IMG/VR virus record: IMGVR_UViG_3300019776_000461
Location: 1 to 64,000 of that record
Length of the DNA: 64,000 nucleotides
Direction: 5' to 3' (one strand)
Origin: a virus
How positions within the stretch are numbered: position 1 is the stretch's first letter; the number at the start of each line of letters is the position of its first letter. Positions 1-64,000 of the stretch are shown here, piece after piece. Position numbers and translations under genes: made by a program. The notes below the pieces were generated by a model that ran no database searches, was not told the origin of the DNA, and saw only the letters and a list, made by a program, of their open reading frames with translations.

Positions 1-1605
1 AATCCCCACAAGCAACTTATCAAAGAAAACCGTCAAATTGTTAACAAATGGTCAAAGACAGGTTTACTTGATAACTTAAACAATGACTATGAAAAGAACT
101 CTATTGCGGTTCTTTTAGAAAACCAAGCAAAACAACTTATCGATGAATCAAACCGTACAGGTACAGCAGCAGGCTCTGAAGAATGGGCAGGTGTTGCACT
201 TCCATTGGTTCGCCGTATTTTCTCTGAAATTGCTGCGAAAGATTTTGTTTCTGTTCAACCAATGAACTTACCTTCTGGTCTTGTATTCTTCTTAGATTTT
301 AAATACGGTACAGCACAACCTGGATTCACTTCCGCACAAGGTAAAGATACACAAACTGATTCTGTATTTGGTGTGACAGGTAAAGAAGCAAAAGACGCTG
401 ATCCTTCAGGCGGTCTTTATGGTGCAGGTCGTTTTGGTTATTCAATCAATGAAGCAAGCATTGTATCTACAAAAGCAGCTGCATTGTCTTCAACAGAATT
501 CGTAACTGGCTCTGTATCATCAGCAACACCATCACTTTATCAACATGACACAGAATTCCAAAATGCTTACTCTGCATCTCTTGCAGCAGGTAAGATTATC
601 ACAATTACTGTTCAATCTGCATCATTATCAACACCTGATTTTGAAGCAGTTCGTGCTTTCAAAGTTAGTGGTTCAACAATTTTAGGCTATTTCCCACAAT
701 ACACATATACAGCAATTGACAATTCAACAATTACATTTGTTGTTTCTGCTTCTGCTGCTCCTGCAACAGTTGGTATTTCATATGAAAAACAACCTACTGC
801 AACATCTCGTGGTGACTTTGAAGATGGTTTAGCAGGTGCAAACCTTGATATTCCAGAAATCAACTTAGAATTACGTTCAGAATCCATCGTTGCTAAAACA
901 CGTAAGTTGAAAGCAGTATGGACACCTGAATTCGCACAAGACTTGAATGCATATCACTCAATCGATGCAGAAGCTGAATTAACTTCTATGTTGTCTGAGT
1001 ATATCTCTCAAGAAATTGACTTAGAAATTCTTGACATGTTGATTAAGAACGCACAAACAACAGAAAGATGGTCAGCACGTATTGGTCGTACTTATGATGC
1101 TGCTACAAGTACATTTGCAGATTATTCAACAGCACAAGGTGCAGCATCTGCATTTAACCAACAAACTTGGTTCCAGACATTAGGTACAAAGATTCAAAAA
1201 GTATCCAACATTATTCATCAGAAAACATTACGTGGTGGTGCAAACTTCTTAGTATGTTCTCCACAAGTTGCTACTCTTCTTGAATCAATGCCTGGCTATG
1301 CAGTTGATGGTGAAGGTATGAAATTCGCTATGGGTGTACAAAAAGTTGGTCAATTAAATGGTCGTATCACAGTTTACAAGAACCCATATATGTTAGAAAA
1401 CCAAATGTTAGTTGGTTTCCGTGGAACACAATTCCTCGAAACTGGCGCGGTTTATGCACCATATATTCCACTTGTAATGACACCGTTAGTATATGACCCA
1501 ACAAACTTTACACCACGTAAAGGGGTAATGACACGCTACGCTAAGAAAATTGTCCGTCCTGAATTCTACGGTTTAATTCAAATCGATTCTTTAGGTGACA
1601 TCTAG
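1..1605 (+). CDS. Major capsid protein, T4 gp23-like (5'-truncated; frame is open from base 1)
   Basis: Frame 1 reads NPHKQLIKEN...KWSKTGLLD before the called start. gp23 motifs: LPLVRR..VSVQPM, KTRKLKAVWTPEFAQDLNAYH, AVYAPYIPL, PRKGVMTRY. Confidence 0.95.
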   Translation, partial: NPHKQLIKENRQIVNKWSKTGLLDNLNNDYEKNSIAVLLENQAKQLIDESNRTGTAAGSEEWAGVALPLVRRIFSEIAAKDFVSVQPMNLPSGLVFFLDFKYGTAQPGFTSAQGKDTQTDSVFGVTGKEAKDADPSGGLYGAGRFGYSINEASIVSTKAAALSSTEFVTGSVSSATPSLYQHDTEFQNAYSASLAAGKIITITVQSASLSTPDFEAVRAFKVSGSTILGYFPQYTYTAIDNSTITFVVSASAAPATVGISYEKQPTATSRGDFEDGLAGANLDIPEINLELRSESIVAKTRKLKAVWTPEFAQDLNAYHSIDAEAELTSMLSEYISQEIDLEILDMLIKNAQTTERWSARIGRTYDAATSTFADYSTAQGAASAFNQQTWFQTLGTKIQKVSNIIHQKTLRGGANFLVCSPQVATLLESMPGYAVDGEGMKFAMGVQKVGQLNGRITVYKNPYMLENQMLVGFRGTQFLETGAVYAPYIPLVMTPLVYDPTNFTPRKGVMTRYAKKIVRPEFYGLIQIDSLGDI

Positions 1606-1629
1606 TATTAGATAGTTAGTTGAAAAATG

Positions 1630-1660
1630 AAAGGAGTGAGATTTTTCTCACTCCTTTTTT
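1630..1660 (+). terminator. Rho-independent terminator after the capsid gene
   Basis: AAAGGAGTGAGA-tttt-TCTCACTCCTTT followed by a T-run. Confidence 0.85.
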
Positions 1661-1670
1661 ATTTTGTTTT

Positions 1671-1678
1671 ATATTTAT
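1671..1678 (+). promoter_or_regulatory. Putative late promoter (ATATTTAT)
   Basis: Motif recurs upstream of structural genes. Confidence 0.6.
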
Positions 1679-1733
1679 TTACGAGTGTTCAAACAGAATA
1701 CACTCTTTTTAATATTTAATATTTTGAAAAATA

Positions 1734-2738
1734 ATGGGAAACAGTATGAAAACGAGTAAGGGAAGAAGAAATCTGTTTGAAGACGATGAAGTATTTGGTA
1801 CAACAGATGCAATACCATTAAGTAAAGTTCCTGCTGATGCAGCAAAAGCTGCATATAAAGGTGGTAAGAAAGATGGTGAAGATGGAGATGACCAAGTTCC
1901 TTCAAAAAAAGTATCGGTTGCTGCAGCTAAATTAAAACCCTCACAAAAAGAAGTTGTTCCTCAGAAGGCAGTTGAATTTGCATTTTCTGCAATCATGAAA
2001 ATTAATCCTATGCCAAGTGGTCCAGGTGGAGATTTACAAGCAATTATTTCAAATGATAATTTTATCATGGATGGACACCACCGTTGGGCTGCAACGTTCT
2101 TAGTTGACCCGTCTGCTGCATTAGAAGCAACTCAGATTGACTTACCAGGTGCTGCACTTGTAACAGCGTTGAATGTTGTAACTAAGGGATTGGGTAGAGG
2201 TGGAAATACAGGTAAAGGTGATATTTCTAAATTCGGTGGTAAACCAATCGAAGACGCTATTGATGCAGTTTTGACAAATGGTTATTGGGCAGAAAAAGAC
2301 CCTGAAAAATGTAAAAAAGCATTTGAAGAATGGGGTGGTGGTTCAGTAGAAGCAGGAAAGAAAAAAATGGTTGCTAATGCAGCTAAAATGCCAAAATCAA
2401 TTCCAGGATGGGCTCCGAATCGTGTTGACATGCCAGTTATTAATGCACCCGAAGTTGCAACCGTAGCTAAAGCTATTGCAGCAGGTGCAGTCGATATTAA
2501 AGCACCATACGGTCCAGATGTCAAAGGAGCTATGGAATCTTATTATCAAATGAGAAGAGGACAAAAACCATTATCAGAAAACATAATGAAAAAACTCCGT
2601 CAGTATAATAAGGTAAATCAAAAGAGACTTCAAGAATCATACGCTAAAAAAGTTAGAAAACAAAAATTACAAGAAAAACTTATTAGTGCATTGCGTCCAT
2701 TAGTTAAAGAAGCAATTAAAAAAATGATAAATAAATAA
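1734..2738 (+). CDS. ParB/Srx-like domain protein, putative internal head protein
   Basis: LKPSQ...IISNDNFIMDGHHRWAA is a ParB-N motif. Several (L/I)xE sites at both termini. Confidence 0.7.
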   Translation: MGNSMKTSKGRRNLFEDDEVFGTTDAIPLSKVPADAAKAAYKGGKKDGEDGDDQVPSKKVSVAAAKLKPSQKEVVPQKAVEFAFSAIMKINPMPSGPGGDLQAIISNDNFIMDGHHRWAATFLVDPSAALEATQIDLPGAALVTALNVVTKGLGRGGNTGKGDISKFGGKPIEDAIDAVLTNGYWAEKDPEKCKKAFEEWGGGSVEAGKKKMVANAAKMPKSIPGWAPNRVDMPVINAPEVATVAKAIAAGAVDIKAPYGPDVKGAMESYYQMRRGQKPLSENIMKKLRQYNKVNQKRLQESYAKKVRKQKLQEKLISALRPLVKEAIKKMINK

Positions 2739-2764
2739 GTTAAAAAAATAATAATACATGATAG

Positions 2765-2790
2765 AACCCAATATGATAATATTGGGTTTT
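2765..2790 (+). terminator. Rho-independent terminator
   Basis: AACCCAATAT-gata-ATATTGGGTT followed by a T-run. Confidence 0.75.
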
Positions 2791-2802
2791 TATTTTTATT
2801 AT

Positions 2803-2810
2803 ATATTTAT
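2803..2810 (+). promoter_or_regulatory. Putative late promoter (ATATTTAT)
   Basis: Motif immediately after the terminator. Confidence 0.65.
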
Positions 2811-2842
2811 ATAAAAATGATTTGTATATACATGGAACAAAT

Positions 2843-4135
2843 ATGACTAACAAAAATCAAACTTCGTTAAAATCAATTATGAATCAACTTTTATCTGAAA
2901 AGAAAATGGTTCGTACATTGGATAAAACTACAAATAAAGCAATTTCTTTGGATGAAACTGCAATAGATTCATTGCTAAATTCAGACATTTTTACTGTTAG
3001 AGAATCCAAAGCACTAAAGATATTGTTTGGTAAAACAAAAACAAATTCATTGAATGAAGTAACTATTAAACGATTGGATAAACAAGTAAAAATTATATCG
3101 GAATTAAAAGATGGACATATTAAATTATCCGAAGGATTTTTCGGTGATATGTGGAGTGGCTTAAAAAGTCTTGGAGATAAGGCGAAAGAAGCAGTTGTAG
3201 GTGGTTGGAACAAAATGAAAGCAATTTGGAGTGAATTCAAAGAGTTGGTTCAAGAAGTTATTAATTCTGCAAAAAATGGATTATTGAAATTGTGTAATAT
3301 CGGTGCTAATGTTGGAAATGCTGGTGCAGAAATTATGGGTAAAGTTAAAGACAAGAAATTAACTGCTGATCCAGATTTCGTAAAAGAATTAAAACAATTA
3401 GGTGAAACTGGCAATTGGTGGAAATCATCATGGTTTCAGAAATGGATAGTAAGTCCTTTTTGGGAAAAAGATGTATTAGCAGGAAACGGTACTGTTGATG
3501 AAGAACCTAAAGTTGACCCTAAAGCAGCAGAACAAGGGTTACAAGCAATACCTGCATTAGAAAGTTTAATTAGTAAAAGAAATAATCTTTTATCAGATTA
3601 TCAGGTGGTTAATGAATTATTAAATAGAAGTGAAAGAAAAGCAAATTTAAGAGAAGGTCACTCAGTTGAACACTTAGATGACGCAATTAAAAATCCAGCG
3701 TTAAAAAAAGTTGTTCATTATGCAATAGAGTTAATACAATGGGTGTTCATGCCATTTGCTAAATTGGGTCAAGTTATTGCAAAAGCAGCTGGTCCTAAGT
3801 TACTTGCTTCTTTTTCAAATGTAACAAAATCAGTTGGTGGTCCAGGTGCTTACACATTTGAGTTAGTTGGGACATTATTTGGTGAATTTGTGGAAATTTT
3901 TATAAAGAAAAAGATGGGAGAGGTGCAAGTTGAGATGGTTGCAAAAGTATTATTTCCTGGAATTGGTGTGGGAATTGATATTGTACATGGTATTCATACT
4001 GCACTATTCTGTTGGACTATTGCTAATATAGTTATAAACTTGGTTGATGTTGTAAACAAAGAAAAAACTGAATCTTATTCCCCAACTGTTGAATTTAAAA
4101 TGCAGAACGGTAACTTATTATTTATTAAAGAATAA
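2843..4135 (+). CDS. Hypothetical virion/internal protein with C-terminal hydrophobic helices; paralog of the next gene
   Basis: Long ORF; ATG 2843 preferred over TTG 2822. Shares LNSD, SEG-F, GW..K.IW, GPG..F and FK..NGNL.F blocks with 4147..5448. Confidence 0.6.
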   Translation: MTNKNQTSLKSIMNQLLSEKKMVRTLDKTTNKAISLDETAIDSLLNSDIFTVRESKALKILFGKTKTNSLNEVTIKRLDKQVKIISELKDGHIKLSEGFFGDMWSGLKSLGDKAKEAVVGGWNKMKAIWSEFKELVQEVINSAKNGLLKLCNIGANVGNAGAEIMGKVKDKKLTADPDFVKELKQLGETGNWWKSSWFQKWIVSPFWEKDVLAGNGTVDEEPKVDPKAAEQGLQAIPALESLISKRNNLLSDYQVVNELLNRSERKANLREGHSVEHLDDAIKNPALKKVVHYAIELIQWVFMPFAKLGQVIAKAAGPKLLASFSNVTKSVGGPGAYTFELVGTLFGEFVEIFIKKKMGEVQVEMVAKVLFPGIGVGIDIVHGIHTALFCWTIANIVINLVDVVNKEKTESYSPTVEFKMQNGNLLFIKE

Positions 4136-4146
4136 TTGAATACGAA

Positions 4147-5448
4147 ATGAAACATAAGAATAAAATACATAACAAATTTCATCTAACTAAATTGATTAAT
4201 GAAATAAAATTAGAACAGAAAAAACAATTAAATAAAGTTATGTCTTACGCTTTCTTAGATGAATTCGCAATAAATAACATATTGAACTCTGATGTTTTAA
4301 CAGAAACTCAGAGTTTAGTTGTTCGTTATTATCTAAAATATAAAGGTATTAAAACCATAAATGAAAATACAATTCGTTCTATTGATAAGAAAATTCTCTC
4401 CGAAGGTCTTTTAACCGAAGGGTTTACTGATTTTATTAAGAAATCATGGGATGCTGCAGCAGACAAAGTAACTGACGTTGGTGCTAAAGTAAAAGATGCT
4501 TTTGTTAAAGGATGGGAAGGTGTAAAAACAATTTGGGCAAACTTCTCTGATATGATTAAAGAATTAGTTGACAAAGTTAAATCCGCTTTTAATAAAATGT
4601 TGAATTTCATTAAAACAAAAATAGAAGAAGTTGGTACTAAACTTATAGATAAAATGGATGCAGCATGGATTAAAGTATTTAAGGAAAAGCACCCACACAA
4701 ACACGAGGATGCAAAGAAAGACTTTGATGACGCTAAATCAATACATTCACATTTAACAACTTACTTCAGTCAGAAATTAGTTGCTGGTGGTTTATTTGAA
4801 AAGCAAGTGATGAGTGGTGAGTTCACACCAAAAGATACAAAGGGTATTTCTAGTGATGAAGTAGAAAAATCAATGGAAGATATTGCAGAAGCATATAAAT
4901 CTATATTTTCAAATAAACAATATATTAAAGAATTATTAAACTTAAATGAAGCGGATATAACCAATGTTCTTATAAAGAATCCAATGGGAAGAAAAGTTGC
5001 AGATTATGCAATTCTTGGTATAAAAGCAATATTTCATCCTTTAGCAACTCTCATAGAAGTTGTATCAGAACAAGCAGCAGAGAAATTATTACCAGTTGCT
5101 TCAAAAATATCATCTAAATTAAATGGTCCTGGTCCATTTGCTTTTCCAATATTATCGTATATTGTTGCAGAAACGTATCAGATATGGGCGTATGGGATAA
5201 AAGGTACATTTTCTTTTGAAACTGTATTTGATATAGTAAAACCTTTCTTAGTTCCTTTTGGTGACGCATTATCAGTTGTTATACAGATAGCGCATGCAAT
5301 TGTATTAGCGTGGGCGATAGTTGCTGTAATACAACACATACGTTCATTCTTTGATCAAAATTTTGGTGGTGAACAAGTATCTGATGGATATATACCAAAT
5401 GGTAAATTTAAAATAGAAAATGGAAACTTGGTGTTTAGAAATGGATAA
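4147..5448 (+). CDS. Hypothetical virion/internal protein; paralog of the previous gene
   Basis: Same shared blocks; LINE, LSE and LTE sites; hydrophobic C-terminal segment. Confidence 0.6.
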   Translation: MKHKNKIHNKFHLTKLINEIKLEQKKQLNKVMSYAFLDEFAINNILNSDVLTETQSLVVRYYLKYKGIKTINENTIRSIDKKILSEGLLTEGFTDFIKKSWDAAADKVTDVGAKVKDAFVKGWEGVKTIWANFSDMIKELVDKVKSAFNKMLNFIKTKIEEVGTKLIDKMDAAWIKVFKEKHPHKHEDAKKDFDDAKSIHSHLTTYFSQKLVAGGLFEKQVMSGEFTPKDTKGISSDEVEKSMEDIAEAYKSIFSNKQYIKELLNLNEADITNVLIKNPMGRKVADYAILGIKAIFHPLATLIEVVSEQAAEKLLPVASKISSKLNGPGPFAFPILSYIVAETYQIWAYGIKGTFSFETVFDIVKPFLVPFGDALSVVIQIAHAIVLAWAIVAVIQHIRSFFDQNFGGEQVSDGYIPNGKFKIENGNLVFRNG

Positions 5449-5977
5449 AACGAATATAAAATTAAAGAAACTCCTCGATGAAATAAAAGCAGAGGAATCT
5501 ACTAATGTAGTTAAGGAATTTTCACTTGACCCATTAGAAGTTACCGCAGTTGCTCTTTCTGCTCCTGATGTTGCAAGAGTTGCTGCTGAAGGTATAGACT
5601 TTATTTCAAAAGAAATTGGTATGGGTGATAAAACTAAAACCGCAGAATTACTGAGGACGGGTGCAGATAAATTGCATAAATTTTATATAAATGATATTAT
5701 GAGAATGTTGAACGTTGGTGTACCTGGTTTTAGTAAAGTTCCAATGGATAAAAAACAAAAAATAGCTAATTCTGTATTTGCTGTTATTATAACTTCAATT
5801 GGATTTCATGTAACAATGGACGCTCCAGGTTTATTCGCAGCATTCATGCGATTAAAGCACATTTGGTGGGACAGTAATATTAGAGAAAAAATAAAAAATA
5901 TTTTATACTCTATTAAGTTTGGAAACCTTGGTGCTTTCTTTAAAAAAGAACTTGACACTATATTTTCACAAAATTAA
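5441..5977 (+). CDS. Hypothetical protein with KLKKLLDE leader and one hydrophobic helix
   Basis: ATG 5441 overlaps the end of the upstream gene; VFAVIITSIGF is hydrophobic. Confidence 0.55.
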   Translation: MDKTNIKLKKLLDEIKAEESTNVVKEFSLDPLEVTAVALSAPDVARVAAEGIDFISKEIGMGDKTKTAELLRTGADKLHKFYINDIMRMLNVGVPGFSKVPMDKKQKIANSVFAVIITSIGFHVTMDAPGLFAAFMRLKHIWWDSNIREKIKNILYSIKFGNLGAFFKKELDTIFSQN

Positions 5978-5997
5978 TTGATAAAATTAAATTTTAC

Positions 5998-6025
5998 AAA
6001 GGTAACTAATTCGTTACCTTTTTTT
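5998..6025 (+). terminator. Rho-independent terminator
   Basis: AAAGGTAAC-taattc-GTTACCTTT followed by a T-run. Confidence 0.75.
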
Positions 6026-6048
6026 ATGCTTAATTCTATTTATTACAA

Positions 6049-6648
6049 ATGGAAACTAACACTCAATATATAGACATTTTAAAATTGATACTACCAAGTG
6101 CAGCAACTCTCCTTGGTGTAGTGCTTTCTTGGTTTCTTAAATACAAATACGGTGAATATAAGCAAAAGAAAATTGACCGCGAATTAACCCATTCCAAATT
6201 AATACAAACAATATTAGACCAATTATTAGTTGAATACAGATGCCAACGTGCATTTGTATTTCAGCGCCATAACGGTGGAAAATATCATACTGGTAAATCA
6301 ATGACAAAACTTTCTACTTCATTTGAAGCATTGGAGGAAGGAGTTAGTACAGAATTTACTAAGTACCAAAACTTACCTATGTCATTATATACAAATTTCG
6401 TGGAGGATGTACTTACTCATAAAGCTGTTTACCCATCCGTTGAGGATATTAGTGATTTAATAACAAAAGCCTTTTTCACACAGAGAGGATCAAAATCAGC
6501 AGTTGTATATCCAATTAGAAAAAATAATGAACTTATAGCTTTGGTTGGATTTGAATGGACACATAAACCTGAAAAATTAGATAGCCTTTTATTAAAAATA
6601 GAAGAAGACCTAAATACAACGAGCGAAACTCTCTCCAAATTATTATAG
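6049..6648 (+). CDS. Membrane protein with GAF-like domain (T4 holin T-like architecture)
   Basis: Single N-terminal TM helix, then a GAF-like pattern RAFVFQRHNG...SAVVYPIRKNNELIALVGFEW. Confidence 0.5.
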   Translation: METNTQYIDILKLILPSAATLLGVVLSWFLKYKYGEYKQKKIDRELTHSKLIQTILDQLLVEYRCQRAFVFQRHNGGKYHTGKSMTKLSTSFEALEEGVSTEFTKYQNLPMSLYTNFVEDVLTHKAVYPSVEDISDLITKAFFTQRGSKSAVVYPIRKNNELIALVGFEWTHKPEKLDSLLLKIEEDLNTTSETLSKLL

Positions 6649-6656
6649 GAGTTGAT

Positions 6657-7403
6657 ATGGACTTAAACCATAACGAAACAAACGACGCTAAAGAAGTTTT
6701 GTTAAATGAAGAAGTTGTAGGATTAGATAATTCTGGTATAAAGAAAGGAAGGAAAACAATAAAAAATAAAATCGGATTTCATCTATCCTTAAATGAAGAA
6801 CAAAAGTCCGTTAAATCAAACGCACTAGCAGACACAGTTTCCGTATTTTTAGGTAAGGCTGGTTCTGGAAAAACCCTATTGGCAACACAAATAGCATTGG
6901 AACATCTTTATTATAAAGAAGTAGATAAAATAATAATTACAAGACCTACTGTATCAAATGAAGATTTAGGATTCTTACCAGGAAATATAAAAGAAAAGAT
7001 GGACCCATGGTTATCTCCTATTCATGCTAATATGGCGATGTTATCTGGTAAAGAAAAAGTAGATAAATTAATACAAGAAGATAAAATTGAAATTGCTCCT
7101 ATAAGTTTTCTACGTGGTAGAACATTTGTAAAGTCATGCGTAATAGTAGATGAATGTCAGAACGTAACAAGAACACAATTAGAAATGATTCTTTCAAGAC
7201 TTGGTGTAAATTCTAAAATGATTCTTACAGGTGATGGTGCTCAAATTGATTTGAAAAACAAGAAAGATTCTGGATTACCATATTTATATAATATGAAAGA
7301 TAAAATCAATGGGTTGGGGGTTTATGAATTATTGACAAACCACCGTCATCCAATTGTTGATAGTATATTACAATATTTTGATGAAACAAAAACTGAGAAG
7401 TAA
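6657..7403 (+). CDS. phoH: PhoH-family ATPase
   Basis: GKAGSGKT, IIITRP, LGFLPG, FLRGRTF, IVDECQN, TGD..QIDL, RHP. Confidence 0.95.
   Translation: MDLNHNETNDAKEVLLNEEVVGLDNSGIKKGRKTIKNKIGFHLSLNEEQKSVKSNALADTVSVFLGKAGSGKTLLATQIALEHLYYKEVDKIIITRPTVSNEDLGFLPGNIKEKMDPWLSPIHANMAMLSGKEKVDKLIQEDKIEIAPISFLRGRTFVKSCVIVDECQNVTRTQLEMILSRLGVNSKMILTGDGAQIDLKNKKDSGLPYLYNMKDKINGLGVYELLTNHRHPIVDSILQYFDETKTEK
7280..7287 (+). promoter_or_regulatory. Putative late promoter inside phoH, upstream of the neck genes
   Basis: CATATTTATA about 120 nt before the neck gene start; no intergenic space exists there. Confidence 0.45.
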
Positions 7404-8534
7404 ATGACAGACATTCCAATTTGGCCAGGTAGTTCATCGTTCACAACTGGTAGTACACCGTTTGGATATTTTGATTCTGAAACATCTTTTCAAATAGATG
7501 CAGACAAAGTAGCGAATTGGTGTGCTAAAAGACTCGGTTATCCGTTGGTTGATGTGGAATTACAATCAGTAAACTTTTATGCTTGTTTTGAAGAAGCAGT
7601 TGCTGAATATTCAAATCATGTTAATCAATATAATATTCAACAGAATTTATTGAGTATCATGGGTTCTCCAACTGCATCTAATCTAACCCATAGAAACATT
7701 TCAACAAACATGGGTGGTCTTGTACAATTAGGAACTGAGTATGGGAGTGAAACATTCACTAACGGTAATATTTCATTTTACACTGCTTCTATTAATTGTG
7801 TAACAGGCGTACAGCGATACAACTTAGACACACTTATTCGTGATATAAAAGCACCAACACAAAATATAGAAATTAAGAAAGTTCATCACTATGGTCCACC
7901 TGCTTCTATTCGTTTTTATGATCCTTATTTGGGTAATCAAGCGATGTTAGATACTTTCGGATTTGGTGCGTATTCAACTGGTGTTTCATTTATGTTGATG
8001 CCTATGTATGCGGATTTGTTGCGTATTCAGGCAATTGAGTTTAATGACTTAATGAGAAAATCTGCATATACATTTGAATTAATAAATAATGAGTTGAAGA
8101 TATTCCCTGTACCAGTTAAAGATTTCAAACTTTGGATTGAGTATATTATAAAAGAAGAGCGTTCAAATCCATTAAAATATCCAAATGGAACTGTTTCTGA
8201 TATGTCAAACGCTCCATATAGTTTAATGAAGTATTCTCATATAAATTCACCTGGTCATCAATGGATATTTAACTTTACACTTGCATTAGTAAAAGAAATG
8301 TTAGGATATGTTCGTGGTAAGTATGGAAATATACCAATACCAAACGGTGAAACAACATTAAATGCTGCAGATTTACTCTCTGCTGCAACAAATGAAAAGC
8401 AAGCACTTGTAACAGAACTTCGTACTATGTTAGAAAACATGACACGTGCAAAATTATTAGAGGCAAAAAGAGCAGAAACGGAACATTTGAATGTTAGTTT
8501 GAATGGTACTCCACTTTCAATTTATATAGGATAA
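7404..8534 (+). CDS. Neck / head-tail adaptor protein (gp13-like)
   Basis: RLGYPLVDVEL...EEAV and KEMLGYVRGKY..IPIPNGETTLN; synteny with sheath and tube. Confidence 0.75.
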   Translation: MTDIPIWPGSSSFTTGSTPFGYFDSETSFQIDADKVANWCAKRLGYPLVDVELQSVNFYACFEEAVAEYSNHVNQYNIQQNLLSIMGSPTASNLTHRNISTNMGGLVQLGTEYGSETFTNGNISFYTASINCVTGVQRYNLDTLIRDIKAPTQNIEIKKVHHYGPPASIRFYDPYLGNQAMLDTFGFGAYSTGVSFMLMPMYADLLRIQAIEFNDLMRKSAYTFELINNELKIFPVPVKDFKLWIEYIIKEERSNPLKYPNGTVSDMSNAPYSLMKYSHINSPGHQWIFNFTLALVKEMLGYVRGKYGNIPIPNGETTLNAADLLSAATNEKQALVTELRTMLENMTRAKLLEAKRAETEHLNVSLNGTPLSIYIG

Positions 8535-8538
8535 ACAA

Positions 8539-9063
8539 ATGCCATTATTTCATGGAACGCGAGATGCAGGTCTTGTGCATAAATTCAATATGGAATTGAT
8601 TGCAGATATTATAGATACTGAGGTTGCTGTTTATAAACTTTCATTGGAAGATACAAAAACAAATATGTATAATGAATCCGATAAGAAGGTTTACTTTAGT
8701 CCAATAAAAGTTGCAGCGTTGATTAATCGTCAACCACAAACATATGAAGGTTCTGAGTTTGGTCAAGATTATCAACAAACTTCTGAGTTTGGTTTTATTC
8801 GTGAATTATTAAAAGAAGTTGAAATATTTGTTGAAGTCGGTGATGTTATTGAATATAACGGTGAATGGTGGGAGGTTGACTCTGTACAAGAGAATCAGTA
8901 TTTCGGTGGTAAAAATCCCGATTACGCTTTCTCTGGTGATAAGTGGGGACATAATGTTTCTATTATTGCTGCAACTCACTTAACAAGACGTTCAAGAATT
9001 CACGTAGAAGAATTCAGACCAAGTATAGAAAACAATTTGAATGATTTACCGAGCAATATATAA
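8539..9063 (+). CDS. Neck / head completion protein (gp14-like)
   Basis: YNESDKK..., VGDVIEYNGEWWEVD; follows the gp13-like gene. Confidence 0.65.
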   Translation: MPLFHGTRDAGLVHKFNMELIADIIDTEVAVYKLSLEDTKTNMYNESDKKVYFSPIKVAALINRQPQTYEGSEFGQDYQQTSEFGFIRELLKEVEIFVEVGDVIEYNGEWWEVDSVQENQYFGGKNPDYAFSGDKWGHNVSIIAATHLTRRSRIHVEEFRPSIENNLNDLPSNI

Positions 9064-10205
9064 TGCAAAATTCTTCCAGATATAGAAAACCACCATTAAA
9101 AAGAACTCATGATAGTTTTATAGATGATAAAAATTCGGTAGAAAATCCAAGGATAGATTTTGGGCAGGCTCGTAGTACACAAATACGTAGAGATAAGGAT
9201 AAAACAAGAAACCTTGGTGTTACATTATATGATGTTGATTTTGCCATAAAGTCATTCATAGACCAAAGTATGAAATTGAAAGTTGAAGATAATGGTGAAT
9301 TTATACAAGTTCCAACTATATACGCTAATTCAGAAAAGTGGGCTTCAATTCAAAAAGATGGATTTCTAAAAGATAAAAAAGGAAAAACAATAGCACCACT
9401 CATAACTTTTAGACGTTCAAACGTTACAATGAAAAGTGAATTAAAAAGGAACAAAGTAGCTTCTATAAATCAAGGTATTGCATATGTTATGCGTCAAAAG
9501 TATAATACATCAGCACCATATGATAAGTTTTCTGCAATGTATGAGAAAAAAAGACCAAGTGAATATTTCTTAACTCCAATTCCAGATTATGTGGATATAA
9601 GTTATGATTTTATAGTATGGTGTGAATATCAAAATCAATTGAATTTTTTGATAGAAAACTTTATTTACTTTTCTGGACAAACATTTGGTGATAGAAATTT
9701 CTTCAAATTTTCTACAAATATGGATAGTGTTAGTATTGAAGACAGTAATACAACTGGACAAGACCGTGTGGTTAGGGCTTCATTCTCAATTATAGCACAC
9801 GCTTATTTAATACCAAAAGAAATAGCAAATCAAGCATCGATGCAAAGAACTGTTACTGCTAATAAATTGTCTTTTGGATTTGAATCAATCGGTTCACTTT
9901 CTAGTTTATATAATAATAGTGCTGTTAATGGTACTACAAATAGACAAATAGATAGATATACCGATGAAAATGGAATAGGTGGGGCAGTCGGTGGACCAGG
10001 TGGAAGTGGGGTATATGGTGCAAGGGGTGGTGTCAATGGTGCTGGCGCAGGTGGTGGCGGTACTTCTAACTTCAGAGGATTAAATCAGAAAGGGGATGAA
10101 TCAAATCTTGCTTATTATAGAAGAAAAGCTCAAGAGTTTATTGATGTATCTCAAAATCAAGAACCTGGAGTATATCCAAAAGAAAATGATTTTACAGATA
10201 AATAA
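9063..10205 (+). CDS. Tail terminator / sheath stabilizer (gp15-like) with Gly-rich C-terminal extension
   Basis: VPTIYANSEKW, PLITFRR, PDYVDISYDFIVW..QLN.LIE; position before the sheath. Confidence 0.65.
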   Translation: MQNSSRYRKPPLKRTHDSFIDDKNSVENPRIDFGQARSTQIRRDKDKTRNLGVTLYDVDFAIKSFIDQSMKLKVEDNGEFIQVPTIYANSEKWASIQKDGFLKDKKGKTIAPLITFRRSNVTMKSELKRNKVASINQGIAYVMRQKYNTSAPYDKFSAMYEKKRPSEYFLTPIPDYVDISYDFIVWCEYQNQLNFLIENFIYFSGQTFGDRNFFKFSTNMDSVSIEDSNTTGQDRVVRASFSIIAHAYLIPKEIANQASMQRTVTANKLSFGFESIGSLSSLYNNSAVNGTTNRQIDRYTDENGIGGAVGGPGGSGVYGARGGVNGAGAGGGGTSNFRGLNQKGDESNLAYYRRKAQEFIDVSQNQEPGVYPKENDFTDK

Positions 10206-10208
10206 TTG

Positions 10209-10216
10209 ATATTTAT
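10209..10216 (+). promoter_or_regulatory. Putative late promoter (ATATTTAT)
   Basis: Intergenic motif. Confidence 0.65.
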
Positions 10217-10251
10217 ATATGTTATATTTTTAATTTTTAAAAGAGGTTTTT

Positions 10252-10551
10252 ATGGCAGAGAATGTTGTTGAACAAACAAATGAAAAGGAATTTTCCCAAG
10301 AGGATATTTCTTCGGTAAAAGATTTACAAACTGGTTATGCAAGAGTTGCCGCTCAAATTGGTCAAACCGAAATTGAGTTACATTTATTAAAGCAAAGATT
10401 AGAAAAATTCACAGAGTTTAGAGGTAGACTATTTGAAGAGTATGCTAAACTACAAACACAAGAACAAGAACTAATTGATTCTTTAAATTCAAAGTATGGT
10501 GATGGCGTTTTGGATTTAGATTCTGGTAAATTTATTCCAACTAAATCTTAA
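10252..10551 (+). CDS. Small coiled-coil protein
   Basis: GAGG RBS; heptad pattern; KYGDG.LDL.SG.F C-terminus. Confidence 0.7.
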   Translation: MAENVVEQTNEKEFSQEDISSVKDLQTGYARVAAQIGQTEIELHLLKQRLEKFTEFRGRLFEEYAKLQTQEQELIDSLNSKYGDGVLDLDSGKFIPTKS

Positions 10552-10568
10552 TTTGGTTTTTTTGTTTC

Positions 10569-10576
10569 ATATTTAT
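10569..10576 (+). promoter_or_regulatory. Putative late promoter (ATATTTAT)
   Basis: Upstream of the tail sheath gene. Confidence 0.7.
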
Positions 10577-10612
10577 ATGAAGACTTAATTCTATAATTTT
10601 TTGGAGATAATA

Positions 10613-13054
10613 GTGGCTAATGAAAGAATTGTAAGTCCTGGTGTCTTTACCAACGAAAATGACCTATCGTTCCTTCAACAAGGGATAGGACAAATTGGTG
10701 CTGCACTTATTGGACCAACTTTGAAGGGACCAGCTTTCGTCCCAACACTTGTTCAAGGATACAGCGATTTTGTTACAAAATTTGGCGGTACTTACGAACA
10801 GTCATATTTACCATACACAGCAAAAAACTACTTAAATAATGCAGGTAGTGCTACAATTGTTCGTGTACTTGGTTCTGGCGGATATTCACTTAAACACCCA
10901 ATTGCTCTTGTAGCAAGTGGTTCTGGACAAGGTAAAAAATTAATATCCATGTTGCATCCAACATTTGTTGTAACAAGTGGTGATTCTACTTCATTATTTG
11001 CAAATTCAAGAGTTACATCAGCGGGTACAGGTAGTTTTGTATTAACTGTTTCTGGTGGATTTGTAACAGATACTTCTACATTCACAAACGCAACAAATGA
11101 AAACGGTACTCCTTTTAGTTCATCAATTAATCCAGAAGATAGTTCATATATCGGTGATTTATATGGTTATAATCCTTATGGAACACATGCAGTTTATAAT
11201 TACGTAAACTTCAAAAAACAAGCATCTGCTTCTTTAGCAGCAGATACAAATGTTGTTATTTCTATTGAAACTGGTTCTGCTGGTTCTCCATGGGACTTTA
11301 CAGATGATTATCTTGAAGCAACAACTCCATGGGTAACTTCTCAGAAAATAGGTGCAATAAAATCTGACTTGTTTAAGTTCCATACTTTATCACATGGTAT
11401 TCATTCCAATTATGAAGTAAAAGTTGGTATTTCAAATATACGTCCTGCTGGCACGATTGCTGGTTCTGAATACGGTGATTTCGATATTATTGTTAGATTT
11501 GTTGATCAATCTAAATTACCACAGACACCATTCAATTCACAAGACGAAGATATTCGCCCAACAATAGTTGAACAATTCAAGTGTAACCTTGATCCAAATT
11601 CTCCTAAATATATTTCAAGAGTTATTGGTGATAGATACATTACAGTTGACGATGACGGTAAAGTTATTGTAAACGGTGATTATTCTAATAAATCAAAATA
11701 TATTCGTGTAGAAACAACAGAAGCAGTAACAAACGGTGCAGTTTCTCCAAACTTAGTACCATTCGGTTTCCGTGCTCCTGTTACTCCAATACCAAGTGCA
11801 TTCACTCAACCTCCTGCTTGTTCTTATGTAACTGACCAAGTTTCTGGTGGTTCATATAACAGAAGAGTGTTCTGGGGATTCTCTTATGACTTCTCTAACA
11901 CAGATAACTTTAATTACTTACGTCCATTACCAATTGCAGCAAATCAATCAACTGGCTCTAACGTAGATTTCTACTTAGGTGACTATTCTCAAAATGCTGC
12001 AGCTAATTTCCCATCATCTGCAACAGCTTATACTGGGTATATTGACTTAACTACAAATACTGCTCTTGATTCACGTAAATTTATGTTACCGTTCCAAGGT
12101 GGATTTGATGGCCATAAGCCAAACTTACAAAAGAAATTGGGTTCTTATATATTAGCAGGTAACACACAAGGCTTTGATATTTCATCAAACTCTTCAGCTG
12201 GTTACACTTCTTATAAGAAAGCAGTTGATGCTATTTCTAATGCAGATGAATTTGATATTAACTTAGTTGTAACACCAGGTGTTCTTCATTCAGTTCACTC
12301 TGCAATTACAACACACGTAATTGATGTTTGTGAAGACCGTGGTGATTGTTTCTTTGTAATGGATAACTCACAAATTTCTGATAACATTGCAACAGCGGTA
12401 TCTGCACTCGAAGGTTTAGATACAAACTATGCAGCAACATATTATCCTTGGGTTAAAATTCTTGATTTCGATAGAAACAAACCAGTCTGGGTTCCACCTT
12501 CAGTAGTTCTTCCTGGTGTAATAGCATTCAATGACCGTGTGTCTGCTGAATGGTTTGCTCCTGCAGGTTTGAATCGTGGTGGTTTAACAGAAGTTGTTGA
12601 AGTTAAAACAAGATTAACACACGCAGAACGTGACACATTATATGAAGGTCGTATTAATCCTATCGCAGTATTCCCATCAACTGGTGTATGTGTATGGGGA
12701 CAAAAGACACTTCAAGGTCGTCCATCTGCTCTTGACCGTATTAATGTTCGTCGTTTGTTAATTGCAGCTAAGAAGTACATTGCTTCTTCTACAAGATACT
12801 TAGTGTTTGAACAAAACACATCACAAACAAGAACTCGCTTCTTGAACATCGTGAACCCATATCTTGAGTCAATACAACAACGTCAAGGTTTATACGCATT
12901 CCGTGTTATCATGGATGAAAGCAACAACACACCTGATATTATAGATCGTAACATATTGTACGGACAATTGTTCTTACAACCTGCAAAAACTGCTGAATTC
13001 ATTATTCTTGATTTCAACATTCAATCAACAGGTGCTGCGTTCCCAGGTGCTTAA
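10613..13054 (+). CDS. Tail sheath protein (gp18-like)
   Basis: SPGV..E.D, WFAPAGLNRG, INPI, WGQKTL, RINVRRL, AEFI. GTG start at 10613 with GGAG RBS. Confidence 0.95.
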   Translation: MANERIVSPGVFTNENDLSFLQQGIGQIGAALIGPTLKGPAFVPTLVQGYSDFVTKFGGTYEQSYLPYTAKNYLNNAGSATIVRVLGSGGYSLKHPIALVASGSGQGKKLISMLHPTFVVTSGDSTSLFANSRVTSAGTGSFVLTVSGGFVTDTSTFTNATNENGTPFSSSINPEDSSYIGDLYGYNPYGTHAVYNYVNFKKQASASLAADTNVVISIETGSAGSPWDFTDDYLEATTPWVTSQKIGAIKSDLFKFHTLSHGIHSNYEVKVGISNIRPAGTIAGSEYGDFDIIVRFVDQSKLPQTPFNSQDEDIRPTIVEQFKCNLDPNSPKYISRVIGDRYITVDDDGKVIVNGDYSNKSKYIRVETTEAVTNGAVSPNLVPFGFRAPVTPIPSAFTQPPACSYVTDQVSGGSYNRRVFWGFSYDFSNTDNFNYLRPLPIAANQSTGSNVDFYLGDYSQNAAANFPSSATAYTGYIDLTTNTALDSRKFMLPFQGGFDGHKPNLQKKLGSYILAGNTQGFDISSNSSAGYTSYKKAVDAISNADEFDINLVVTPGVLHSVHSAITTHVIDVCEDRGDCFFVMDNSQISDNIATAVSALEGLDTNYAATYYPWVKILDFDRNKPVWVPPSVVLPGVIAFNDRVSAEWFAPAGLNRGGLTEVVEVKTRLTHAERDTLYEGRINPIAVFPSTGVCVWGQKTLQGRPSALDRINVRRLLIAAKKYIASSTRYLVFEQNTSQTRTRFLNIVNPYLESIQQRQGLYAFRVIMDESNNTPDIIDRNILYGQLFLQPAKTAEFIILDFNIQSTGAAFPGA

Positions 13055-13067
13055 TTAAATTAAAAAA

Positions 13068-13098
13068 GGGGAGATGAAATACTCTCCCCACTTTTTTT
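13068..13098 (+). terminator. Rho-independent terminator
   Basis: GGGGAGA-loop-TCTCCCC followed by a T-run. Confidence 0.75.
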
Positions 13099-13107
13099 GA
13101 AATTGAT

Positions 13108-13115
13108 ATATTTAT
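13108..13115 (+). promoter_or_regulatory. Putative late promoter (ATATTTAT)
   Basis: Upstream of the tail tube gene. Confidence 0.7.
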
Positions 13116-13148
13116 ACTTAAAAGGATATTTTAAAATTGGAGATATAA

Positions 13149-13637
13149 ATGGCTGAATTACTTGACCCCACGGAAATATTTTTTACCCCGTTTGAGCCAA
13201 AGTTACAAAACCGATTTATTTTGTACATTGAGGGTGTTCCTGCTTATTTAGTGAAAGGTGCTGGCAGACCTAACATCAGCTTTAACCCTATCACTCTCGA
13301 TCACATTAATATTAAACGTAAAGTAAAAGGTAAGGGCGAATGGCAAGATATTTCTATTAAATTATATGACCCTATTGTTCCTTCTGCTGCACAAGCAGTA
13401 ATGGAATGGGTTCGTTTATCACACGAATCTGTAACAGGCCGTGATGGTTACTCTGACTTCTACAAGAAAGATTTAACACTTCATGTACTTGGTCCAGTTG
13501 GTGATAAGATTGAAGAATGGACTATTAAAGGTGCATTTATCACCGCAACTACATTTGGTGATATGGATTGGGCAAACGATGCATTTGTTGAGATTTCTCT
13601 AACATTAGCATACGATTACGCTATCCTTCAATACTAA
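13149..13637 (+). CDS. Tail tube protein (gp19-like)
   Basis: EPKLQNRF, KGKGEW..I.I.LYD, YKKD, EEW.IKGAF, LAYDYA; follows the sheath. Confidence 0.9.
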   Translation: MAELLDPTEIFFTPFEPKLQNRFILYIEGVPAYLVKGAGRPNISFNPITLDHINIKRKVKGKGEWQDISIKLYDPIVPSAAQAVMEWVRLSHESVTGRDGYSDFYKKDLTLHVLGPVGDKIEEWTIKGAFITATTFGDMDWANDAFVEISLTLAYDYAILQY

Positions 13638-13663
13638 TTTAATATTAGAACTAAAAGAAATTA

Positions 13664-13708
13664 CCCCATATTTATTAATAGAAATATTAGTGAATATGGG
13701 GATTTTTT
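13664..13708 (+). terminator. Long hairpin terminator with an ATATTTAT late-promoter motif in its 5' arm
   Basis: CCCCATATTTATTAATA-gaaa-TATTAGTGAATATGGGG followed by ATTTTTT. Confidence 0.7.
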
Positions 13709-13942
13709 ATCAAACACTTTTGTAGTTTACATAAAGACTCCATTGCAACCATTGTATATTATGGAAGCAATACACCATTCATCCGACGTTTACAAGAACT
13801 CGGATTAATTGTTGGTACAACATTTACTGTTATTAGAAAAGCACCGTTTGGTGGACCAATTGAAATTCATTACGGTTATACAAGATTGGCAATTAGACCA
13901 GACCCAAAAGTAGATATTATTATGGTTGATGAAGAATGGTAG
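13709..13942 (+). CDS. feoA: FeoA-family (SH3-like) protein, absent from the ORF track; start codon uncertain
   Basis: Manual translation: IKHFCSLHKDSIATIVYYGSNTPFIRRLQELGLIVGTTFTVIRKAPFGGPIEIHYGYTRLAIRPDPKVDIIMVDEEW*. This matches FeoA RRL.ELGL..G....V.R.APFG.PIEI. No in-frame ATG/GTG/TTG precedes the domain. Confidence 0.75.
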   Translation: MKHFCSLHKDSIATIVYYGSNTPFIRRLQELGLIVGTTFTVIRKAPFGGPIEIHYGYTRLAIRPDPKVDIIMVDEEW

Positions 13943-13958
13943 TTTTTCTAAGTTAATC

Positions 13959-13966
13959 ATATTTAT
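13959..13966 (+). promoter_or_regulatory. Putative late promoter (ATATTTAT)
   Basis: Upstream of the tail chaperone gene. Confidence 0.65.
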
Positions 13967-14011
13967 AAGTGTATAAAAATTGTTTTATTATGAATTGTTA
14001 TAGGATTAGTT

Positions 14012-14878
14012 ATGACTAAAATTCCAACCGGCTACGATGTTGGTCAACAAGAAATTACTTCTGATGCTGACATTAAAGCCCAATTACTATCTGAGCATAG
14101 AGTTTCAGATGTTAAACGTACAAACTTTCCAACTGAAATTATCCCTTTACCTTCAAAAGGTCTTATATATCCGTTAGGTCATCCACTTGAAAGTGGCGTG
14201 ATTGAAATGAAGTATATGACTGCGAGGGAAGAAGATATTTTAACATCACAGAACCTTATTAAACAAGGTGTTGTGTTAGACAAATTGTTTGAGTCTTTGA
14301 TTGTTACTCCTGTTAATTATAACGATTTATATATGGGTGACAAGAACGCAATTATGGTTGCAGCGAGAATATTGGGTTACGGTAAAGATTATCAAGTCGA
14401 AGTTGATGACCCATTCTCTCCTGGAACAAAACAAAAAGTAACAATAGATTTAACTCAAATTGAGCACAAGGAGGTCGATTACAGCTTATTTGAGAGGAGA
14501 GTAAACGAATTTGATTACGAACTACCTAATTCAAAACGAGTAGTAACATTTCGTTTAATGACTCACGCTTTGGAGAAAGACATCCAAGCAGAATTAAAAA
14601 CAATGAATAAGACATTAGTAAGAACTGGAATTGACAAGGAACTTACAACAAGACTCAAACATATTATTACTTCCGTAGACGGTGAAAGTGGTAGAGCAAC
14701 GGTAAATAATTTTGTGGATAACGAACTATTTGCAGCAGATTCACGTGCTTTAAGACAATATATTAAATCAATATCACCTGACCTTGATTTAACATACACT
14801 TTTATTTCAGATGCAACTGGTGAGGTGAAGGAGTTAGAAATACCTATGGGTGTTTCATTTTTTTGGCCTGGGAACTGA
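14012..14878 (+). CDS. Baseplate hub assembly / tail assembly chaperone (gp26-like)
   Basis: LPSKG..Y, MTAREEDIL, AARILGYG, FFWP end; lies between tube and tape measure. Confidence 0.75.
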   Translation: MTKIPTGYDVGQQEITSDADIKAQLLSEHRVSDVKRTNFPTEIIPLPSKGLIYPLGHPLESGVIEMKYMTAREEDILTSQNLIKQGVVLDKLFESLIVTPVNYNDLYMGDKNAIMVAARILGYGKDYQVEVDDPFSPGTKQKVTIDLTQIEHKEVDYSLFERRVNEFDYELPNSKRVVTFRLMTHALEKDIQAELKTMNKTLVRTGIDKELTTRLKHIITSVDGESGRATVNNFVDNELFAADSRALRQYIKSISPDLDLTYTFISDATGEVKELEIPMGVSFFWPGN

Positions 14879-15086
14879 TTATAAAATAGGTTTACACGAA
14901 GAGTTATTTGTGTTATGTTATAGAGGACAGGGCGGGTGGACATGGAGTGAAGTTTATGATTTACCAATACACCTTAGAAGATTCTATATAAAACAAGTTG
15001 CTAAAGCAGTTGAAGAGCACAATAAACAATATGAAGAGCCAAATAAATCTAAATCTCCAGCAATGCCTACATTTAGACCGAAATAA
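14850..15086 (+). CDS. Small tail-assembly chaperone partner (gp51-like or G-T extension), probably reached by frameshift
   Basis: Overlaps the upstream gene in the +1 frame across a T7 run; WTWSEVYDLPIHLRRFY motif. Confidence 0.6.
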   Translation: MFHFFGLGTDYKIGLHEELFVLCYRGQGGWTWSEVYDLPIHLRRFYIKQVAKAVEEHNKQYEEPNKSKSPAMPTFRPK

Positions 15087-15088
15087 TC

Positions 15089-15120
15089 AAAGTCCGTATA
15101 TTTATCTATACGGACTTTTT
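15089..15120 (+). terminator. Hairpin terminator overlapping a late-promoter motif
   Basis: AAAGTCCGTATA-tttatc-TATACGGACTTT plus Ts; ATATTTAT at 15098-15105. Confidence 0.75.
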
Positions 15121-15138
15121 GTTTAATTAAACTGTGAC

Positions 15139-18100
15139 ATGATGGCTAAAGAAGACAAGAAAGAATCAGAAGAGTTACGTGACCTCCGCAGACAAGAAGC
15201 AGAAATCACGCGTGAAATTATTGACCTTAGAGAAAAACTCGTTGAATTATCTAAATCAGATAGTATCAATTTACGAGAGGTTCAGAAGGTTCAAGAAAGT
15301 CTATTGGGCTTAGAAAAGCAAAAGCAAGGAGTTCAGGGAGAGATATATAATCAATACGGTGAAATACTTAAAAGTGAACAAAATCATTTAGATAGTGTTA
15401 GACAAATAGTAGAGACACAAGAAGAGCTAAAAGATTTAACAGAAGAAACAAACGAGGAATATAGAAAATCTCGTGCTGTTAAAATGGAACTTCTTGATCT
15501 TGAAGATGAACTTAAAACAAAATATGATGATTTGCAAAAGGGCGTTGCTGGCAACATTGTAAATACAAAAGAATGGCAATTTGCATCTGATTTAGTGGCT
15601 CAAACAACAGCAGCAATAGAAGAACGTGTACATGGTTCAAGTAAAGAAATGATTGCGTTGGGTGATGCAACTCGTAAAAATCTTTATACTAATATTGATT
15701 TAGTTGATACGTTACAAGATATGGATGCTTCTTCAAAAGCAGTTCGTGAAGGTAAGTTTATTGAGTTGAGTGCTTACCGTGAAGAATTGGGATTGAAAAA
15801 AACAGGCAGAATGCTTGATATGTTAAGAGAAGATTTTGAGCGTGGTTCAATAAAAGATGCTCAAGGTAAAACTAAATATTCTCAACAAGATTTAGAATTC
15901 ATTCAAAAGCAAATTGGTATATATGAAAACCAACAAGATGCATTACAAACTATGGTTGATCTTAAACAAAAAGCAAATGTTGAAAATAAAGAAGAAGCAA
16001 AAAAGCAAGCTGAGATTATAGAAAGAACAGACAGAATAAAAGATACAATAGGGACAACTAAATTTGGAGCAATATTCGATGGTGTTGAGGGTGCAATAAA
16101 GAAAATACCTGGCGGCTCTACACTTGTTAAAGCACTCGGATTTGATAAATTTAAGAAGACTATACAAGAAAATCTTGGTGGTGCATTAACCAAAGTAGTT
16201 GTTGGGTTTCAAGGTGGATTTGCTAATGGTATGAAAGCGGCAGGGCAAGCTGTAATGGGACTTGGCAAAACATTATTGATGGGACCACAAGCAGTTATAT
16301 TCGGATTACTTGCAGCAGTAGGTGCTCTTGCAGCATTGTTTGTATCATTGGACGGTGGAGTATCTGAGGTTCAAAAAGAACTCGGTGGAACAAAAAAAGA
16401 AGCACTTGCAGCGCATGAAGCAGCACATGACATGGCTCATGAAATGGGACTTGTTGGTGTAAATACAGAACAAGTAGTTAAAGGGATGAAAACTGTATCG
16501 AATATCATGGGTGGTATTGATGTTAAGAAAATGATGAAAATTCCAAGTATGGCTAACACAGTTCAAGACGCAACTTTGTTAAGTGAAAAATTTGGATTAG
16601 CTGAGGATGAAATTGCAAATGTTCATTCTCTTTCGATAATGAGTGGTAAATCAATGGCAACTCTATCTGGCGAAGCAATTAAAGTTGCGGGTGGAGTTAT
16701 GAGTTCTAAGAATGCTGTTAAACTTCTTGCTGGTATTTCAAAAGAAGTCGCAGTAGCATTCAAAGGTACTACAAAAGAACTTATCGCTGCAGCAGCAAAA
16801 GCCAAATTGTTGGGTACAGACTTAAAGGCAATTCAAAATTCTGGCATGGGGATGTTAGATATTGAATCTTCACTTGCAAAAGAAATGGAAGCGAGGGTTC
16901 TTCTTGGTAGAAATATTAATTTAGATAATGCAAGAGCCGCAGCATTGAATGGTGATGTTGCAACGCTTCAAGAAGAAATTCTAAAAAATGCAGGTAGTCT
17001 TGACCAGTTTCAAAAGTCAGGTCCATTGAAACAAAAAGCACTTGCAGATGCAATGAATATGAGTGTTGAAGAAATGACTACTATGTTGACTAAAGCAGAG
17101 GAAATGAAGACACTTGGATTGGATAAACAACTACAAGAGAATTTAGCAAATGCAACTGCCGAAGAACGTTCTAAGATATATGCCACCCAAGCAGAAAAAT
17201 TAAAGAAACAAGGTAACGAAAAAGCAGCACAATTAGCTTATGAAAAAGCAGCACAGGAAGAACAAGCAAGTGCTGCAGAAAAGTTTGGTGATATTATGAC
17301 CAAAGTAAAAGAAATTCTCACTAAGTTGGCAACTCCTATACTCGAAATGGTTCATGGTTTACTTGAGGGTGCAAGTGCAGGTGGTGGTATGATGGAAGTG
17401 TTTGATGATGTAGTTCATTCTATAAAACCAATTGTAACTATACTTGTTGGTATTGTTAAAATAATTTTAGGTGGTTTGATTCCTGCATTCAAATTCACAT
17501 TTGGTATTATATCCATGCTCATTAAACCACTTTCATGGATTGCTTCATTATTTGGTAGTGTAGAAGAAAAAACAGACAAGGTTGAAAAAACTGTGAAGGG
17601 TGTAACCGATGGTGTACATAAAGTAACTAAACCAGTTAAAGAAGTAGAATCAGGATTTGGTGGTGTTCTAAAGTTGGTTGGATTAATAGGTGCAGCTTTT
17701 GCAGGTAAAGCATTGATTGGAAAAGGGTTAGACTTAGTTAAAGATAAAGCGGTGGATTTAGGTAAAACATTGATGGGTAAAGTTGGTGGTGTTGCAAGTA
17801 AAGTCACGGGAAAAATAGGCGGAAAGATGGGTGGATTTGCAGGAAAGGCATTGGGTAAACTCACAGGTAAAGGTGCAGCATCAGTAGCATCTGTTGGTGG
17901 TGGTGATGCCACAAGTAAAATGTTAGATACACAGTCTGCTTCTCTTGATAAAACAAATAAATTAGCAGACGGTGCTAAATCGGTTGGAAGTAAAATTGCA
18001 GACTTTGGTAAAGGATTAGGTAGTGCTATAAAATCAATCGGGAAAGGTGTTGGTGCTGCATTTGAAGCGATACTAAAAGGACTGGGTAAAGGATTAGAAG

Positions 18101-19638
18101 GATTAGGTCAATCATTGGCAACTATGACTCCTATTGGTCCAGTTGCCGTTGCAGTTGGTTTATTCTTTCTTGCATTGGGTGCTTCACTACTTATGGCCAC
18201 ACCTGCATTAAAAGCAATTGCTCCTGTATTGATGAAGTTTGCCGAAGTTATCGGTGGAGTATTGGTTGCTGCCATTCAAGAAGCAGGTCCAATAATACAA
18301 AAAGTAATAGAAACAGTCGGTGTAGTTTTAACCGCTTTTATGCCAGTATTGATTAGAGTTGCTGAAGTTCTTGGTACAGTATTTATTGCCGCAATAAAAG
18401 AAATTGGTCCAATTGTAAAAACTGTGTTTGAGGGTATTGCAACAGTAATGAGTACGATAGGTCAGCAGATAGTTGATATAGTAAATGCCATTGGTGATAA
18501 TATTATAAAAATAGTCGATAAACTTATGGCTATAACTGGAATTGATCCATTAAGATTAATGGCAATTGCAGGGGGTATAGTTATGTTGGGAGTTGCTCTT
18601 GCAGGATTCGGTGCAGGTTCGGGTGCAGGTGCATTATTTGATGGTCTTGGTAAATTAGTCGGTGGTGATAGTCCAATAGACCAATTAATAAAAATTTTAG
18701 ATAAGGTTGACCCAAAAACAATAGGTGCTGTTGTTGCTGGTATTGCAGGTATCGGTGCTGCTATGAAAACCATGGCAGAACATTTGGGTAGTATTGATGC
18801 AAGTAAACTAGAAGAATTTGGTAATGCATTAAGTGGGTTGATGAAAAACATGGGTGGCGGACTTGCGGAAGGACTTAGTAGTTTAACAGGCGGTAAAAGT
18901 CCATTAGAGCAAATGAGTGAACTCGTAACCAAGTTAAATCCAGAAAAAATATCAGGTGCAGCAAAAGCATTTACTCAAATATCAGATTCACTAAAAAAAC
19001 TTTCCGATACTATTTCAAATCTTGATGTTGATAAATTATCTAAAGTTATGGATAAAGTTGGTGGTGGTGGAGGTGGAAGTGTTTCTAAAGTAGTTGGTTC
19101 TATCATGGGAGGAATAACTTCATTCTTTGGTGGTGGTGCTGAAGAAAAGAAACCTACAACTGCAACTGCATCCACAGGTGGTGGAATACTATCAAGTTTA
19201 TTTGGTGGTGGTGAGGAAAAGAAAACTACAACTGCTGTTGCAGCTGCTGGTGGAATGTTATCGAGTGTTGGTGGTAGTGGTGAGTCTAAACCAAAGTCCG
19301 CAGCAGAAAAAGCAAACGAATATACATCAAAACCAACAACCGCAACAATGAAAAGTATACCACAAACTACTACACCAGCTACAACAGCAGCACCACCAAC
19401 AGTTACAGGTGGAACTCCTGGTGGAACTCCTGGTGGAGCACCTAGTAAAGCTAAGGGTGGTGAAGGAGATGGTTTAGGTGCAAAATTAGATAGATTAATT
19501 TCTATAATGGAAAGTATGGCAAGTCAACCAACTATAATAAAGTTCGGTGAAAAAACAGTTGAAGAGATACAAGGTAAAATTGATTTCAAAAAAGCGTATA
19601 ATATAGCAATCGATAATACATACGGCCGTAGAATTTAA
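15139..19638 (+). CDS. Tape measure protein
   Basis: 1499 aa; coiled-coil N-terminus; Ala/Gly-rich amphipathic repeats and hydrophobic stretches; follows the chaperones. Confidence 0.85.
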   Translation: MMAKEDKKESEELRDLRRQEAEITREIIDLREKLVELSKSDSINLREVQKVQESLLGLEKQKQGVQGEIYNQYGEILKSEQNHLDSVRQIVETQEELKDLTEETNEEYRKSRAVKMELLDLEDELKTKYDDLQKGVAGNIVNTKEWQFASDLVAQTTAAIEERVHGSSKEMIALGDATRKNLYTNIDLVDTLQDMDASSKAVREGKFIELSAYREELGLKKTGRMLDMLREDFERGSIKDAQGKTKYSQQDLEFIQKQIGIYENQQDALQTMVDLKQKANVENKEEAKKQAEIIERTDRIKDTIGTTKFGAIFDGVEGAIKKIPGGSTLVKALGFDKFKKTIQENLGGALTKVVVGFQGGFANGMKAAGQAVMGLGKTLLMGPQAVIFGLLAAVGALAALFVSLDGGVSEVQKELGGTKKEALAAHEAAHDMAHEMGLVGVNTEQVVKGMKTVSNIMGGIDVKKMMKIPSMANTVQDATLLSEKFGLAEDEIANVHSLSIMSGKSMATLSGEAIKVAGGVMSSKNAVKLLAGISKEVAVAFKGTTKELIAAAAKAKLLGTDLKAIQNSGMGMLDIESSLAKEMEARVLLGRNINLDNARAAALNGDVATLQEEILKNAGSLDQFQKSGPLKQKALADAMNMSVEEMTTMLTKAEEMKTLGLDKQLQENLANATAEERSKIYATQAEKLKKQGNEKAAQLAYEKAAQEEQASAAEKFGDIMTKVKEILTKLATPILEMVHGLLEGASAGGGMMEVFDDVVHSIKPIVTILVGIVKIILGGLIPAFKFTFGIISMLIKPLSWIASLFGSVEEKTDKVEKTVKGVTDGVHKVTKPVKEVESGFGGVLKLVGLIGAAFAGKALIGKGLDLVKDKAVDLGKTLMGKVGGVASKVTGKIGGKMGGFAGKALGKLTGKGAASVASVGGGDATSKMLDTQSASLDKTNKLADGAKSVGSKIADFGKGLGSAIKSIGKGVGAAFEAILKGLGKGLEGLGQSLATMTPIGPVAVAVGLFFLALGASLLMATPALKAIAPVLMKFAEVIGGVLVAAIQEAGPIIQKVIETVGVVLTAFMPVLIRVAEVLGTVFIAAIKEIGPIVKTVFEGIATVMSTIGQQIVDIVNAIGDNIIKIVDKLMAITGIDPLRLMAIAGGIVMLGVALAGFGAGSGAGALFDGLGKLVGGDSPIDQLIKILDKVDPKTIGAVVAGIAGIGAAMKTMAEHLGSIDASKLEEFGNALSGLMKNMGGGLAEGLSSLTGGKSPLEQMSELVTKLNPEKISGAAKAFTQISDSLKKLSDTISNLDVDKLSKVMDKVGGGGGGSVSKVVGSIMGGITSFFGGGAEEKKPTTATASTGGGILSSLFGGGEEKKTTTAVAAAGGMLSSVGGSGESKPKSAAEKANEYTSKPTTATMKSIPQTTTPATTAAPPTVTGGTPGGTPGGAPSKAKGGEGDGLGAKLDRLISIMESMASQPTIIKFGEKTVEEIQGKIDFKKAYNIAIDNTYGRRI

Positions 19639-19654
19639 TAATCTACTTAGAGTT

Positions 19655-19662
19655 ATATTTAT
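19655..19662 (+). promoter_or_regulatory. Putative late promoter (ATATTTAT)
   Basis: Intergenic motif. Confidence 0.65.
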
Positions 19663-19680
19663 ATGAAATAATTAGGATAC

Positions 19681-22600
19681 ATGATGTCATTAGTAGATTT
19701 ACAATCAGACTTATCAAAATTTAGATCAAACTCTGTAAAGCAAGAAAAAACCACGCCTGCTTCTTCAAAAGCTAAGGATGGTAACAATTTTGCTAATGTA
19801 ACGCCTGTTACTGATAATCTTAAAACTATGTCTCCCAATGTAAATCCACTAGAACAAAGTAATTTAGAAGGAATGATGAGTTCAACTAAATTAGACGATA
19901 TAAATAAATTTCAAACAAAACCAATATCTGAACTACTCGGTAAAACTAAATTAGACGATATAAAGAAATTAAATTCAAAACCATTGTCTGGACTACTTGG
20001 TAAAACTAAATTAGACGATATAAAGAAGTTCAAAACAAAACCAATAACAGATTTGTTGGGTAAATCTAAGTTAGATGATACTAAGGCGTTTAATACAAAA
20101 CCAATTGAAAGTAGATTGGATGGAACTAAGTTAGATGATATTAACGCTTTTAACACGAAGTCTATTGAAAGCAGATTGGAAGGAACTAAATTAGATGATA
20201 TAAATCCATTTACAACTACACCAATAGAAAAAAGATTAGAAATTTCTAAATTAGATGATATTGTAAAAAAAGTTTTTGAAGAAGGTTTAGTAAACTCTGT
20301 TTCAAAGTATTCAGCTATTAATACTAATTTAGAAACAACTCCAATAAGTAACGTATCAACCGAAAATGTAATTTCAGAATTGGGTAATGTTCGTAGAGAA
20401 TTGTTTTCAAGTAAATTAGATAAGTCTGAAACTGAAGTAAGTAGAGTGTCTGTTGGACAAAACAACTTAAAATCAAATATAAATGTTGCAGATTCACAGT
20501 TAACATTTGATAGAAAAAACTCTACACCTAATATAGATACCGAATTAAATAATCAAACGAACAATATAACAGATCCAAAAATTGGAATAACTCCATCTAC
20601 GTTATTTACAGATAGAACAAAACAATCTGCCATAATAGCAACTAAAAATTTGATATTACCAAATGACGATGTTGTAAACCCAGATGTTGTTATTTCTAGC
20701 AAACCTTTGTTTAATGACTTAAAACCACAATCGGTTTTAATAAATAAAGGTTTAGTATCCCCATTGAATAATATAGTTAATCCAGATATTGCTTTAGAGC
20801 GGTCTGTTTTATCCTTTGAAAGAGCAACAGAATCACCAGAACTTGTAACTGATATACCAACAACCGATTACGTTACTATACCAGATACAAAGGTTTTTAG
20901 AGTTGATTTAAAATCAAAATTAGAAAAAGATATAAGTGATTTGAATGTTGATGGAATACCTACAAAATATGTTCCTGTTTCAAAATTAATGGAAATGACT
21001 CCAACTCAAATAGTTGATACCATTAGATACGACTTACAGTCATTGCAATTAGAAGACAACAGTAAATACAATTTGGATAAAGTTTTAAAAACTATACCAT
21101 CTGGTAGAAATGAAAATCCAGAAAAATCAAAATATTCTGTTATAGGAACTCAAGAATCTAATTTCTTTTCTAATGATTTTGCAGAAGGATTTACTGCAAG
21201 ACAACAATTCGGTGATAGTAAATATGTTGGTGATTCAGCGTTTGGATGGCAAGGAAAAGCAAATGCAGCACCTGCCGTTAATTTTATACAAGACGTTAAT
21301 AGTCAAGGATTTCAAACATTTGCTCAGAACGGAAAAACTGCTTTCATTCTTAATAGTTCAAAATATGGTTTTGTAAATATACCAGAAACAGACTTTTTTG
21401 ATGAAAATAACTTATATACAAAAGAAGGGTTCAAATCTTTTACGAGAAATTATGAATCTGCTTTTATAGAGAACTCATCTATATTCTCTTGGGATGGTAA
21501 AAAAGATAAAGCACCAGAAGTAAATTATTTTGATATAGGTGGAATTAATACAACATCTGGCTTTACTAAATTAGCACAATTATATAATACCAATTATGTG
21601 TTAGAATCTTCTCAATTTGATTGGGACGGAACTGCACCTGCTGTAAATTATTTTGATATTACAAATCAATACACTACTGATGGTTTTAAAACTTTATCTC
21701 AACCATTTATATCGAGTTATATTCCTGACTCTTCTCAATATGATTGGGACGGAACACGTGATCAATCACCTGAAGTAAATTATTTTGATTTAATCGGTAG
21801 ATATACTACTGCCGGATTTACAAAATTCGCACAGAACTATGACAGTAAATATATCCAAGATGCTTCACAATTCGACTGGGACGGTTCAAAAGAGCAGGTG
21901 CCAGTTGTAAACTACTTTGATATATCAAACGCCAATACAACCGATGGGTTTACGAAATTTGCACAAAATTTAGATACTAAATATATACCAGATTCTTCTA
22001 TATTCGATTGGGATGGCGCAAGAGCAGATGTTCCTGTTGTAAATTATTTTGACTTGACTAACACTTATACAAACGATGGATTTACTTCTTTCTCAAATTT
22101 GTATGATAGTAAGTATATTCAAGATTCTTCACAATTCGACTGGAATGGTAAACGAGAAAATGTTCCAACTGTAAATTATTTTGATTTAACAAACGCACAC
22201 ACTAATATTGGTTTTCATTCGTTTGCGGCTAAATTAGATTCTAAGTACATTAAAGAATCTTCTCAATTTGATTGGGATGGAACACGAGTTAAAGCACCGG
22301 CTGTTGATTACTTTGATTTAACAAAGAGAAACACAACATCTGGGTTCACAACATTTCATCAGCTGAATGATTCAAAATATGTAAAAGAATCTTCAATATT
22401 CGATTGGGACGGTGTTCGTTCACAAGCACCTGCGGTAAACTATTTAGATTTATTGAAACAATATACAACCGAAGGATTCAACACCTTTACTCAGTTTGAA
22501 ATAACAAAATATATTCCTGATTCTTCTCAATTTGATTGGAATGGAACACGCTCAGATGCTCCAGCTGTGGATTACTTTGATGTTTCCAAAAAGAATACAA

Positions 22601-25600
22601 CAGTTGGTTTCCATACGTTCGCAAGAAAATATGAGAGCAAATACGTACCAGAATCATCAGAATTTGATTGGGACGGAACAAAACAAAAAGCACCAGCGGT
22701 TGATTACTTTGACTTAACTAAGAAATTTACTACGGTGGGTTTCCATACGTTTGCAAGAAAATTAGAAACAAAATATATACCAGAATCATCTGAGTTTGAT
22801 TGGGATGGTAAGAAGCAAAAAGCTCCTGCGGTTAATTACTTTGACTTGAATAAAAGAAACACAACAATAGGGTTTCACACATTCGCACAACAGTATGATA
22901 CAAAGTATATACCAGAATCTTCAATATTCGATTGGGATGGAAATAGAGGTAAAGCACCTGCTGTAAATTATTTTGATTTATCAAATATTGCAACATCAAA
23001 GGGTTTTCATATATTAGCACAACAACAAGAACCAACATCATATCAAACAACTGGTACTCGATTGAAAGATGGTGCATCTCGTTTTGATTGGGATGGTACA
23101 CGAGATAAAGCACCCGAAGTAAATTATTTTGACGCTAATAAAATTGTAACTTCTAAAGGTTTCCATAAGTTTGCTGCCCCACTTGAACCAACAAAATATC
23201 AAAACGATGGTAAGTCATTGAAAGATGATGCTACTATTTTTGATTGGGATGGTTTACGTGATAAAGCAAATGAAATTGATTTTTTTGATTCAACTAAAAG
23301 ATTTACTAAAAAAGGTTTTCATAGGTTAGCACAACAGTTAGAACCAACCCAATACAATCACGAGGCTTCCGACTATACCTTTAAGGGAACTAAACCAGAA
23401 ACTGGTATTAACTATTTTGACTCTAATACAAGAAATGCATCTGGTTTCACACAAAAGGCAGAACCATTACAGACTGAATATAAGCACGAGTCTTCAAATT
23501 TTGGATTTACAGGTAAATTACCAAATCCGATTGATTTCTTTGATAACAAAGATTCAGATGGTTTTGTGTTAAATACAGAACCACTTCAAAGTAAATTTAA
23601 GGAAGACACTAGTAGGTTTACATTTGTAGGAAAAAGAAGTAATGCACCTGCAATTGATTATATAGAAAATAAAAATGCTCCAGGATTTAAGTCATTTCCT
23701 GCATTACTTGAATCTAACTATGATTTAGATTCTACACAATTTGGTTGGAGAGGTGGACGTATAAATGCACCAGAAGTAGATTTCTTAGATAATGCTGCTT
23801 CGAGTGGTTTTACAACATTCGCACAGACATATCAAAGTTTTTATACTGAAGATTTTGGTAAATATAATTGGAAAGGAGCACGTTCAGAAGCACCAAATGT
23901 TAGTTGGTTTGGTATTACGCCAAAAAGAAAAATGCAACTACCAGATTTGGATTCTGCTACTCGTAGTGTTATGACTGACCAAGGGTTTAAAACTTTCTTT
24001 GAAAATAAAGAAAATACAAACTTAGCGTCAAGTTATTCAACACTATCAACTGAAAATGGACAAAATAAATCTGCGATTAATAATATTCCTATGACCAATT
24101 TCTTTGGTTATACTCCTTCTACAAGAAATGGCTTTATGATAAAAATGTCATCAACTAGTGATACTATGTACCCAATAGTTTCACCTATGATGAAATATGA
24201 TTTACAGATTCAACAAAGAACTCCTATTCAAATATCAAGAGGTGAACTACAAGGTGGACTTGTTAAAGATAGAGAATTGTATGCACCTAACGCTTTTGGT
24301 AAAAAAATAGTAGGTTCAACTACATCTGGTAAATTGGCTTCATTGCAAAACCAAGTACCAGATTCTAAAGTTAAAACTGATGCTTCTTACTATGGAAGAA
24401 CATACGAAGAAAATGTAAGAAATTTTACTGATAAACAAGGTTATGTAAGTAAATGGGCATTAAAACGTAACTCACCGTCACCGTTGGATTTACAATACTC
24501 TAAGTTTAATTTAAGAGCGGATGCTTATAATCCAGACTTCTTAGGTTCAGCAGACCAACCATTCGTGTTGAGAGATATTGGACAGAGATGGGGATTTGGT
24601 GCAAACTTTGATGAAGGACTCGTTCGTGGTGGTGCTGTTACAATGGCAGACCGTATTCTCAATGACGTAATACGTGTTGGTAAATTCTTGGTAACGGGTA
24701 AAGGTTTACTGTTCTTAGCAAAACAAGTTGGTTTACAATTAATGAATCCGAATGTAGATGAAAGACCAGCGAACGGTATTATCGATTCATTAGCTTCAGC
24801 AACTTCATTTGGAATGTCACCAACACAAATTTTCAATCCTGCTGCTTTAATTGCAAATACAGGTGGTGCACCAATTGGTTTAAGATTACCAAGACATAGT
24901 TTGTTGGGTGCTTTAGATTCATCGATGTTGAACAGATACGGTGATACTGCTATAAAAAGAGAATTTTTAGCTGATGGTACGCCTGCTGGTTCAAATTTCA
25001 AAGGATTAGAAGTACCAGAAAGTGATGGTGATCAAACAGATTACAGTAGATTAATCGGATTGATGAAAGAATTATTACCTAATTCATTCAAACCAAATGT
25101 TTCTGGTTTAACATTTGATCATGAACATTCAAAAATATACAGAGTTTCAAGTGGATTTGGTGGACCAGGTGCTCCATTGGGAATCGGTGGTACAAAAATA
25201 AGAAGAGCGAGACATCCGTACCTTACTTATTATACAACTAATGCGTTATTAACCGAACAACCTACACCACCACCATCAACATCAACAACGTCAGGTGGAG
25301 GTGCAGGTGCTGCAGCAGCAGCCGCAGCAGGAACAGCCGCAGCAGCAGCAGGTGTGGCATCCGTTGCAGGACTTGGGGCAAGTGGTAATCCAGCATACCA
25401 AACAACTGCTTTAAGAAATCAATTTTATAGTTTGTCAGATAAAGAAGGTAATTCTTCTCCAGGTGGTTCTTATTCCGCTGAATTGTTGAGAGAGTATACT
25501 CAAAATGATAGAAAGATATTTGGTATGCTCCGAGGACTTGCAAACATGTTACCGAATGGTCCAAGTGAAACTGTAAGTGCAGCAGGTGGAACACCAACAA

Positions 25601-27480
25601 GTGCATCATCAGCACCATCTATGTCATTACACACTCAAACTATAACAAGAATTGGTGGTATGAATACTTTCAATCCTACCACTAAAATATTTTCAAGTAG
25701 GATAAAACCATCAGATTTTAGTGCTGCTGCAAACAACAATGAGTTTCCTTTGGAGAGAAATAATCCAAATGAAACCGATCCATTGAAGAAGTATTTAACT
25801 GCAACTTATAGCAATTTAAGAAAGGCGGATGTTGGTAGTATATCCCGTTCTCGTAAGTACAATGATTTTAGATTTGATTTGTACAATAATCCAGTTGGTG
25901 CTGCTTCTGGTAGTACCGAAGTTGGAGACCAATTAAAGACACGTGAATATGTTATGAGTGACCCAAAATATGTTAATTATGATAAATTAAATTTAGAAAG
26001 AAATTTTGGAATGGGTTCTCATGGTGAGCCAGGCACTCAAAGAAATTTACCATTTATAACAAATGTTCAATATAAAAAACACAAATTGACTGGTGCTACT
26101 GTTCCAACGGTAAAACCTGGTAGACAATTTAGAGGTGACCGAATAAACATAATTGATTATAAACGAGTATCAAAAGCAATTAGTAAAAATTTAGTATATG
26201 AGAAAGGGCAATACGGAGATGGTTCAGTTCCAGGCTCTGATGATTTAGTAGAATTTTACTTCACAGGTTTGAAAATTAGAGCAGGTGGTGTTAATAAACC
26301 TGCTGAAATTATAGCGTTTCGTGCTACATTTGATAATATTCAAGATACACATAGTCCAAAATGGAATGCCATAAAATACATGGGTAGAGGAGACCCACTC
26401 TATACTTACGATGGTTATGAAAGAAGTATTTCATTTGGATTTACTGTGCACATTGGTTCTCGTGATGAAATGAAAGCATCATGGAGGAAGTTGAATTATC
26501 TTGCATCATGGACTGCTCCTGAATATACATCCGCTGGTTTAATACGTGGACCTGTTGTTCGTTTGAATATTGGCCATTTGTATCGTAAAATGCCAGGATT
26601 TATAAGTTCATTATCATATACTTTTGACAATGCAGGTGGTGTATGGGAAACAGCAAACTTATCACAAGATAAGAATTTGAAAGTAAAGTCTGCTCCAAAT
26701 GATGCAAATCCTAATGTATTGCTTTCTTCACCTGGTGTCTTACAATTACCTAAAACTGTTCAAGTATCTGTTGGATTTACTCCGTTTGGTGTATATCGTC
26801 CAGAATACAATGGTGTTATGTACTCATTGTATGACGATGGTAATAGTACAGGTGATTCACCAGAGAGTGGATTGATGCCAACATCTAATACTAAGGTAAA
26901 TTACTTCAGAGCGTTTGACGCAGATGACGCTGGTAATGTAGTTGACGCATTGGATCCAGATAATGTAGTTCTATTGAATTCACCTAAACCAGACGGTAAA
27001 GAAGCAGAATTGGTAGAAGTTGTTACCGAGAAGCGAGATAATTTAACTGAAGCAGAAGATGATCCATCTACGAATCCAAAATCTCCAACAACAGTTGGAA
27101 GTGGTACAAATAATGCAGCACCAGCAACAACACCGGGTTCAGGTGTTCTGGCATCAGCAGCTAATCCAGAAAATACAACTCCTGATACAAATACACTATC
27201 TGCAAATAATTTAACTGGATTAGGAGCAACTTCACCAAATCCATTTACTCCTCAACCATTTAGAGTAGTACCAACAACTGCACCTGCTAACGTACCAACT
27301 CCAACAACTGGTTGGGAAAGTCTAAATAAGACTGGACAAACAAACTTACCAGTTGCTGGTTCTAATGCAACAGGTGGTACTGAACTCGGACTTGATTATC
27401 AAGATTTATATAAAAATGTAGGCGCTACTTCTGGATCTAGTGATAAGAAAGTAAGTAAAAAGAAGAAAAAGCGTGGATAA
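19681..27480 (+). CDS. Giant repeat-rich baseplate protein with C-terminal tail-tube-initiator-like domain
   Basis: C-terminal FRA.FD.IQD...KW....YMGRGDP.YTY.GYERSISFGF...WRKLNYLAS...P.VRLNIG resembles tube-like baseplate proteins. Lies between the tape measure and LysM genes. Contains three repeat arrays. Confidence 0.6.
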   Translation: MMSLVDLQSDLSKFRSNSVKQEKTTPASSKAKDGNNFANVTPVTDNLKTMSPNVNPLEQSNLEGMMSSTKLDDINKFQTKPISELLGKTKLDDIKKLNSKPLSGLLGKTKLDDIKKFKTKPITDLLGKSKLDDTKAFNTKPIESRLDGTKLDDINAFNTKSIESRLEGTKLDDINPFTTTPIEKRLEISKLDDIVKKVFEEGLVNSVSKYSAINTNLETTPISNVSTENVISELGNVRRELFSSKLDKSETEVSRVSVGQNNLKSNINVADSQLTFDRKNSTPNIDTELNNQTNNITDPKIGITPSTLFTDRTKQSAIIATKNLILPNDDVVNPDVVISSKPLFNDLKPQSVLINKGLVSPLNNIVNPDIALERSVLSFERATESPELVTDIPTTDYVTIPDTKVFRVDLKSKLEKDISDLNVDGIPTKYVPVSKLMEMTPTQIVDTIRYDLQSLQLEDNSKYNLDKVLKTIPSGRNENPEKSKYSVIGTQESNFFSNDFAEGFTARQQFGDSKYVGDSAFGWQGKANAAPAVNFIQDVNSQGFQTFAQNGKTAFILNSSKYGFVNIPETDFFDENNLYTKEGFKSFTRNYESAFIENSSIFSWDGKKDKAPEVNYFDIGGINTTSGFTKLAQLYNTNYVLESSQFDWDGTAPAVNYFDITNQYTTDGFKTLSQPFISSYIPDSSQYDWDGTRDQSPEVNYFDLIGRYTTAGFTKFAQNYDSKYIQDASQFDWDGSKEQVPVVNYFDISNANTTDGFTKFAQNLDTKYIPDSSIFDWDGARADVPVVNYFDLTNTYTNDGFTSFSNLYDSKYIQDSSQFDWNGKRENVPTVNYFDLTNAHTNIGFHSFAAKLDSKYIKESSQFDWDGTRVKAPAVDYFDLTKRNTTSGFTTFHQLNDSKYVKESSIFDWDGVRSQAPAVNYLDLLKQYTTEGFNTFTQFEITKYIPDSSQFDWNGTRSDAPAVDYFDVSKKNTTVGFHTFARKYESKYVPESSEFDWDGTKQKAPAVDYFDLTKKFTTVGFHTFARKLETKYIPESSEFDWDGKKQKAPAVNYFDLNKRNTTIGFHTFAQQYDTKYIPESSIFDWDGNRGKAPAVNYFDLSNIATSKGFHILAQQQEPTSYQTTGTRLKDGASRFDWDGTRDKAPEVNYFDANKIVTSKGFHKFAAPLEPTKYQNDGKSLKDDATIFDWDGLRDKANEIDFFDSTKRFTKKGFHRLAQQLEPTQYNHEASDYTFKGTKPETGINYFDSNTRNASGFTQKAEPLQTEYKHESSNFGFTGKLPNPIDFFDNKDSDGFVLNTEPLQSKFKEDTSRFTFVGKRSNAPAIDYIENKNAPGFKSFPALLESNYDLDSTQFGWRGGRINAPEVDFLDNAASSGFTTFAQTYQSFYTEDFGKYNWKGARSEAPNVSWFGITPKRKMQLPDLDSATRSVMTDQGFKTFFENKENTNLASSYSTLSTENGQNKSAINNIPMTNFFGYTPSTRNGFMIKMSSTSDTMYPIVSPMMKYDLQIQQRTPIQISRGELQGGLVKDRELYAPNAFGKKIVGSTTSGKLASLQNQVPDSKVKTDASYYGRTYEENVRNFTDKQGYVSKWALKRNSPSPLDLQYSKFNLRADAYNPDFLGSADQPFVLRDIGQRWGFGANFDEGLVRGGAVTMADRILNDVIRVGKFLVTGKGLLFLAKQVGLQLMNPNVDERPANGIIDSLASATSFGMSPTQIFNPAALIANTGGAPIGLRLPRHSLLGALDSSMLNRYGDTAIKREFLADGTPAGSNFKGLEVPESDGDQTDYSRLIGLMKELLPNSFKPNVSGLTFDHEHSKIYRVSSGFGGPGAPLGIGGTKIRRARHPYLTYYTTNALLTEQPTPPPSTSTTSGGGAGAAAAAAAGTAAAAAGVASVAGLGASGNPAYQTTALRNQFYSLSDKEGNSSPGGSYSAELLREYTQNDRKIFGMLRGLANMLPNGPSETVSAAGGTPTSASSAPSMSLHTQTITRIGGMNTFNPTTKIFSSRIKPSDFSAAANNNEFPLERNNPNETDPLKKYLTATYSNLRKADVGSISRSRKYNDFRFDLYNNPVGAASGSTEVGDQLKTREYVMSDPKYVNYDKLNLERNFGMGSHGEPGTQRNLPFITNVQYKKHKLTGATVPTVKPGRQFRGDRINIIDYKRVSKAISKNLVYEKGQYGDGSVPGSDDLVEFYFTGLKIRAGGVNKPAEIIAFRATFDNIQDTHSPKWNAIKYMGRGDPLYTYDGYERSISFGFTVHIGSRDEMKASWRKLNYLASWTAPEYTSAGLIRGPVVRLNIGHLYRKMPGFISSLSYTFDNAGGVWETANLSQDKNLKVKSAPNDANPNVLLSSPGVLQLPKTVQVSVGFTPFGVYRPEYNGVMYSLYDDGNSTGDSPESGLMPTSNTKVNYFRAFDADDAGNVVDALDPDNVVLLNSPKPDGKEAELVEVVTEKRDNLTEAEDDPSTNPKSPTTVGSGTNNAAPATTPGSGVLASAANPENTTPDTNTLSANNLTGLGATSPNPFTPQPFRVVPTTAPANVPTPTTGWESLNKTGQTNLPVAGSNATGGTELGLDYQDLYKNVGATSGSSDKKVSKKKKKRG
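19885..20262 (+). repeat. Coding tandem repeat, 60 nt (20 aa) x about 7: TKLDDIxxFxTKPIxxxLxx
   Basis: (T/S)KLDD units begin at 19885, 19945, 20005, 20065, 20125, 20185 and 20245. Confidence 0.9.
21220..23910 (+). repeat. Coding tandem repeat, mostly 132 nt (44 aa), about 20 copies: SSxFDWDGxxxxAPxVNYFDxxxxxTTxGFxxFAxxxxxKYIxx
   Basis: (F/Y)DW codons at an exact 132-nt spacing from 21739 to 22927, then 156 nt (23083, 23239); degenerate copies on both sides. Confidence 0.9.
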
Positions 27481-27482
27481 AG

Positions 27483-27490
27483 ATATTTAT
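27483..27490 (+). promoter_or_regulatory. Putative late promoter (ATATTTAT)
   Basis: Intergenic motif. Confidence 0.65.
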
Positions 27491-27528
27491 ATATAATTAG
27501 TTTTATCTATAATCGTATTAGAGGATTT

Positions 27529-27864
27529 ATGTCAAAGCGATATAACGGAACGTACATAGTTAACAATGCAAGAAAAGAAGACTCGGATGGTAAAGTTCGC
27601 CTTATTAGGAGACTTTCTACTGTTTTTTATCCAAATTTTTCTAAAGCAGAAGATACACAAATTCTTTCACAAGAAGGTGATAGACTTGATATTATAGCTA
27701 AAGAATATTATGGTGATGAATCTCTTTGGTTTGTTATTGCTAAAGTAAATAATCTTGGAAAAGGTAGTTTAAATGTTCCAGCTGGTACAATTTTAAGAAT
27801 ACCATATTACCAAGAAGACACAGGAATAGTATCGTTACTGAATAATTACAACAGTTGGAGATAA
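27529..27864 (+). CDS. LysM-domain baseplate wedge protein (gp53 / P2 gpX-like)
   Basis: EGDRLDIIAKEYYGDESLWFVIAKVN...G..LRIP. Confidence 0.85.
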   Translation: MSKRYNGTYIVNNARKEDSDGKVRLIRRLSTVFYPNFSKAEDTQILSQEGDRLDIIAKEYYGDESLWFVIAKVNNLGKGSLNVPAGTILRIPYYQEDTGIVSLLNNYNSWR

Positions 27865-27868
27865 TATT

Positions 27869-29869
27869 ATGCCAACTTGGGGTGGAACATACGAAAATCC
27901 TTTCTACCATAACGTTAGAGGAAATGTAAAGGGTGAATTAAATGCAAGAGCAAAACATTACGGAACACGAGTAAGAGCAGGAAAAACTAATACATCATTA
28001 GAATGGTCTTATGGAAAAACAGCATATGGTCATGTAAAAGGTGCATCAGGAGTTACACTTGGTTTCCCTGGTGCAAAAGTTATGTCTGATATGAGTGGTA
28101 ATATTAAATTATATAATTCAAGAAATGTACCGAAGTTTCCACTTTTACAATCGATTGATGTTACAAACGATGGTACTGTTGGTTCTTTATTGCGTGGTAA
28201 ATTTGTATTTACATATTTTCCAGAACTTGGCTCTGGTGGATTTAATATGTCTGGTTTAGATAAAGCGTTCTTCACACCAGGCGTGGAAGTAAGTCTTTCT
28301 TGGGGTTGGAGTTATGGTGGACCATCTTGTAGACAATCATTTACAGGTATAGTAAATAACTTCAATTGGTCTTTTAATCCAGACCTTTCAATGACGGCTG
28401 ACTGTTCTGTTGTTTCCGCAGCAACACTCGCACTTGGTTTATCTGGTGATCAATCAATTAACATGGAAAATACAGGAACATCAACTGAGGTGAAAGATCC
28501 AGCAGAAGTACCCATTCAAGCAAGTAATCTTGCTTCTGTTATTGATGTGGATTTGGGATTGGGTAATAAGGATGAAGAGAAAACAGATTCCGAACAAACA
28601 CCACCACCACCACCCGATGCAAGTGCCGGAGGTGGAGGAGTTGTAACATGGGAAGCAGTTAAAGCTGGTGATATTACTACGATACCTGCTGGAAGTACAA
28701 TAAACAAACTTTTAGATTATATAGGGATAGGTTGGCCATTCCAAGAAGAATCACCCGAAGAAGAAGAAGTTGATGGTAAAAAAGAAGAAACACCACCAGA
28801 GGGTGAAGCTCCTGTAAAAACATTTTGGTATATTACAATTGACTCACTTGTTGATTTTGGTAATAAACTCATAAAGGCTTTTGAAAAAGGTGGGAAGGGG
28901 TTGAGTCAAGTATTTACTTTACAAGTTGAAGGGAATTACACTTGTCTTGTGGATATACAATCAGCATACCCAATGGACGTAATATTTCCAAGTGCAACGA
29001 TGGGTGTATATGGTGACTGCGCTCCAGCATATCCATTCCAATGGGATTCGAGTGGTAAAGGAGAAATTGGTAAAATTTTATTAGGCGTTGACCATGTAAA
29101 AAAGAGTTATAAAGAATTTGTAGCAGAAAATACTGCAAATATACCTTATAAGAATATAACTAAGTTTTTTGAAACTATATTGAAACAAGTAAACATTGCG
29201 TCAGGTGATATGTACCAGATAAGTGCTGTTTTATGTGAACCACCTTCAAACTTTGATGGAAATGTAGAATCAAAGTTAGCAAAATCGGTGGTATCAATTG
29301 AAGATAGTAATTTATGTAAAACATATACTGATAGTGTTAAACCATTAAAGTTTGAAGCAACTATATTCAAACCACTAATAAAATCTGTTAGTATATCATC
29401 AAAACCACCTGCTGCAATGACTGCTGCAGCGTATGTTCAACAAAGAGGTAATGCACCATCAAATACGGAAAATAAAGCAGACGCACCAAAGGGAGCGGAG
29501 GGTGAATTGACAAAAGCAAAAGACTCACGAACTAAAGCAGTTGAGAACTTTACTAAAACTGGTTTTAATCTAGCTTGGTGTGAAGGATTCCGTGGTATTC
29601 TAACTACAATTAAAAAAAATTCAAGTAACCCTAAAGATGCACATTGGTTAAATCAAGCACTTTATCCAATAGACTTTACAGTTACGATAGATGGTGTAAG
29701 TGGATTTAGATTTGGCGATGTTGTTTCAACTTCACTCGTTCCAACTTCTTATATTAGAGCATCATTAGTTTTTGTTGTTACTAAAATAGATCATAAAATA
29801 ACAGCAGCGGCATGGGAAACAACATTACATACTGCTGCAAGAATTGCAATGGATGGAAGTACACTTTAA
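27869..29869 (+). CDS. Baseplate hub protein (gp27 / gpD-like)
   Basis: PGVEVSLSWGW, G.V.NFNWS, TIDGVSGFRFGD...VTKIDHKI..WETTL; synteny. Confidence 0.65.
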   Translation: MPTWGGTYENPFYHNVRGNVKGELNARAKHYGTRVRAGKTNTSLEWSYGKTAYGHVKGASGVTLGFPGAKVMSDMSGNIKLYNSRNVPKFPLLQSIDVTNDGTVGSLLRGKFVFTYFPELGSGGFNMSGLDKAFFTPGVEVSLSWGWSYGGPSCRQSFTGIVNNFNWSFNPDLSMTADCSVVSAATLALGLSGDQSINMENTGTSTEVKDPAEVPIQASNLASVIDVDLGLGNKDEEKTDSEQTPPPPPDASAGGGGVVTWEAVKAGDITTIPAGSTINKLLDYIGIGWPFQEESPEEEEVDGKKEETPPEGEAPVKTFWYITIDSLVDFGNKLIKAFEKGGKGLSQVFTLQVEGNYTCLVDIQSAYPMDVIFPSATMGVYGDCAPAYPFQWDSSGKGEIGKILLGVDHVKKSYKEFVAENTANIPYKNITKFFETILKQVNIASGDMYQISAVLCEPPSNFDGNVESKLAKSVVSIEDSNLCKTYTDSVKPLKFEATIFKPLIKSVSISSKPPAAMTAAAYVQQRGNAPSNTENKADAPKGAEGELTKAKDSRTKAVENFTKTGFNLAWCEGFRGILTTIKKNSSNPKDAHWLNQALYPIDFTVTIDGVSGFRFGDVVSTSLVPTSYIRASLVFVVTKIDHKITAAAWETTLHTAARIAMDGSTL

Positions 29870-29877
29870 TAAGAATT

Positions 29878-30573
29878 ATGCCAAGAAAAAAAATATATTA
29901 CCCAGATGAACAGATTCAAAAAAACCTTTTTACAGAAGGTAGAGAATACATGTTCTTAGATGATTGGCAAGAATATACTGGTTATTACCATAAATATTCT
30001 ACTGGTGAGGTATATACTGAAAAAGAATGGGATGCTCAAAAGTCAAAGAGATTAATCAGATTCAAAGCAGGTAGTGATAGTTATTTCAAATATTTAGATT
30101 TGAAGCAATTTACCGTATTTCAAAACGGTGACAAGAAAAAAATAGCAGGTGGTGCTCAAAATCAATATTACAGATACGCTTCTCCTCGTGTTGTTAAAAT
30201 AGTACCAAATCAGTCTGAATTAAATACTGGACTTGTAATGCGATACTTTGTTTATAAAAGAAATGAACCAGAGCGTGTGTTTTTTGAGATAGATAAAAAA
30301 CAAGTTAAAGATTATAAATCTACAAACAGAGGAATTAACCATTTATTGTATGGGGTGATTACAATAGGTTGGAAAACGGGTGGACCAGAGTATGATGTAT
30401 ATGATGGTGATATATTGGTTACACCAGGAGTTGTTGATACTAATAAAAGAATTATTAAGAGATATTCAAAAAAATTCCCTATGTTAGCTAAATTCATAAC
30501 CAATTACAGAAAATTCTCAAAGTATGATACAGGATTTTCAAATTTAACTACTGGTTGCATTAATTGTAAATAA
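29878..30573 (+). CDS. Hypothetical phage protein (tail module)
   Basis: ATG 29878 (MPRKKIYYP) just after the hub stop; Tyr-rich. Confidence 0.6.
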   Translation: MPRKKIYYPDEQIQKNLFTEGREYMFLDDWQEYTGYYHKYSTGEVYTEKEWDAQKSKRLIRFKAGSDSYFKYLDLKQFTVFQNGDKKKIAGGAQNQYYRYASPRVVKIVPNQSELNTGLVMRYFVYKRNEPERVFFEIDKKQVKDYKSTNRGINHLLYGVITIGWKTGGPEYDVYDGDILVTPGVVDTNKRIIKRYSKKFPMLAKFITNYRKFSKYDTGFSNLTTGCINCK

Positions 30574-30579
30574 AATATT

Positions 30580-31800
30580 ATGTTTCAAAATAAACCATGC
30601 GTTTGTGTTCCACTATTTTCAAATGTGAACAAACATTCATCGGATACAGCAATAATAGGTATGTATTTTCTATTTACCGATGGAACTGATAGATATATAA
30701 ACTTTACGCATCCCGATGAACTTGAATCCGATATTGATTTATTGGAAATTAAGTTAACCCCAACTTCTCTTGTGTTTAATAAGAAAGGTATGCTTTATCA
30801 TGGGTTCAATGAAGGAATTGACTTGAATTCATACTTACATTATTATATGAGTGATAATATAAATTCAAGAGAATTTTATCCAAAGGGTATGGAGATTTTA
30901 TCCACCAAGTTCTTTAGAATAGAAGATTTAGGCCATGTTATACCGTTGGCAAATCAATTAGAGTGGGCAAAGAAGATTGGGGAATATGTTTTACAATTTA
31001 ACCCATTCGGTGATGATAAAGTAATAACCGAACAATGTATTGATTATTGCAATGACTTTACGAATGTTTTTTACCAAATAGAAAAGAATGAAATTCTTGT
31101 TGGTGATGAACGTAAAAAGCAAAACTATATGTGGTACACCGCAACAAGTAGACCGAGTAATGCTTGGAACAACTTTAACTTCTCAGCATTAAATAAAAAA
31201 GACGGTACAAGAAATAAAATTCATTCAAGATTTGAAGGTGGTAAGATTGTTCAATTTGACTATGACGCTTTCCATATTAAACTATTAGCAAAAATGTTGG
31301 ATTATACATTCGACTACCACCCGTATGAACAAATAAAAAATGAATTGGGAATTGATGGGGAGTATGACGCATTCAAAACAAAAGTGTTCCAAAACATTTA
31401 CGGTAGAATAACACCTGACTTTATTCAACATCCATTCTTTCAAAGTGTACAAGCGGTTATAGATGAGTTGTGGGAAGGGTATGAAAAGGATGGTTATGTT
31501 AATTCACATTTCTATGGTAAACTATTCAGAGGTATTCAAGATCCAACACCGAATAAAGTATTTAATTATATACTTCAATCGTTGGAAACTGAATATAATG
31601 TGAAAAAGATTAAAAATGTTTTACCTGTTATTAACGATAAAAAGTCCATTTTCTCTATGTATTTGTACGATGCGTTCGTGTTTGATATACATCCAGACGA
31701 AGAAAACCTAATAAATTTATTAAAAAATATTTTTGAAACTGATGAAATGACAGTAAAAGTTTATGTTGGTGACGACTTTGGTGCTATTAAAAGAATTTAA
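30580..31800 (+). CDS. Minimal family A DNA polymerase-like protein
   Basis: TATSRPSN (T.TGRLSS), motif A QFDYDAFH, motif B KTKVFQNIYG, Y.LQS, motif C LYDAFVFD; only 406 aa. Confidence 0.75.
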   Translation: MFQNKPCVCVPLFSNVNKHSSDTAIIGMYFLFTDGTDRYINFTHPDELESDIDLLEIKLTPTSLVFNKKGMLYHGFNEGIDLNSYLHYYMSDNINSREFYPKGMEILSTKFFRIEDLGHVIPLANQLEWAKKIGEYVLQFNPFGDDKVITEQCIDYCNDFTNVFYQIEKNEILVGDERKKQNYMWYTATSRPSNAWNNFNFSALNKKDGTRNKIHSRFEGGKIVQFDYDAFHIKLLAKMLDYTFDYHPYEQIKNELGIDGEYDAFKTKVFQNIYGRITPDFIQHPFFQSVQAVIDELWEGYEKDGYVNSHFYGKLFRGIQDPTPNKVFNYILQSLETEYNVKKIKNVLPVINDKKSIFSMYLYDAFVFDIHPDEENLINLLKNIFETDEMTVKVYVGDDFGAIKRI

Positions 31801-31804
31801 TTTG

Positions 31805-31812
31805 ATATTTAT
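31805..31812 (+). promoter_or_regulatory. Putative late promoter (ATATTTAT)
   Basis: Intergenic motif. Confidence 0.6.
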
Positions 31813-31848
31813 GTAAGTACAATTTATGTAAAAATCGAGAGAGAATTA

Positions 31849-32238
31849 TTGAAAACACAGTTAGTATGTACTTTTGCTAAAAAATATCAAATAGAAAGAA
31901 CGCTGGATAACATAAAAGAAAATTTTAATGTATTAAACAACAAAGTTTTCTTATTCCGTTCTTTTGATGTTAAAGATGAATGCATCCTTTCTTATAATAT
32001 TATAATGGATACATACAAAAAGTTTTTACCCAATTCAATCATGGTTCATCAGAAGAAAGAAACAAATACGATATATACGATAAATGCCTTAAATGAACTG
32101 ATTATGAACTTAAATAATGGTGTATTGGATAAAAAGTACCCTATTGAATGGGAAAGATATAGAAATTGTGCTTTGTTGAAAAATAAAGACGGTTTCAAGG
32201 TTGTTAAAATAATACTAGTTAATATATATAATTTATAA
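31849..32238 (+). CDS. Hypothetical phage protein
   Basis: TTG start; QLVCTF...HQKKETNTIYTINALN...W. Confidence 0.65.
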   Translation: MKTQLVCTFAKKYQIERTLDNIKENFNVLNNKVFLFRSFDVKDECILSYNIIMDTYKKFLPNSIMVHQKKETNTIYTINALNELIMNLNNGVLDKKYPIEWERYRNCALLKNKDGFKVVKIILVNIYNL

Positions 32239-32244
32239 ACAATT

Positions 32245-32252
32245 ATATTTAT
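32245..32252 (+). promoter_or_regulatory. Putative late promoter (ATATTTAT)
   Basis: Heads the cluster of leader-bearing genes at 32287-35788. Confidence 0.65.
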
Positions 32253-32286
32253 AGTATATGTATTACATTATATATTAGAAGAAAAT

Positions 32287-32604
32287 ATGAAAAAAGAAGA
32301 ACTTGTAGAAGTAATTACACAGAGAGTGATTGAAAAGCTCAACGAACGAATTTCATTATTGGAATCGAGCGGATTTGATATTATATTCAGTTCTCTTAGA
32401 AAAGAGTTGAATAAAATAGCTATATTACCAGATAATGTAATTGACGCAAGTCAGTATAAAGAACACGAAATAGTCGATGCTTTGAAGAAAATTGGTTATG
32501 AGTATAAAAAACCAATGGGTAATAAACTACATTTTTTTAATAAAAAAACAAGTATAAGTCTTTATCTAATTCAGAAAACTTTGAAAATAACACTTATGCC
32601 ATAA
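32287..32604 (+). CDS. Hypothetical protein, putative internal head protein
   Basis: N-terminal KLNE and SLLE sites. Confidence 0.55.
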   Translation: MKKEELVEVITQRVIEKLNERISLLESSGFDIIFSSLRKELNKIAILPDNVIDASQYKEHEIVDALKKIGYEYKKPMGNKLHFFNKKTSISLYLIQKTLKITLMP

Positions 32605-32614
32605 GAGACATTAA

Positions 32615-33535
32615 ATGAAAAAAACACAGACTAACAAAGTAAGTATTATTAAAGAAGATGTTTCTTCTGCAAATATAAGCCCCATAAGTTACATGGTGTT
32701 TATAGATATTTCTAGTTATCTATCAAAAGGGCGTGGTTTATTAAGTTCTATGTTTGCCGCTAAACCAAGTGAATCTATTACAAAATGGTTTGGTAAAGTA
32801 AAAGAAGATGAAACTTATAAGGAAAATGAAGAGGCATTCAAAGCTATTTCTTCAAGATTTATGGGCAATCCTATTTTGAAAAAACTTTATAGTTCAATAG
32901 ACAAACTTAAAACTGTTTCAACAGGGGAAACAGATCAAAGTGAAAGAGATAAAGATATTGAAAAATTATTGGGTAAAATTAGTTTATTTATTAAAAATAG
33001 ACTTACAAAAAAAGAAAGGGAACTTATTGGTAAAATGTCAACCGTAGTTAATTCAATTGGTAATAATATTTCCTCTGCAATAAAATCAGACTTAGAAGCA
33101 ATGGCAAAAGCAGAAGAACCAGAAAAACCAAAAGAAGAACCGAAGGAAGAACCCAAGAAAGAACCAGTAAAACCAATTGAAGCTCCAAAAGTAGAAGGAA
33201 AAGTAAATGAGCGATTGAAAAATAAAATTCAACCTACGAATGAAAACTTTCCAGGTCCAGGAGAAATAGTAGGTGCTAAGGATCTAGATTATGATATGTT
33301 GAGTTATTTTAATAGAATGAATAAAAAATTATCAATAGATACCAAGACCAAGAAAGGAATCTACGGTTCAGTTGCCAAGATGTATGGCAATTTTGTTTTC
33401 AATGGAGATACCATAGATAAAAAAGATATATTACAAGTAAAGATACTAGAGTCTAATGTAAATGAGCGATTGAAGAACAAACTTCGTAAGAAAATCAAAG
33501 AAATAATTAGAACACATATTATTAAATTAAAGTAA
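32615..33535 (+). CDS. Hypothetical protein, putative internal head protein with an internal inserted module
   Basis: IIKE leader; EEPK repeats; duplicated VNERLKNK. Confidence 0.6.
   Translation: MKKTQTNKVSIIKEDVSSANISPISYMVFIDISSYLSKGRGLLSSMFAAKPSESITKWFGKVKEDETYKENEEAFKAISSRFMGNPILKKLYSSIDKLKTVSTGETDQSERDKDIEKLLGKISLFIKNRLTKKERELIGKMSTVVNSIGNNISSAIKSDLEAMAKAEEPEKPKEEPKEEPKKEPVKPIEAPKVEGKVNERLKNKIQPTNENFPGPGEIVGAKDLDYDMLSYFNRMNKKLSIDTKTKKGIYGSVAKMYGNFVFNGDTIDKKDILQVKILESNVNERLKNKLRKKIKEIIRTHIIKLK
33203..33485 (+). repeat. 28-bp direct repeat (17 bp exact; 25/28 identical), copies 255 nt apart
   Basis: GTAAATGAGCGATTGAA at 33203 and 33458. Confidence 0.85.
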
Positions 33536-33551
33536 ATTTGGAGTTTTTAAA

Positions 33552-34244
33552 ATGAAAAAGCAAAAAGACTTGGTAAACGAAGGTAGAAGAATCCAAGAAA
33601 CTTTTTTGAAAAAAGTTAATGAGGGGTTTTTTGACAAAATAAAAGATGTATTCAGAGATTCAGAAGATTTTACAGCATTGATAAAGCAGTTTGCACCACT
33701 TGACAGAGAAAAGGTGTTGAAAAAATCAGATGGTACAGTTGATGTTGCAGATAACTTTTGGGTTGATGGTACTAAAGAATGGATGGACGCTGACAAAAAA
33801 GGTTTAGCACTTGCAGTTAATAAAATTTTAAATAAAGGAATTTTACACATAATGAATATTACAGGACAACCAACTCTTTTCAAATTAGAAAGATGGCCAA
33901 AAATATGTTCTGAAGTTAAGATTAGTAAATGTGACTTGGTTAGTTTTGAGGGATTTTCAATTCAACTTGAAGGTGGCGGTAAGGTAGAAGTAACTGAATG
34001 TGATAATTTAAAATCTTTAAAAGGTCTTCCGTCATCACTAAAAGACTTCAGTTTTGGGTATGGTCTTTTCAAAAATTTTGAAGATTTTGGTGATGTTAAG
34101 CCAGCTCGAATAGTAACTTTACCTGGTACAACTAAGATGGCGGTTGAAGCATTAAAAGCAAGTAACAATGATGTTAAGGCAGCAGAAGCGGCGTTAAAGA
34201 AACAAACAGGTATAACAATCAGTCTTCTTGTTCCTAAACAATAA
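33552..34244 (+). CDS. Hypothetical protein with short LRR-like units and a UBA-like C-terminus
   Basis: CDLVSFEG and CDNLKSLKGLP; AVEALKASNNDVKAAEAAL; LVNE and VNE leader sites. Confidence 0.5.
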   Translation: MKKQKDLVNEGRRIQETFLKKVNEGFFDKIKDVFRDSEDFTALIKQFAPLDREKVLKKSDGTVDVADNFWVDGTKEWMDADKKGLALAVNKILNKGILHIMNITGQPTLFKLERWPKICSEVKISKCDLVSFEGFSIQLEGGGKVEVTECDNLKSLKGLPSSLKDFSFGYGLFKNFEDFGDVKPARIVTLPGTTKMAVEALKASNNDVKAAEAALKKQTGITISLLVPKQ

Positions 34245-34250
34245 CTGTAC

Positions 34251-34880
34251 GTGATAAAGTTAATAGATATATTAAAAGAAATGGGTATCGATAAAGGCGC
34301 ATTTCATGGATTTGGAATGAAGCCAAAAGATATGAGGGTTGATACTTGTAATGTTGAATGGACAAGTCCAGACCAAGATACAGGCTGCCCTGCATTTTCT
34401 GATTCAACTAAGATAACAGAAGAGGATATTACTAAGGCTATTGAATATCTAAATGAAGAAAAATTGAAAACATTAATAGCATATTCAAGAGGTGGTGCAA
34501 TATTATTACAAGCGTTATCGATGGGAGCTATGAAACCATCTACGGTTTATTTGGTAGCACCTGCTTGGAATAGACAATGGCCAACTGTTTCATTAACAGG
34601 TGGAGAAGTGAATGGTAGTGGAGCTATAATACACGGTGGTAGTGATAATATAGTTCCACTAAAACATTCTGTAATTTTGTCCAAAGCAAGTGGTATGCCG
34701 TTGTATGTGTTCCCTGGAATGAATCATGTTAATATATTAAAAAATAAAGATAATCCAACTTCTGGAATACTATTGAAAAACTTAGAAGATGCCATGGGAG
34801 TTTTACCAGATTGGGGTGAAAGTGGAAAAGCAACGGAGGAAGAGTTAAAAATGCAAGAAGAGTTTGTAAATAATATTTGA
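34251..34880 (+). CDS. Alpha/beta hydrolase with MIKLIDILKE leader
   Basis: Nucleophile elbow AYSRGG, LVAPA, HGGSDNIVP (Asp), GMNH (His). Confidence 0.8.
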   Translation: MIKLIDILKEMGIDKGAFHGFGMKPKDMRVDTCNVEWTSPDQDTGCPAFSDSTKITEEDITKAIEYLNEEKLKTLIAYSRGGAILLQALSMGAMKPSTVYLVAPAWNRQWPTVSLTGGEVNGSGAIIHGGSDNIVPLKHSVILSKASGMPLYVFPGMNHVNILKNKDNPTSGILLKNLEDAMGVLPDWGESGKATEEELKMQEEFVNNI

Positions 34881-34888
34881 GAAACAGG

Positions 34889-35788
34889 ATGAGTAAATTA
34901 AGTGTATTATTGGATGAAGTTAGAGATTTCAAAAAAAATGCAATATACAATGCTAAACTTCGTCTTAGAGAAACACTCATTAACGAAGAGGGTGAAGATG
35001 AAGCACAAGATGAAATAAAAGCAATTCTTAAAAAAGATTACTCTACATTTGTTAAAGAGTTGGGTGACAATATAAAAGATGAAAAATTTCTAAATGCTAT
35101 AAAATCACTTTCTGATAAACAACCTGTTAAAGTATCAGGAATGTCTCCAGGAGTTACAGATTTACAACCAACACAGAATGAAGTTGTAATGGATAAATCT
35201 TTAAGTTATCCGCTAACAGATGTACCAAGTGCTGAACAATACTTAAAAGGCGGAGTTGTTGCAGTTGCAGGAAAATCAATTATAACATCAGGCGGTGGCA
35301 AGTATGTAATAGATGGACACCACAGATGGTCACAAGTTTTGTGTATTAATCCCGATGCTAAAATTAAAGCGTTAGATTTAACAGACATTAAAAATCCGAT
35401 TGACGCATTAAAAGCAACACAGATTGGAATAGCTGCACAAGCAGGTACAGTTCCAACCGCAGCAGGTGGTGGTGTAAATCTCTTCACAGTTAGTGAAGGT
35501 GAGTTAAAAAAATATGTTCTTGATAAAATAAAAGAGCCAGTTGTTGCTGTATTTGAAAAATATGGTAAAGGTGATACACCAGAAGCAATTGCAGATTATA
35601 TTTGGGAAAATGTTCAGGTACTTAAAAAACAATCTCCGCCAGTAGCAGGTGCACCTAAGCGCGATGTGATGCCACAAACAGATGATGCACCACAATGGGT
35701 TGATAATACTTTCAATGTAGAAAAATTACCTGAAGAATTAACTAATCGCTTCAAAGAACTATTACGATATAACAACAGAGATAAATAA
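34889..35788 (+). CDS. ParB/Srx-like domain protein (paralog of 1734..2738)
   Basis: LQPTQNEV...YVIDGHHRWSQ, and P.R..MP near the C-terminus in both copies; ATG 34889 gives MSKLSVLLDE. Confidence 0.7.
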   Translation: MSKLSVLLDEVRDFKKNAIYNAKLRLRETLINEEGEDEAQDEIKAILKKDYSTFVKELGDNIKDEKFLNAIKSLSDKQPVKVSGMSPGVTDLQPTQNEVVMDKSLSYPLTDVPSAEQYLKGGVVAVAGKSIITSGGGKYVIDGHHRWSQVLCINPDAKIKALDLTDIKNPIDALKATQIGIAAQAGTVPTAAGGGVNLFTVSEGELKKYVLDKIKEPVVAVFEKYGKGDTPEAIADYIWENVQVLKKQSPPVAGAPKRDVMPQTDDAPQWVDNTFNVEKLPEELTNRFKELLRYNNRDK

Positions 35789-35794
35789 AAATAC

Positions 35795-35819
35795 TGGGGA
35801 CAAACGTCCCCATATTTAT
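35795..35819 (+). terminator. Hairpin followed directly by ATATTTAT
   Basis: TGGGGAC-aaac-GTCCCCA then TATTTATT. Confidence 0.6.
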
Positions 35820-35830
35820 TTTATATAAAA

Positions 35831-35862
35831 TTTGAATATTAAACATTAAAACATTATATTTG
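35831..35862 (+). promoter_or_regulatory. Bacteroidota-type housekeeping promoter (-33 TTTG / -7 TAnnTTTG)
   Basis: TTTG at 35831-34 and TATATTTG at 35855-62, 20-nt spacer; upstream of the SSB operon. Confidence 0.7.
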
Positions 35863-35922
35863 TACTAACATATTGAACGATATGAGTTCAACATTATTTA
35901 TTATTTATTAAGGAGTTACATC

Positions 35923-36696
35923 ATGGCTATCAATCTTGATGCAATTAAAAATCGTTTGTCTTCATTAAAAAACACAAACAATCGTGTTTCAAACATTTGG
36001 AAACCAGAACCAGGTGAACATCAAATTAGAATTGTTCCCTACGTTCACAACTTAGAAAATCCATTCATTGACCTTTACTTTCATTACAACATAGGGAAGC
36101 GTTCAGTTCTTTCTCCTGTAACATACGGTCGTCCTGACCCTATCCTTGAGTTTGCTGAGAAGTTAAAACAAACAGGTGACAAAGAAGATTGGCTAATGGG
36201 GAGAAAACTTGAACCAAAAATGAGAACATATTTACCAGTTATTATTCGTGGGCAAGAATCAGAGGGTGTAAAGTTTTGGGGATTCGGTAAACAAATTTAT
36301 GAAGAATTATTAACATTCTTCGCTGATGAAGATTACGGTGATTTATCAGATCCTAAAAGTGGCCGTGATATTGTAGTTACTGTTAAGTCAGCGGAAGAAG
36401 TCGGTAAGTCTTATGCAGAAACATCTATTCGTGTTAAACCAAAACAAACACCACTTACAGAAAATCCTGCAGTCCTTGAAAAAGTTAAACAGCAACCAAA
36501 AATGACTGAACTTTATCCAGAGCCTTCTTATGATGAACTTAAATCACAACTTCATTCTTGGATGGGTTCTAACCAAGAAGAATCAGAAGACGTTGTAAAA
36601 AAATCTACAAAAAGTACACAAACTAAATCTGTAACTGGTGATGAACCTGTAAAGGCAACTGCTAGTGTTGCTTCTTCTTTTGATGACTTATTTTAA
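35923..36696 (+). CDS. Single-stranded DNA-binding protein (gp32-like)
   Basis: WKP..G...IRIVP, FWGFGK, D.SDP..GRDI, acidic FDDLF tail; AGGAG RBS. Confidence 0.85.
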   Translation: MAINLDAIKNRLSSLKNTNNRVSNIWKPEPGEHQIRIVPYVHNLENPFIDLYFHYNIGKRSVLSPVTYGRPDPILEFAEKLKQTGDKEDWLMGRKLEPKMRTYLPVIIRGQESEGVKFWGFGKQIYEELLTFFADEDYGDLSDPKSGRDIVVTVKSAEEVGKSYAETSIRVKPKQTPLTENPAVLEKVKQQPKMTELYPEPSYDELKSQLHSWMGSNQEESEDVVKKSTKSTQTKSVTGDEPVKATASVASSFDDLF

Positions 36697-36710
36697 TAGG
36701 GATACACGTT

Positions 36711-37856
36711 ATGGCAAAATCAAAGAGTGATTTATCCGATGAACTCGGTGGAGTCATTGCAGAAACAATAAATAAAAAGTTCAAAGAACAAAACTACAAG
36801 ACTGCTTATTTTCTTGAGGGTGATAGTGACGCACCTACAATTGTAAAAGAGTGGGTTGGAACTGGTTCAACAATTCTTGATTTGGCAATTTCAAATCGTA
36901 AGAATGGTGGATTTCCAGTCGGTAGAGTGTGTGAAATAACAGGACTTGAGCAATCAGGTAAATCATTGTTAGCAGCACATGCATTACTAAACACTCAAAG
37001 AAAAGGCGGACTTGCTGTTTACATAGATACAGAAAATGCTATCTCTACTGAATATCTAACCGCAATTGGTTTGAACCTTAAAGATATGCTCTACATTCCA
37101 TTGGAAACCGTAGAGGATGTGTTTGAAGCAGTTGAGGTTATTATTGAGAAGGTTCGTTCTTCCGATAAAAATAAATTGGTTACGATAGTTATTGATTCTA
37201 TTGCAGGTGCATCTACTAAAACAGAGATGGCTGCAGATTTTGATAAAGATGGTTATGCTACGGCAAAGGCACTTATCATTTCAAAAGCAATGAGAAAAAT
37301 AACAAATTTAATCGGTAGAGAACGCATTTGTCTTATTATCACAAATCAACTTCGTCAAAAACTAAATGCTCCTGCATTCTCTGACCCATGGACAACACCA
37401 GGTGGTAAAGGCATTCCTTTCCATGCTTCTGTTCGTCTTCGTCTTTCATCAGTCGGTGCTATTAAAGCTAAGATTGAAGGACACGATGAAGTAGTGGGTT
37501 CGAGAGTAAAAGCAAAATTAGTAAAGAACAGAGTTGGTCCACCATTACGAGAATGTGAATATGAGATTTATTTTGATTCGGGTATTGACGATTATAGCAG
37601 TTGGCTTACTACGATGAAGGATTATAATCTTGTTGCACAAGCAGGTGCTTGGTATTCATGGACAAACAAAGAAACGGGTGAAGTTATTAAATTTCAATCG
37701 AAAGACTTTGTTGAAAAAATCATGAACGTTCCAAAATTAAAGGAAATGGTTTATGATGAAATTGCCGAGAAGGTAATTATGAAATACCAACAACTCGATG
37801 CTGCTCGTATTGATGAAGTAGTTATTTCAAATCAATCAATTGATGATGAAATATAA
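36711..37856 (+). CDS. recA: RecA/UvsX recombinase
   Basis: GLEQSGKS, YIDTENA, IVIDS, NQLR, TPGG..I.FHASVR, KNRVGPP, GAWY. Confidence 0.92.
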   Translation: MAKSKSDLSDELGGVIAETINKKFKEQNYKTAYFLEGDSDAPTIVKEWVGTGSTILDLAISNRKNGGFPVGRVCEITGLEQSGKSLLAAHALLNTQRKGGLAVYIDTENAISTEYLTAIGLNLKDMLYIPLETVEDVFEAVEVIIEKVRSSDKNKLVTIVIDSIAGASTKTEMAADFDKDGYATAKALIISKAMRKITNLIGRERICLIITNQLRQKLNAPAFSDPWTTPGGKGIPFHASVRLRLSSVGAIKAKIEGHDEVVGSRVKAKLVKNRVGPPLRECEYEIYFDSGIDDYSSWLTTMKDYNLVAQAGAWYSWTNKETGEVIKFQSKDFVEKIMNVPKLKEMVYDEIAEKVIMKYQQLDAARIDEVVISNQSIDDEI

Positions 37857-38899
37857 TGAACAAGTATCAGAAACTACTTCAAGAAATTGAAACCGAGAAA
37901 GAACTACAAGATAGTTTACACCGTGATAGTAAGGTTTTGATCGTAGATGGAATGAACTTATTTATAAGAACATTCTCAGCTATTCCTACTCTTAACGAGG
38001 ATGGGCAACACATTGGCGGTCTCTCTGGTTTTCTCCAATCATTGGCTGCAACAGTCCGCATGGTTAATCCCACGCGGGTTGTTGTAGTGTTTGATGGGAA
38101 GGGTGGTTCACAAAGAAGAAAGAAAATATATTCAAATTACAAGGAAGGCAGGGCAATCAAATCTAAATTGAATAGGGTTGCGGGTTTTGAGAATCTTGAG
38201 GATGAACAAAAGTCTATGAGGTTTCAGCTGTTTCGTCTGTTTTCATATTTACAGAATTTGCCATTAACCATTATATCGATGGATAATATTGAGGCGGATG
38301 ATGTGATTGCTTACCTTTCCTTTTATTTCAAAGAAAAATCTATTATATTATCGAACGATAGAGATTTTTTACAGTTGGTATCGGAACAAGTTTCTGTTTA
38401 TTTACCAACGAAAAAAAAGTTATATACACCAGAAAATCTGTTAGAAGAAACTGGAGTATGGTGTGAGAATTTTATTTTATTCAAAGCATTATTAGGTGAT
38501 AAAAGCGATAACATTAAAGGTATTAATGGACTCGGTGAAAAAACAATATTGAAACATTTTCCAATGCTTTCAGAAAAAAGAAAAATTGATTTAGATATGT
38601 TCGTAGAATTTTGTAAATTGTATGATAATAAATCTAAAGCAATCAATGAACTCAAGAATAATATTAGTATATTAGAAACTAACTATGAGATTATGCAATT
38701 ACATGATGTTGATATTTCACAAAGTTTCAAATCATCTATACGTGGCATGGTTGATGGAGAAATCCAAGTACTAAATAAAATTGAGTTAGATAAATTATTT
38801 ATAGCAGATAAATTATACGCTGCTATACCTAATTTTGAATATTGGTTACAAAGAAATTTTGGAAATCTAAATACGATTCGGAATATATATGCAGGATAA
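37856..38899 (+). CDS. 5'-3' exonuclease / flap endonuclease (T4 RNase H-like)
   Basis: IVDGMN, VFDG, YK.GR, EADDVIA, SNDRDFLQL, GDKSDNIKGI.GLG.KT. Confidence 0.9.
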   Translation: MNKYQKLLQEIETEKELQDSLHRDSKVLIVDGMNLFIRTFSAIPTLNEDGQHIGGLSGFLQSLAATVRMVNPTRVVVVFDGKGGSQRRKKIYSNYKEGRAIKSKLNRVAGFENLEDEQKSMRFQLFRLFSYLQNLPLTIISMDNIEADDVIAYLSFYFKEKSIILSNDRDFLQLVSEQVSVYLPTKKKLYTPENLLEETGVWCENFILFKALLGDKSDNIKGINGLGEKTILKHFPMLSEKRKIDLDMFVEFCKLYDNKSKAINELKNNISILETNYEIMQLHDVDISQSFKSSIRGMVDGEIQVLNKIELDKLFIADKLYAAIPNFEYWLQRNFGNLNTIRNIYAG

Positions 38900-40241
38900 T
38901 TTATCCCAATACGGTCAAACATTTCAAACTAAAGTAATTATATCACTATTAAAAGACAGAGAATTCCTACAACAAGTGTCAGACCTTATAGATCCAACTT
39001 ATTTTGAATCACAGGCAAACTCTTGGTTGGTTGAGAAGATTATTTCTTATTATGAGAAATATAAAAGTCCACCAACATCAGATGTATTCAAGTCTGAATT
39101 ACTAACGGTAGACGATAAAATATTGAAAACAACGGTAGTTGATGCACTTAAACAGGTAAAAAAGTACACAGACAATTCCGATGATGAATATGTTAAAAAT
39201 ACCGTACTTGAATTTTGTAAAAATCAAAAGATGAAAATAGCGATATTAGAATCAGTTGATTTGTTAAGAAGTGGTAAGTATGATTTGATTAAAAAGAAAG
39301 TTGATAATGCACTCAAAGCAGGTGCTGATAAAGATATTGGACATGAGTATAAGATAGATGTTATATCTCGCTATGCAGAAGGTGCAAGAGAATGTATTAA
39401 AACTGGTTGGAATGTTATTGATGACATTATGAGTGGTGGATTGGCAGCAGGAGAACTTGGTGTGTTAGTTGCTCCAGCAGGTGGTGGTAAGTCATGGGGC
39501 TTAGTAAGTTTGGCTGCAAACGCTGTGAAGAACGGTAAGCGTGTTATTTACTATACACTTGAACTGAATCAACATTATGTTGCAAGAAGATTCGATGCTT
39601 ACTTCACAAAGATTGCTTTCCAAAACTTAGGTGAAGAACACGCACAAGAAAAAATTAAAACGGCTATGGAGAACTTAGCAGGTGAATTAGTTGTTAAGTA
39701 TTATCCAACAAAAACACCGTCAATCAATACACTAACTTCTCATATTGAGAAATGTATCAGTCAAGGTAAACCACCTGATTTGATTATTATTGATTATGCA
39801 GACTTGATTAAACCAGCAAAAGCAGGCGATAAGAGATTAGAACTGAATGATATTTACGAAGATATACGTGGTATTGCAGGTTTATATAAAATTCCAATTT
39901 GGACTGCTTCACAAGCAAATCGTTCTTCATTAGAAGACGATGTTATTGAAGGCGGTAAAGTTTCAGAATCATATAATAAAATGATGATTGCTGACTTTGT
40001 AATGTCATTGTCAAGAAAGTTGGATGATAAAGTTGGTGGCACAGGTAGATGGCATATTATTAAAAATAGATTTGGTCCAGATGGAATGACGTTTCCAAGT
40101 AAGGTAAATACAATGACTGGCCACATAGATATATACGAACCGAACTCTGATATGGGTAAAACGGTAACGGTTACTATGAAAGGCGAAAAGAATGTAAAGA
40201 AAGCACTTTCACAAAAATTCAAAGAATTAGAAGGATTCTAA
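38889..40241 (+). CDS. DnaB-like replicative helicase (gp41-like)
   Basis: APAGGGKS, YTLE, IIDYADL, WTASQANR, KNRFG. Confidence 0.92.
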   Translation: MQDNLSQYGQTFQTKVIISLLKDREFLQQVSDLIDPTYFESQANSWLVEKIISYYEKYKSPPTSDVFKSELLTVDDKILKTTVVDALKQVKKYTDNSDDEYVKNTVLEFCKNQKMKIAILESVDLLRSGKYDLIKKKVDNALKAGADKDIGHEYKIDVISRYAEGARECIKTGWNVIDDIMSGGLAAGELGVLVAPAGGGKSWGLVSLAANAVKNGKRVIYYTLELNQHYVARRFDAYFTKIAFQNLGEEHAQEKIKTAMENLAGELVVKYYPTKTPSINTLTSHIEKCISQGKPPDLIIIDYADLIKPAKAGDKRLELNDIYEDIRGIAGLYKIPIWTASQANRSSLEDDVIEGGKVSESYNKMMIADFVMSLSRKLDDKVGGTGRWHIIKNRFGPDGMTFPSKVNTMTGHIDIYEPNSDMGKTVTVTMKGEKNVKKALSQKFKELEGF

Positions 40242-40295
40242 TACTTATATAACGCAATCGTTTTATATTCATGTTTCGTTGTTACGAATAATAAC

Positions 40296-40898
40296 ATGAT
40301 TATTCACAAACGAGAGTTGAGAATGAAAACAAAAATAAGTCATGTAAACGGTAAGTATGACTTAGAAAGTGGCTCCGCCTTATGCGAAGTGTTTTGTTTT
40401 CCAAATGGGGAATCCCATCAAGAATTGTTTGAAAATGGTTGGTTACCAACCCGTGATGGAAAGTGGTATCAGTCTAGATCATCGAGAGTAAAAATCGAAC
40501 CTATTTCTGGCAACAGAAGGCGTAAGTTGAAAAAGATAAACATATCAACTAACGGTGATTATAAACAGATATTAGAAAGATGTAAACATTTATACCCTGC
40601 TGTAATCTTAGATGAGGTAGCGTATACTGTTTCATTTCCACACGAAATATATTATTTCAACGATTCTGTTTTTGCGATATTGCTTTGGTTTGATAATATA
40701 CCATTCGTATCTACCTTAATTGGTGGTCGATTGGATAAGAACGGTGTTACACCGATGGTTCATTACTTCTTCTTGGAGAAGTTACGTGAGCATTCTTATC
40801 CATATATGTACATTTCAGAGTGGTATGATGAATTCGCATATAAGGCAGAATTGCCTGGTTTTGAGTGGTGGGACGGTGAAAAATGGGTTATAAAATAA
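40296..40898 (+). CDS. Aminoacyl-tRNA-protein transferase-like (ATE1/Bpt C-terminal-like) protein
   Basis: LFENGW...WYQSRSSR and Y.YMY...Y...YK..L.GFEWW.G..W pattern; start may be 40323. Confidence 0.45.
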   Translation: MIIHKRELRMKTKISHVNGKYDLESGSALCEVFCFPNGESHQELFENGWLPTRDGKWYQSRSSRVKIEPISGNRRRKLKKINISTNGDYKQILERCKHLYPAVILDEVAYTVSFPHEIYYFNDSVFAILLWFDNIPFVSTLIGGRLDKNGVTPMVHYFFLEKLREHSYPYMYISEWYDEFAYKAELPGFEWWDGEKWVIK

Positions 40899-41006
40899 TT
40901 TTGTTAAAACCCAATTTTTTTAATCAAAACCATATACTTATTTGTGTATGGTTTTGTTTTTTACAATAAAAATGACGTTTTCAATAAAAAAATGATGGAG
41001 ATAAAA

Positions 41007-42860
41007 ATGGATATTAGTAATCGAATTCTTTCTGAAATAACTGTGTATATGAAATACGCTCGTTATTTACCAGAATTGAATAGAAGAGAAACTTGGAATG
41101 AGTTAGTAACAAGAAACAAAGAAATGCACCAACGTAAGTACCCACAGTTAGTAGACGAAATTGAAAACGTCTATAAGTTCGTTTACGATAAAAAGGTACT
41201 TCCATCAATGCGTTCACTTCAGTTTGGTGGTAAACCAATTGAAATTTCACCTAATCGTATTTACAATTGTGCTTATTTGCCTATTGATGATTGGCGTGCA
41301 TTCGGTGAAGTAATGTTTCTTTTACTCGGTGGAACTGGCGTAGGTTACTCAGTTCAAAAGCACCACGTAGAACAACTTCCACCTATCCATAAACCAAAAT
41401 CCAAAGAACGTCGTTATCTTATTGGAGATTCAATTGAAGGTTGGGCAGATGCAGTTAAAGCACTTGTTAAGTCTTATTTCACAGGTGGTTCATCGATTCA
41501 CTTTGATTATTCAGATATTCGTCAGAAAGGTTCTCGTTTAATTACAAGTGGTGGTAAAGCTCCTGGTCCAGAACCGCTTCGTATTTGTATTGAGAAAATT
41601 CGTGCTATTCTTGACTTGAAAGGCGATGGTGAACAACTTTCACCGATTGAAGTACATGATATTGTTTGTCATGTTGCAGACGCAGTTCTTGCAGGTGGTA
41701 TTCGTCGTGCTGCTCTCATTTCTCTTTTCTCTGCTGATGATGACGATATGATTTCATGTAAGTTTGGAAATTGGTGGGAATTGAATCCGCAACGTGGTAG
41801 AGCAAATAATTCAGCAGTTCTTCTTCGTAGTAAAGTATCTGAAGAATTTTTCAAATCACTTTGGAAGAAAATAGAATTATCTAATGCAGGTGAACCTGGT
41901 ATTTATCTTTCAAACGATAAAGATTGGGGAACAAACCCATGTTGTGAAATTGCACTTCGTCCATTTCAATTTTGTAACTTATGTGAAGTAAATGTATCAG
42001 ATGTTGTTGACCAAGAAGATTTAGAAGCAAGAGTTCGTGCTGCTACATTCATTGGTACACTTCAAGCTGGTTATACAGACTTCCATTATCTTCGCCCTAT
42101 TTGGCAAAGAACTACCGAGAAAGACGCATTACTTGGAGTTGGTATGACAGGTATTGGTTCTGGTAAAGTAATGAAAATGGATTTAAAAGCAGCAACTAAA
42201 GTATCAAGAGAAGAAAATGAAAGAGTTGCTTCCATACTTGGTATTAACAAATCTGCTCGTACAACTACAATTAAACCAGCAGGTACATCATCTTTAACTC
42301 TTGGGTGTTCATCTGGTATTCATGCATGGCACAATGATTTTTATTTACGTAGAGTTCGTGTTGGAAAGAATGAATCAATTTATTCTTATCTTGCAATCAA
42401 TCACCCAGAGTTGGTTGAAGATGAATACTTCCGTCCACACGATACTGCGGTAATTGGTGTTCCACAAAAAGCCCCCGAACACTCAATACTTCGTAGTGAA
42501 TCACCATTACAATTATTAGAAAGAGTAAAATGGTTTAACCAAAATTGGATTAAGCCAGGTCATCGCACTGGTATGAACACTCATAATATTTCTGCAACAG
42601 TTTCTATTCGTGAACATGAATGGGATGCGGTAGGTAATTGGATGTGGGAAAACAAAGAACACTTCAACGGTTTATCAGTATTACCATATGATGGTGGAAC
42701 ATATATTCAAGCTCCTTTTGAAGATATTACAAAAGAAGAGTACGAAAGATTATTAGAAACTTTACATGATGTTGATTTATCAAAGATTGTAGAAATGGAT
42801 GATAATACTGATTTGTCTGGCGAACTTGCTTGTGCAGGTGGTGCGTGTGAAATTAAATAG
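41007..42860 (+). CDS. nrdJ: Class II (adenosylcobalamin-dependent) ribonucleotide reductase
   Basis: YNCAY, GGIRRAA, GEPG, TNPCCEI, TTIKPAGT, C-terminal CAGGAC; no NrdB gene adjacent; ATG 41007 has a GGAG RBS. Confidence 0.85.
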   Translation: MDISNRILSEITVYMKYARYLPELNRRETWNELVTRNKEMHQRKYPQLVDEIENVYKFVYDKKVLPSMRSLQFGGKPIEISPNRIYNCAYLPIDDWRAFGEVMFLLLGGTGVGYSVQKHHVEQLPPIHKPKSKERRYLIGDSIEGWADAVKALVKSYFTGGSSIHFDYSDIRQKGSRLITSGGKAPGPEPLRICIEKIRAILDLKGDGEQLSPIEVHDIVCHVADAVLAGGIRRAALISLFSADDDDMISCKFGNWWELNPQRGRANNSAVLLRSKVSEEFFKSLWKKIELSNAGEPGIYLSNDKDWGTNPCCEIALRPFQFCNLCEVNVSDVVDQEDLEARVRAATFIGTLQAGYTDFHYLRPIWQRTTEKDALLGVGMTGIGSGKVMKMDLKAATKVSREENERVASILGINKSARTTTIKPAGTSSLTLGCSSGIHAWHNDFYLRRVRVGKNESIYSYLAINHPELVEDEYFRPHDTAVIGVPQKAPEHSILRSESPLQLLERVKWFNQNWIKPGHRTGMNTHNISATVSIREHEWDAVGNWMWENKEHFNGLSVLPYDGGTYIQAPFEDITKEEYERLLETLHDVDLSKIVEMDDNTDLSGELACAGGACEIK

Positions 42861-42866
42861 TTAAAG

Positions 42867-43214
42867 GTGTTATAGTTCTTTGGAATAATGAAGGAGTATA
42901 GTTATGGATATTACATCATTTTTTATGGGTATATGTGCAGTTACAGTTTTAACAGCAGTTGCAGTTGTAGTTGTGGGTATGTTCAGAATAAACAAAACAA
43001 ACAAAGAACTAAATGATTTAGTTAGAAACCAAGATACGATGGATAGAATTATTGTTGATAATGAAAGAGAAATCAGAAGAACAATAGATTCCAGAATTGA
43101 CAGTTTCGGTTCAAAGATTGAAAAAGAAATAAAATTCTTACATGAAAGAATTGATGGATTGAATAAAGTAAAATAAATAATAATTTTTAAAATGAATCCA
43201 TAGAACTATAACAC
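42867..43214. repeat. 18-bp inverted repeat (17/18 match) bracketing one gene
   Basis: GTGTTATAGTTCTTTGGA (42867-84) versus TCCATAGAACTATAACAC (43197-214). Confidence 0.85.
42904..43176 (+). CDS. Small membrane-anchored coiled-coil protein
   Basis: N-terminal TM helix; AAGGAG RBS. Confidence 0.7.
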   Translation: MDITSFFMGICAVTVLTAVAVVVVGMFRINKTNKELNDLVRNQDTMDRIIVDNEREIRRTIDSRIDSFGSKIEKEIKFLHERIDGLNKVK

Positions 43215-43243
43215 ACATTTTTTTATAAGTTAGGAGACTTGTT

Positions 43244-43429
43244 ATGACTAAACAAGAATTGTTTGAACAGATTTCAAATTTGTTCAATGAGTTTGTGGTA
43301 GCCCACAACTCAACAAAAAAGAAAGACGCTGCGATTGCTCGTAAAGCAGCAGGTGGGATTAAGAAATTAATTACACCTTATAATCAAGCTTCTGTGGCGG
43401 AAGCCAAAGAAGCAAAATCATCTAATTAA
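43244..43429 (+). CDS. Histone H1-like (Hc1-family) small DNA-binding protein
   Basis: K.AA..ARKA...I.KL...Y..AS pattern as in Bacteroidota histone H1-like proteins. Confidence 0.6.
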   Translation: MTKQELFEQISNLFNEFVVAHNSTKKKDAAIARKAAGGIKKLITPYNQASVAEAKEAKSSN

Positions 43430-43461
43430 TTTTTTCAATGTTATTTTAGGAGGTTGTTATT

Positions 43462-43878
43462 ATGTTAACCAATTCAATTCTTAAACGAGAGAATGATTTG
43501 TTTAATGAACTCGTGAACAGTTTATCTCGTCCAGTTAGTTTACTACACACAGGAAAAGGATTAAAATCATCCGTTGATTTTAATAATTGGACACACGCTA
43601 TTGCCAATGAAAACTCATTGGATATTTATGCAGAAGTTCCTGGCTTCTCAAAGGAAGACATTAGTATTACTGTAAAAGAAAAGCTGCTTCGCATCGAAGG
43701 TAAAAGAAAAGGAGTAAATCAATTTGTTACAGAGAAAACTCTAAAATTGAATTATGAACTTTCTAAACCATACGATGTAAAAGGTATTACCGCATCAGTT
43801 GAAAACGGTATTCTTCATGTTTCTGTTCCAAATATAAAACCGGCAGAGCCCGAAGAAGTAACTATTAAAATTAAATAA
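43462..43878 (+). CDS. Small heat-shock protein (Hsp20)
   Basis: EVPGFSKEDISI, ITASVENGILHVSVP, I.IK tail. Confidence 0.9.
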   Translation: MLTNSILKRENDLFNELVNSLSRPVSLLHTGKGLKSSVDFNNWTHAIANENSLDIYAEVPGFSKEDISITVKEKLLRIEGKRKGVNQFVTEKTLKLNYELSKPYDVKGITASVENGILHVSVPNIKPAEPEEVTIKIK

Positions 43879-43895
43879 GGTTAGATGAAACAAAT

Positions 43896-43922
43896 GGGGT
43901 GGTGGAAACATCACCCTTTTTT
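43896..43922 (+). terminator. Rho-independent terminator
   Basis: GGGGTGGTG-gaaa-CATCACCCT followed by a T-run. Confidence 0.8.
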
Positions 43923-43931
43923 ATTTATTCC

Positions 43932-43939
43932 ATATTTAT
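43932..43939 (+). promoter_or_regulatory. Putative late promoter (ATATTTAT)
   Basis: Follows the terminator. Confidence 0.65.
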
Positions 43940-43989
43940 ATTTACAATAGTATTTTTCACATCAAGGCAAATATAAATGGGATGGCGTA

Positions 43990-44196
43990 ATGTCAGGAAA
44001 AAAACAAAGAGAATACAGAAGTGTATTGGCAAAAATATGTTTAGTACTTGGGACATTCTTCAATCCTCTTGGATTCGATGCGGCATTTGCTTTAGTGATG
44101 AAATTTACAGAGAGCTACATACTTACCGATATTATATTTTACTCGGTAGCTCTATTATTTTTTGGACTTTATTTTATCTTATCTCGTAGGAGTTAA
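43990..44196 (+). CDS. Small membrane protein
   Basis: Two hydrophobic segments; FFNPLGFD. Confidence 0.6.
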   Translation: MSGKKQREYRSVLAKICLVLGTFFNPLGFDAAFALVMKFTESYILTDIIFYSVALLFFGLYFILSRRS

Positions 44197-44198
44197 AA

Positions 44199-44552
44199 AT
44201 GAACATATCATCAAGAAAACAACTGTTAGCAGAAGCAGGTGATGTATTAAAACAGATTCGTGAAGAAGTTGAAGGCATCGATAAAAAAGTAGAAACTGCT
44301 GTTAAAAAAATGACTAAGTGCTGTGAAGAAGACAAAGATTTAGTATCTGGCTTAGTTGAACTTGCAAAATTAGTTGGTGATAAAAAATACCAAAAAGTAT
44401 TAGAAGCTATAAAAGATATTGAAAAAGCAGAAGAAGGTAGACACTATTTCATAGATCAATACATAGCAGAGATTCAAAAGATCTTATTATCTACTGCAAA
44501 AGAACAATTTAGCTCACAAGAGTTCGGTGTAATATATTCTGCAATCGGTTAA
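44199..44552 (+). CDS. Hypothetical helical protein with LLAE/IREE leader
   Basis: AGGAG RBS; ORF. Confidence 0.55.
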   Translation: MNISSRKQLLAEAGDVLKQIREEVEGIDKKVETAVKKMTKCCEEDKDLVSGLVELAKLVGDKKYQKVLEAIKDIEKAEEGRHYFIDQYIAEIQKILLSTAKEQFSSQEFGVIYSAIG

Positions 44553-44588
44553 GTACAAATCGTTACATTATAAAACAATAGGATAACA

Positions 44589-47285
44589 ATGGCAAGACGT
44601 AAGGTTATATATGCAAATGGAGTTCAAGTTGAAGAAGAATTCTTACCCCAAGGTCCAAATGGTGCTGTGCTTTGGAATGGGAAAGAATATGGTACTGCAG
44701 AAAAAACAGGTATGCAAGCACTCAATGAAAAGGGTGAGTTAGTTGATGTATATAACATAACTGATATACCATCGTGTGATACAACTCTTTGGAAACAAGT
44801 AAGTAAGACATATAGACAGGATGTACTTAAAGATAGACCAGTTGGTTTCTTTAAGTATAGACTAAAACTCATATATGATAAAGCTAATCAGAGACTAAAA
44901 GAAACTCCAAACTATCCATTGAATATTGACTTCACACAACCTACCGCTCAAATAAAACAAGTTATACTTATAGATAATCTACGTGAAACCGCTTTAATTG
45001 AGGGGTTTCACTATACAGTTTCAGGAAGGGGATATGTTTGGTTTAATGGTACTTGGCCTTATCCAGAAATAAAAATGATGGTTGACTGGATAGATACAAC
45101 TACTAAAGAAGCGAAAACATCAGAGTACATAACAAACCCAGTTTTAGATAATGGATATGGTGGTGCAGCAGAGAAACGAAGTAACACATTCACAATAACT
45201 CAAAGCGGTCAGTCAGCCTTATTTTCTGAGAACTTAAATTTTGTTGCAAGTTTATATGGAACTCCTGGAATAAATTCAATTATTTCAAGTAACCCACTCG
45301 GTATGTGGAAAGAACCACTTATATATACTATCAATGAAGGCGAGTGTTTTGTTGAAGTTGACATAGACGGTACATTAAAGTATTTTGATTCAGACATGAT
45401 TGAAACAACCGCACAAGAAATATTAGATAATAGTAGGTATGGTAATTCGCTTGCAACTGGTTTGAATCTTAATCATAAGAGTGTAACGGAGTTTAAAACT
45501 GGAGAATATATATCTGGTAAGCCTGCGATTGGTTTATTTCAAGTTGTTATTCCCGATGAACCAAGACTAAATTTTAATATTAAAAACAGTAATTTAACCG
45601 CATTATCTGGTATAGAATATGTAACTGTAAAACCAAAAGGTTCTGCTTTCAGAACATATTTATCCATACCAGTTAACACACCAGATACCGCTCTTGATGT
45701 TGGTACAACATTTTATGTTGATAACAGAAGAATAGAACCAGTTCCATATAGAAGATGTTTTGAAGGACTTAGAACTGAGTATGTTATACGAGAAGAATTT
45801 GAAGTGTTGTGGGAAAGAGAACAACCATGTATTTCTGATATAGCAAATCCACCTGTTATGCAATATTCTTCTAGTATAGAAACGGAAGAAATTTTAATAG
45901 TTGATTGGGAAGGACAACGTGCAAATAGAGAATTACCAGATTGTGAATGTTTACAAGTAAGAGTATTAAAAGAACCAGTTGAGGAACAAAATGATCAATG
46001 TGGTTGTAGGCAAATAACACGTGCAGACATATACACGATTTGTCCAGATACTATGAATGAAACTTTATACGCTCAATATGAATCTCGCATTAGAGTTGAT
46101 GGTGGAACTACATTTTTAATTCCACCGCCTAATATGAGTCCAACACTAACGAGAATAGAAAAAGTAGAAAAATGTAAAGATAAACCAATGGACGAGCGAA
46201 CTGAATTCGCATATCATAAAATTGATGCTAAAGATATTTTAATCGGTAATATGGAAAATGTTGTAACTGGTTTATTTAATATTTCTGGATCATTAGATTG
46301 TTATGTAACTAATTCAATACAAACTGGATCAACGGATTATTACTATAATATAACAGGGTGTGATACTTGTGGAAGTGGTTCTTACTTTGCAGTTTCTTAT
46401 GGTCACTATCAAGGTTCTGGATCAACATACGATTCTCAATACCAATATGAGTCACCATCAAAAGTAGTATACAGTCAGAATAAATTGATAGCCTTAGAGG
46501 ATACTGAAACTAAATTCACTTTTTATAATACTGGTAGTGTTGAAACACCAAAAGATGTTTACTTCATAAGATTTTATCGTGAATCGTTTGATGATAGTTT
46601 AGACCCAGGTAACTTTGAATTTTCATTACGAGAGTTAAATGGGAAGTTATACGCTAATAATGTTTATACTGGTAGTAATGTTGCAGTAAGTTCTTCTAAT
46701 AAAATTATAACTCTTATAGATAACTCCGCTTATATTAATGAAAACATTTGTAAAGAAGACCCATATGCTTCTTATGATTTGGTGAGTGGTAGTTTAAGTA
46801 ACGGTGCTTATATAACTGGCACTGGCAGTTTAGAAACAAACGCACAATATACGGTATATGGTAAAGTATATCCATCGCTTGGCTTAATAGCTTTGAACGG
46901 AAATAGATTGAATCAGGAATTATCATTTAATAGTGTGAGTGGTAGTAATGTTGTTGGAGACAATTCATACAAATTATTTACTGCAATAAGTGGTGCTGCT
47001 TCTCTTGGTTATTCAATGAAGGCACGAAAAGTAAGAGATTATGGTGTATCCCATTATTTAATTAGAGTTCCACATTCTGAAGCAACTTTTACTAATAACC
47101 CAAGTTCACTAACAACAAATGGACGATTAAAATTTGAATGTATGGCACAAAATCCAACAACATACATTTCATCAATTGGTTTATATAATGACAATAAAGA
47201 ATTATTAGCTATTGCTAAATTCAATAGACCAGTTAGAAAAGAATACGATGATGATTTGTTTATAAAAATAAAAATGGCTAAATAA
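44589..47285 (+). CDS. Virion structural protein (baseplate / tail-fibre attachment-like C-terminus)
   Basis: C-terminal TYISSIGLYNDNKELLAIAK..RP..K resembles tail-collar/fibre attachment modules; SGS/TGS-rich; Cys-rich middle. Confidence 0.55.
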   Translation: MARRKVIYANGVQVEEEFLPQGPNGAVLWNGKEYGTAEKTGMQALNEKGELVDVYNITDIPSCDTTLWKQVSKTYRQDVLKDRPVGFFKYRLKLIYDKANQRLKETPNYPLNIDFTQPTAQIKQVILIDNLRETALIEGFHYTVSGRGYVWFNGTWPYPEIKMMVDWIDTTTKEAKTSEYITNPVLDNGYGGAAEKRSNTFTITQSGQSALFSENLNFVASLYGTPGINSIISSNPLGMWKEPLIYTINEGECFVEVDIDGTLKYFDSDMIETTAQEILDNSRYGNSLATGLNLNHKSVTEFKTGEYISGKPAIGLFQVVIPDEPRLNFNIKNSNLTALSGIEYVTVKPKGSAFRTYLSIPVNTPDTALDVGTTFYVDNRRIEPVPYRRCFEGLRTEYVIREEFEVLWEREQPCISDIANPPVMQYSSSIETEEILIVDWEGQRANRELPDCECLQVRVLKEPVEEQNDQCGCRQITRADIYTICPDTMNETLYAQYESRIRVDGGTTFLIPPPNMSPTLTRIEKVEKCKDKPMDERTEFAYHKIDAKDILIGNMENVVTGLFNISGSLDCYVTNSIQTGSTDYYYNITGCDTCGSGSYFAVSYGHYQGSGSTYDSQYQYESPSKVVYSQNKLIALEDTETKFTFYNTGSVETPKDVYFIRFYRESFDDSLDPGNFEFSLRELNGKLYANNVYTGSNVAVSSSNKIITLIDNSAYINENICKEDPYASYDLVSGSLSNGAYITGTGSLETNAQYTVYGKVYPSLGLIALNGNRLNQELSFNSVSGSNVVGDNSYKLFTAISGAASLGYSMKARKVRDYGVSHYLIRVPHSEATFTNNPSSLTTNGRLKFECMAQNPTTYISSIGLYNDNKELLAIAKFNRPVRKEYDDDLFIKIKMAK

Positions 47286-47316
47286 AAATAGACGGTAATA
47301 TCTAAAATATTTTTCG

Positions 47317-47324
47317 TATATTTG
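47317..47324 (+). promoter_or_regulatory. Bacteroidota-type -7 promoter element (TATATTTG)
   Basis: Upstream of the thioredoxin / modification operon. Confidence 0.6.
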
Positions 47325-47345
47325 TATAAATAATTGATTTTCAAC

Positions 47346-47364
47346 CCGTGACAATTTGTCACGG
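47346..47364. promoter_or_regulatory. Perfect palindrome, candidate operator
   Basis: CCGTGACAA-T-TTGTCACGG between the promoter and the first start codon. Confidence 0.55.
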
Positions 47365-47397
47365 TTTCACTACCATCTATTTTCTTAAAGGACGGAC

Positions 47398-47655
47398 ATG
47401 ATTACCGTTAAACATTACACAGCTTCTTGGTGTATGCCATGTAAACAACTTAAACCCATTATGAGTGAAATATTACTTAAACGGCCAAACATAAATTACA
47501 AACTTATTGATGTGGATAATGATCCAGATGAAGCATCGATGTATGGTGTTCGTGGAGTTCCTACTGTGATATTTATGAAAGATGGTGTTGAAGTAAATAG
47601 AATTACTGGTTTGGTTTCAAGAAAAAATTACGAAATGGCAATTGATAATTTATAA
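47398..47655 (+). CDS. Thioredoxin
   Basis: ASWCMPCK, YGVRGVPT. Confidence 0.92.
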   Translation: MITVKHYTASWCMPCKQLKPIMSEILLKRPNINYKLIDVDNDPDEASMYGVRGVPTVIFMKDGVEVNRITGLVSRKNYEMAIDNL

Positions 47656-47664
47656 TGGTGAAGT

Positions 47665-48363
47665 ATGACAGTTATAGAAGCGGTTTCTCCCGGTGACGCT
47701 TGGGTAAAAGTTTCTAAGCATTTGTTAGAGAAAGGGGAAAAAGTCGGTGAACTAATTGAAGAATTAAATGTAATGATGGAAATTACTCAGTTTGAAAGTG
47801 ATGATTGGTTTGATTCACACTTCAGAGAAGTAATGGGTGATGATAGAATTGATTTTGCTTCTTCTGTTACTTTCGTAGAACCTAAACCAAAAAAACCAAT
47901 TAACGATTTCTTTCAAGTAGAAGAAGGATTGGAATACCAATTCATTAAAGATCATTGGCATCAGTCCTATTGGGGAAGAATGATTAGTTGGCAAGGTACA
48001 TTTAATCAAGTAGAAAACGTTATTAAAATTTTGAAACAAGGTAAAGCAGTTAAACGTTGTGAGTTAATTATATTTGACCCATCACGTGATTCACGCAATC
48101 CATATTCTCAACCTTGTATGTTGATGATTGACTTGAAGCCACGTAATGGTAAGTTGTATTTAACTTCTGTTCTACGTTCTAATCGTGTTTCTAAAAGTGG
48201 TTATGCTGATTATTCTGCTTTAGTTAATATGGGTAAGTTCTTAGCTAAAGAAAGTGATTTAGAGTTGGGAAAGGTTAGTGTATTAGCTTGTTCCTGCCAC
48301 ATCGGTAAGATGAACAATGAACTTAAAAAAACAAAAGAATTGTTAAACATACTCAATAAATAA
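47665..48363 (+). CDS. Thymidylate synthase / dCMP hydroxymethylase-fold protein (divergent)
   Basis: SYWGR, NQV..VI..LK, catalytic PC, LRSN, Asp at the specificity position, conserved His near the C-terminus. Confidence 0.8.
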   Translation: MTVIEAVSPGDAWVKVSKHLLEKGEKVGELIEELNVMMEITQFESDDWFDSHFREVMGDDRIDFASSVTFVEPKPKKPINDFFQVEEGLEYQFIKDHWHQSYWGRMISWQGTFNQVENVIKILKQGKAVKRCELIIFDPSRDSRNPYSQPCMLMIDLKPRNGKLYLTSVLRSNRVSKSGYADYSALVNMGKFLAKESDLELGKVSVLACSCHIGKMNNELKKTKELLNILNK

Positions 48364-48364
48364 T

Positions 48365-49870
48365 ATGTGCGGTATAATAGCAACCGTCGGTTATACTAAA
48401 ACTGACGTTGATAATATGTTGGAAACCATCGCTCACCGTGGTAAAGATAACCGTGGTATAAAAGAATTTTCTTGGGGCGATAGAAAAGTTATACTCGGAC
48501 ACAATCGCCTTGCTATTAACGATACTTCTGCTGCAGGAAATCAACCGATGGAATGGGAAGGTATTCACTTAGTAGTTAACGGTGAAATATGGAATTATCC
48601 CGAACTAAGAAAAGAATACGAAGAAAGAGGATATGAGTTCAAATCAAATTCAGATTCAGAACTTATACTGTTTGTGTACAAAGAACAAGAATTGAAAAGA
48701 CTTAACGGTATGTTTTCTTTTGTTATTTGGGATAACGGAAAGCTAATTCTTTCTCGTGATTGGGTTGGTAAGTTACCGCTCTATATTTTTAACAATAACA
48801 CTTACATTATTGCAAGTGAAATAAAATCTATTGTTGAACAATTACCCAATGCTGAAATTAAATTTGTACCGAAAAATTCTTTGATTGAAATAGATGTAAG
48901 TACAGATAAAATAACAGTTCATAAAGATTACTATTTTAACTTTTCAAATGAAACAACTTCACCTGAAACACATGAAGAATGCAGTATAACCACGTACAAT
49001 CTACTGGAGAACGCGGTAAGTAAAAGATTGTTATCTGATGTACCTATTGCAACTTCGTTGAGTGGTGGGATTGATTCCGCTGTTATAACGTATTTATTAT
49101 CTACTAAAATACCGAACTTAAAAGCATATACAATTGCTTTTGATGAAGATTCGCCTGACTTGAAGTACGCAAGAATAGTTGCAAAACATTTGGGTATTCA
49201 ATTAGTTGAAGTTTTAGTTCCAAGAAATGTAGAACTATTAAAACAAAGATTTTTGGAATCGATAAGAGTTATTGAATATCCATCTACCGTTCAAATGCAA
49301 GTTGGTATTCTACAATCGTTTATAGCAGAACAGATGGCAAAGGATGGAATAAAAGTTGCTTTTAGTGGTGAAGGTTCTGATGAAGCATACGGTTCTTATG
49401 GAATGATAAGAATGTTCAGTAAGAAACCAGACTGGTCGGATATTAGAAAGAAATTATTTGAAAAGCAATACTATGGTAATTTATTACGCGGTAATACTAT
49501 TTTCATGTATTATGGAACAATAGAATTACGTTGTCCGTTTTTCGATATTGATTTTCTAAATTACACTACTAACTTAACGAACGAATTTCTATCTGATAAA
49601 TCTCAATGGAAACTTCCACTTGCAGATGCATTCAGACCGTACTTGCCTAAAGAAGTTATTGAACAAGAGAAACGTGCTTTTCAAAAAGGTACAAACTTCA
49701 AAGGATATATTGAAGATATAATTCTAAATGATAAAGAAATAAACTTTCGTAATAGAAAAAAGATGCTTCATGTAATTGGTGATAACTTTGAAAAGATTCA
49801 TGGATTCTCACATAAGAAGATGAAGGGCGAACTTATTGGTAATAATGGTGGAATATTCAAATGGATTTAA
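48365..49870 (+). CDS. Asparagine synthetase B-like glutamine-dependent amidoligase
   Basis: MCGI (Ntn Cys), HRG, HNRLAI, NGEIWN, SDSE, LSGGIDS (PP-loop), SGEGSDE, R.PF. Confidence 0.9.
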   Translation: MCGIIATVGYTKTDVDNMLETIAHRGKDNRGIKEFSWGDRKVILGHNRLAINDTSAAGNQPMEWEGIHLVVNGEIWNYPELRKEYEERGYEFKSNSDSELILFVYKEQELKRLNGMFSFVIWDNGKLILSRDWVGKLPLYIFNNNTYIIASEIKSIVEQLPNAEIKFVPKNSLIEIDVSTDKITVHKDYYFNFSNETTSPETHEECSITTYNLLENAVSKRLLSDVPIATSLSGGIDSAVITYLLSTKIPNLKAYTIAFDEDSPDLKYARIVAKHLGIQLVEVLVPRNVELLKQRFLESIRVIEYPSTVQMQVGILQSFIAEQMAKDGIKVAFSGEGSDEAYGSYGMIRMFSKKPDWSDIRKKLFEKQYYGNLLRGNTIFMYYGTIELRCPFFDIDFLNYTTNLTNEFLSDKSQWKLPLADAFRPYLPKEVIEQEKRAFQKGTNFKGYIEDIILNDKEINFRNRKKMLHVIGDNFEKIHGFSHKKMKGELIGNNGGIFKWI

Positions 49871-50700
49871 TACAAACACCCATTGAAGAATATGAACTCA
49901 AAGGAAAAAAAGTTTGGGTTAAACGTGATGATTTAGTAGGTGATGGAATAAATTATCCAAGGTGGGCAAAGATAGAAGGAATTAAACAAATTCTAAGAAG
50001 CCCTGCCATTGATAAAAACAAACCATTAACGCACCTTTCAGTATATGGTAGTTGGACAGGTTGGGTTTTATCTAAACTCTGTAAAGAAGAAGGTATAGAA
50101 TTTATTTCTTCTTATCCAGATACAAAGAAATTCCCAGTGAGTTTAATTGAAAGAGTAATGATAAATGGTGGAAAATTAAATCCACTAAAACCAAATATAA
50201 TGGCGATACTAAATAATCGTGTAAAGAAACAAGCAATGGAAAACGGGTGGCAAATGTTACCGTATGCGTTCAATCATCCAATGTATATTGCATACATGGG
50301 TAGTAGAATGAAACAAGTATTGGAGGATAATGATTTTAACCACTTAGTTGTTTCGATGGGAAGCGGTGTAACGTGTTCTGGACTTATAAATTCATTCTTA
50401 CATTATACAGATTGGCGAGATGTTGTTAGTAACAGACGGCAAGTTCATGGCATTACAATGTCATCGATAAAATCAACGAGAAAAATATTAGAACAAAATG
50501 GAGCAGGTGGTAATAATAATATTCACATTTATAAATCGCCATTTGCTTTTGACGATATGATGTTGGATTATTCAGTACCGTTTGATTGTAATGAGTTTTG
50601 GGATAAAAAAATGTGGTTCTGGTTAGAAGAAAACATTGAGAAATTAGACGGAAAAGTATTATTTTGGAATATTGGTGGTTCATATTTACAATCGATTTAA
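49861..50700 (+). CDS. PLP-dependent fold-type II enzyme (ACC deaminase / D-cysteine desulfhydrase-like)
   Basis: TPIE..., VWVKRDDL, VVSMGSGVT.SGL, LFWNIGG. Confidence 0.75.
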   Translation: MDLIQTPIEEYELKGKKVWVKRDDLVGDGINYPRWAKIEGIKQILRSPAIDKNKPLTHLSVYGSWTGWVLSKLCKEEGIEFISSYPDTKKFPVSLIERVMINGGKLNPLKPNIMAILNNRVKKQAMENGWQMLPYAFNHPMYIAYMGSRMKQVLEDNDFNHLVVSMGSGVTCSGLINSFLHYTDWRDVVSNRRQVHGITMSSIKSTRKILEQNGAGGNNNIHIYKSPFAFDDMMLDYSVPFDCNEFWDKKMWFWLEENIEKLDGKVLFWNIGGSYLQSI

Positions 50701-50716
50701 TATAAATAAAGGAGTT

Positions 50717-51229
50717 ATGAAAATGGCACAGACGTGGCATAGAAGATGGGATGATAGTTATGCTGAGGAAGCATTCAAGAACAGATTAAATTTACCTATT
50801 AAGTATGTAAAGTTAAGTAAAGACGCAGTTAAACCAGAATACTCACAAGACGGTGATGCTGGTATGGACTTAACAGCGACTTCATTTAGAGTTACAGATA
50901 CTTTCATGGAATTTGGAACTGGTATTGCGGTACAGATTCCAGAGAATCATGTTGGACTTTTATTTCCAAGAAGTTCAATTACAAAATCTTCACCAGGCGT
51001 TTCTCTAAAAAATTCAGTTGGTGTTATAGATTCAAATTATCGTGGTGAAATTCTTGTGAGATTTGAATTACCTTACTCAGGAGAGGTGGGTGAAAATATT
51101 CCAGTTGTTGGTGATAGAGTTGCACAATTGGTTATTATTCCATACCCAAGAGTGAAATTCGTAGAAGTAGAGAAACTACCCGATACAAACCGTGGTCAAG
51201 GCGGATTTGGTTCAACAGATAAACAGTAA
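50717..51229 (+). CDS. dut: Trimeric dUTPase
   Basis: DAGMDL, PRSS, GVIDSNYRGE, GDRVAQL, RGQGGFGST; ATG 50717 has an AGGAG RBS. Confidence 0.93.
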   Translation: MKMAQTWHRRWDDSYAEEAFKNRLNLPIKYVKLSKDAVKPEYSQDGDAGMDLTATSFRVTDTFMEFGTGIAVQIPENHVGLLFPRSSITKSSPGVSLKNSVGVIDSNYRGEILVRFELPYSGEVGENIPVVGDRVAQLVIIPYPRVKFVEVEKLPDTNRGQGGFGSTDKQ

Positions 51230-51234
51230 CTTAT

Positions 51235-51242
51235 ATATTTAT
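51235..51242 (+). promoter_or_regulatory. Putative late promoter (ATATTTAT)
   Basis: Precedes a leader-bearing gene inside the replication region. Confidence 0.65.
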
Positions 51243-51276
51243 AGTAAACAAATTCGTTTACTTATAGAGAAGCACA

Positions 51277-51906
51277 ATGTCAAAATTAACTAATATATTA
51301 AAAGAAAGTGGTTTATCGAGATTGGTTTACCACATGGAAATGCACGATTGCGGTACAATTACAGCCTTCCGTTCTAAAGAAGGCTGTGGTTTACCTGAAG
51401 ATTTACCGTACGCTCTACAAGATAACAAAAAAAGAAATGCTCAATTAAAAGCAAAACTTGAAATGATGGGGTACGGAACAACCGCAGTTAAAGGTGCTTA
51501 TATTGAAAACTACGGAACACCTGAAGCAATTGAAGTACGTGAAGATGTTTTCTTTGTTGTGGATTTACAAGACAAAGGAAACCTTGAAGCAGATTTAAGA
51601 AGATTAGGTGAAGAGTATATGCAAGATTCTATTTTGTTTATACCAAGAGGTGGTAGAGGTTCTGTTCTCATCGGTACAAACCATTGTTCAGATTATCCAG
51701 GATATGGCAGAACAATGCAATTCAATGATAGACAAATGGGCAAAGGTGGTCAGTTCATGACAAAAGTAAATGGTAGACCTTTTATATTTGAATCTAATTT
51801 ACTTGAACAAGTTGGAAACCATAACTATTATAGTGTTGCAAACAACATGGGTAAGTGGGCAATGAAAACTATTGCAAATAAAGATTGGAAAGATATTGAA
51901 ATTTAA
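51277..51906 (+). CDS. Hypothetical protein with MSKLTNILKE leader
   Basis: ITAFRS...N..RN..L...L...GY....G.Y.E...QDSIL pattern; late promoter upstream. Confidence 0.6.
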   Translation: MSKLTNILKESGLSRLVYHMEMHDCGTITAFRSKEGCGLPEDLPYALQDNKKRNAQLKAKLEMMGYGTTAVKGAYIENYGTPEAIEVREDVFFVVDLQDKGNLEADLRRLGEEYMQDSILFIPRGGRGSVLIGTNHCSDYPGYGRTMQFNDRQMGKGGQFMTKVNGRPFIFESNLLEQVGNHNYYSVANNMGKWAMKTIANKDWKDIEI

Positions 51907-51928
51907 TTTTAATCGTAAAGGTATTATT

Positions 51929-52213
51929 ATGAGTCGTTCATATAGAAAAACTTCCATAATTGGAAATGCTGGTTCTTCTGAAAAAATGGATAAAATTATA
52001 GCTCATCGTAAGAGTAGAAAATATATTAAAGACCACATTACTGCTACTCATGGTGATTTGGAATTGTTAGAAGAAATTCTAATGCCAAAAGAAGATGAAA
52101 TATCTGATAATTGGAATACATCGAAAGATGGAAAAACTTATTGGAATACAAATGAAAATGAAAATGATTCAGATTGGTTAAAGCGATTTAAGAAAAAAAT
52201 GATGAGGAAATAA
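51929..52213 (+). CDS. Small basic hypothetical protein
   Basis: ATG 51929 (MSRSYRK); W...KDGK..W. Confidence 0.6.
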   Translation: MSRSYRKTSIIGNAGSSEKMDKIIAHRKSRKYIKDHITATHGDLELLEEILMPKEDEISDNWNTSKDGKTYWNTNENENDSDWLKRFKKKMMRK

Positions 52214-52218
52214 ATGTT

Positions 52219-52518
52219 ATGGACGTTTTATTAGTAGAACCAAAAACAAATAAGTTTACCGCTTATTTATACGATGGCACAACAGCAGCAGCGAATGAAG
52301 CATGCTCAAAGTGGCCATGCATTATGACTGCAAGTAACAGTTATAAGGATAAGTGGGTTTTGAAGTTTGAAGCATCGAAAGAAGAGTGCTTACCTGGCCA
52401 ATATATTGTTAACGAAAGTAAGGGGTATTCCATTTATACTCAAGCGGAATTCTTAGAAAAGTATGATGTAGTTTACGATAACCGAAACAAAATCGGTAAT
52501 TTTTTATCCGAAGATTAA
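52219..52518 (+). CDS. Hypothetical protein
   Basis: ORF in operon; G.YIV...F..KY. Confidence 0.55.
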   Translation: MDVLLVEPKTNKFTAYLYDGTTAAANEACSKWPCIMTASNSYKDKWVLKFEASKEECLPGQYIVNESKGYSIYTQAEFLEKYDVVYDNRNKIGNFLSED

Positions 52519-52530
52519 TTTAGGAATGTT

Positions 52531-53691
52531 ATGTATTTAGATTACTTTGACAAGTTCAAAGGAATGAGTCCTTACCTTGCGATTGATGAAATAGAATGGA
52601 AGTATATTCAAGAAACATTTGAGAAGGAAGATGTTTTAGAATCGATGGCAACACTTTTAATGACTTATGATTTACCATACGCTGACATTTCTATTGAAGA
52701 TACAACTTCTGAGTTTCAAAAGTTGAAGGCGATTAAGTGGAAAGAAATGTTAAAAGAAGGTAAGTGGAAAGCCAGACATAGTTACAATTTAGATTTTGAA
52801 TGGAACGGAAAACCATTATTCTTTTCAAGAAGTAATGTAGGTAACTCTGCATCAAATTACTTTCAACAGGTAAACCGTTGGAAAGTTGATGCTGCATACT
52901 CACCTGGTCCAGCAAGAAGTTGGACTTCTCTTCGTTCTATGATTTCTATATCAAAAGCGTTCTATACATTGAAATTTAAAAAGATTGATAAAGCAGCAGT
53001 TCGTTCTGCACTAAGTCTTAGAAAATATGTTTGCTCTCAATTCAAACCAAATGTTGCAAAGGCATTATACGATATGTATGGTGCTAAAACAATATTAGAC
53101 TTCTCGGCAGGATGGGGTGATAGATTATGTGGATTCTATGCATCGGATAAAGCAGAAACATATATTGGAATAGACCCTGCTCCAAATAATCATTCTGTTT
53201 ATCATGAACAAGCAGATTTTTATTCTAAACAATTAGGTTGGTTTGATACGAAAAAATCAGTACATTTATACGAAGCACCCGCGGAAGATTGGGATAATTC
53301 AGAGTGGATAGGTAAAGTTGATTTAATATTTACATCGCCTCCTTACTTTGATACCGAACGATATTCAAACGATGATAAACAAAGTTGGGTTAGGTACAAG
53401 AATATAGATTCTTGGAACAAAGACTTTTTACATAAGGCATTGGATAATGTATGGGAAACTCTTAAATCTGGTGGTACAATGATTATAAACATTGCAGACA
53501 TTTATAATAGACCAGCAAAATCATATTTGAAAATATGTGAACCTATGGTAGAATACATGAAAGAAAAAGTGGATTGTATATACGAAGGTGCGATGGGTAT
53601 GGAAATGGCAGTACGGCCGTCCGATACTGGAATAGATTATGATGATAAAGCAAAATTTGCAGAACCAATGTGGGTATTCAAAAAGGCATAA
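52531..53691 (+). CDS. Amino (N4-C/N6-A) DNA methyltransferase-like protein, copy 1
   Basis: Motif I DFSAGWGDR, GIDP, motif IV FTSPPYF. Confidence 0.8.
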   Translation: MYLDYFDKFKGMSPYLAIDEIEWKYIQETFEKEDVLESMATLLMTYDLPYADISIEDTTSEFQKLKAIKWKEMLKEGKWKARHSYNLDFEWNGKPLFFSRSNVGNSASNYFQQVNRWKVDAAYSPGPARSWTSLRSMISISKAFYTLKFKKIDKAAVRSALSLRKYVCSQFKPNVAKALYDMYGAKTILDFSAGWGDRLCGFYASDKAETYIGIDPAPNNHSVYHEQADFYSKQLGWFDTKKSVHLYEAPAEDWDNSEWIGKVDLIFTSPPYFDTERYSNDDKQSWVRYKNIDSWNKDFLHKALDNVWETLKSGGTMIINIADIYNRPAKSYLKICEPMVEYMKEKVDCIYEGAMGMEMAVRPSDTGIDYDDKAKFAEPMWVFKKA

Positions 53692-53692
53692 A

Positions 53693-56209
53693 ATGTATCA
53701 AAATATATTTGTTAAAACAAACACAAAAGAAGCATGGGTATGGGATGATACTAAAGGACTTTTGTATTTTAATTATACTCCATACGCTTACCGTAGAGAT
53801 TCAAACGGTAAGTTTGTTTCGTTATATGGAGACAAATTATCTAAGGTAACTGAATTCACAAAGAATGATCCAGACTTATTTGAATCTGATGTTGCTGAAA
53901 CTACACGCATTCTTGTTGATATGTACCATGAATCCGATATTCCATCGAAAGCGATTGTTACAATGGCGTTCGATATTGAGGTTGAAATGATTACAGGTAC
54001 GCCAGATCCAACCGAAGGTAACAATGAAATAACTTCTATCGCTTATCATGATTCAGCAACTAACCACTACACTATGTTGGTGTTGGATAAACAGAAGCGA
54101 TTGAAAAATAGAACTACGGATAATAAAACAATAGTTTCTTGTCCAGATGAAAAAACACTTCTACTTAAATTCTTAGCAGGTATAGAAGAAATTCAACCGC
54201 ATATTATGACTGGTTGGAATTGTGATGCATTCGATATTCCATATTTGTATAATAGAATAAAGAGAGTTCTTGGTAAGAAGCAAGCACATCGTATGTCACC
54301 TATAAATGAAATGTTTTTTTCTCCTTATAGAAATCGATGGAGTATTGCTGGTATTTCTGTATTGGATTACATGACTGTTTATAAAAAGTTCTCATATAAA
54401 GAGTTACCATCGTACGCACTTAATGCAGTTTGTATGACCGAGTTAGGTCGTGGTAAGGTTGAGTATGAAGGTAACTTAGATGATTTGATGGAAAACGATA
54501 TTGAAACGTTTATCGAATACAATATAACTGACGTTGAACTTGTTCTTGAATTAGACAAGAAGTTGCAGTATATAGACTTAGTGCGTGGTATTTGCCACGT
54601 TGGTCATGTTCCATACGAGGATTTTGTTTACTCTTCAAAGTATCTTGAGGGTGCTTTGTTATCGTACCTTAAAAATGTTGGAGGTATAGTTGCACCAAAT
54701 AAACCAGCTGATAGACAAGAAAAAATGGCAGAGTTACGAGAGAGCGGTGAACAAGGATTCATTGGTGCTTTCGTTAAAGACCCAATTCCTGGCCGTTACG
54801 AGTGGATGTATGACTTAGATTTAACTTCTCTGTATCCATCTATTATTATGACTTTGAATATTTCTCCTGAAACAAAGATTGCTAAAATAGATAACTGGTC
54901 TGCTGAGGATTTTATTCGTGGTAAGAATGATGAATATTTCGTTGCAGGTGAAATGGTTTCAAAAGAAAAGTTAAAAGCGTTTTTGGATAAATACAAATAC
55001 ACCGTTGCTTCCAATGGTGTGATGTATAGTTCCGATAAGGTTGGATTGATTCCTGCTATTCTAAACGATTGGTTTGATAAACGTGTTCAGTATAAAGATG
55101 AAATGAAAAAATGGGGTAAAGAAGGCGATACAGAGAAGTATGAGTTCTATAAGAAAAGACAACTTGTTCAAAAGATTCTTCTTAATTCATTGTATGGTGT
55201 ATTAGGTTTACCTGCATTTCGTTTCTATGATATTGATAATGCAGAAGCGGTTACACTTTCTGGTCAAACTGTAATTAAGAAAACAGAAGCAGCGATTAAC
55301 ATGAAGTATAATAAAGAGTTGGGTTCAGACAATGTTGATTACGTACAATATGTTGATACCGATTCTGTGTTTGTTTCTTGTTTACCGTTGGTAAAGAATA
55401 GATTTCCTGGTATTGATACTAACAATATTGAGTTGATGACTCCAAAGATTTACGAGATTGCAACGGAAGTACAAGATTATGTAAATGAGTTCTACAATAT
55501 ATTTGCAAAGAAAGTATTCAACACAGACAAACATCGCTTAGAAATTAAACAAGAGATGATTGGACGTACAGGTTTTTGGCAAAAGAAAAAAAGATATGCA
55601 TTATGGATTATTTCTGACAACGGTGTTCAGATGGATAAGTTGGAAGTTAAAGGGTTGGACATTGTTCGCTCTTCATTTCCAAAATCATTTCAGAAGTTTA
55701 TGAAGGCGGTACTAATTGATATTCTGAAAGGTAGAGAAAAAGTAGAATTAGATGAAGATATTCTAAAATTCAAACGAGACTTAGGTACAGTTCTATATGC
55801 TGAATTGGCTAAGAACTCTTCTATAAAAGACATTAAAAAATATCAAGAGCGTTTAACAGTTGATGTGTTAGGTAAGTTTGGTAAAGGAACGCCTGCTCAT
55901 ATTAAAGCAGCGATGAATTACAATAACCTATTAAAGTTATTTAATTGTCCACCGAAGTTTCCAGCAATTAAAAACGGTGATAAGGTTAAAGTTGTTTACT
56001 TGAAAAACAATCGGTACGGTTTAGAAGAGCTAGCATTCAGAGGAGATTCAGATCCAGAAGAAATTATAGAATTTATCAAGGAGAACTTTGATGCTGACGA
56101 GTTGTTTATGTCAGAATTGGATTCAAAGTTACGTGGGTTCTATGAATCAATGAAGTGGGAGTTCCCAACGGAAAGTAAAAAGGTTGCACAGAAGTTTTTT
56201 TCTTTCTAA
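53693..56209 (+). CDS. Family B DNA polymerase with 3'-5' exonuclease
   Basis: FDIEV, GWN..FD, YN..D, DLTSLYPSI, KILLNSLYG, YVDTDS, KKRY; start ATG 53693. Confidence 0.95.
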   Translation: MYQNIFVKTNTKEAWVWDDTKGLLYFNYTPYAYRRDSNGKFVSLYGDKLSKVTEFTKNDPDLFESDVAETTRILVDMYHESDIPSKAIVTMAFDIEVEMITGTPDPTEGNNEITSIAYHDSATNHYTMLVLDKQKRLKNRTTDNKTIVSCPDEKTLLLKFLAGIEEIQPHIMTGWNCDAFDIPYLYNRIKRVLGKKQAHRMSPINEMFFSPYRNRWSIAGISVLDYMTVYKKFSYKELPSYALNAVCMTELGRGKVEYEGNLDDLMENDIETFIEYNITDVELVLELDKKLQYIDLVRGICHVGHVPYEDFVYSSKYLEGALLSYLKNVGGIVAPNKPADRQEKMAELRESGEQGFIGAFVKDPIPGRYEWMYDLDLTSLYPSIIMTLNISPETKIAKIDNWSAEDFIRGKNDEYFVAGEMVSKEKLKAFLDKYKYTVASNGVMYSSDKVGLIPAILNDWFDKRVQYKDEMKKWGKEGDTEKYEFYKKRQLVQKILLNSLYGVLGLPAFRFYDIDNAEAVTLSGQTVIKKTEAAINMKYNKELGSDNVDYVQYVDTDSVFVSCLPLVKNRFPGIDTNNIELMTPKIYEIATEVQDYVNEFYNIFAKKVFNTDKHRLEIKQEMIGRTGFWQKKKRYALWIISDNGVQMDKLEVKGLDIVRSSFPKSFQKFMKAVLIDILKGREKVELDEDILKFKRDLGTVLYAELAKNSSIKDIKKYQERLTVDVLGKFGKGTPAHIKAAMNYNNLLKLFNCPPKFPAIKNGDKVKVVYLKNNRYGLEELAFRGDSDPEEIIEFIKENFDADELFMSELDSKLRGFYESMKWEFPTESKKVAQKFFSF

Positions 56210-56218
56210 ATAATTTAG

Positions 56219-56226
56219 TATATTTG
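56219..56226 (+). promoter_or_regulatory. Bacteroidota-type -7 promoter element (TATATTTG)
   Basis: Upstream of the clamp gene. Confidence 0.55.
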
Positions 56227-56257
56227 TGGAAATTATTATTATAAAAGGATTCGTGTT

Positions 56258-56977
56258 ATGGAAAAATCAAAGTTATTAAACTTCATTAGCAAATATCACT
56301 TGGGTAAATTAGTTCAATCTGTTGCTTGGAATGCAAACGGTGGATTAACAACTCGTTTTATTTCTGATGACAAATGTGTTGTGGGAGAAATTAAACTAAA
56401 AAGTTTCAGCGGTCAAGTAGCAAAGTTTGGTGTGTACGATACAAACTTACTTACAAGTCTTCTTGGTGTTCTTGGTAACACTATTGACTTCAAAATTAAC
56501 GGTGCAGACGATAAAGCATTCGCTTTAACATTAAGTGATAAATCTACAACTGTTAATTATATGTTAGCTGATTTGGCAGTAATTCCACCTGCACCAGAGT
56601 TGAAAGAACTTCCACCATTTGAATTAGAAATGTCAATTACAAAAGATTTTATTGATAAGTTTATCAAAGCTAAATCTGCTTTATCTGATATTGAAAAGTT
56701 TACTATTCTTAAAAACGGTAAGACTGATAAATGGCAAATTGTAATTGGTTATGCTAATACAAACTCTAATAGAATTTCAATCGATATTGATTGTACTTGC
56801 GAACAAGATTTTGAACCAATTTCTTTTTCAGCAAAGTATTTCAAAGAAATTCTATCGGCAAATAAAGATTTGAACGGTGGTTCAATGAAAGTTTCCTCAC
56901 AAGGTTTAGCAAAAGTTGAATTTGATATTGACGATTTTGAATCAAGATATTTCTTAGTAAAATTGGAAAACAACTAA
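56258..56977 (+). CDS. DNA polymerase sliding clamp (gp45/PCNA-like)
   Basis: 239 aa, two-domain beta pattern, F...YF.EIL..N...VS..GL....F.....Y.LV; next to polymerase and clamp loader. Confidence 0.7.
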   Translation: MEKSKLLNFISKYHLGKLVQSVAWNANGGLTTRFISDDKCVVGEIKLKSFSGQVAKFGVYDTNLLTSLLGVLGNTIDFKINGADDKAFALTLSDKSTTVNYMLADLAVIPPAPELKELPPFELEMSITKDFIDKFIKAKSALSDIEKFTILKNGKTDKWQIVIGYANTNSNRISIDIDCTCEQDFEPISFSAKYFKEILSANKDLNGGSMKVSSQGLAKVEFDIDDFESRYFLVKLENN

Positions 56978-58611
56978 TGAAAAAGTATTTCTATGAAAAA
57001 AGTGATATTCTGTCCTGGCCATCGAACATAACGTATGGCGAACTGGTTACGTTTGACGATAACAGGTTTTATGAATGGGCAGAAGATTTACGAATGAGGA
57101 TTCTAACTGATTGGGATAATAATGGGAAACCACCAGTCGTTGGAAGAACTGAGGAAGAGATTAATCAATCATTCTCGAAACTCCGTCAGTTTAACGCTTC
57201 ATCTATTTTTCATAGTGTGGAAGATGGCAATGACTCTGACATGATTGGAGTCATTGCTAATTTCACAAAAGTTGGTTCTGCTGCAAATCAATTCTTTCCA
57301 ACAATGCTAAAAACTAAAATTGCATCTGGCATGGGAAGTGATTCTGGTAAATCGATTTACGATTATTTTACAGACTCTATGAAAGAAACATTTCATCATA
57401 TTATGAAGAGAAGTGTTTACAACGATTCTATGTATTTGTACAGTAAGTCTTTATCTTCAAATCAAGTAAAGAATCCTTACTTCAAAGAAGGTGAAACTCT
57501 TCGTGATTTCTTCATGGCGTATAAAAATGGTGATGGAAGATTCGATGGACAAGGTGTTCGTATTTCTAAAATATCGTGCACTCTACAAACTCAAAGTAAG
57601 AAATATAAAAAGTATTTAACTATAAAGGCAGATGAGATTAGACAGTTCTTAGCGGAAGGTTTGATTGATGACTTCATGTTATTTACTTTGGGTAATCCAG
57701 AAGATTTAACTGATACATTTAATATACAAAAAGAAGGTTCTGAACCGAGGGCAAATGTTTATATTGTTCGTGTTTACGAAAAGAATATAAAACTATTTCC
57801 AAGTGCAATACAAGTATTTCGTATGTCATTCTGTCAGCCAGCGGTAAACTTTCCGCCTATGACCGCAAAGTTTCTTTATGAACACTTTACACAACATATA
57901 CCTGCAAGTGAAACAGTAACAGTATATGACCCAAGTTCTGGCTGGGGTGGTCGTATTTTAGGTGCAATGTCTGTTGGTCGCCCAATACATTATGTTGGAA
58001 CAGACCCAAATACAGATAACTTTATTGATGAATTAGGAATAAGTCGTTATGAATACCTTGCAGACTTTTTTCTAAAATCAATAGGCGAGCGAGGTACAAA
58101 TGTATCTTCAAAGTTTTTTGTTACAAATGAAAATCATACATACGAACTTTTCCAAGATGGTTCGGAAACAATTCAATTTAATCCTAAATTTCAAAAGTAT
58201 AAAGGTAAGTTAGATTTTGTTTTTACTTCACCTCCATACTTTAATAGAGAAATGTATTCTGATGATGCAACTCAATCGTATAAAGCACATAGTGAGTATG
58301 CTGATTGGCGTGATAACTTTTTACGCCCAACATTAGAAACAGCGGTTGCTTATTTGAAATCAGATCGTTATCTTTGTTGGAATATAGCTGATATTAGAAT
58401 TTCAACTAACAAAATAGTTCACCTTGAAAAAGATTCAATTGATATATTAGAATCATTGGGAATGGAGTATGTAGGTAAATTTGGAATGGCAATGGGTAGA
58501 ATGATTGGTAACTCAGACCAAGAAAAATTGGCTGAAAGAACTTCTAATAAAGTTTTTCACAAAGGTCAATGGTGGAAACAAGAACCTATTTTTATATTTA
58601 AAAAACCATAA
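56977..58611 (+). CDS. Amino DNA methyltransferase-like protein, copy 2
   Basis: YDPSSGWGGR, GTDPN, FTSPPYFNRE. Confidence 0.8.
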   Translation: MKKYFYEKSDILSWPSNITYGELVTFDDNRFYEWAEDLRMRILTDWDNNGKPPVVGRTEEEINQSFSKLRQFNASSIFHSVEDGNDSDMIGVIANFTKVGSAANQFFPTMLKTKIASGMGSDSGKSIYDYFTDSMKETFHHIMKRSVYNDSMYLYSKSLSSNQVKNPYFKEGETLRDFFMAYKNGDGRFDGQGVRISKISCTLQTQSKKYKKYLTIKADEIRQFLAEGLIDDFMLFTLGNPEDLTDTFNIQKEGSEPRANVYIVRVYEKNIKLFPSAIQVFRMSFCQPAVNFPPMTAKFLYEHFTQHIPASETVTVYDPSSGWGGRILGAMSVGRPIHYVGTDPNTDNFIDELGISRYEYLADFFLKSIGERGTNVSSKFFVTNENHTYELFQDGSETIQFNPKFQKYKGKLDFVFTSPPYFNREMYSDDATQSYKAHSEYADWRDNFLRPTLETAVAYLKSDRYLCWNIADIRISTNKIVHLEKDSIDILESLGMEYVGKFGMAMGRMIGNSDQEKLAERTSNKVFHKGQWWKQEPIFIFKKP

Positions 58612-58612
58612 A

Positions 58613-59698
58613 ATGAAAATTGATATTGAAAGTTTTGGAAAATTTATAAATGCTGACCCACTTGAAATTCGTTTGTGGAAAGAAACAGATGAATTTTTTA
58701 GTGACAAGCGTACGTTAGATGATACAATAGATTGTGTTTTTCAGTATTACCGTAAACATGGTTATCCATATATGAGTATTACTGATGAAGAAAAACATGA
58801 ACACATGAAGAAACTTCAAAAATATGACTACGATAAACTGTTTAAGAATAATGATATTATTCAAACAATGCATGGACTTCGCTTGGCTTGGTCTTATTTT
58901 CCACATGGAATGGAAGTGAAATGTGGTAATTCTAAAATGTCTCCTATGGATAATTTTTTGAATGACCATACATTTAAGATGACAATACGTAAGTGCTTGA
59001 AATGGTTATATAAGCACACGGGCAATGGAAGTTGGCAAGAAAACCGTTTACGTCAATCATTAAAAATATATTCTGGTGTTCAAGGTGTTTCAAACTTTAG
59101 ACCAACTGCTGCAGGTGCTATATATAAAAGATTTGGTGGCAATGGTGTAATGTGGGATATGTCATGTGGTTGGGGTGGTAGATTAGTTGGTGCATTAGCA
59201 TCACCGTATATCGAAACATATATTGGAACAGAACCATCAACGAAAACATTTGAAGGACTTTGTAAACTACGTGATGATTTCTCGTATCTTGGTAAAGATA
59301 TTCAACTACACATGATGGGTTCAGAAGATTTTATTCCAGAGAAAGAAAGTTTAGATTTGTGTTTTACTTCACCACCATATTTCGATACAGAAAAATATGC
59401 AGATGAAGAAACTCAATCGTATAACAAGTTTCCAACTCGTGATACTTGGGGTTCTGGCTTTCTTTTTGGAACATTTAAGAATTGTTTCCATGGGTTGAAG
59501 CCAGGTGGTTATATGTTAATAAACATTGCTAATACACCGAAGTATAAAGACTTAGAAGAAATGACAATTCATTATGCAAAAGAAGCTGGATTTATTGAAG
59601 AAAATACTATAAATCTTATTCTTTCTTCTGTAATGGGTGCTGGTTATAAAAGAGAACCTATTTTTATATTTCGGAAGCCGTTGGTAGATAAGGAATAA
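58613..59698 (+). CDS. Amino DNA methyltransferase-like protein, copy 3
   Basis: WDMSCGWGGR, GTEP, FTSPPYFDTE; start ATG 58613. Confidence 0.8.
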   Translation: MKIDIESFGKFINADPLEIRLWKETDEFFSDKRTLDDTIDCVFQYYRKHGYPYMSITDEEKHEHMKKLQKYDYDKLFKNNDIIQTMHGLRLAWSYFPHGMEVKCGNSKMSPMDNFLNDHTFKMTIRKCLKWLYKHTGNGSWQENRLRQSLKIYSGVQGVSNFRPTAAGAIYKRFGGNGVMWDMSCGWGGRLVGALASPYIETYIGTEPSTKTFEGLCKLRDDFSYLGKDIQLHMMGSEDFIPEKESLDLCFTSPPYFDTEKYADEETQSYNKFPTRDTWGSGFLFGTFKNCFHGLKPGGYMLINIANTPKYKDLEEMTIHYAKEAGFIEENTINLILSSVMGAGYKREPIFIFRKPLVDKE

Positions 59699-59703
59699 GT
59701 TCG

Positions 59704-59711
59704 TATATTTG
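59704..59711 (+). promoter_or_regulatory. Bacteroidota-type -7 promoter element (TATATTTG)
   Basis: TTG about 20 nt upstream; precedes the clamp loader. Confidence 0.6.
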
Positions 59712-59743
59712 TAGAAATTAATTATTAAAAATATAGGTTATGT

Positions 59744-60688
59744 ATGTTTAACACATCTCATACAATTTGGAACGAGAAGTATCGTCCCGAAACACTTGAA
59801 ACTTACGTTGGGAATCCAACAGTTAAAGAAACTTTTCAACAATATATTAAAACAAATGATGTACCGCACTTACTTTTACATGGTGATGCTGGTAGCGGTA
59901 AAACAACTCTTGCTAAAATTGTTGCTAACACCATCGCAAAAGATAACTACATTTATATCAACGCATCAGATGAAAACTCAGTAGATACTGTTCGTGATAA
60001 GATTAAACAGTTTGCTTCTTCAATTGGATTTGGTGGATTAAAACTTATTATTCTTGATGAGTGTGATTACATGACACCGAATGCACAAGCAGCGTTACGG
60101 AATGTTATTGAAACATTTAGTAAAACTACTCGTTTCATTTTAACTTGCAACTATGTTGAAAAGATTATTGACCCGATTCAATCTCGTTGTCAGATATTTA
60201 ACATAGTACCACCATCGAAGAAAGAAGTTGCACAACACCTCGTAAATATTTTGGAGAGCGAGAAAGTTACATACAACAAAGAACATCTTGTTAGTATTAT
60301 CAATTCAAACTATCCTGATATTCGTAGAGTTATTAATACAACTCAACGATGCGTAATCGATGGTAAACTGAAATTAGATGAATCAACATTAGTGGAAACT
60401 AACTACTTTTCAACTATTGTTGATTTATTGAAATCAGATAAAAACAAAAGAGAGAAGTTTGAAGGTATTCGTCAGATACTTGCAGACAATCATGCGAGAG
60501 ATTTTAATCAACTGTTTCGTTATCTCTATGATAATGTAGATAGTTACGCAAGCGGTTTCGTATCAACTATTATTTTAATCATTGCAGAAACACAATATAA
60601 AGATAGTTTTGTGGTTGACCACGAAATAAATGCAATGGCAATGTTTATTCAAATTATTATGGAAATTGAACAAAGGAGGAAAGGATGA
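59744..60688 (+). CDS. Clamp loader AAA+ subunit (gp44 / RFC-small-like)
   Basis: WNEKYRP, GDAGSGKTT, NASDE, ILDECD, SRC. Confidence 0.92.
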   Translation: MFNTSHTIWNEKYRPETLETYVGNPTVKETFQQYIKTNDVPHLLLHGDAGSGKTTLAKIVANTIAKDNYIYINASDENSVDTVRDKIKQFASSIGFGGLKLIILDECDYMTPNAQAALRNVIETFSKTTRFILTCNYVEKIIDPIQSRCQIFNIVPPSKKEVAQHLVNILESEKVTYNKEHLVSIINSNYPDIRRVINTTQRCVIDGKLKLDESTLVETNYFSTIVDLLKSDKNKREKFEGIRQILADNHARDFNQLFRYLYDNVDSYASGFVSTIILIIAETQYKDSFVVDHEINAMAMFIQIIMEIEQRRKG

Positions 60689-60954
60689 GTGTATTTGATA
60701 TTAATGGAGGTGGGCAACCATCAGGACAAGAACCACAGAGAGTTAATGTTGACTTGAATCAAGCAAGTGATATTGTTTGTTCAAATTGTGGCGGAAAGTT
60801 TTTTCATGAAGTAACATTCTTCAAAAAGATTTCTGCACTACTTTCTCCAACAGGACAAGAAGGAATTATTCCAATTCCAACTTACGCTTGCCTTGAGTGT
60901 GGAAATATTAATGAAGAGTTTTTACCAACAAGAAGACAACAACTAAACGGTTAA
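60685..60954 (+). CDS. Small zinc-ribbon protein
   Basis: CSNCG ... CLECG. Confidence 0.7.
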   Translation: MSVFDINGGGQPSGQEPQRVNVDLNQASDIVCSNCGGKFFHEVTFFKKISALLSPTGQEGIIPIPTYACLECGNINEEFLPTRRQQLNG

Positions 60955-60967
60955 TAGGATTTTAATA

Positions 60968-61423
60968 ATGGCTGCTAAGAATATATTCGACCACTTAAAA
61001 GGTGTTACACTTCGTAAAACCAAGTGGGAATCCTTATCTGAAGAAGATAAGAAGAGTTGGAACAATTATATGATTTCACGTTTCTTCTCTATGGAGATGG
61101 AACTAACGGACGTAATAAATGAGTTTCAGAAATACTCAAATGGAATATTATCATCGGAGGATTATTATAAACTATTATCGGACGCCTTACCAAAACATTC
61201 GTTCTTTCTAAAGTATGTTAAAGCTAAGAACAGAGTTGACATAGATGCAGAACTAATTACTTTATTTTGTAATCATTTCCAACTTGGAAAGAACGAAGTG
61301 TTTGAGTATATTCGTTTTCTTAAAAGAGAAAACCCAATTGAACTAACTAACATTTTGAAAAAGTACGGCACAAAAGAAGATGTAATAAAAGATTTTGAAA
61401 AGAAACTGAAGACAATTAAATGA
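60968..61423 (+). CDS. Clamp loader small subunit (gp62-like)
   Basis: YMISRFFSM...FLKYVK; position after the gp44-like gene. Confidence 0.55.
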   Translation: MAAKNIFDHLKGVTLRKTKWESLSEEDKKSWNNYMISRFFSMEMELTDVINEFQKYSNGILSSEDYYKLLSDALPKHSFFLKYVKAKNRVDIDAELITLFCNHFQLGKNEVFEYIRFLKRENPIELTNILKKYGTKEDVIKDFEKKLKTIK

Positions 61424-61803
61424 GGAATAAAATGGCTATTAAAGAAATAGATTTAGGGCGGAAACAAAATGGGGCTGTATCTGAAATTGAAGAGAAGTTT
61501 CCTAATATGACCAAGGAGTTCAAACGTATTCAACAAGAACAGTATGAACTCTTCTGTGCAAAGCAAAAGAACTATGGCCCAGATAATATTTCCATGGGAA
61601 GTAATCTCGAACGAGAAGACGATCGTAAACTTTCTTTGCAGGGTTTATTCTTTCGTATTAACGATAAGATAAACAGATACAAACAAATGATTATGTTTGG
61701 TTCACAAGACGCAGTTGGTGAATCTCTAAATGATACATTCAAAGATATTTCTGTTTATGGAATTATCGCACAACTTGTTCAATCTGGTAAATGGGGGAAA
61801 TAA
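61420..61803 (+). CDS. DUF1599 / nucleotide-modification-associated domain 1-like protein
   Basis: LF..KQ.NYG..N, RI.DK..R, ES..DT..D...Y.II. Confidence 0.7.
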   Translation: MRNKMAIKEIDLGRKQNGAVSEIEEKFPNMTKEFKRIQQEQYELFCAKQKNYGPDNISMGSNLEREDDRKLSLQGLFFRINDKINRYKQMIMFGSQDAVGESLNDTFKDISVYGIIAQLVQSGKWGK

Positions 61804-62960
61804 TGAGTATATATATTTGGACTTCGGAATATGTAAGTGAAGGTCATCCTGATAAAATAGCTGACCAAATTTCAGATGCAGTTCTTGATTGGTACTTACA
61901 AAGAGACCCAGATGCAAAGGTTGCGTGTGAGGTTATGGTAAAGGATAGTGATATTTATGTTTCTGGTGAAATAAAATCAACGGTTGATAAAGATAAAAGA
62001 ACTTTAGAATTATCACTAACTCGATTAATTAGAGGACTTATAAAAGATATTGGATACACAAAAGAAGAATCCCCTTTCTTTAATTCAGACTATTGCCGTA
62101 TTCATTTCAATATATCAACTCAATCATCAGAGATTAATCAAGCAGTTGATAAAGGAGATGTTGTTACAGCAGGAGACCAAGGTATTATGTTTGGTTATGC
62201 AACTCGTGAAACTCCAACGTATATGCCGGTAGCAATTTACTTAGCTAAAAAACTAATTGAAGTTGCAACGGATATTAGAAAGAAAGGTAGTAAACTTGGA
62301 CATGTACAAAAACTTCGTCCTGATATGAAGAGTCAGGTGTCTGTTGCGTATAGTGGTAATGAAGCAGTTGGTATTCATTCTGTTGTATTTTCAACTTGTC
62401 ATTCTGAGTTGATTTCACTTGAAGAACTTAGAAAGTATTTCCACTCTGATATTTTACCAAAGGTATTAGAAAGTATTCCAGAAGAACTTGCTAAACTGTT
62501 TACAGATAAAACTGTTTACCATATAAATCCTGCTGGTGAATGGAACATAGGTGGTCCAGTTTCTGATTGTGGATTAACTGGTAGAAAGATTGTGGTTGAC
62601 CAATATGGTGCTGATTGTGAAATTGGTGGCGGTGCTTTCTCAGGCAAAGACCCAAGTAAAGTTGATAGAAGTGCAGCATATATGGCTCGTCATATTGCCT
62701 TAAAAACACTTCATGAAAATGAAGAAGCAAATAAAATTAAAGTTCAATTAGCATATGTAATCGGTGAAGAGTTTCCTGTTTCATATCGTATATTTGACCC
62801 AACAACTGGAAAAGAATATGGACTTGGTAAATTTAGTTTCAATGATTTAACCCCAAATAAAATCATTGAAAGATTAAAATTAAAAACTCCTATTTATTTA
62901 CAGACTGCTAAGTACGGTCATTTTGGAAATAAAGATTTAGAATGGGAGAAAATTGGATGA
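61803..62960 (+). CDS. metK: S-adenosylmethionine synthetase
   Basis: TSE.VSEGHPDK, AGDQGIMFGYA, DCGLTGRKI, GGGAFSGKD..KVDRS, YGHFG. Confidence 0.95.
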   Translation: MSIYIWTSEYVSEGHPDKIADQISDAVLDWYLQRDPDAKVACEVMVKDSDIYVSGEIKSTVDKDKRTLELSLTRLIRGLIKDIGYTKEESPFFNSDYCRIHFNISTQSSEINQAVDKGDVVTAGDQGIMFGYATRETPTYMPVAIYLAKKLIEVATDIRKKGSKLGHVQKLRPDMKSQVSVAYSGNEAVGIHSVVFSTCHSELISLEELRKYFHSDILPKVLESIPEELAKLFTDKTVYHINPAGEWNIGGPVSDCGLTGRKIVVDQYGADCEIGGGAFSGKDPSKVDRSAAYMARHIALKTLHENEEANKIKVQLAYVIGEEFPVSYRIFDPTTGKEYGLGKFSFNDLTPNKIIERLKLKTPIYLQTAKYGHFGNKDLEWEKIG

Positions 62961-63448
62961 AACTAAAAGACTTGATAATGGAAGCGTTTACTCTTAACGG
63001 TAGAGTTATGTTATATCACTTTTCAAAAGAAGATTTAGGAAATGTAGCGATTCTCGATCCAGCATTATCAAGTCAACGTCCATCCTCTTGGTCACGTAAC
63101 GATTATAAACTATCTAAAGTACCAAGAGTATTTTACTATACAGACTTAAATAAAATTGAGCGTATGGTTAAAAGTCATAATTTATATGCAGCAGAATATG
63201 ATGGTACTAGAATATTAAATGTACCGCAGGTATTGAAGGAGTATCAAACAAATCCAGATTCACTTGCTATCAAAAATCCAAACGCTTTCAAGATAATGCA
63301 ATCGTCCGTAAACCAATATGGTGCAATAGATTATGATGCAATGTTAAGAGCAGCAGGACAATTCTTTGATGGTGTATTCTACGATACTGGTAACTTACCA
63401 ATTGTCAATTTATTTGTACCATTAAGAGCAAAAAAACAAAATGTCTGA
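62957..63448 (+). CDS. Hypothetical protein with MKLKDLIME leader, weak ADP-ribosyltransferase-like pattern
   Basis: LYHFS...RVFYY...LY...FDGVFY; CTATTTAT at 62890 inside metK. Confidence 0.5.
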   Translation: MKLKDLIMEAFTLNGRVMLYHFSKEDLGNVAILDPALSSQRPSSWSRNDYKLSKVPRVFYYTDLNKIERMVKSHNLYAAEYDGTRILNVPQVLKEYQTNPDSLAIKNPNAFKIMQSSVNQYGAIDYDAMLRAAGQFFDGVFYDTGNLPIVNLFVPLRAKKQNV

Positions 63449-64000
63449 TAAAAAAATATCCTTTTCACAATATCAAATGTGGAAGGGTTGCCCACACAGA
63501 TGGAAACTTGTTTACAAAGATAAGGTTGGAATTTTTTCTCCAAACATAGCAATGTTGTTTGGAACGGTAATGCATGAAGTTCTACAAGAATATGTAAAGA
63601 CTATATATGAAAAATCAATCAATGAGGCTAACGCTTTAGAATTAGATACTATGCTTCAGAATGGTTTGAAAGAACATTATAAGAAATTACTTACAGAAGC
63701 AAATGGTGTTCACTTCTCGAATCAAAATGAACTTGCTGAGTATTGTAATGACGGTATTGAGATTCTCAAATGGTTCAAAGCTCATAGAGCAGACTTCTTC
63801 TTAAAGAAAGATTATGAGTTGGTTGGAATAGAATTACCAATTAATATAATTCCACTCGAAACGCATTCAAGTGTAAGACTTGTTGGGTTTTTGGATTTGG
63901 TTATAAAGAATACAAAAACAGATGAGATTTATATTTACGATTTCAAAACAAGCACAGGTGGATGGGGTAAGTATCATAAAAATGATAGAACAAAAGTATC
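63441..64000 (+). CDS. PD-(D/E)XK / RecB-like nuclease (3'-truncated by the window)
   Basis: Manual translation: ISFSQY..W..CPHRW.L.Y, FGT.MHE.LQ, E...GFLDL...IYDFKTS. Confidence 0.8.
   Translation, partial: MSDKKISFSQYQMWKGCPHRWKLVYKDKVGIFSPNIAMLFGTVMHEVLQEYVKTIYEKSINEANALELDTMLQNGLKEHYKKLLTEANGVHFSNQNELAEYCNDGIEILKWFKAHRADFFLKKDYELVGIELPINIIPLETHSSVRLVGFLDLVIKNTKTDEIYIYDFKTSTGGWGKYHKNDRTKV

Follow-up and report, generated by a model that had tools for sequence, protein, structure and literature searches.

The window, a stretch of 64,000 nucleotides, carries a putative virus-specific gene cassette that we consider, with moderate confidence, to hypermodify cytosine in phage DNA by a chemistry not previously described. 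All of the nearest studied relatives of its enzymes modify pyrimidines for phage DNA, and two act directly on DNA; the cassette therefore most likely builds a modified cytosine. Such a base, if true, would shield the phage genome from host nucleases. The initial annotation had proposed a cytosine-directed pathway distinct from the 5-hmdU kinase/transferase route, and this part of the proposal is supported; the further idea that an amino-acid-derived unit is attached at C5 by the thymidylate synthase (TS)-fold enzyme itself is speculative. No description of the product of this cassette was found in the literature searched.

A conserved viral module in a replication context

The genes encoding thioredoxin, the TS-fold enzyme, the AsnB-type protein, the fold-II PLP enzyme and dUTPase were found where the initial annotation had placed them and with the tight coupling it had described (Table 1). 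Indeed, a single nucleotide separates the stop codon of the TS-like gene from the AsnB-like gene, which in turn overlaps the PLP gene by 10 nt, and in 52 of 57 loci the TS-like and PP-loop genes either overlap or are 1 nt apart. Co-occurrence of the triad in related phages had been put forward as a check. The TS-like, PP-loop and PLP genes occur together in 63-64 of the 67 informative viral contigs, far beyond chance, and the triad is thus a real conserved module and not three housekeeping genes. These 67 contigs span TS-like identities down to 40%, and PolB identities down to 30% where PolB was detected. Furthermore, the TS-like family is essentially virus-only: the search of 185,579 species genomes gave one match, on a MAG contig also carrying MT-like and PP-loop genes, and among 1.84 billion proteins only 13 representatives had an E value below 1e-30.

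Table 1. Features of the cassette and its surroundings (window coordinates).
Feature	Position	Strand	Evidence
TATATTTG motif, possible phage promoter element	47317..47324	+	upstream of thioredoxin
Perfect 9+9 palindrome CCGTGACAA-T-TTGTCACGG, putative terminator or operator	47346..47364	.	read from sequence
Thioredoxin (85 aa, CMPC active site)	47398..47655	+	PF00085, 2.9e-15
Divergent TS-fold enzyme (232 aa)	47665..48363	+	Thymidylat_synt match, AF2 model
AsnB-type amidotransferase (501 aa)	48365..49870	+	GATase_7 + Asn_synthase
Fold-II PLP enzyme (279 aa)	49861..50700	+	M6 gp52 homolog, phrog_7093
Trimeric dUTPase	50672..51229, likely ATG 50717	+	PF00692 4.2e-16, phrog_135 1.6e-41
SAM-lyase-family-like protein (209 aa)	51277..51906	+	PF23780, 2.5e-10
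SPPY amino-methyltransferase-like protein (386 aa)	52531..53691	+	PF01555, 29.6 bits vs cut-off 26.7
Family B DNA polymerase (PolB)	53639..56209	+	61.7% identity to Microcystis phage Mel-JY01 PolB
SPPY methyltransferase-like paralog (544 aa)	56977..58611	+	PF01555, 2.7e-06
Second SPPY methyltransferase-like paralog (397 aa)	58505..59698	+	PF01555, 5.9e-06
S-adenosylmethionine synthetase (MetK)	61791..62960	+	three MetK Pfam domains, 3e-30 to 7e-45

While triad and flanks were correctly listed at the outset, the SPPY methyltransferase (MT)-like gene, its two paralogs and the nearby SAM synthetase had been missed. This MT-like gene is a fourth conserved member of the cassette, as 60 of the 67 contigs have it within the locus, and in distant lineages it lies immediately upstream of the TS-like gene. 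The 386-aa protein carries motif I as DFSAGWGDR and motif IV as FTSPPYF, and its AF2 model (pLDDT 88.8) matches only generic class-I methyltransferases; the 544-aa and 397-aa paralogs share 30% and 34% identity with it. All three could be ordinary sequence-specific DNA methyltransferases merely located nearby. MetK, which is present in G000, G001 and G002 and absent from G003 and G004, possibly supplies them with SAM.

The thioredoxin and dUTPase genes do flank the triad as claimed, but they are lineage-specific neighbours outside the conserved module. The thioredoxin gene lies 0 to 3100 nt from the TS-like gene in relatives, and tblastn (E<=1e-5) places a dUTPase gene beside the cassette in the closest relatives alone (L002-L005 and L012-L016), whose TS-like proteins are 96-99% identical; the SAM-lyase-family-like gene is likewise lineage-specific and restricted to the closest relatives. 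As for the promoter and palindrome initially assigned to the triad, both elements exist, but both precede the thioredoxin gene. The TATATTTG motif occurs 18 times in the window, against 7.6 copies expected by chance, with several copies 40-80 nt before plus-strand genes. It is not conserved, since only 6 of the 40 related loci have it upstream of the thioredoxin gene, so that the triad is not shown to have its own promoter. The palindrome sits between an 898-aa gene and the thioredoxin gene, and the terminator scan made no call on it.

PolB adjoins the cassette in most relatives, and the neighbouring genes (PolB, clamp loader, RNR) form a replication module. The source of the window is a large uncultured freshwater phage.

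Active-site signature of the TS-fold enzyme

The TS-like protein matches the Pfam Thymidylat_synt model over residues 98-225 only (4.4e-06; 26.5 bits for a cut-off of 24.3), and its best NCBIfam match, the methanogen-type TS TIGR03283, stays at 73 bits, under the cut-off of 174.6. Its AF2 model (pLDDT 91.9) is closest to the dCMP hydroxylase AfhB (9iqu, Z 20.5) and to MilA (5b6e, Z 20.2), with classical TS at Z about 18, and MilA (5b6d) is also the top PDB sequence match when the family profile is used (1.2e-08). Alignment with the E. coli enzyme places the catalytic Cys at position 151 (C146), Asp182 at the cytosine-selector position (N177), Arg174 at D169 and Ser148 at L143. This selector Asp is invariant in the family, more distant homologs keeping Asp and Asn, as are Lys177 and Tyr180; conservation does not extend to the sugar-contacting Tyr of the HxY motif. 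According to the residue rules for reading specificity in TS folds (PMC13326640), the Asp at the ThyA Asn177 position indicates a predicted action on cytosine and not uracil. The profile alignment to MilA (RAND...D) and AfhB (RSQN...D), set against classical TS (RSaD...N), agrees with the cytosine direction first proposed.

The position equivalent to D169 is Arg in the window protein and Ala in relatives, and the family thus fits neither the folate enzymes (Asp) nor the flavin-dependent 5-hydroxy-dCMP synthases (Asn), an Asn at this position being diagnostic of proven 5hodCMP synthases only (PMC13326640). With CMP/dCMP hydroxymethylases such as MilA and T4 gp42 it shares a TS fold for cytosine nucleotides, the Cys and the selector Asp, whereas those enzymes keep Asp169 and are acidic at the Leu143 position, which is Ser or Gly here. 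With the 5-hydroxy-dCMP synthases (HY126 AfhB, 9iqu/9iqc; RB69 gp48; DLP3 gp80; PMC13326640) it shares a short TS fold, the catalytic Cys, the dCMP-selecting Asp and the loss of the folate-contacting Asp169, and it superposes on AfhB with an rmsd of 2.6 over 196 residues at an identity of only 18%. The 5-hydroxy-dCMP phages, however, surround this enzyme with glycosyltransferases, NDP-sugar genes and a dNMP kinase in place of an amidotransferase, a PLP enzyme and MT-like proteins.

A variant of the main reading follows from this resemblance, and we hold it to be rather unlikely: here the TS-like protein would act as an AfhB/RB69 gp48-type, flavin-dependent 5-hydroxy-dCMP synthase providing a 5-OH handle. 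Before amidation, this handle would receive either a carboxymethyl or aminocarboxypropyl group, passed on from a SAM derivative by an MT-like protein, or a serine-derived unit added by the PLP enzyme. In its favour, AfhB, a similarly short protein, heads the structural matches (196 of 217 residues aligned), and both proteins have lost the folate-contacting Asp; the window also encodes MetK and three SAM-dependent MT-like proteins, and CmoB, which carboxymethylates 5-hydroxyuridine, is among the fold matches of the MT-like protein. Against it, dozens of other class-I methyltransferases match at least as well as CmoB, a CmoA homolog was not found, and Arg or Ala stands where Asn would be diagnostic.

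That the target is not DNA at all but RNA (for instance tRNA cytidines) or a free cytosine-nucleotide metabolite, as for the MilA-type CMP hydroxymethylases of nucleoside-antibiotic pathways, seems to us unlikely. In its favour, MilA, the top PDB sequence match, acts on CMP, the HxY Tyr is not conserved, and the MT-like fold is as close to tRNA m2G methyltransferases (Trm11) as to anything. Furthermore, a search of the four complete relatives for a phage dNMP kinase (PF21448, PF02223) gave no match; T4, RB69 and DLP3, known phages making 5hmC or 5hoC before replication, encode one (PMC13326640), and this lack counts against the main reading of cytosine hypermodification. On the other hand, the partners with characterised relatives (gp52, CmoY) indicate DNA-borne substrates, in several phage lineages the cassette is embedded in the DNA replication module beside PolB, and the MT-like protein has the SPPY motif of amino-methyltransferases and scores above the cut-off on a DNA methylase Pfam model.

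Amidoligase and PLP partners

The AsnB-like protein combines an Ntn glutaminase (GATase_7, 1.4e-32; N-terminus MCGI with the Ntn Cys1) with a PP-loop synthetase (Asn_synthase, 4.3e-42; SLSGGIDS). It has the two-domain architecture, Cys1 nucleophile, PP-loop and SGEGSDE motif of E. coli AsnB (1ct9; 1.3e-40), but falls under the AsnB equivalog cut-off (248.6 bits vs 499), has a residue other than Arg at the second position of the Thr322/Arg325 pair and diverges over its last 150 C-terminal residues. The phage gene is, moreover, syntenic with the TS-like and PLP genes, and a glutaminase-less PP-loop protein occupies its slot in 12 contigs. Since it barely clears the NCBI asparagine synthase model TIGR01536 (290.6 bits, cut-off 267.1), plain asparagine synthesis is possible for that protein alone. 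The proposal that an Asn-synthetase homolog caps a carboxylate on a DNA base as an amide has a biochemical precedent in S-B43 CmoY, a proven amide ligase on DNA 5-carboxymethylcytosine (PMC12783734). The C-terminal domain of the window protein aligns over the whole of CmoY (4e-09), as does the 308-aa glutaminase-less variant (3e-12), at an identity of only about 23%. In S-B43, where the Asn-synthetase homolog acts on a cytosine C5 carboxylate in DNA, the products are 5-carboxymethylcytosine and its glycine amide, and Gln-dependent CmoY-like amidases giving a primary amide have been predicted (PMC12783734). Our cassette differs in its added PLP enzyme and in its source of C5 chemistry, which would be the TS-fold enzyme: neither CmoA nor the C5-methyltransferase-type CmoX was found in the four complete relatives.

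The PLP protein is homologous over its full length to phage M6 gp52 (blastp 6e-30, 29% identity) and matches phrog_7093 (5e-26), with PALP remaining under the cut-off (0.0047); its predicted Schiff-base residue, Lys37, does not vary and corresponds to M6 Lys36. As M6 gp52 is a proven decarboxylase of an alpha-amino acid attached to a base in DNA (PMC8989533), the PLP trimming of a DNA-borne amino acid put forward initially is proven for a member of the family, although at 29% identity the reaction type may differ.

This homology, together with the amidotransferase/amidoligase genes that adjoin thymidine hypermodification genes in viromes (Lee et al.), raises the alternative of an M6/ViI-type route, in which 5-hydroxymethyl-dUMP would be the product of the TS-like enzyme, with the remaining proteins tailoring an amino acid on 5-hmdU in DNA. 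Both systems have a TS homolog acting first, an amino-acid-type adduct tailored later, and a common PLP family with the Lys and many other residues invariant (PMC8989533). We nevertheless regard this alternative as very unlikely. The selector residue points to cytosine and not uracil, a normal thymidylate synthase is retained, with a dUTPase in the lineage of the window, and the M6-type radical SAM isomerase is missing from the cassette, which adds an Asn-synthetase-type amidotransferase and an SPPY MT-like protein. The absence of the 5-hmdU DNA kinase and amino-acid:DNA transferase (PF18748, PF18724), first noted for the operon, was confirmed and extended to the whole record of the window and four complete relatives.

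Ordinary auxiliary metabolism, with an archaeal-type short TS, a true asparagine synthetase and a serine/threonine dehydratase-like enzyme independently boosting host pools, is in our view very unlikely. Such functions are what public annotations give (thymidylate synthase, asparagine synthase, threonine dehydratase), in line with the marginal Thymidylat_synt score, the methanogen-type top NCBIfam match and the TIGR01536 match. Yet the complete relatives already encode a bona fide synthase (ThyA at ~300 bits in G002-G004, ThyX in G001) besides the TS-like gene, the uracil-selecting Asn and the folate-contacting Asp are both replaced, and TIGR03283 is far from its cut-off. The glutaminase-less form in the AsnB slot, the assignment of the PLP protein to the gp52 family and to no dehydratase family, and the near-obligate synteny of a virus-only family also argue against it.

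A putative route to a modified cytosine

For the favoured cytosine-directed pathway, the conserved Cys of the TS-fold enzyme would activate C5 of a cytosine nucleotide, as its closest relatives all use dCMP or CMP. The enzyme would then place a handle on C5 (a hydroxyl, a hydroxymethyl or a carboxylate-bearing carbon unit), using a co-substrate that departs from the classical folate arrangement, and this handle would be built up into an amino-acid-derived side chain. The PP-loop enzyme is predicted to adenylate a carboxylate and convert it to an amide, the nitrogen coming from glutamine-derived ammonia in most cassettes and probably from free ammonia or another amine in the glutaminase-less variants. 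The PLP enzyme, as a gp52 family member, would decarboxylate an alpha-amino acid already on the DNA base. Side-chain carboxylates would thus be amidated, removed, or both, at the DNA level as with CmoY and gp52. Since amidation and decarboxylation of the same carboxylate are mutually exclusive, a single scheme does not yet accommodate both the PP-loop and the PLP enzyme. The SPPY MT-like protein may decorate an amino or amide nitrogen (cytosine N4, a side-chain amine or the new carboxamide) with a SAM-derived group, and the expected product would be a C5-substituted cytosine bearing an amide or amine.

Architecture and conservation of the cassette

The five ORFs from thioredoxin (trx) through dUTPase sit exactly where the initial annotation had placed them, and the domains that it had assigned to them agree with the domain calls. 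The cassette is present on at least 77 viral contigs from several lineages. Among the 77 that carry the TS-like gene, 67 extend far enough downstream to be judged, and all three genes of the triad (TS-like, AsnB-like/PP-loop and PLP) occur together in 63 of these, which bears out their predicted co-occurrence in related phages. The PLP gene is found in 64 of the 67 informative contigs, the PP-loop gene is of the AsnB type in 53 and of a PP-loop-only type in 12, and in one further contig (L135) a divergent PP-loop gene follows the PLP gene. Furthermore, in 52 of 57 loci the TS-like and AsnB-like genes overlap or are separated by 1 nt. The flanking genes that had been considered part of this arrangement are indeed present in the window, but the distance of trx is variable among relatives, and the dUTPase gene, like the SAM-lyase-like gene, is restricted to the closest ones.

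Positions of the cassette genes and of other features in the window and in related loci
Feature	Position	Remark
Large ORF, 1499 aa	15139-19638	+ strand
Large ORF, 2599 aa	19681-27480	+ strand, back to back with the preceding ORF
Class II (B12-type) ribonucleotide reductase	40944-42860	
Hsp20 small heat-shock protein	43462-43878	
TATATTTG motif	47317	
Palindrome	47346-47364	perfect, 19 bp
Thioredoxin	47398-47655	
TS-like	47665-48363	
AsnB-like	48365-49870	1-nt gap after TS-like
PLP-like	49861-50700	10-nt overlap with AsnB-like
dUTPase	50672/50717-51229	
SAM-lyase-family protein	51277-51906	
MT-like	52531-53691	SPPY methyltransferase-like
MT-like paralog	56977-58611	downstream of PolB, 30-34% identity
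MT-like paralog	58505-59698	downstream of PolB, 30-34% identity
Small protein, weak DUF1599 match	61420-61803	adjoining MetK
SAM synthetase (MetK)	61791-62960	complete
Glutaminase-less PP-loop gene	L040:8696-9622	related locus
Glutaminase-less PP-loop gene		L053, L045, L057 and eight other loci
AsnB-like, radical SAM, TS-like	L106:3422-6985	in this order
GroEL-type chaperonin	L053:10462-12084	full length
GroEL-type chaperonin	L057:10462-12081	full length

In distant lineages, whose TS-like proteins are 40-54% identical and whose PolB is about 30% identical where detected, the gene order is MT-like, TS-like, PP-loop and PLP with almost no spacing. This adjacency to the triad identifies the MT-like gene, which the initial annotation had not listed, as the fourth member of the cassette. 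In two loci (L053 and L057), a chaperonin gene lies between the PLP and MT-like genes.

The TATATTTG motif and the palindrome reported in front of the triad do exist, but both precede trx and do not demonstrate a promoter of the triad's own. As the motif lies upstream of trx and is unconserved in relatives, we rejected it as the cassette's own promoter. A scan for sigma-70 promoters gave hits at chance level. Metatranscriptome contigs from four runs of four studies cover parts of the trx, TS-like, AsnB, PLP and dUTPase genes; short ones match window positions 47360-48722 and 50755-53999 at 93-100% identity, and some bridge the trx/TS-like and TS-like/AsnB junctions. These contigs are compatible with expression of the cassette, but as carried-over DNA is an alternative source in RNA libraries, we did not count them as evidence.

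A TS-fold protein with a distinct active-site signature

The TS-like protein adopts the thymidylate synthase fold, since its AF2 model (pLDDT 91.9) matches TS structures at Z ~18, its closest matches being the flavin-dependent 5-hydroxy-dCMP synthase AfhB of HY126 (Z 20.5), the CMP hydroxymethylase MilA (Z 20.2) and 9iqc (Z 20.0). By sequence profiles, it is recognized by PF00303 through its C-terminal part only (residues 98-225; 26.5 bits against a cut-off of 24.3) and falls below the cut-offs of TIGR03283, the methanogen-type TS (73.2 bits against 174.55), and of NF002495 (16 bits against 327).

Residue equivalences were drawn from the family alignment and by aligning profiles with the solved structures of S. 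aureus TS, MilA and AfhB. In E. coli ThyA numbering, Cys151 corresponds to C146, Ser148 to L143, Arg174 to D169 and Asp182 to N177. The catalytic Cys151, in a PC motif, is invariant in the family alignment except in one distant homolog. The ThyA pair formed by Asn177, the dUMP selector, and Asp169, a folate contact, is replaced by Asp182 and Arg174; position 169 is Arg or Ala across the family, and the Leu143 position, a Ser in the window protein, is mostly Ser or Gly. Lys177 and Tyr180 are family-invariant and lie in the segment through which classical TS contacts folate. Distant homologs, P0150 and P0151 among them, retain the canonical Asp and Asn, and the changes at the selector and at position 169 are therefore specific to the TS-like clade.

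In such enzymes, N177D confers selection of dCMP, hydroxymethylation goes along with an acidic position 143, and D169N is the hallmark of the flavin-dependent 5-hydroxy-dCMP synthases (Lee et al. 2026, PMC13326640). The TS-like protein thus shares the fold and the Cys with ThyA but neither Asn177 nor Asp169; it shares the selector Asp with T4 gp42 and MilA but lacks Asp169 and an acidic residue at the Leu143 position; and it shares N177D with AfhB and RB69 gp48 but lacks D169N. This combination of a dCMP selector with Arg or Ala at position 169 is a new active-site signature and places the family outside every characterized class. Furthermore, each of the four complete relatives encodes a normal ThyA or ThyX elsewhere, indicating that the TS-like protein is an extra, specialized enzyme.

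The family is small, with 13 representatives below 1e-30 in a collection of 1.84 billion proteins, and practically restricted to viruses. Its one match in 185,579 species genomes is on a MAG contig, L138 (CAIOZA010000025.1, labelled Ignavibacteria), on which MT-like, TS-like and PP-loop-only genes lie in a row without a PLP gene; this is probably a phage contig binned into the MAG, or a prophage. The only longer fused form is P0128, a 676-aa metagenome protein with a radical SAM fusion and a CPRKCSYC motif, whose radical SAM part has no similarity to the M6 gp53 isomerase. In another locus (L106), a radical SAM gene separates the AsnB-like and TS-like genes, and the 1.6 kb available downstream holds no PLP gene.

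Candidate tailoring enzymes

The AsnB-like protein of the window is a complete two-domain enzyme of the AsnB type, with an Ntn Cys1 glutaminase (MCGI start; GATase_7 at 1.4e-32) followed by a PP-loop synthetase (SGGIDS; Asn_synthase at 4.3e-42). It exceeds the cut-off of TIGR01536 (290.6 bits against 267.1) and falls below that of the AsnB equivalog PRK09431 (248.6 bits against 499). The Thr322/Arg325 pair of asparagine synthetase serves beta-aspartyl-AMP, and the Arg325 position holds Gln or Met in the AsnB-like protein by an HMM alignment that is uncertain locally. In 12 related contigs, the same slot is occupied by a PP-loop protein of roughly 300 aa without the glutaminase domain, which suggests that these phages use another nitrogen donor.

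Both forms align with the whole of CmoY from Synechococcus phage S-B43 (4e-09 for the window protein and 3e-12 for the glutaminase-less form). CmoY is an ATP-dependent ligase joining glycine to 5-carboxymethylcytosine in DNA, and glutamine-dependent relatives making a primary amide have been predicted (Yang et al. 2025, PMC12783734). Despite this similarity, the cassette differs from the CmoY system by the lack of adjoining CmoA and CmoX. Indeed, neither S-B43 CmoA nor the C5-methyltransferase-type CmoX (PF00145) has a match in the window's record or in the four complete relatives, which argues that the cassette is not the Cmo pathway.

The PLP protein matches gp52 of Pseudomonas phage M6 over its full length (blastp, 29% identity, 6e-30, residues 6-272). 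The latter is a PLP-dependent decarboxylase that converts C-alpha-glycinylthymidine in DNA into 5-aminoethyl-dU; its Lys36 is predicted to form the Schiff base (Lee et al. 2021, PMC8989533). Lys37 of the window protein is the counterpart of this Lys36 in the alignment, and ten family members have this Lys and about 28 further positions in common. The homology and the Lys are thus common to gp52/gp226-type decarboxylases, but the kinase and transferase association of these enzymes is not seen: the 5-hmdU DNA kinase (PF18748) and the amino-acid:DNA transferase (PF18724) are absent from the four complete relatives.

As in N6/N4 amino-methyltransferases, the MT-like proteins have a SAM-binding motif I (DFSAGWGDR) and an (S/D/N)PPY motif IV (FTSPPYF); both are invariant in 12 sequences, and the MT-like protein scores 29.6 with PF01555 against a cut-off of 26.7. 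It has no match among PDB sequences. A structure search assigns its model to the class-I methyltransferase fold, with generic matches only, including Trm11, CmoB and MccD, which do not separate DNA, RNA, protein and small-molecule methyltransferases. The N-terminal halves of its two paralogs differ, as expected for different target specificities. The same phage encodes MetK, also present in two of the complete relatives (G001 and G002) and not in the other two (G003 and G004), alongside the SAM-lyase-family protein. The small protein next to MetK has a weak match, below cut-off, to DUF1599, "nucleotide modification associated domain 1" (1.8e-04).

Possible chemistry and environmental distribution

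Homology predicts three activities: a Cys enzyme activates a cytosine nucleotide at C5, an ATP-dependent enzyme amidates a carboxylate, and a member of a PLP family active on DNA transforms an alpha-amino-acid moiety. We infer that the three serve one pathway on a cytosine C5 side chain, to which the MT-like enzyme would add a SAM-derived group at a nitrogen. Cytosine is known to be modified at C5 by three routes (5hmC, 5hoC and 5cxmC), and the cassette is likely a fourth, in which known types of tailoring enzymes, a CmoY-like amidotransferase and a gp52-like PLP enzyme, appear in a new combination. Our literature searches for this gene combination returned no description, and amidotransferase genes near thymidine hypermodification genes are mentioned only in general terms (Lee et al. 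2021, PMC8989533).

Amidation and removal exclude each other for a single carboxylate, which implies two acid groups, alternative end products, or a different PLP reaction. A side chain with two acid groups would reconcile amidation with decarboxylation; alternatively, the PP-loop and PLP enzymes may yield alternative end products, or the PLP enzyme may carry out a beta-replacement attaching a serine-derived unit. Each of the concrete schemes considered is rather unlikely by itself. The simple pre-replicative model known from T4 is weakened by the lack of a dNMP kinase, as neither a T4-type dNMP kinase nor a thymidylate kinase is found in the four complete relatives. This absence is compatible with the use of host kinases or with a TS-like enzyme that works on the polymer.

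An improbable but far-reaching scheme is that the TS-like proteins form a third mechanistic class, neither the Asp169 folate type nor the Asn169 flavin type, that makes a cytosin-5-yl amino acid. Cytosine C5 would then be coupled to a non-folate electrophile, such as an amino-acid- or keto-acid-derived iminium; alternatively, the enzyme might act directly on DNA, which would fit its smaller complement of phosphate-binding Arg residues and the missing dNMP kinase. The cytosin-5-yl amino acid would then be a substrate for amidation by the PP-loop enzyme and for decarboxylation by the PLP enzyme, and the product would receive an N-methyl group from the SPPY enzyme. If true, a family of new DNA bases would exist in widespread freshwater phages. 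The hypermodifications of phage DNA in general determine how far a phage is open to attack by restriction enzymes, CRISPR systems and other nucleases, and they have repeatedly been a source of new enzymology and of epigenetic-sequencing tools.

The window belongs to an IMG/VR viral record of 84.7 kb with a GC content of about 33% and a completeness of about 48%; its close relatives measure up to 177 kb, and those further away 276-289 kb. Judged by PolB, Microcystis phage Mel-JY01 is the nearest phage in culture (61.7% identity); despite this proximity, it has no TS-like or AsnB match. A megablast of the 3.8-kb region against 50,697 phage records gave no match, and no cultured phage there carries the cassette; by tblastn, TS-like and AsnB matches in this collection are all below 33% identity and PLP matches are confined to M6-like phages. 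Thirteen runs of seven further studies contain near-identical copies of the region, defined by at least 60% of sampled words; they come from lake, river, freshwater, other aquatic and "marine"-labelled metagenomes. Elsewhere in the window, ribonucleotide reductase and Hsp20 genes lie upstream of the cassette, and two very large ORFs follow each other directly.
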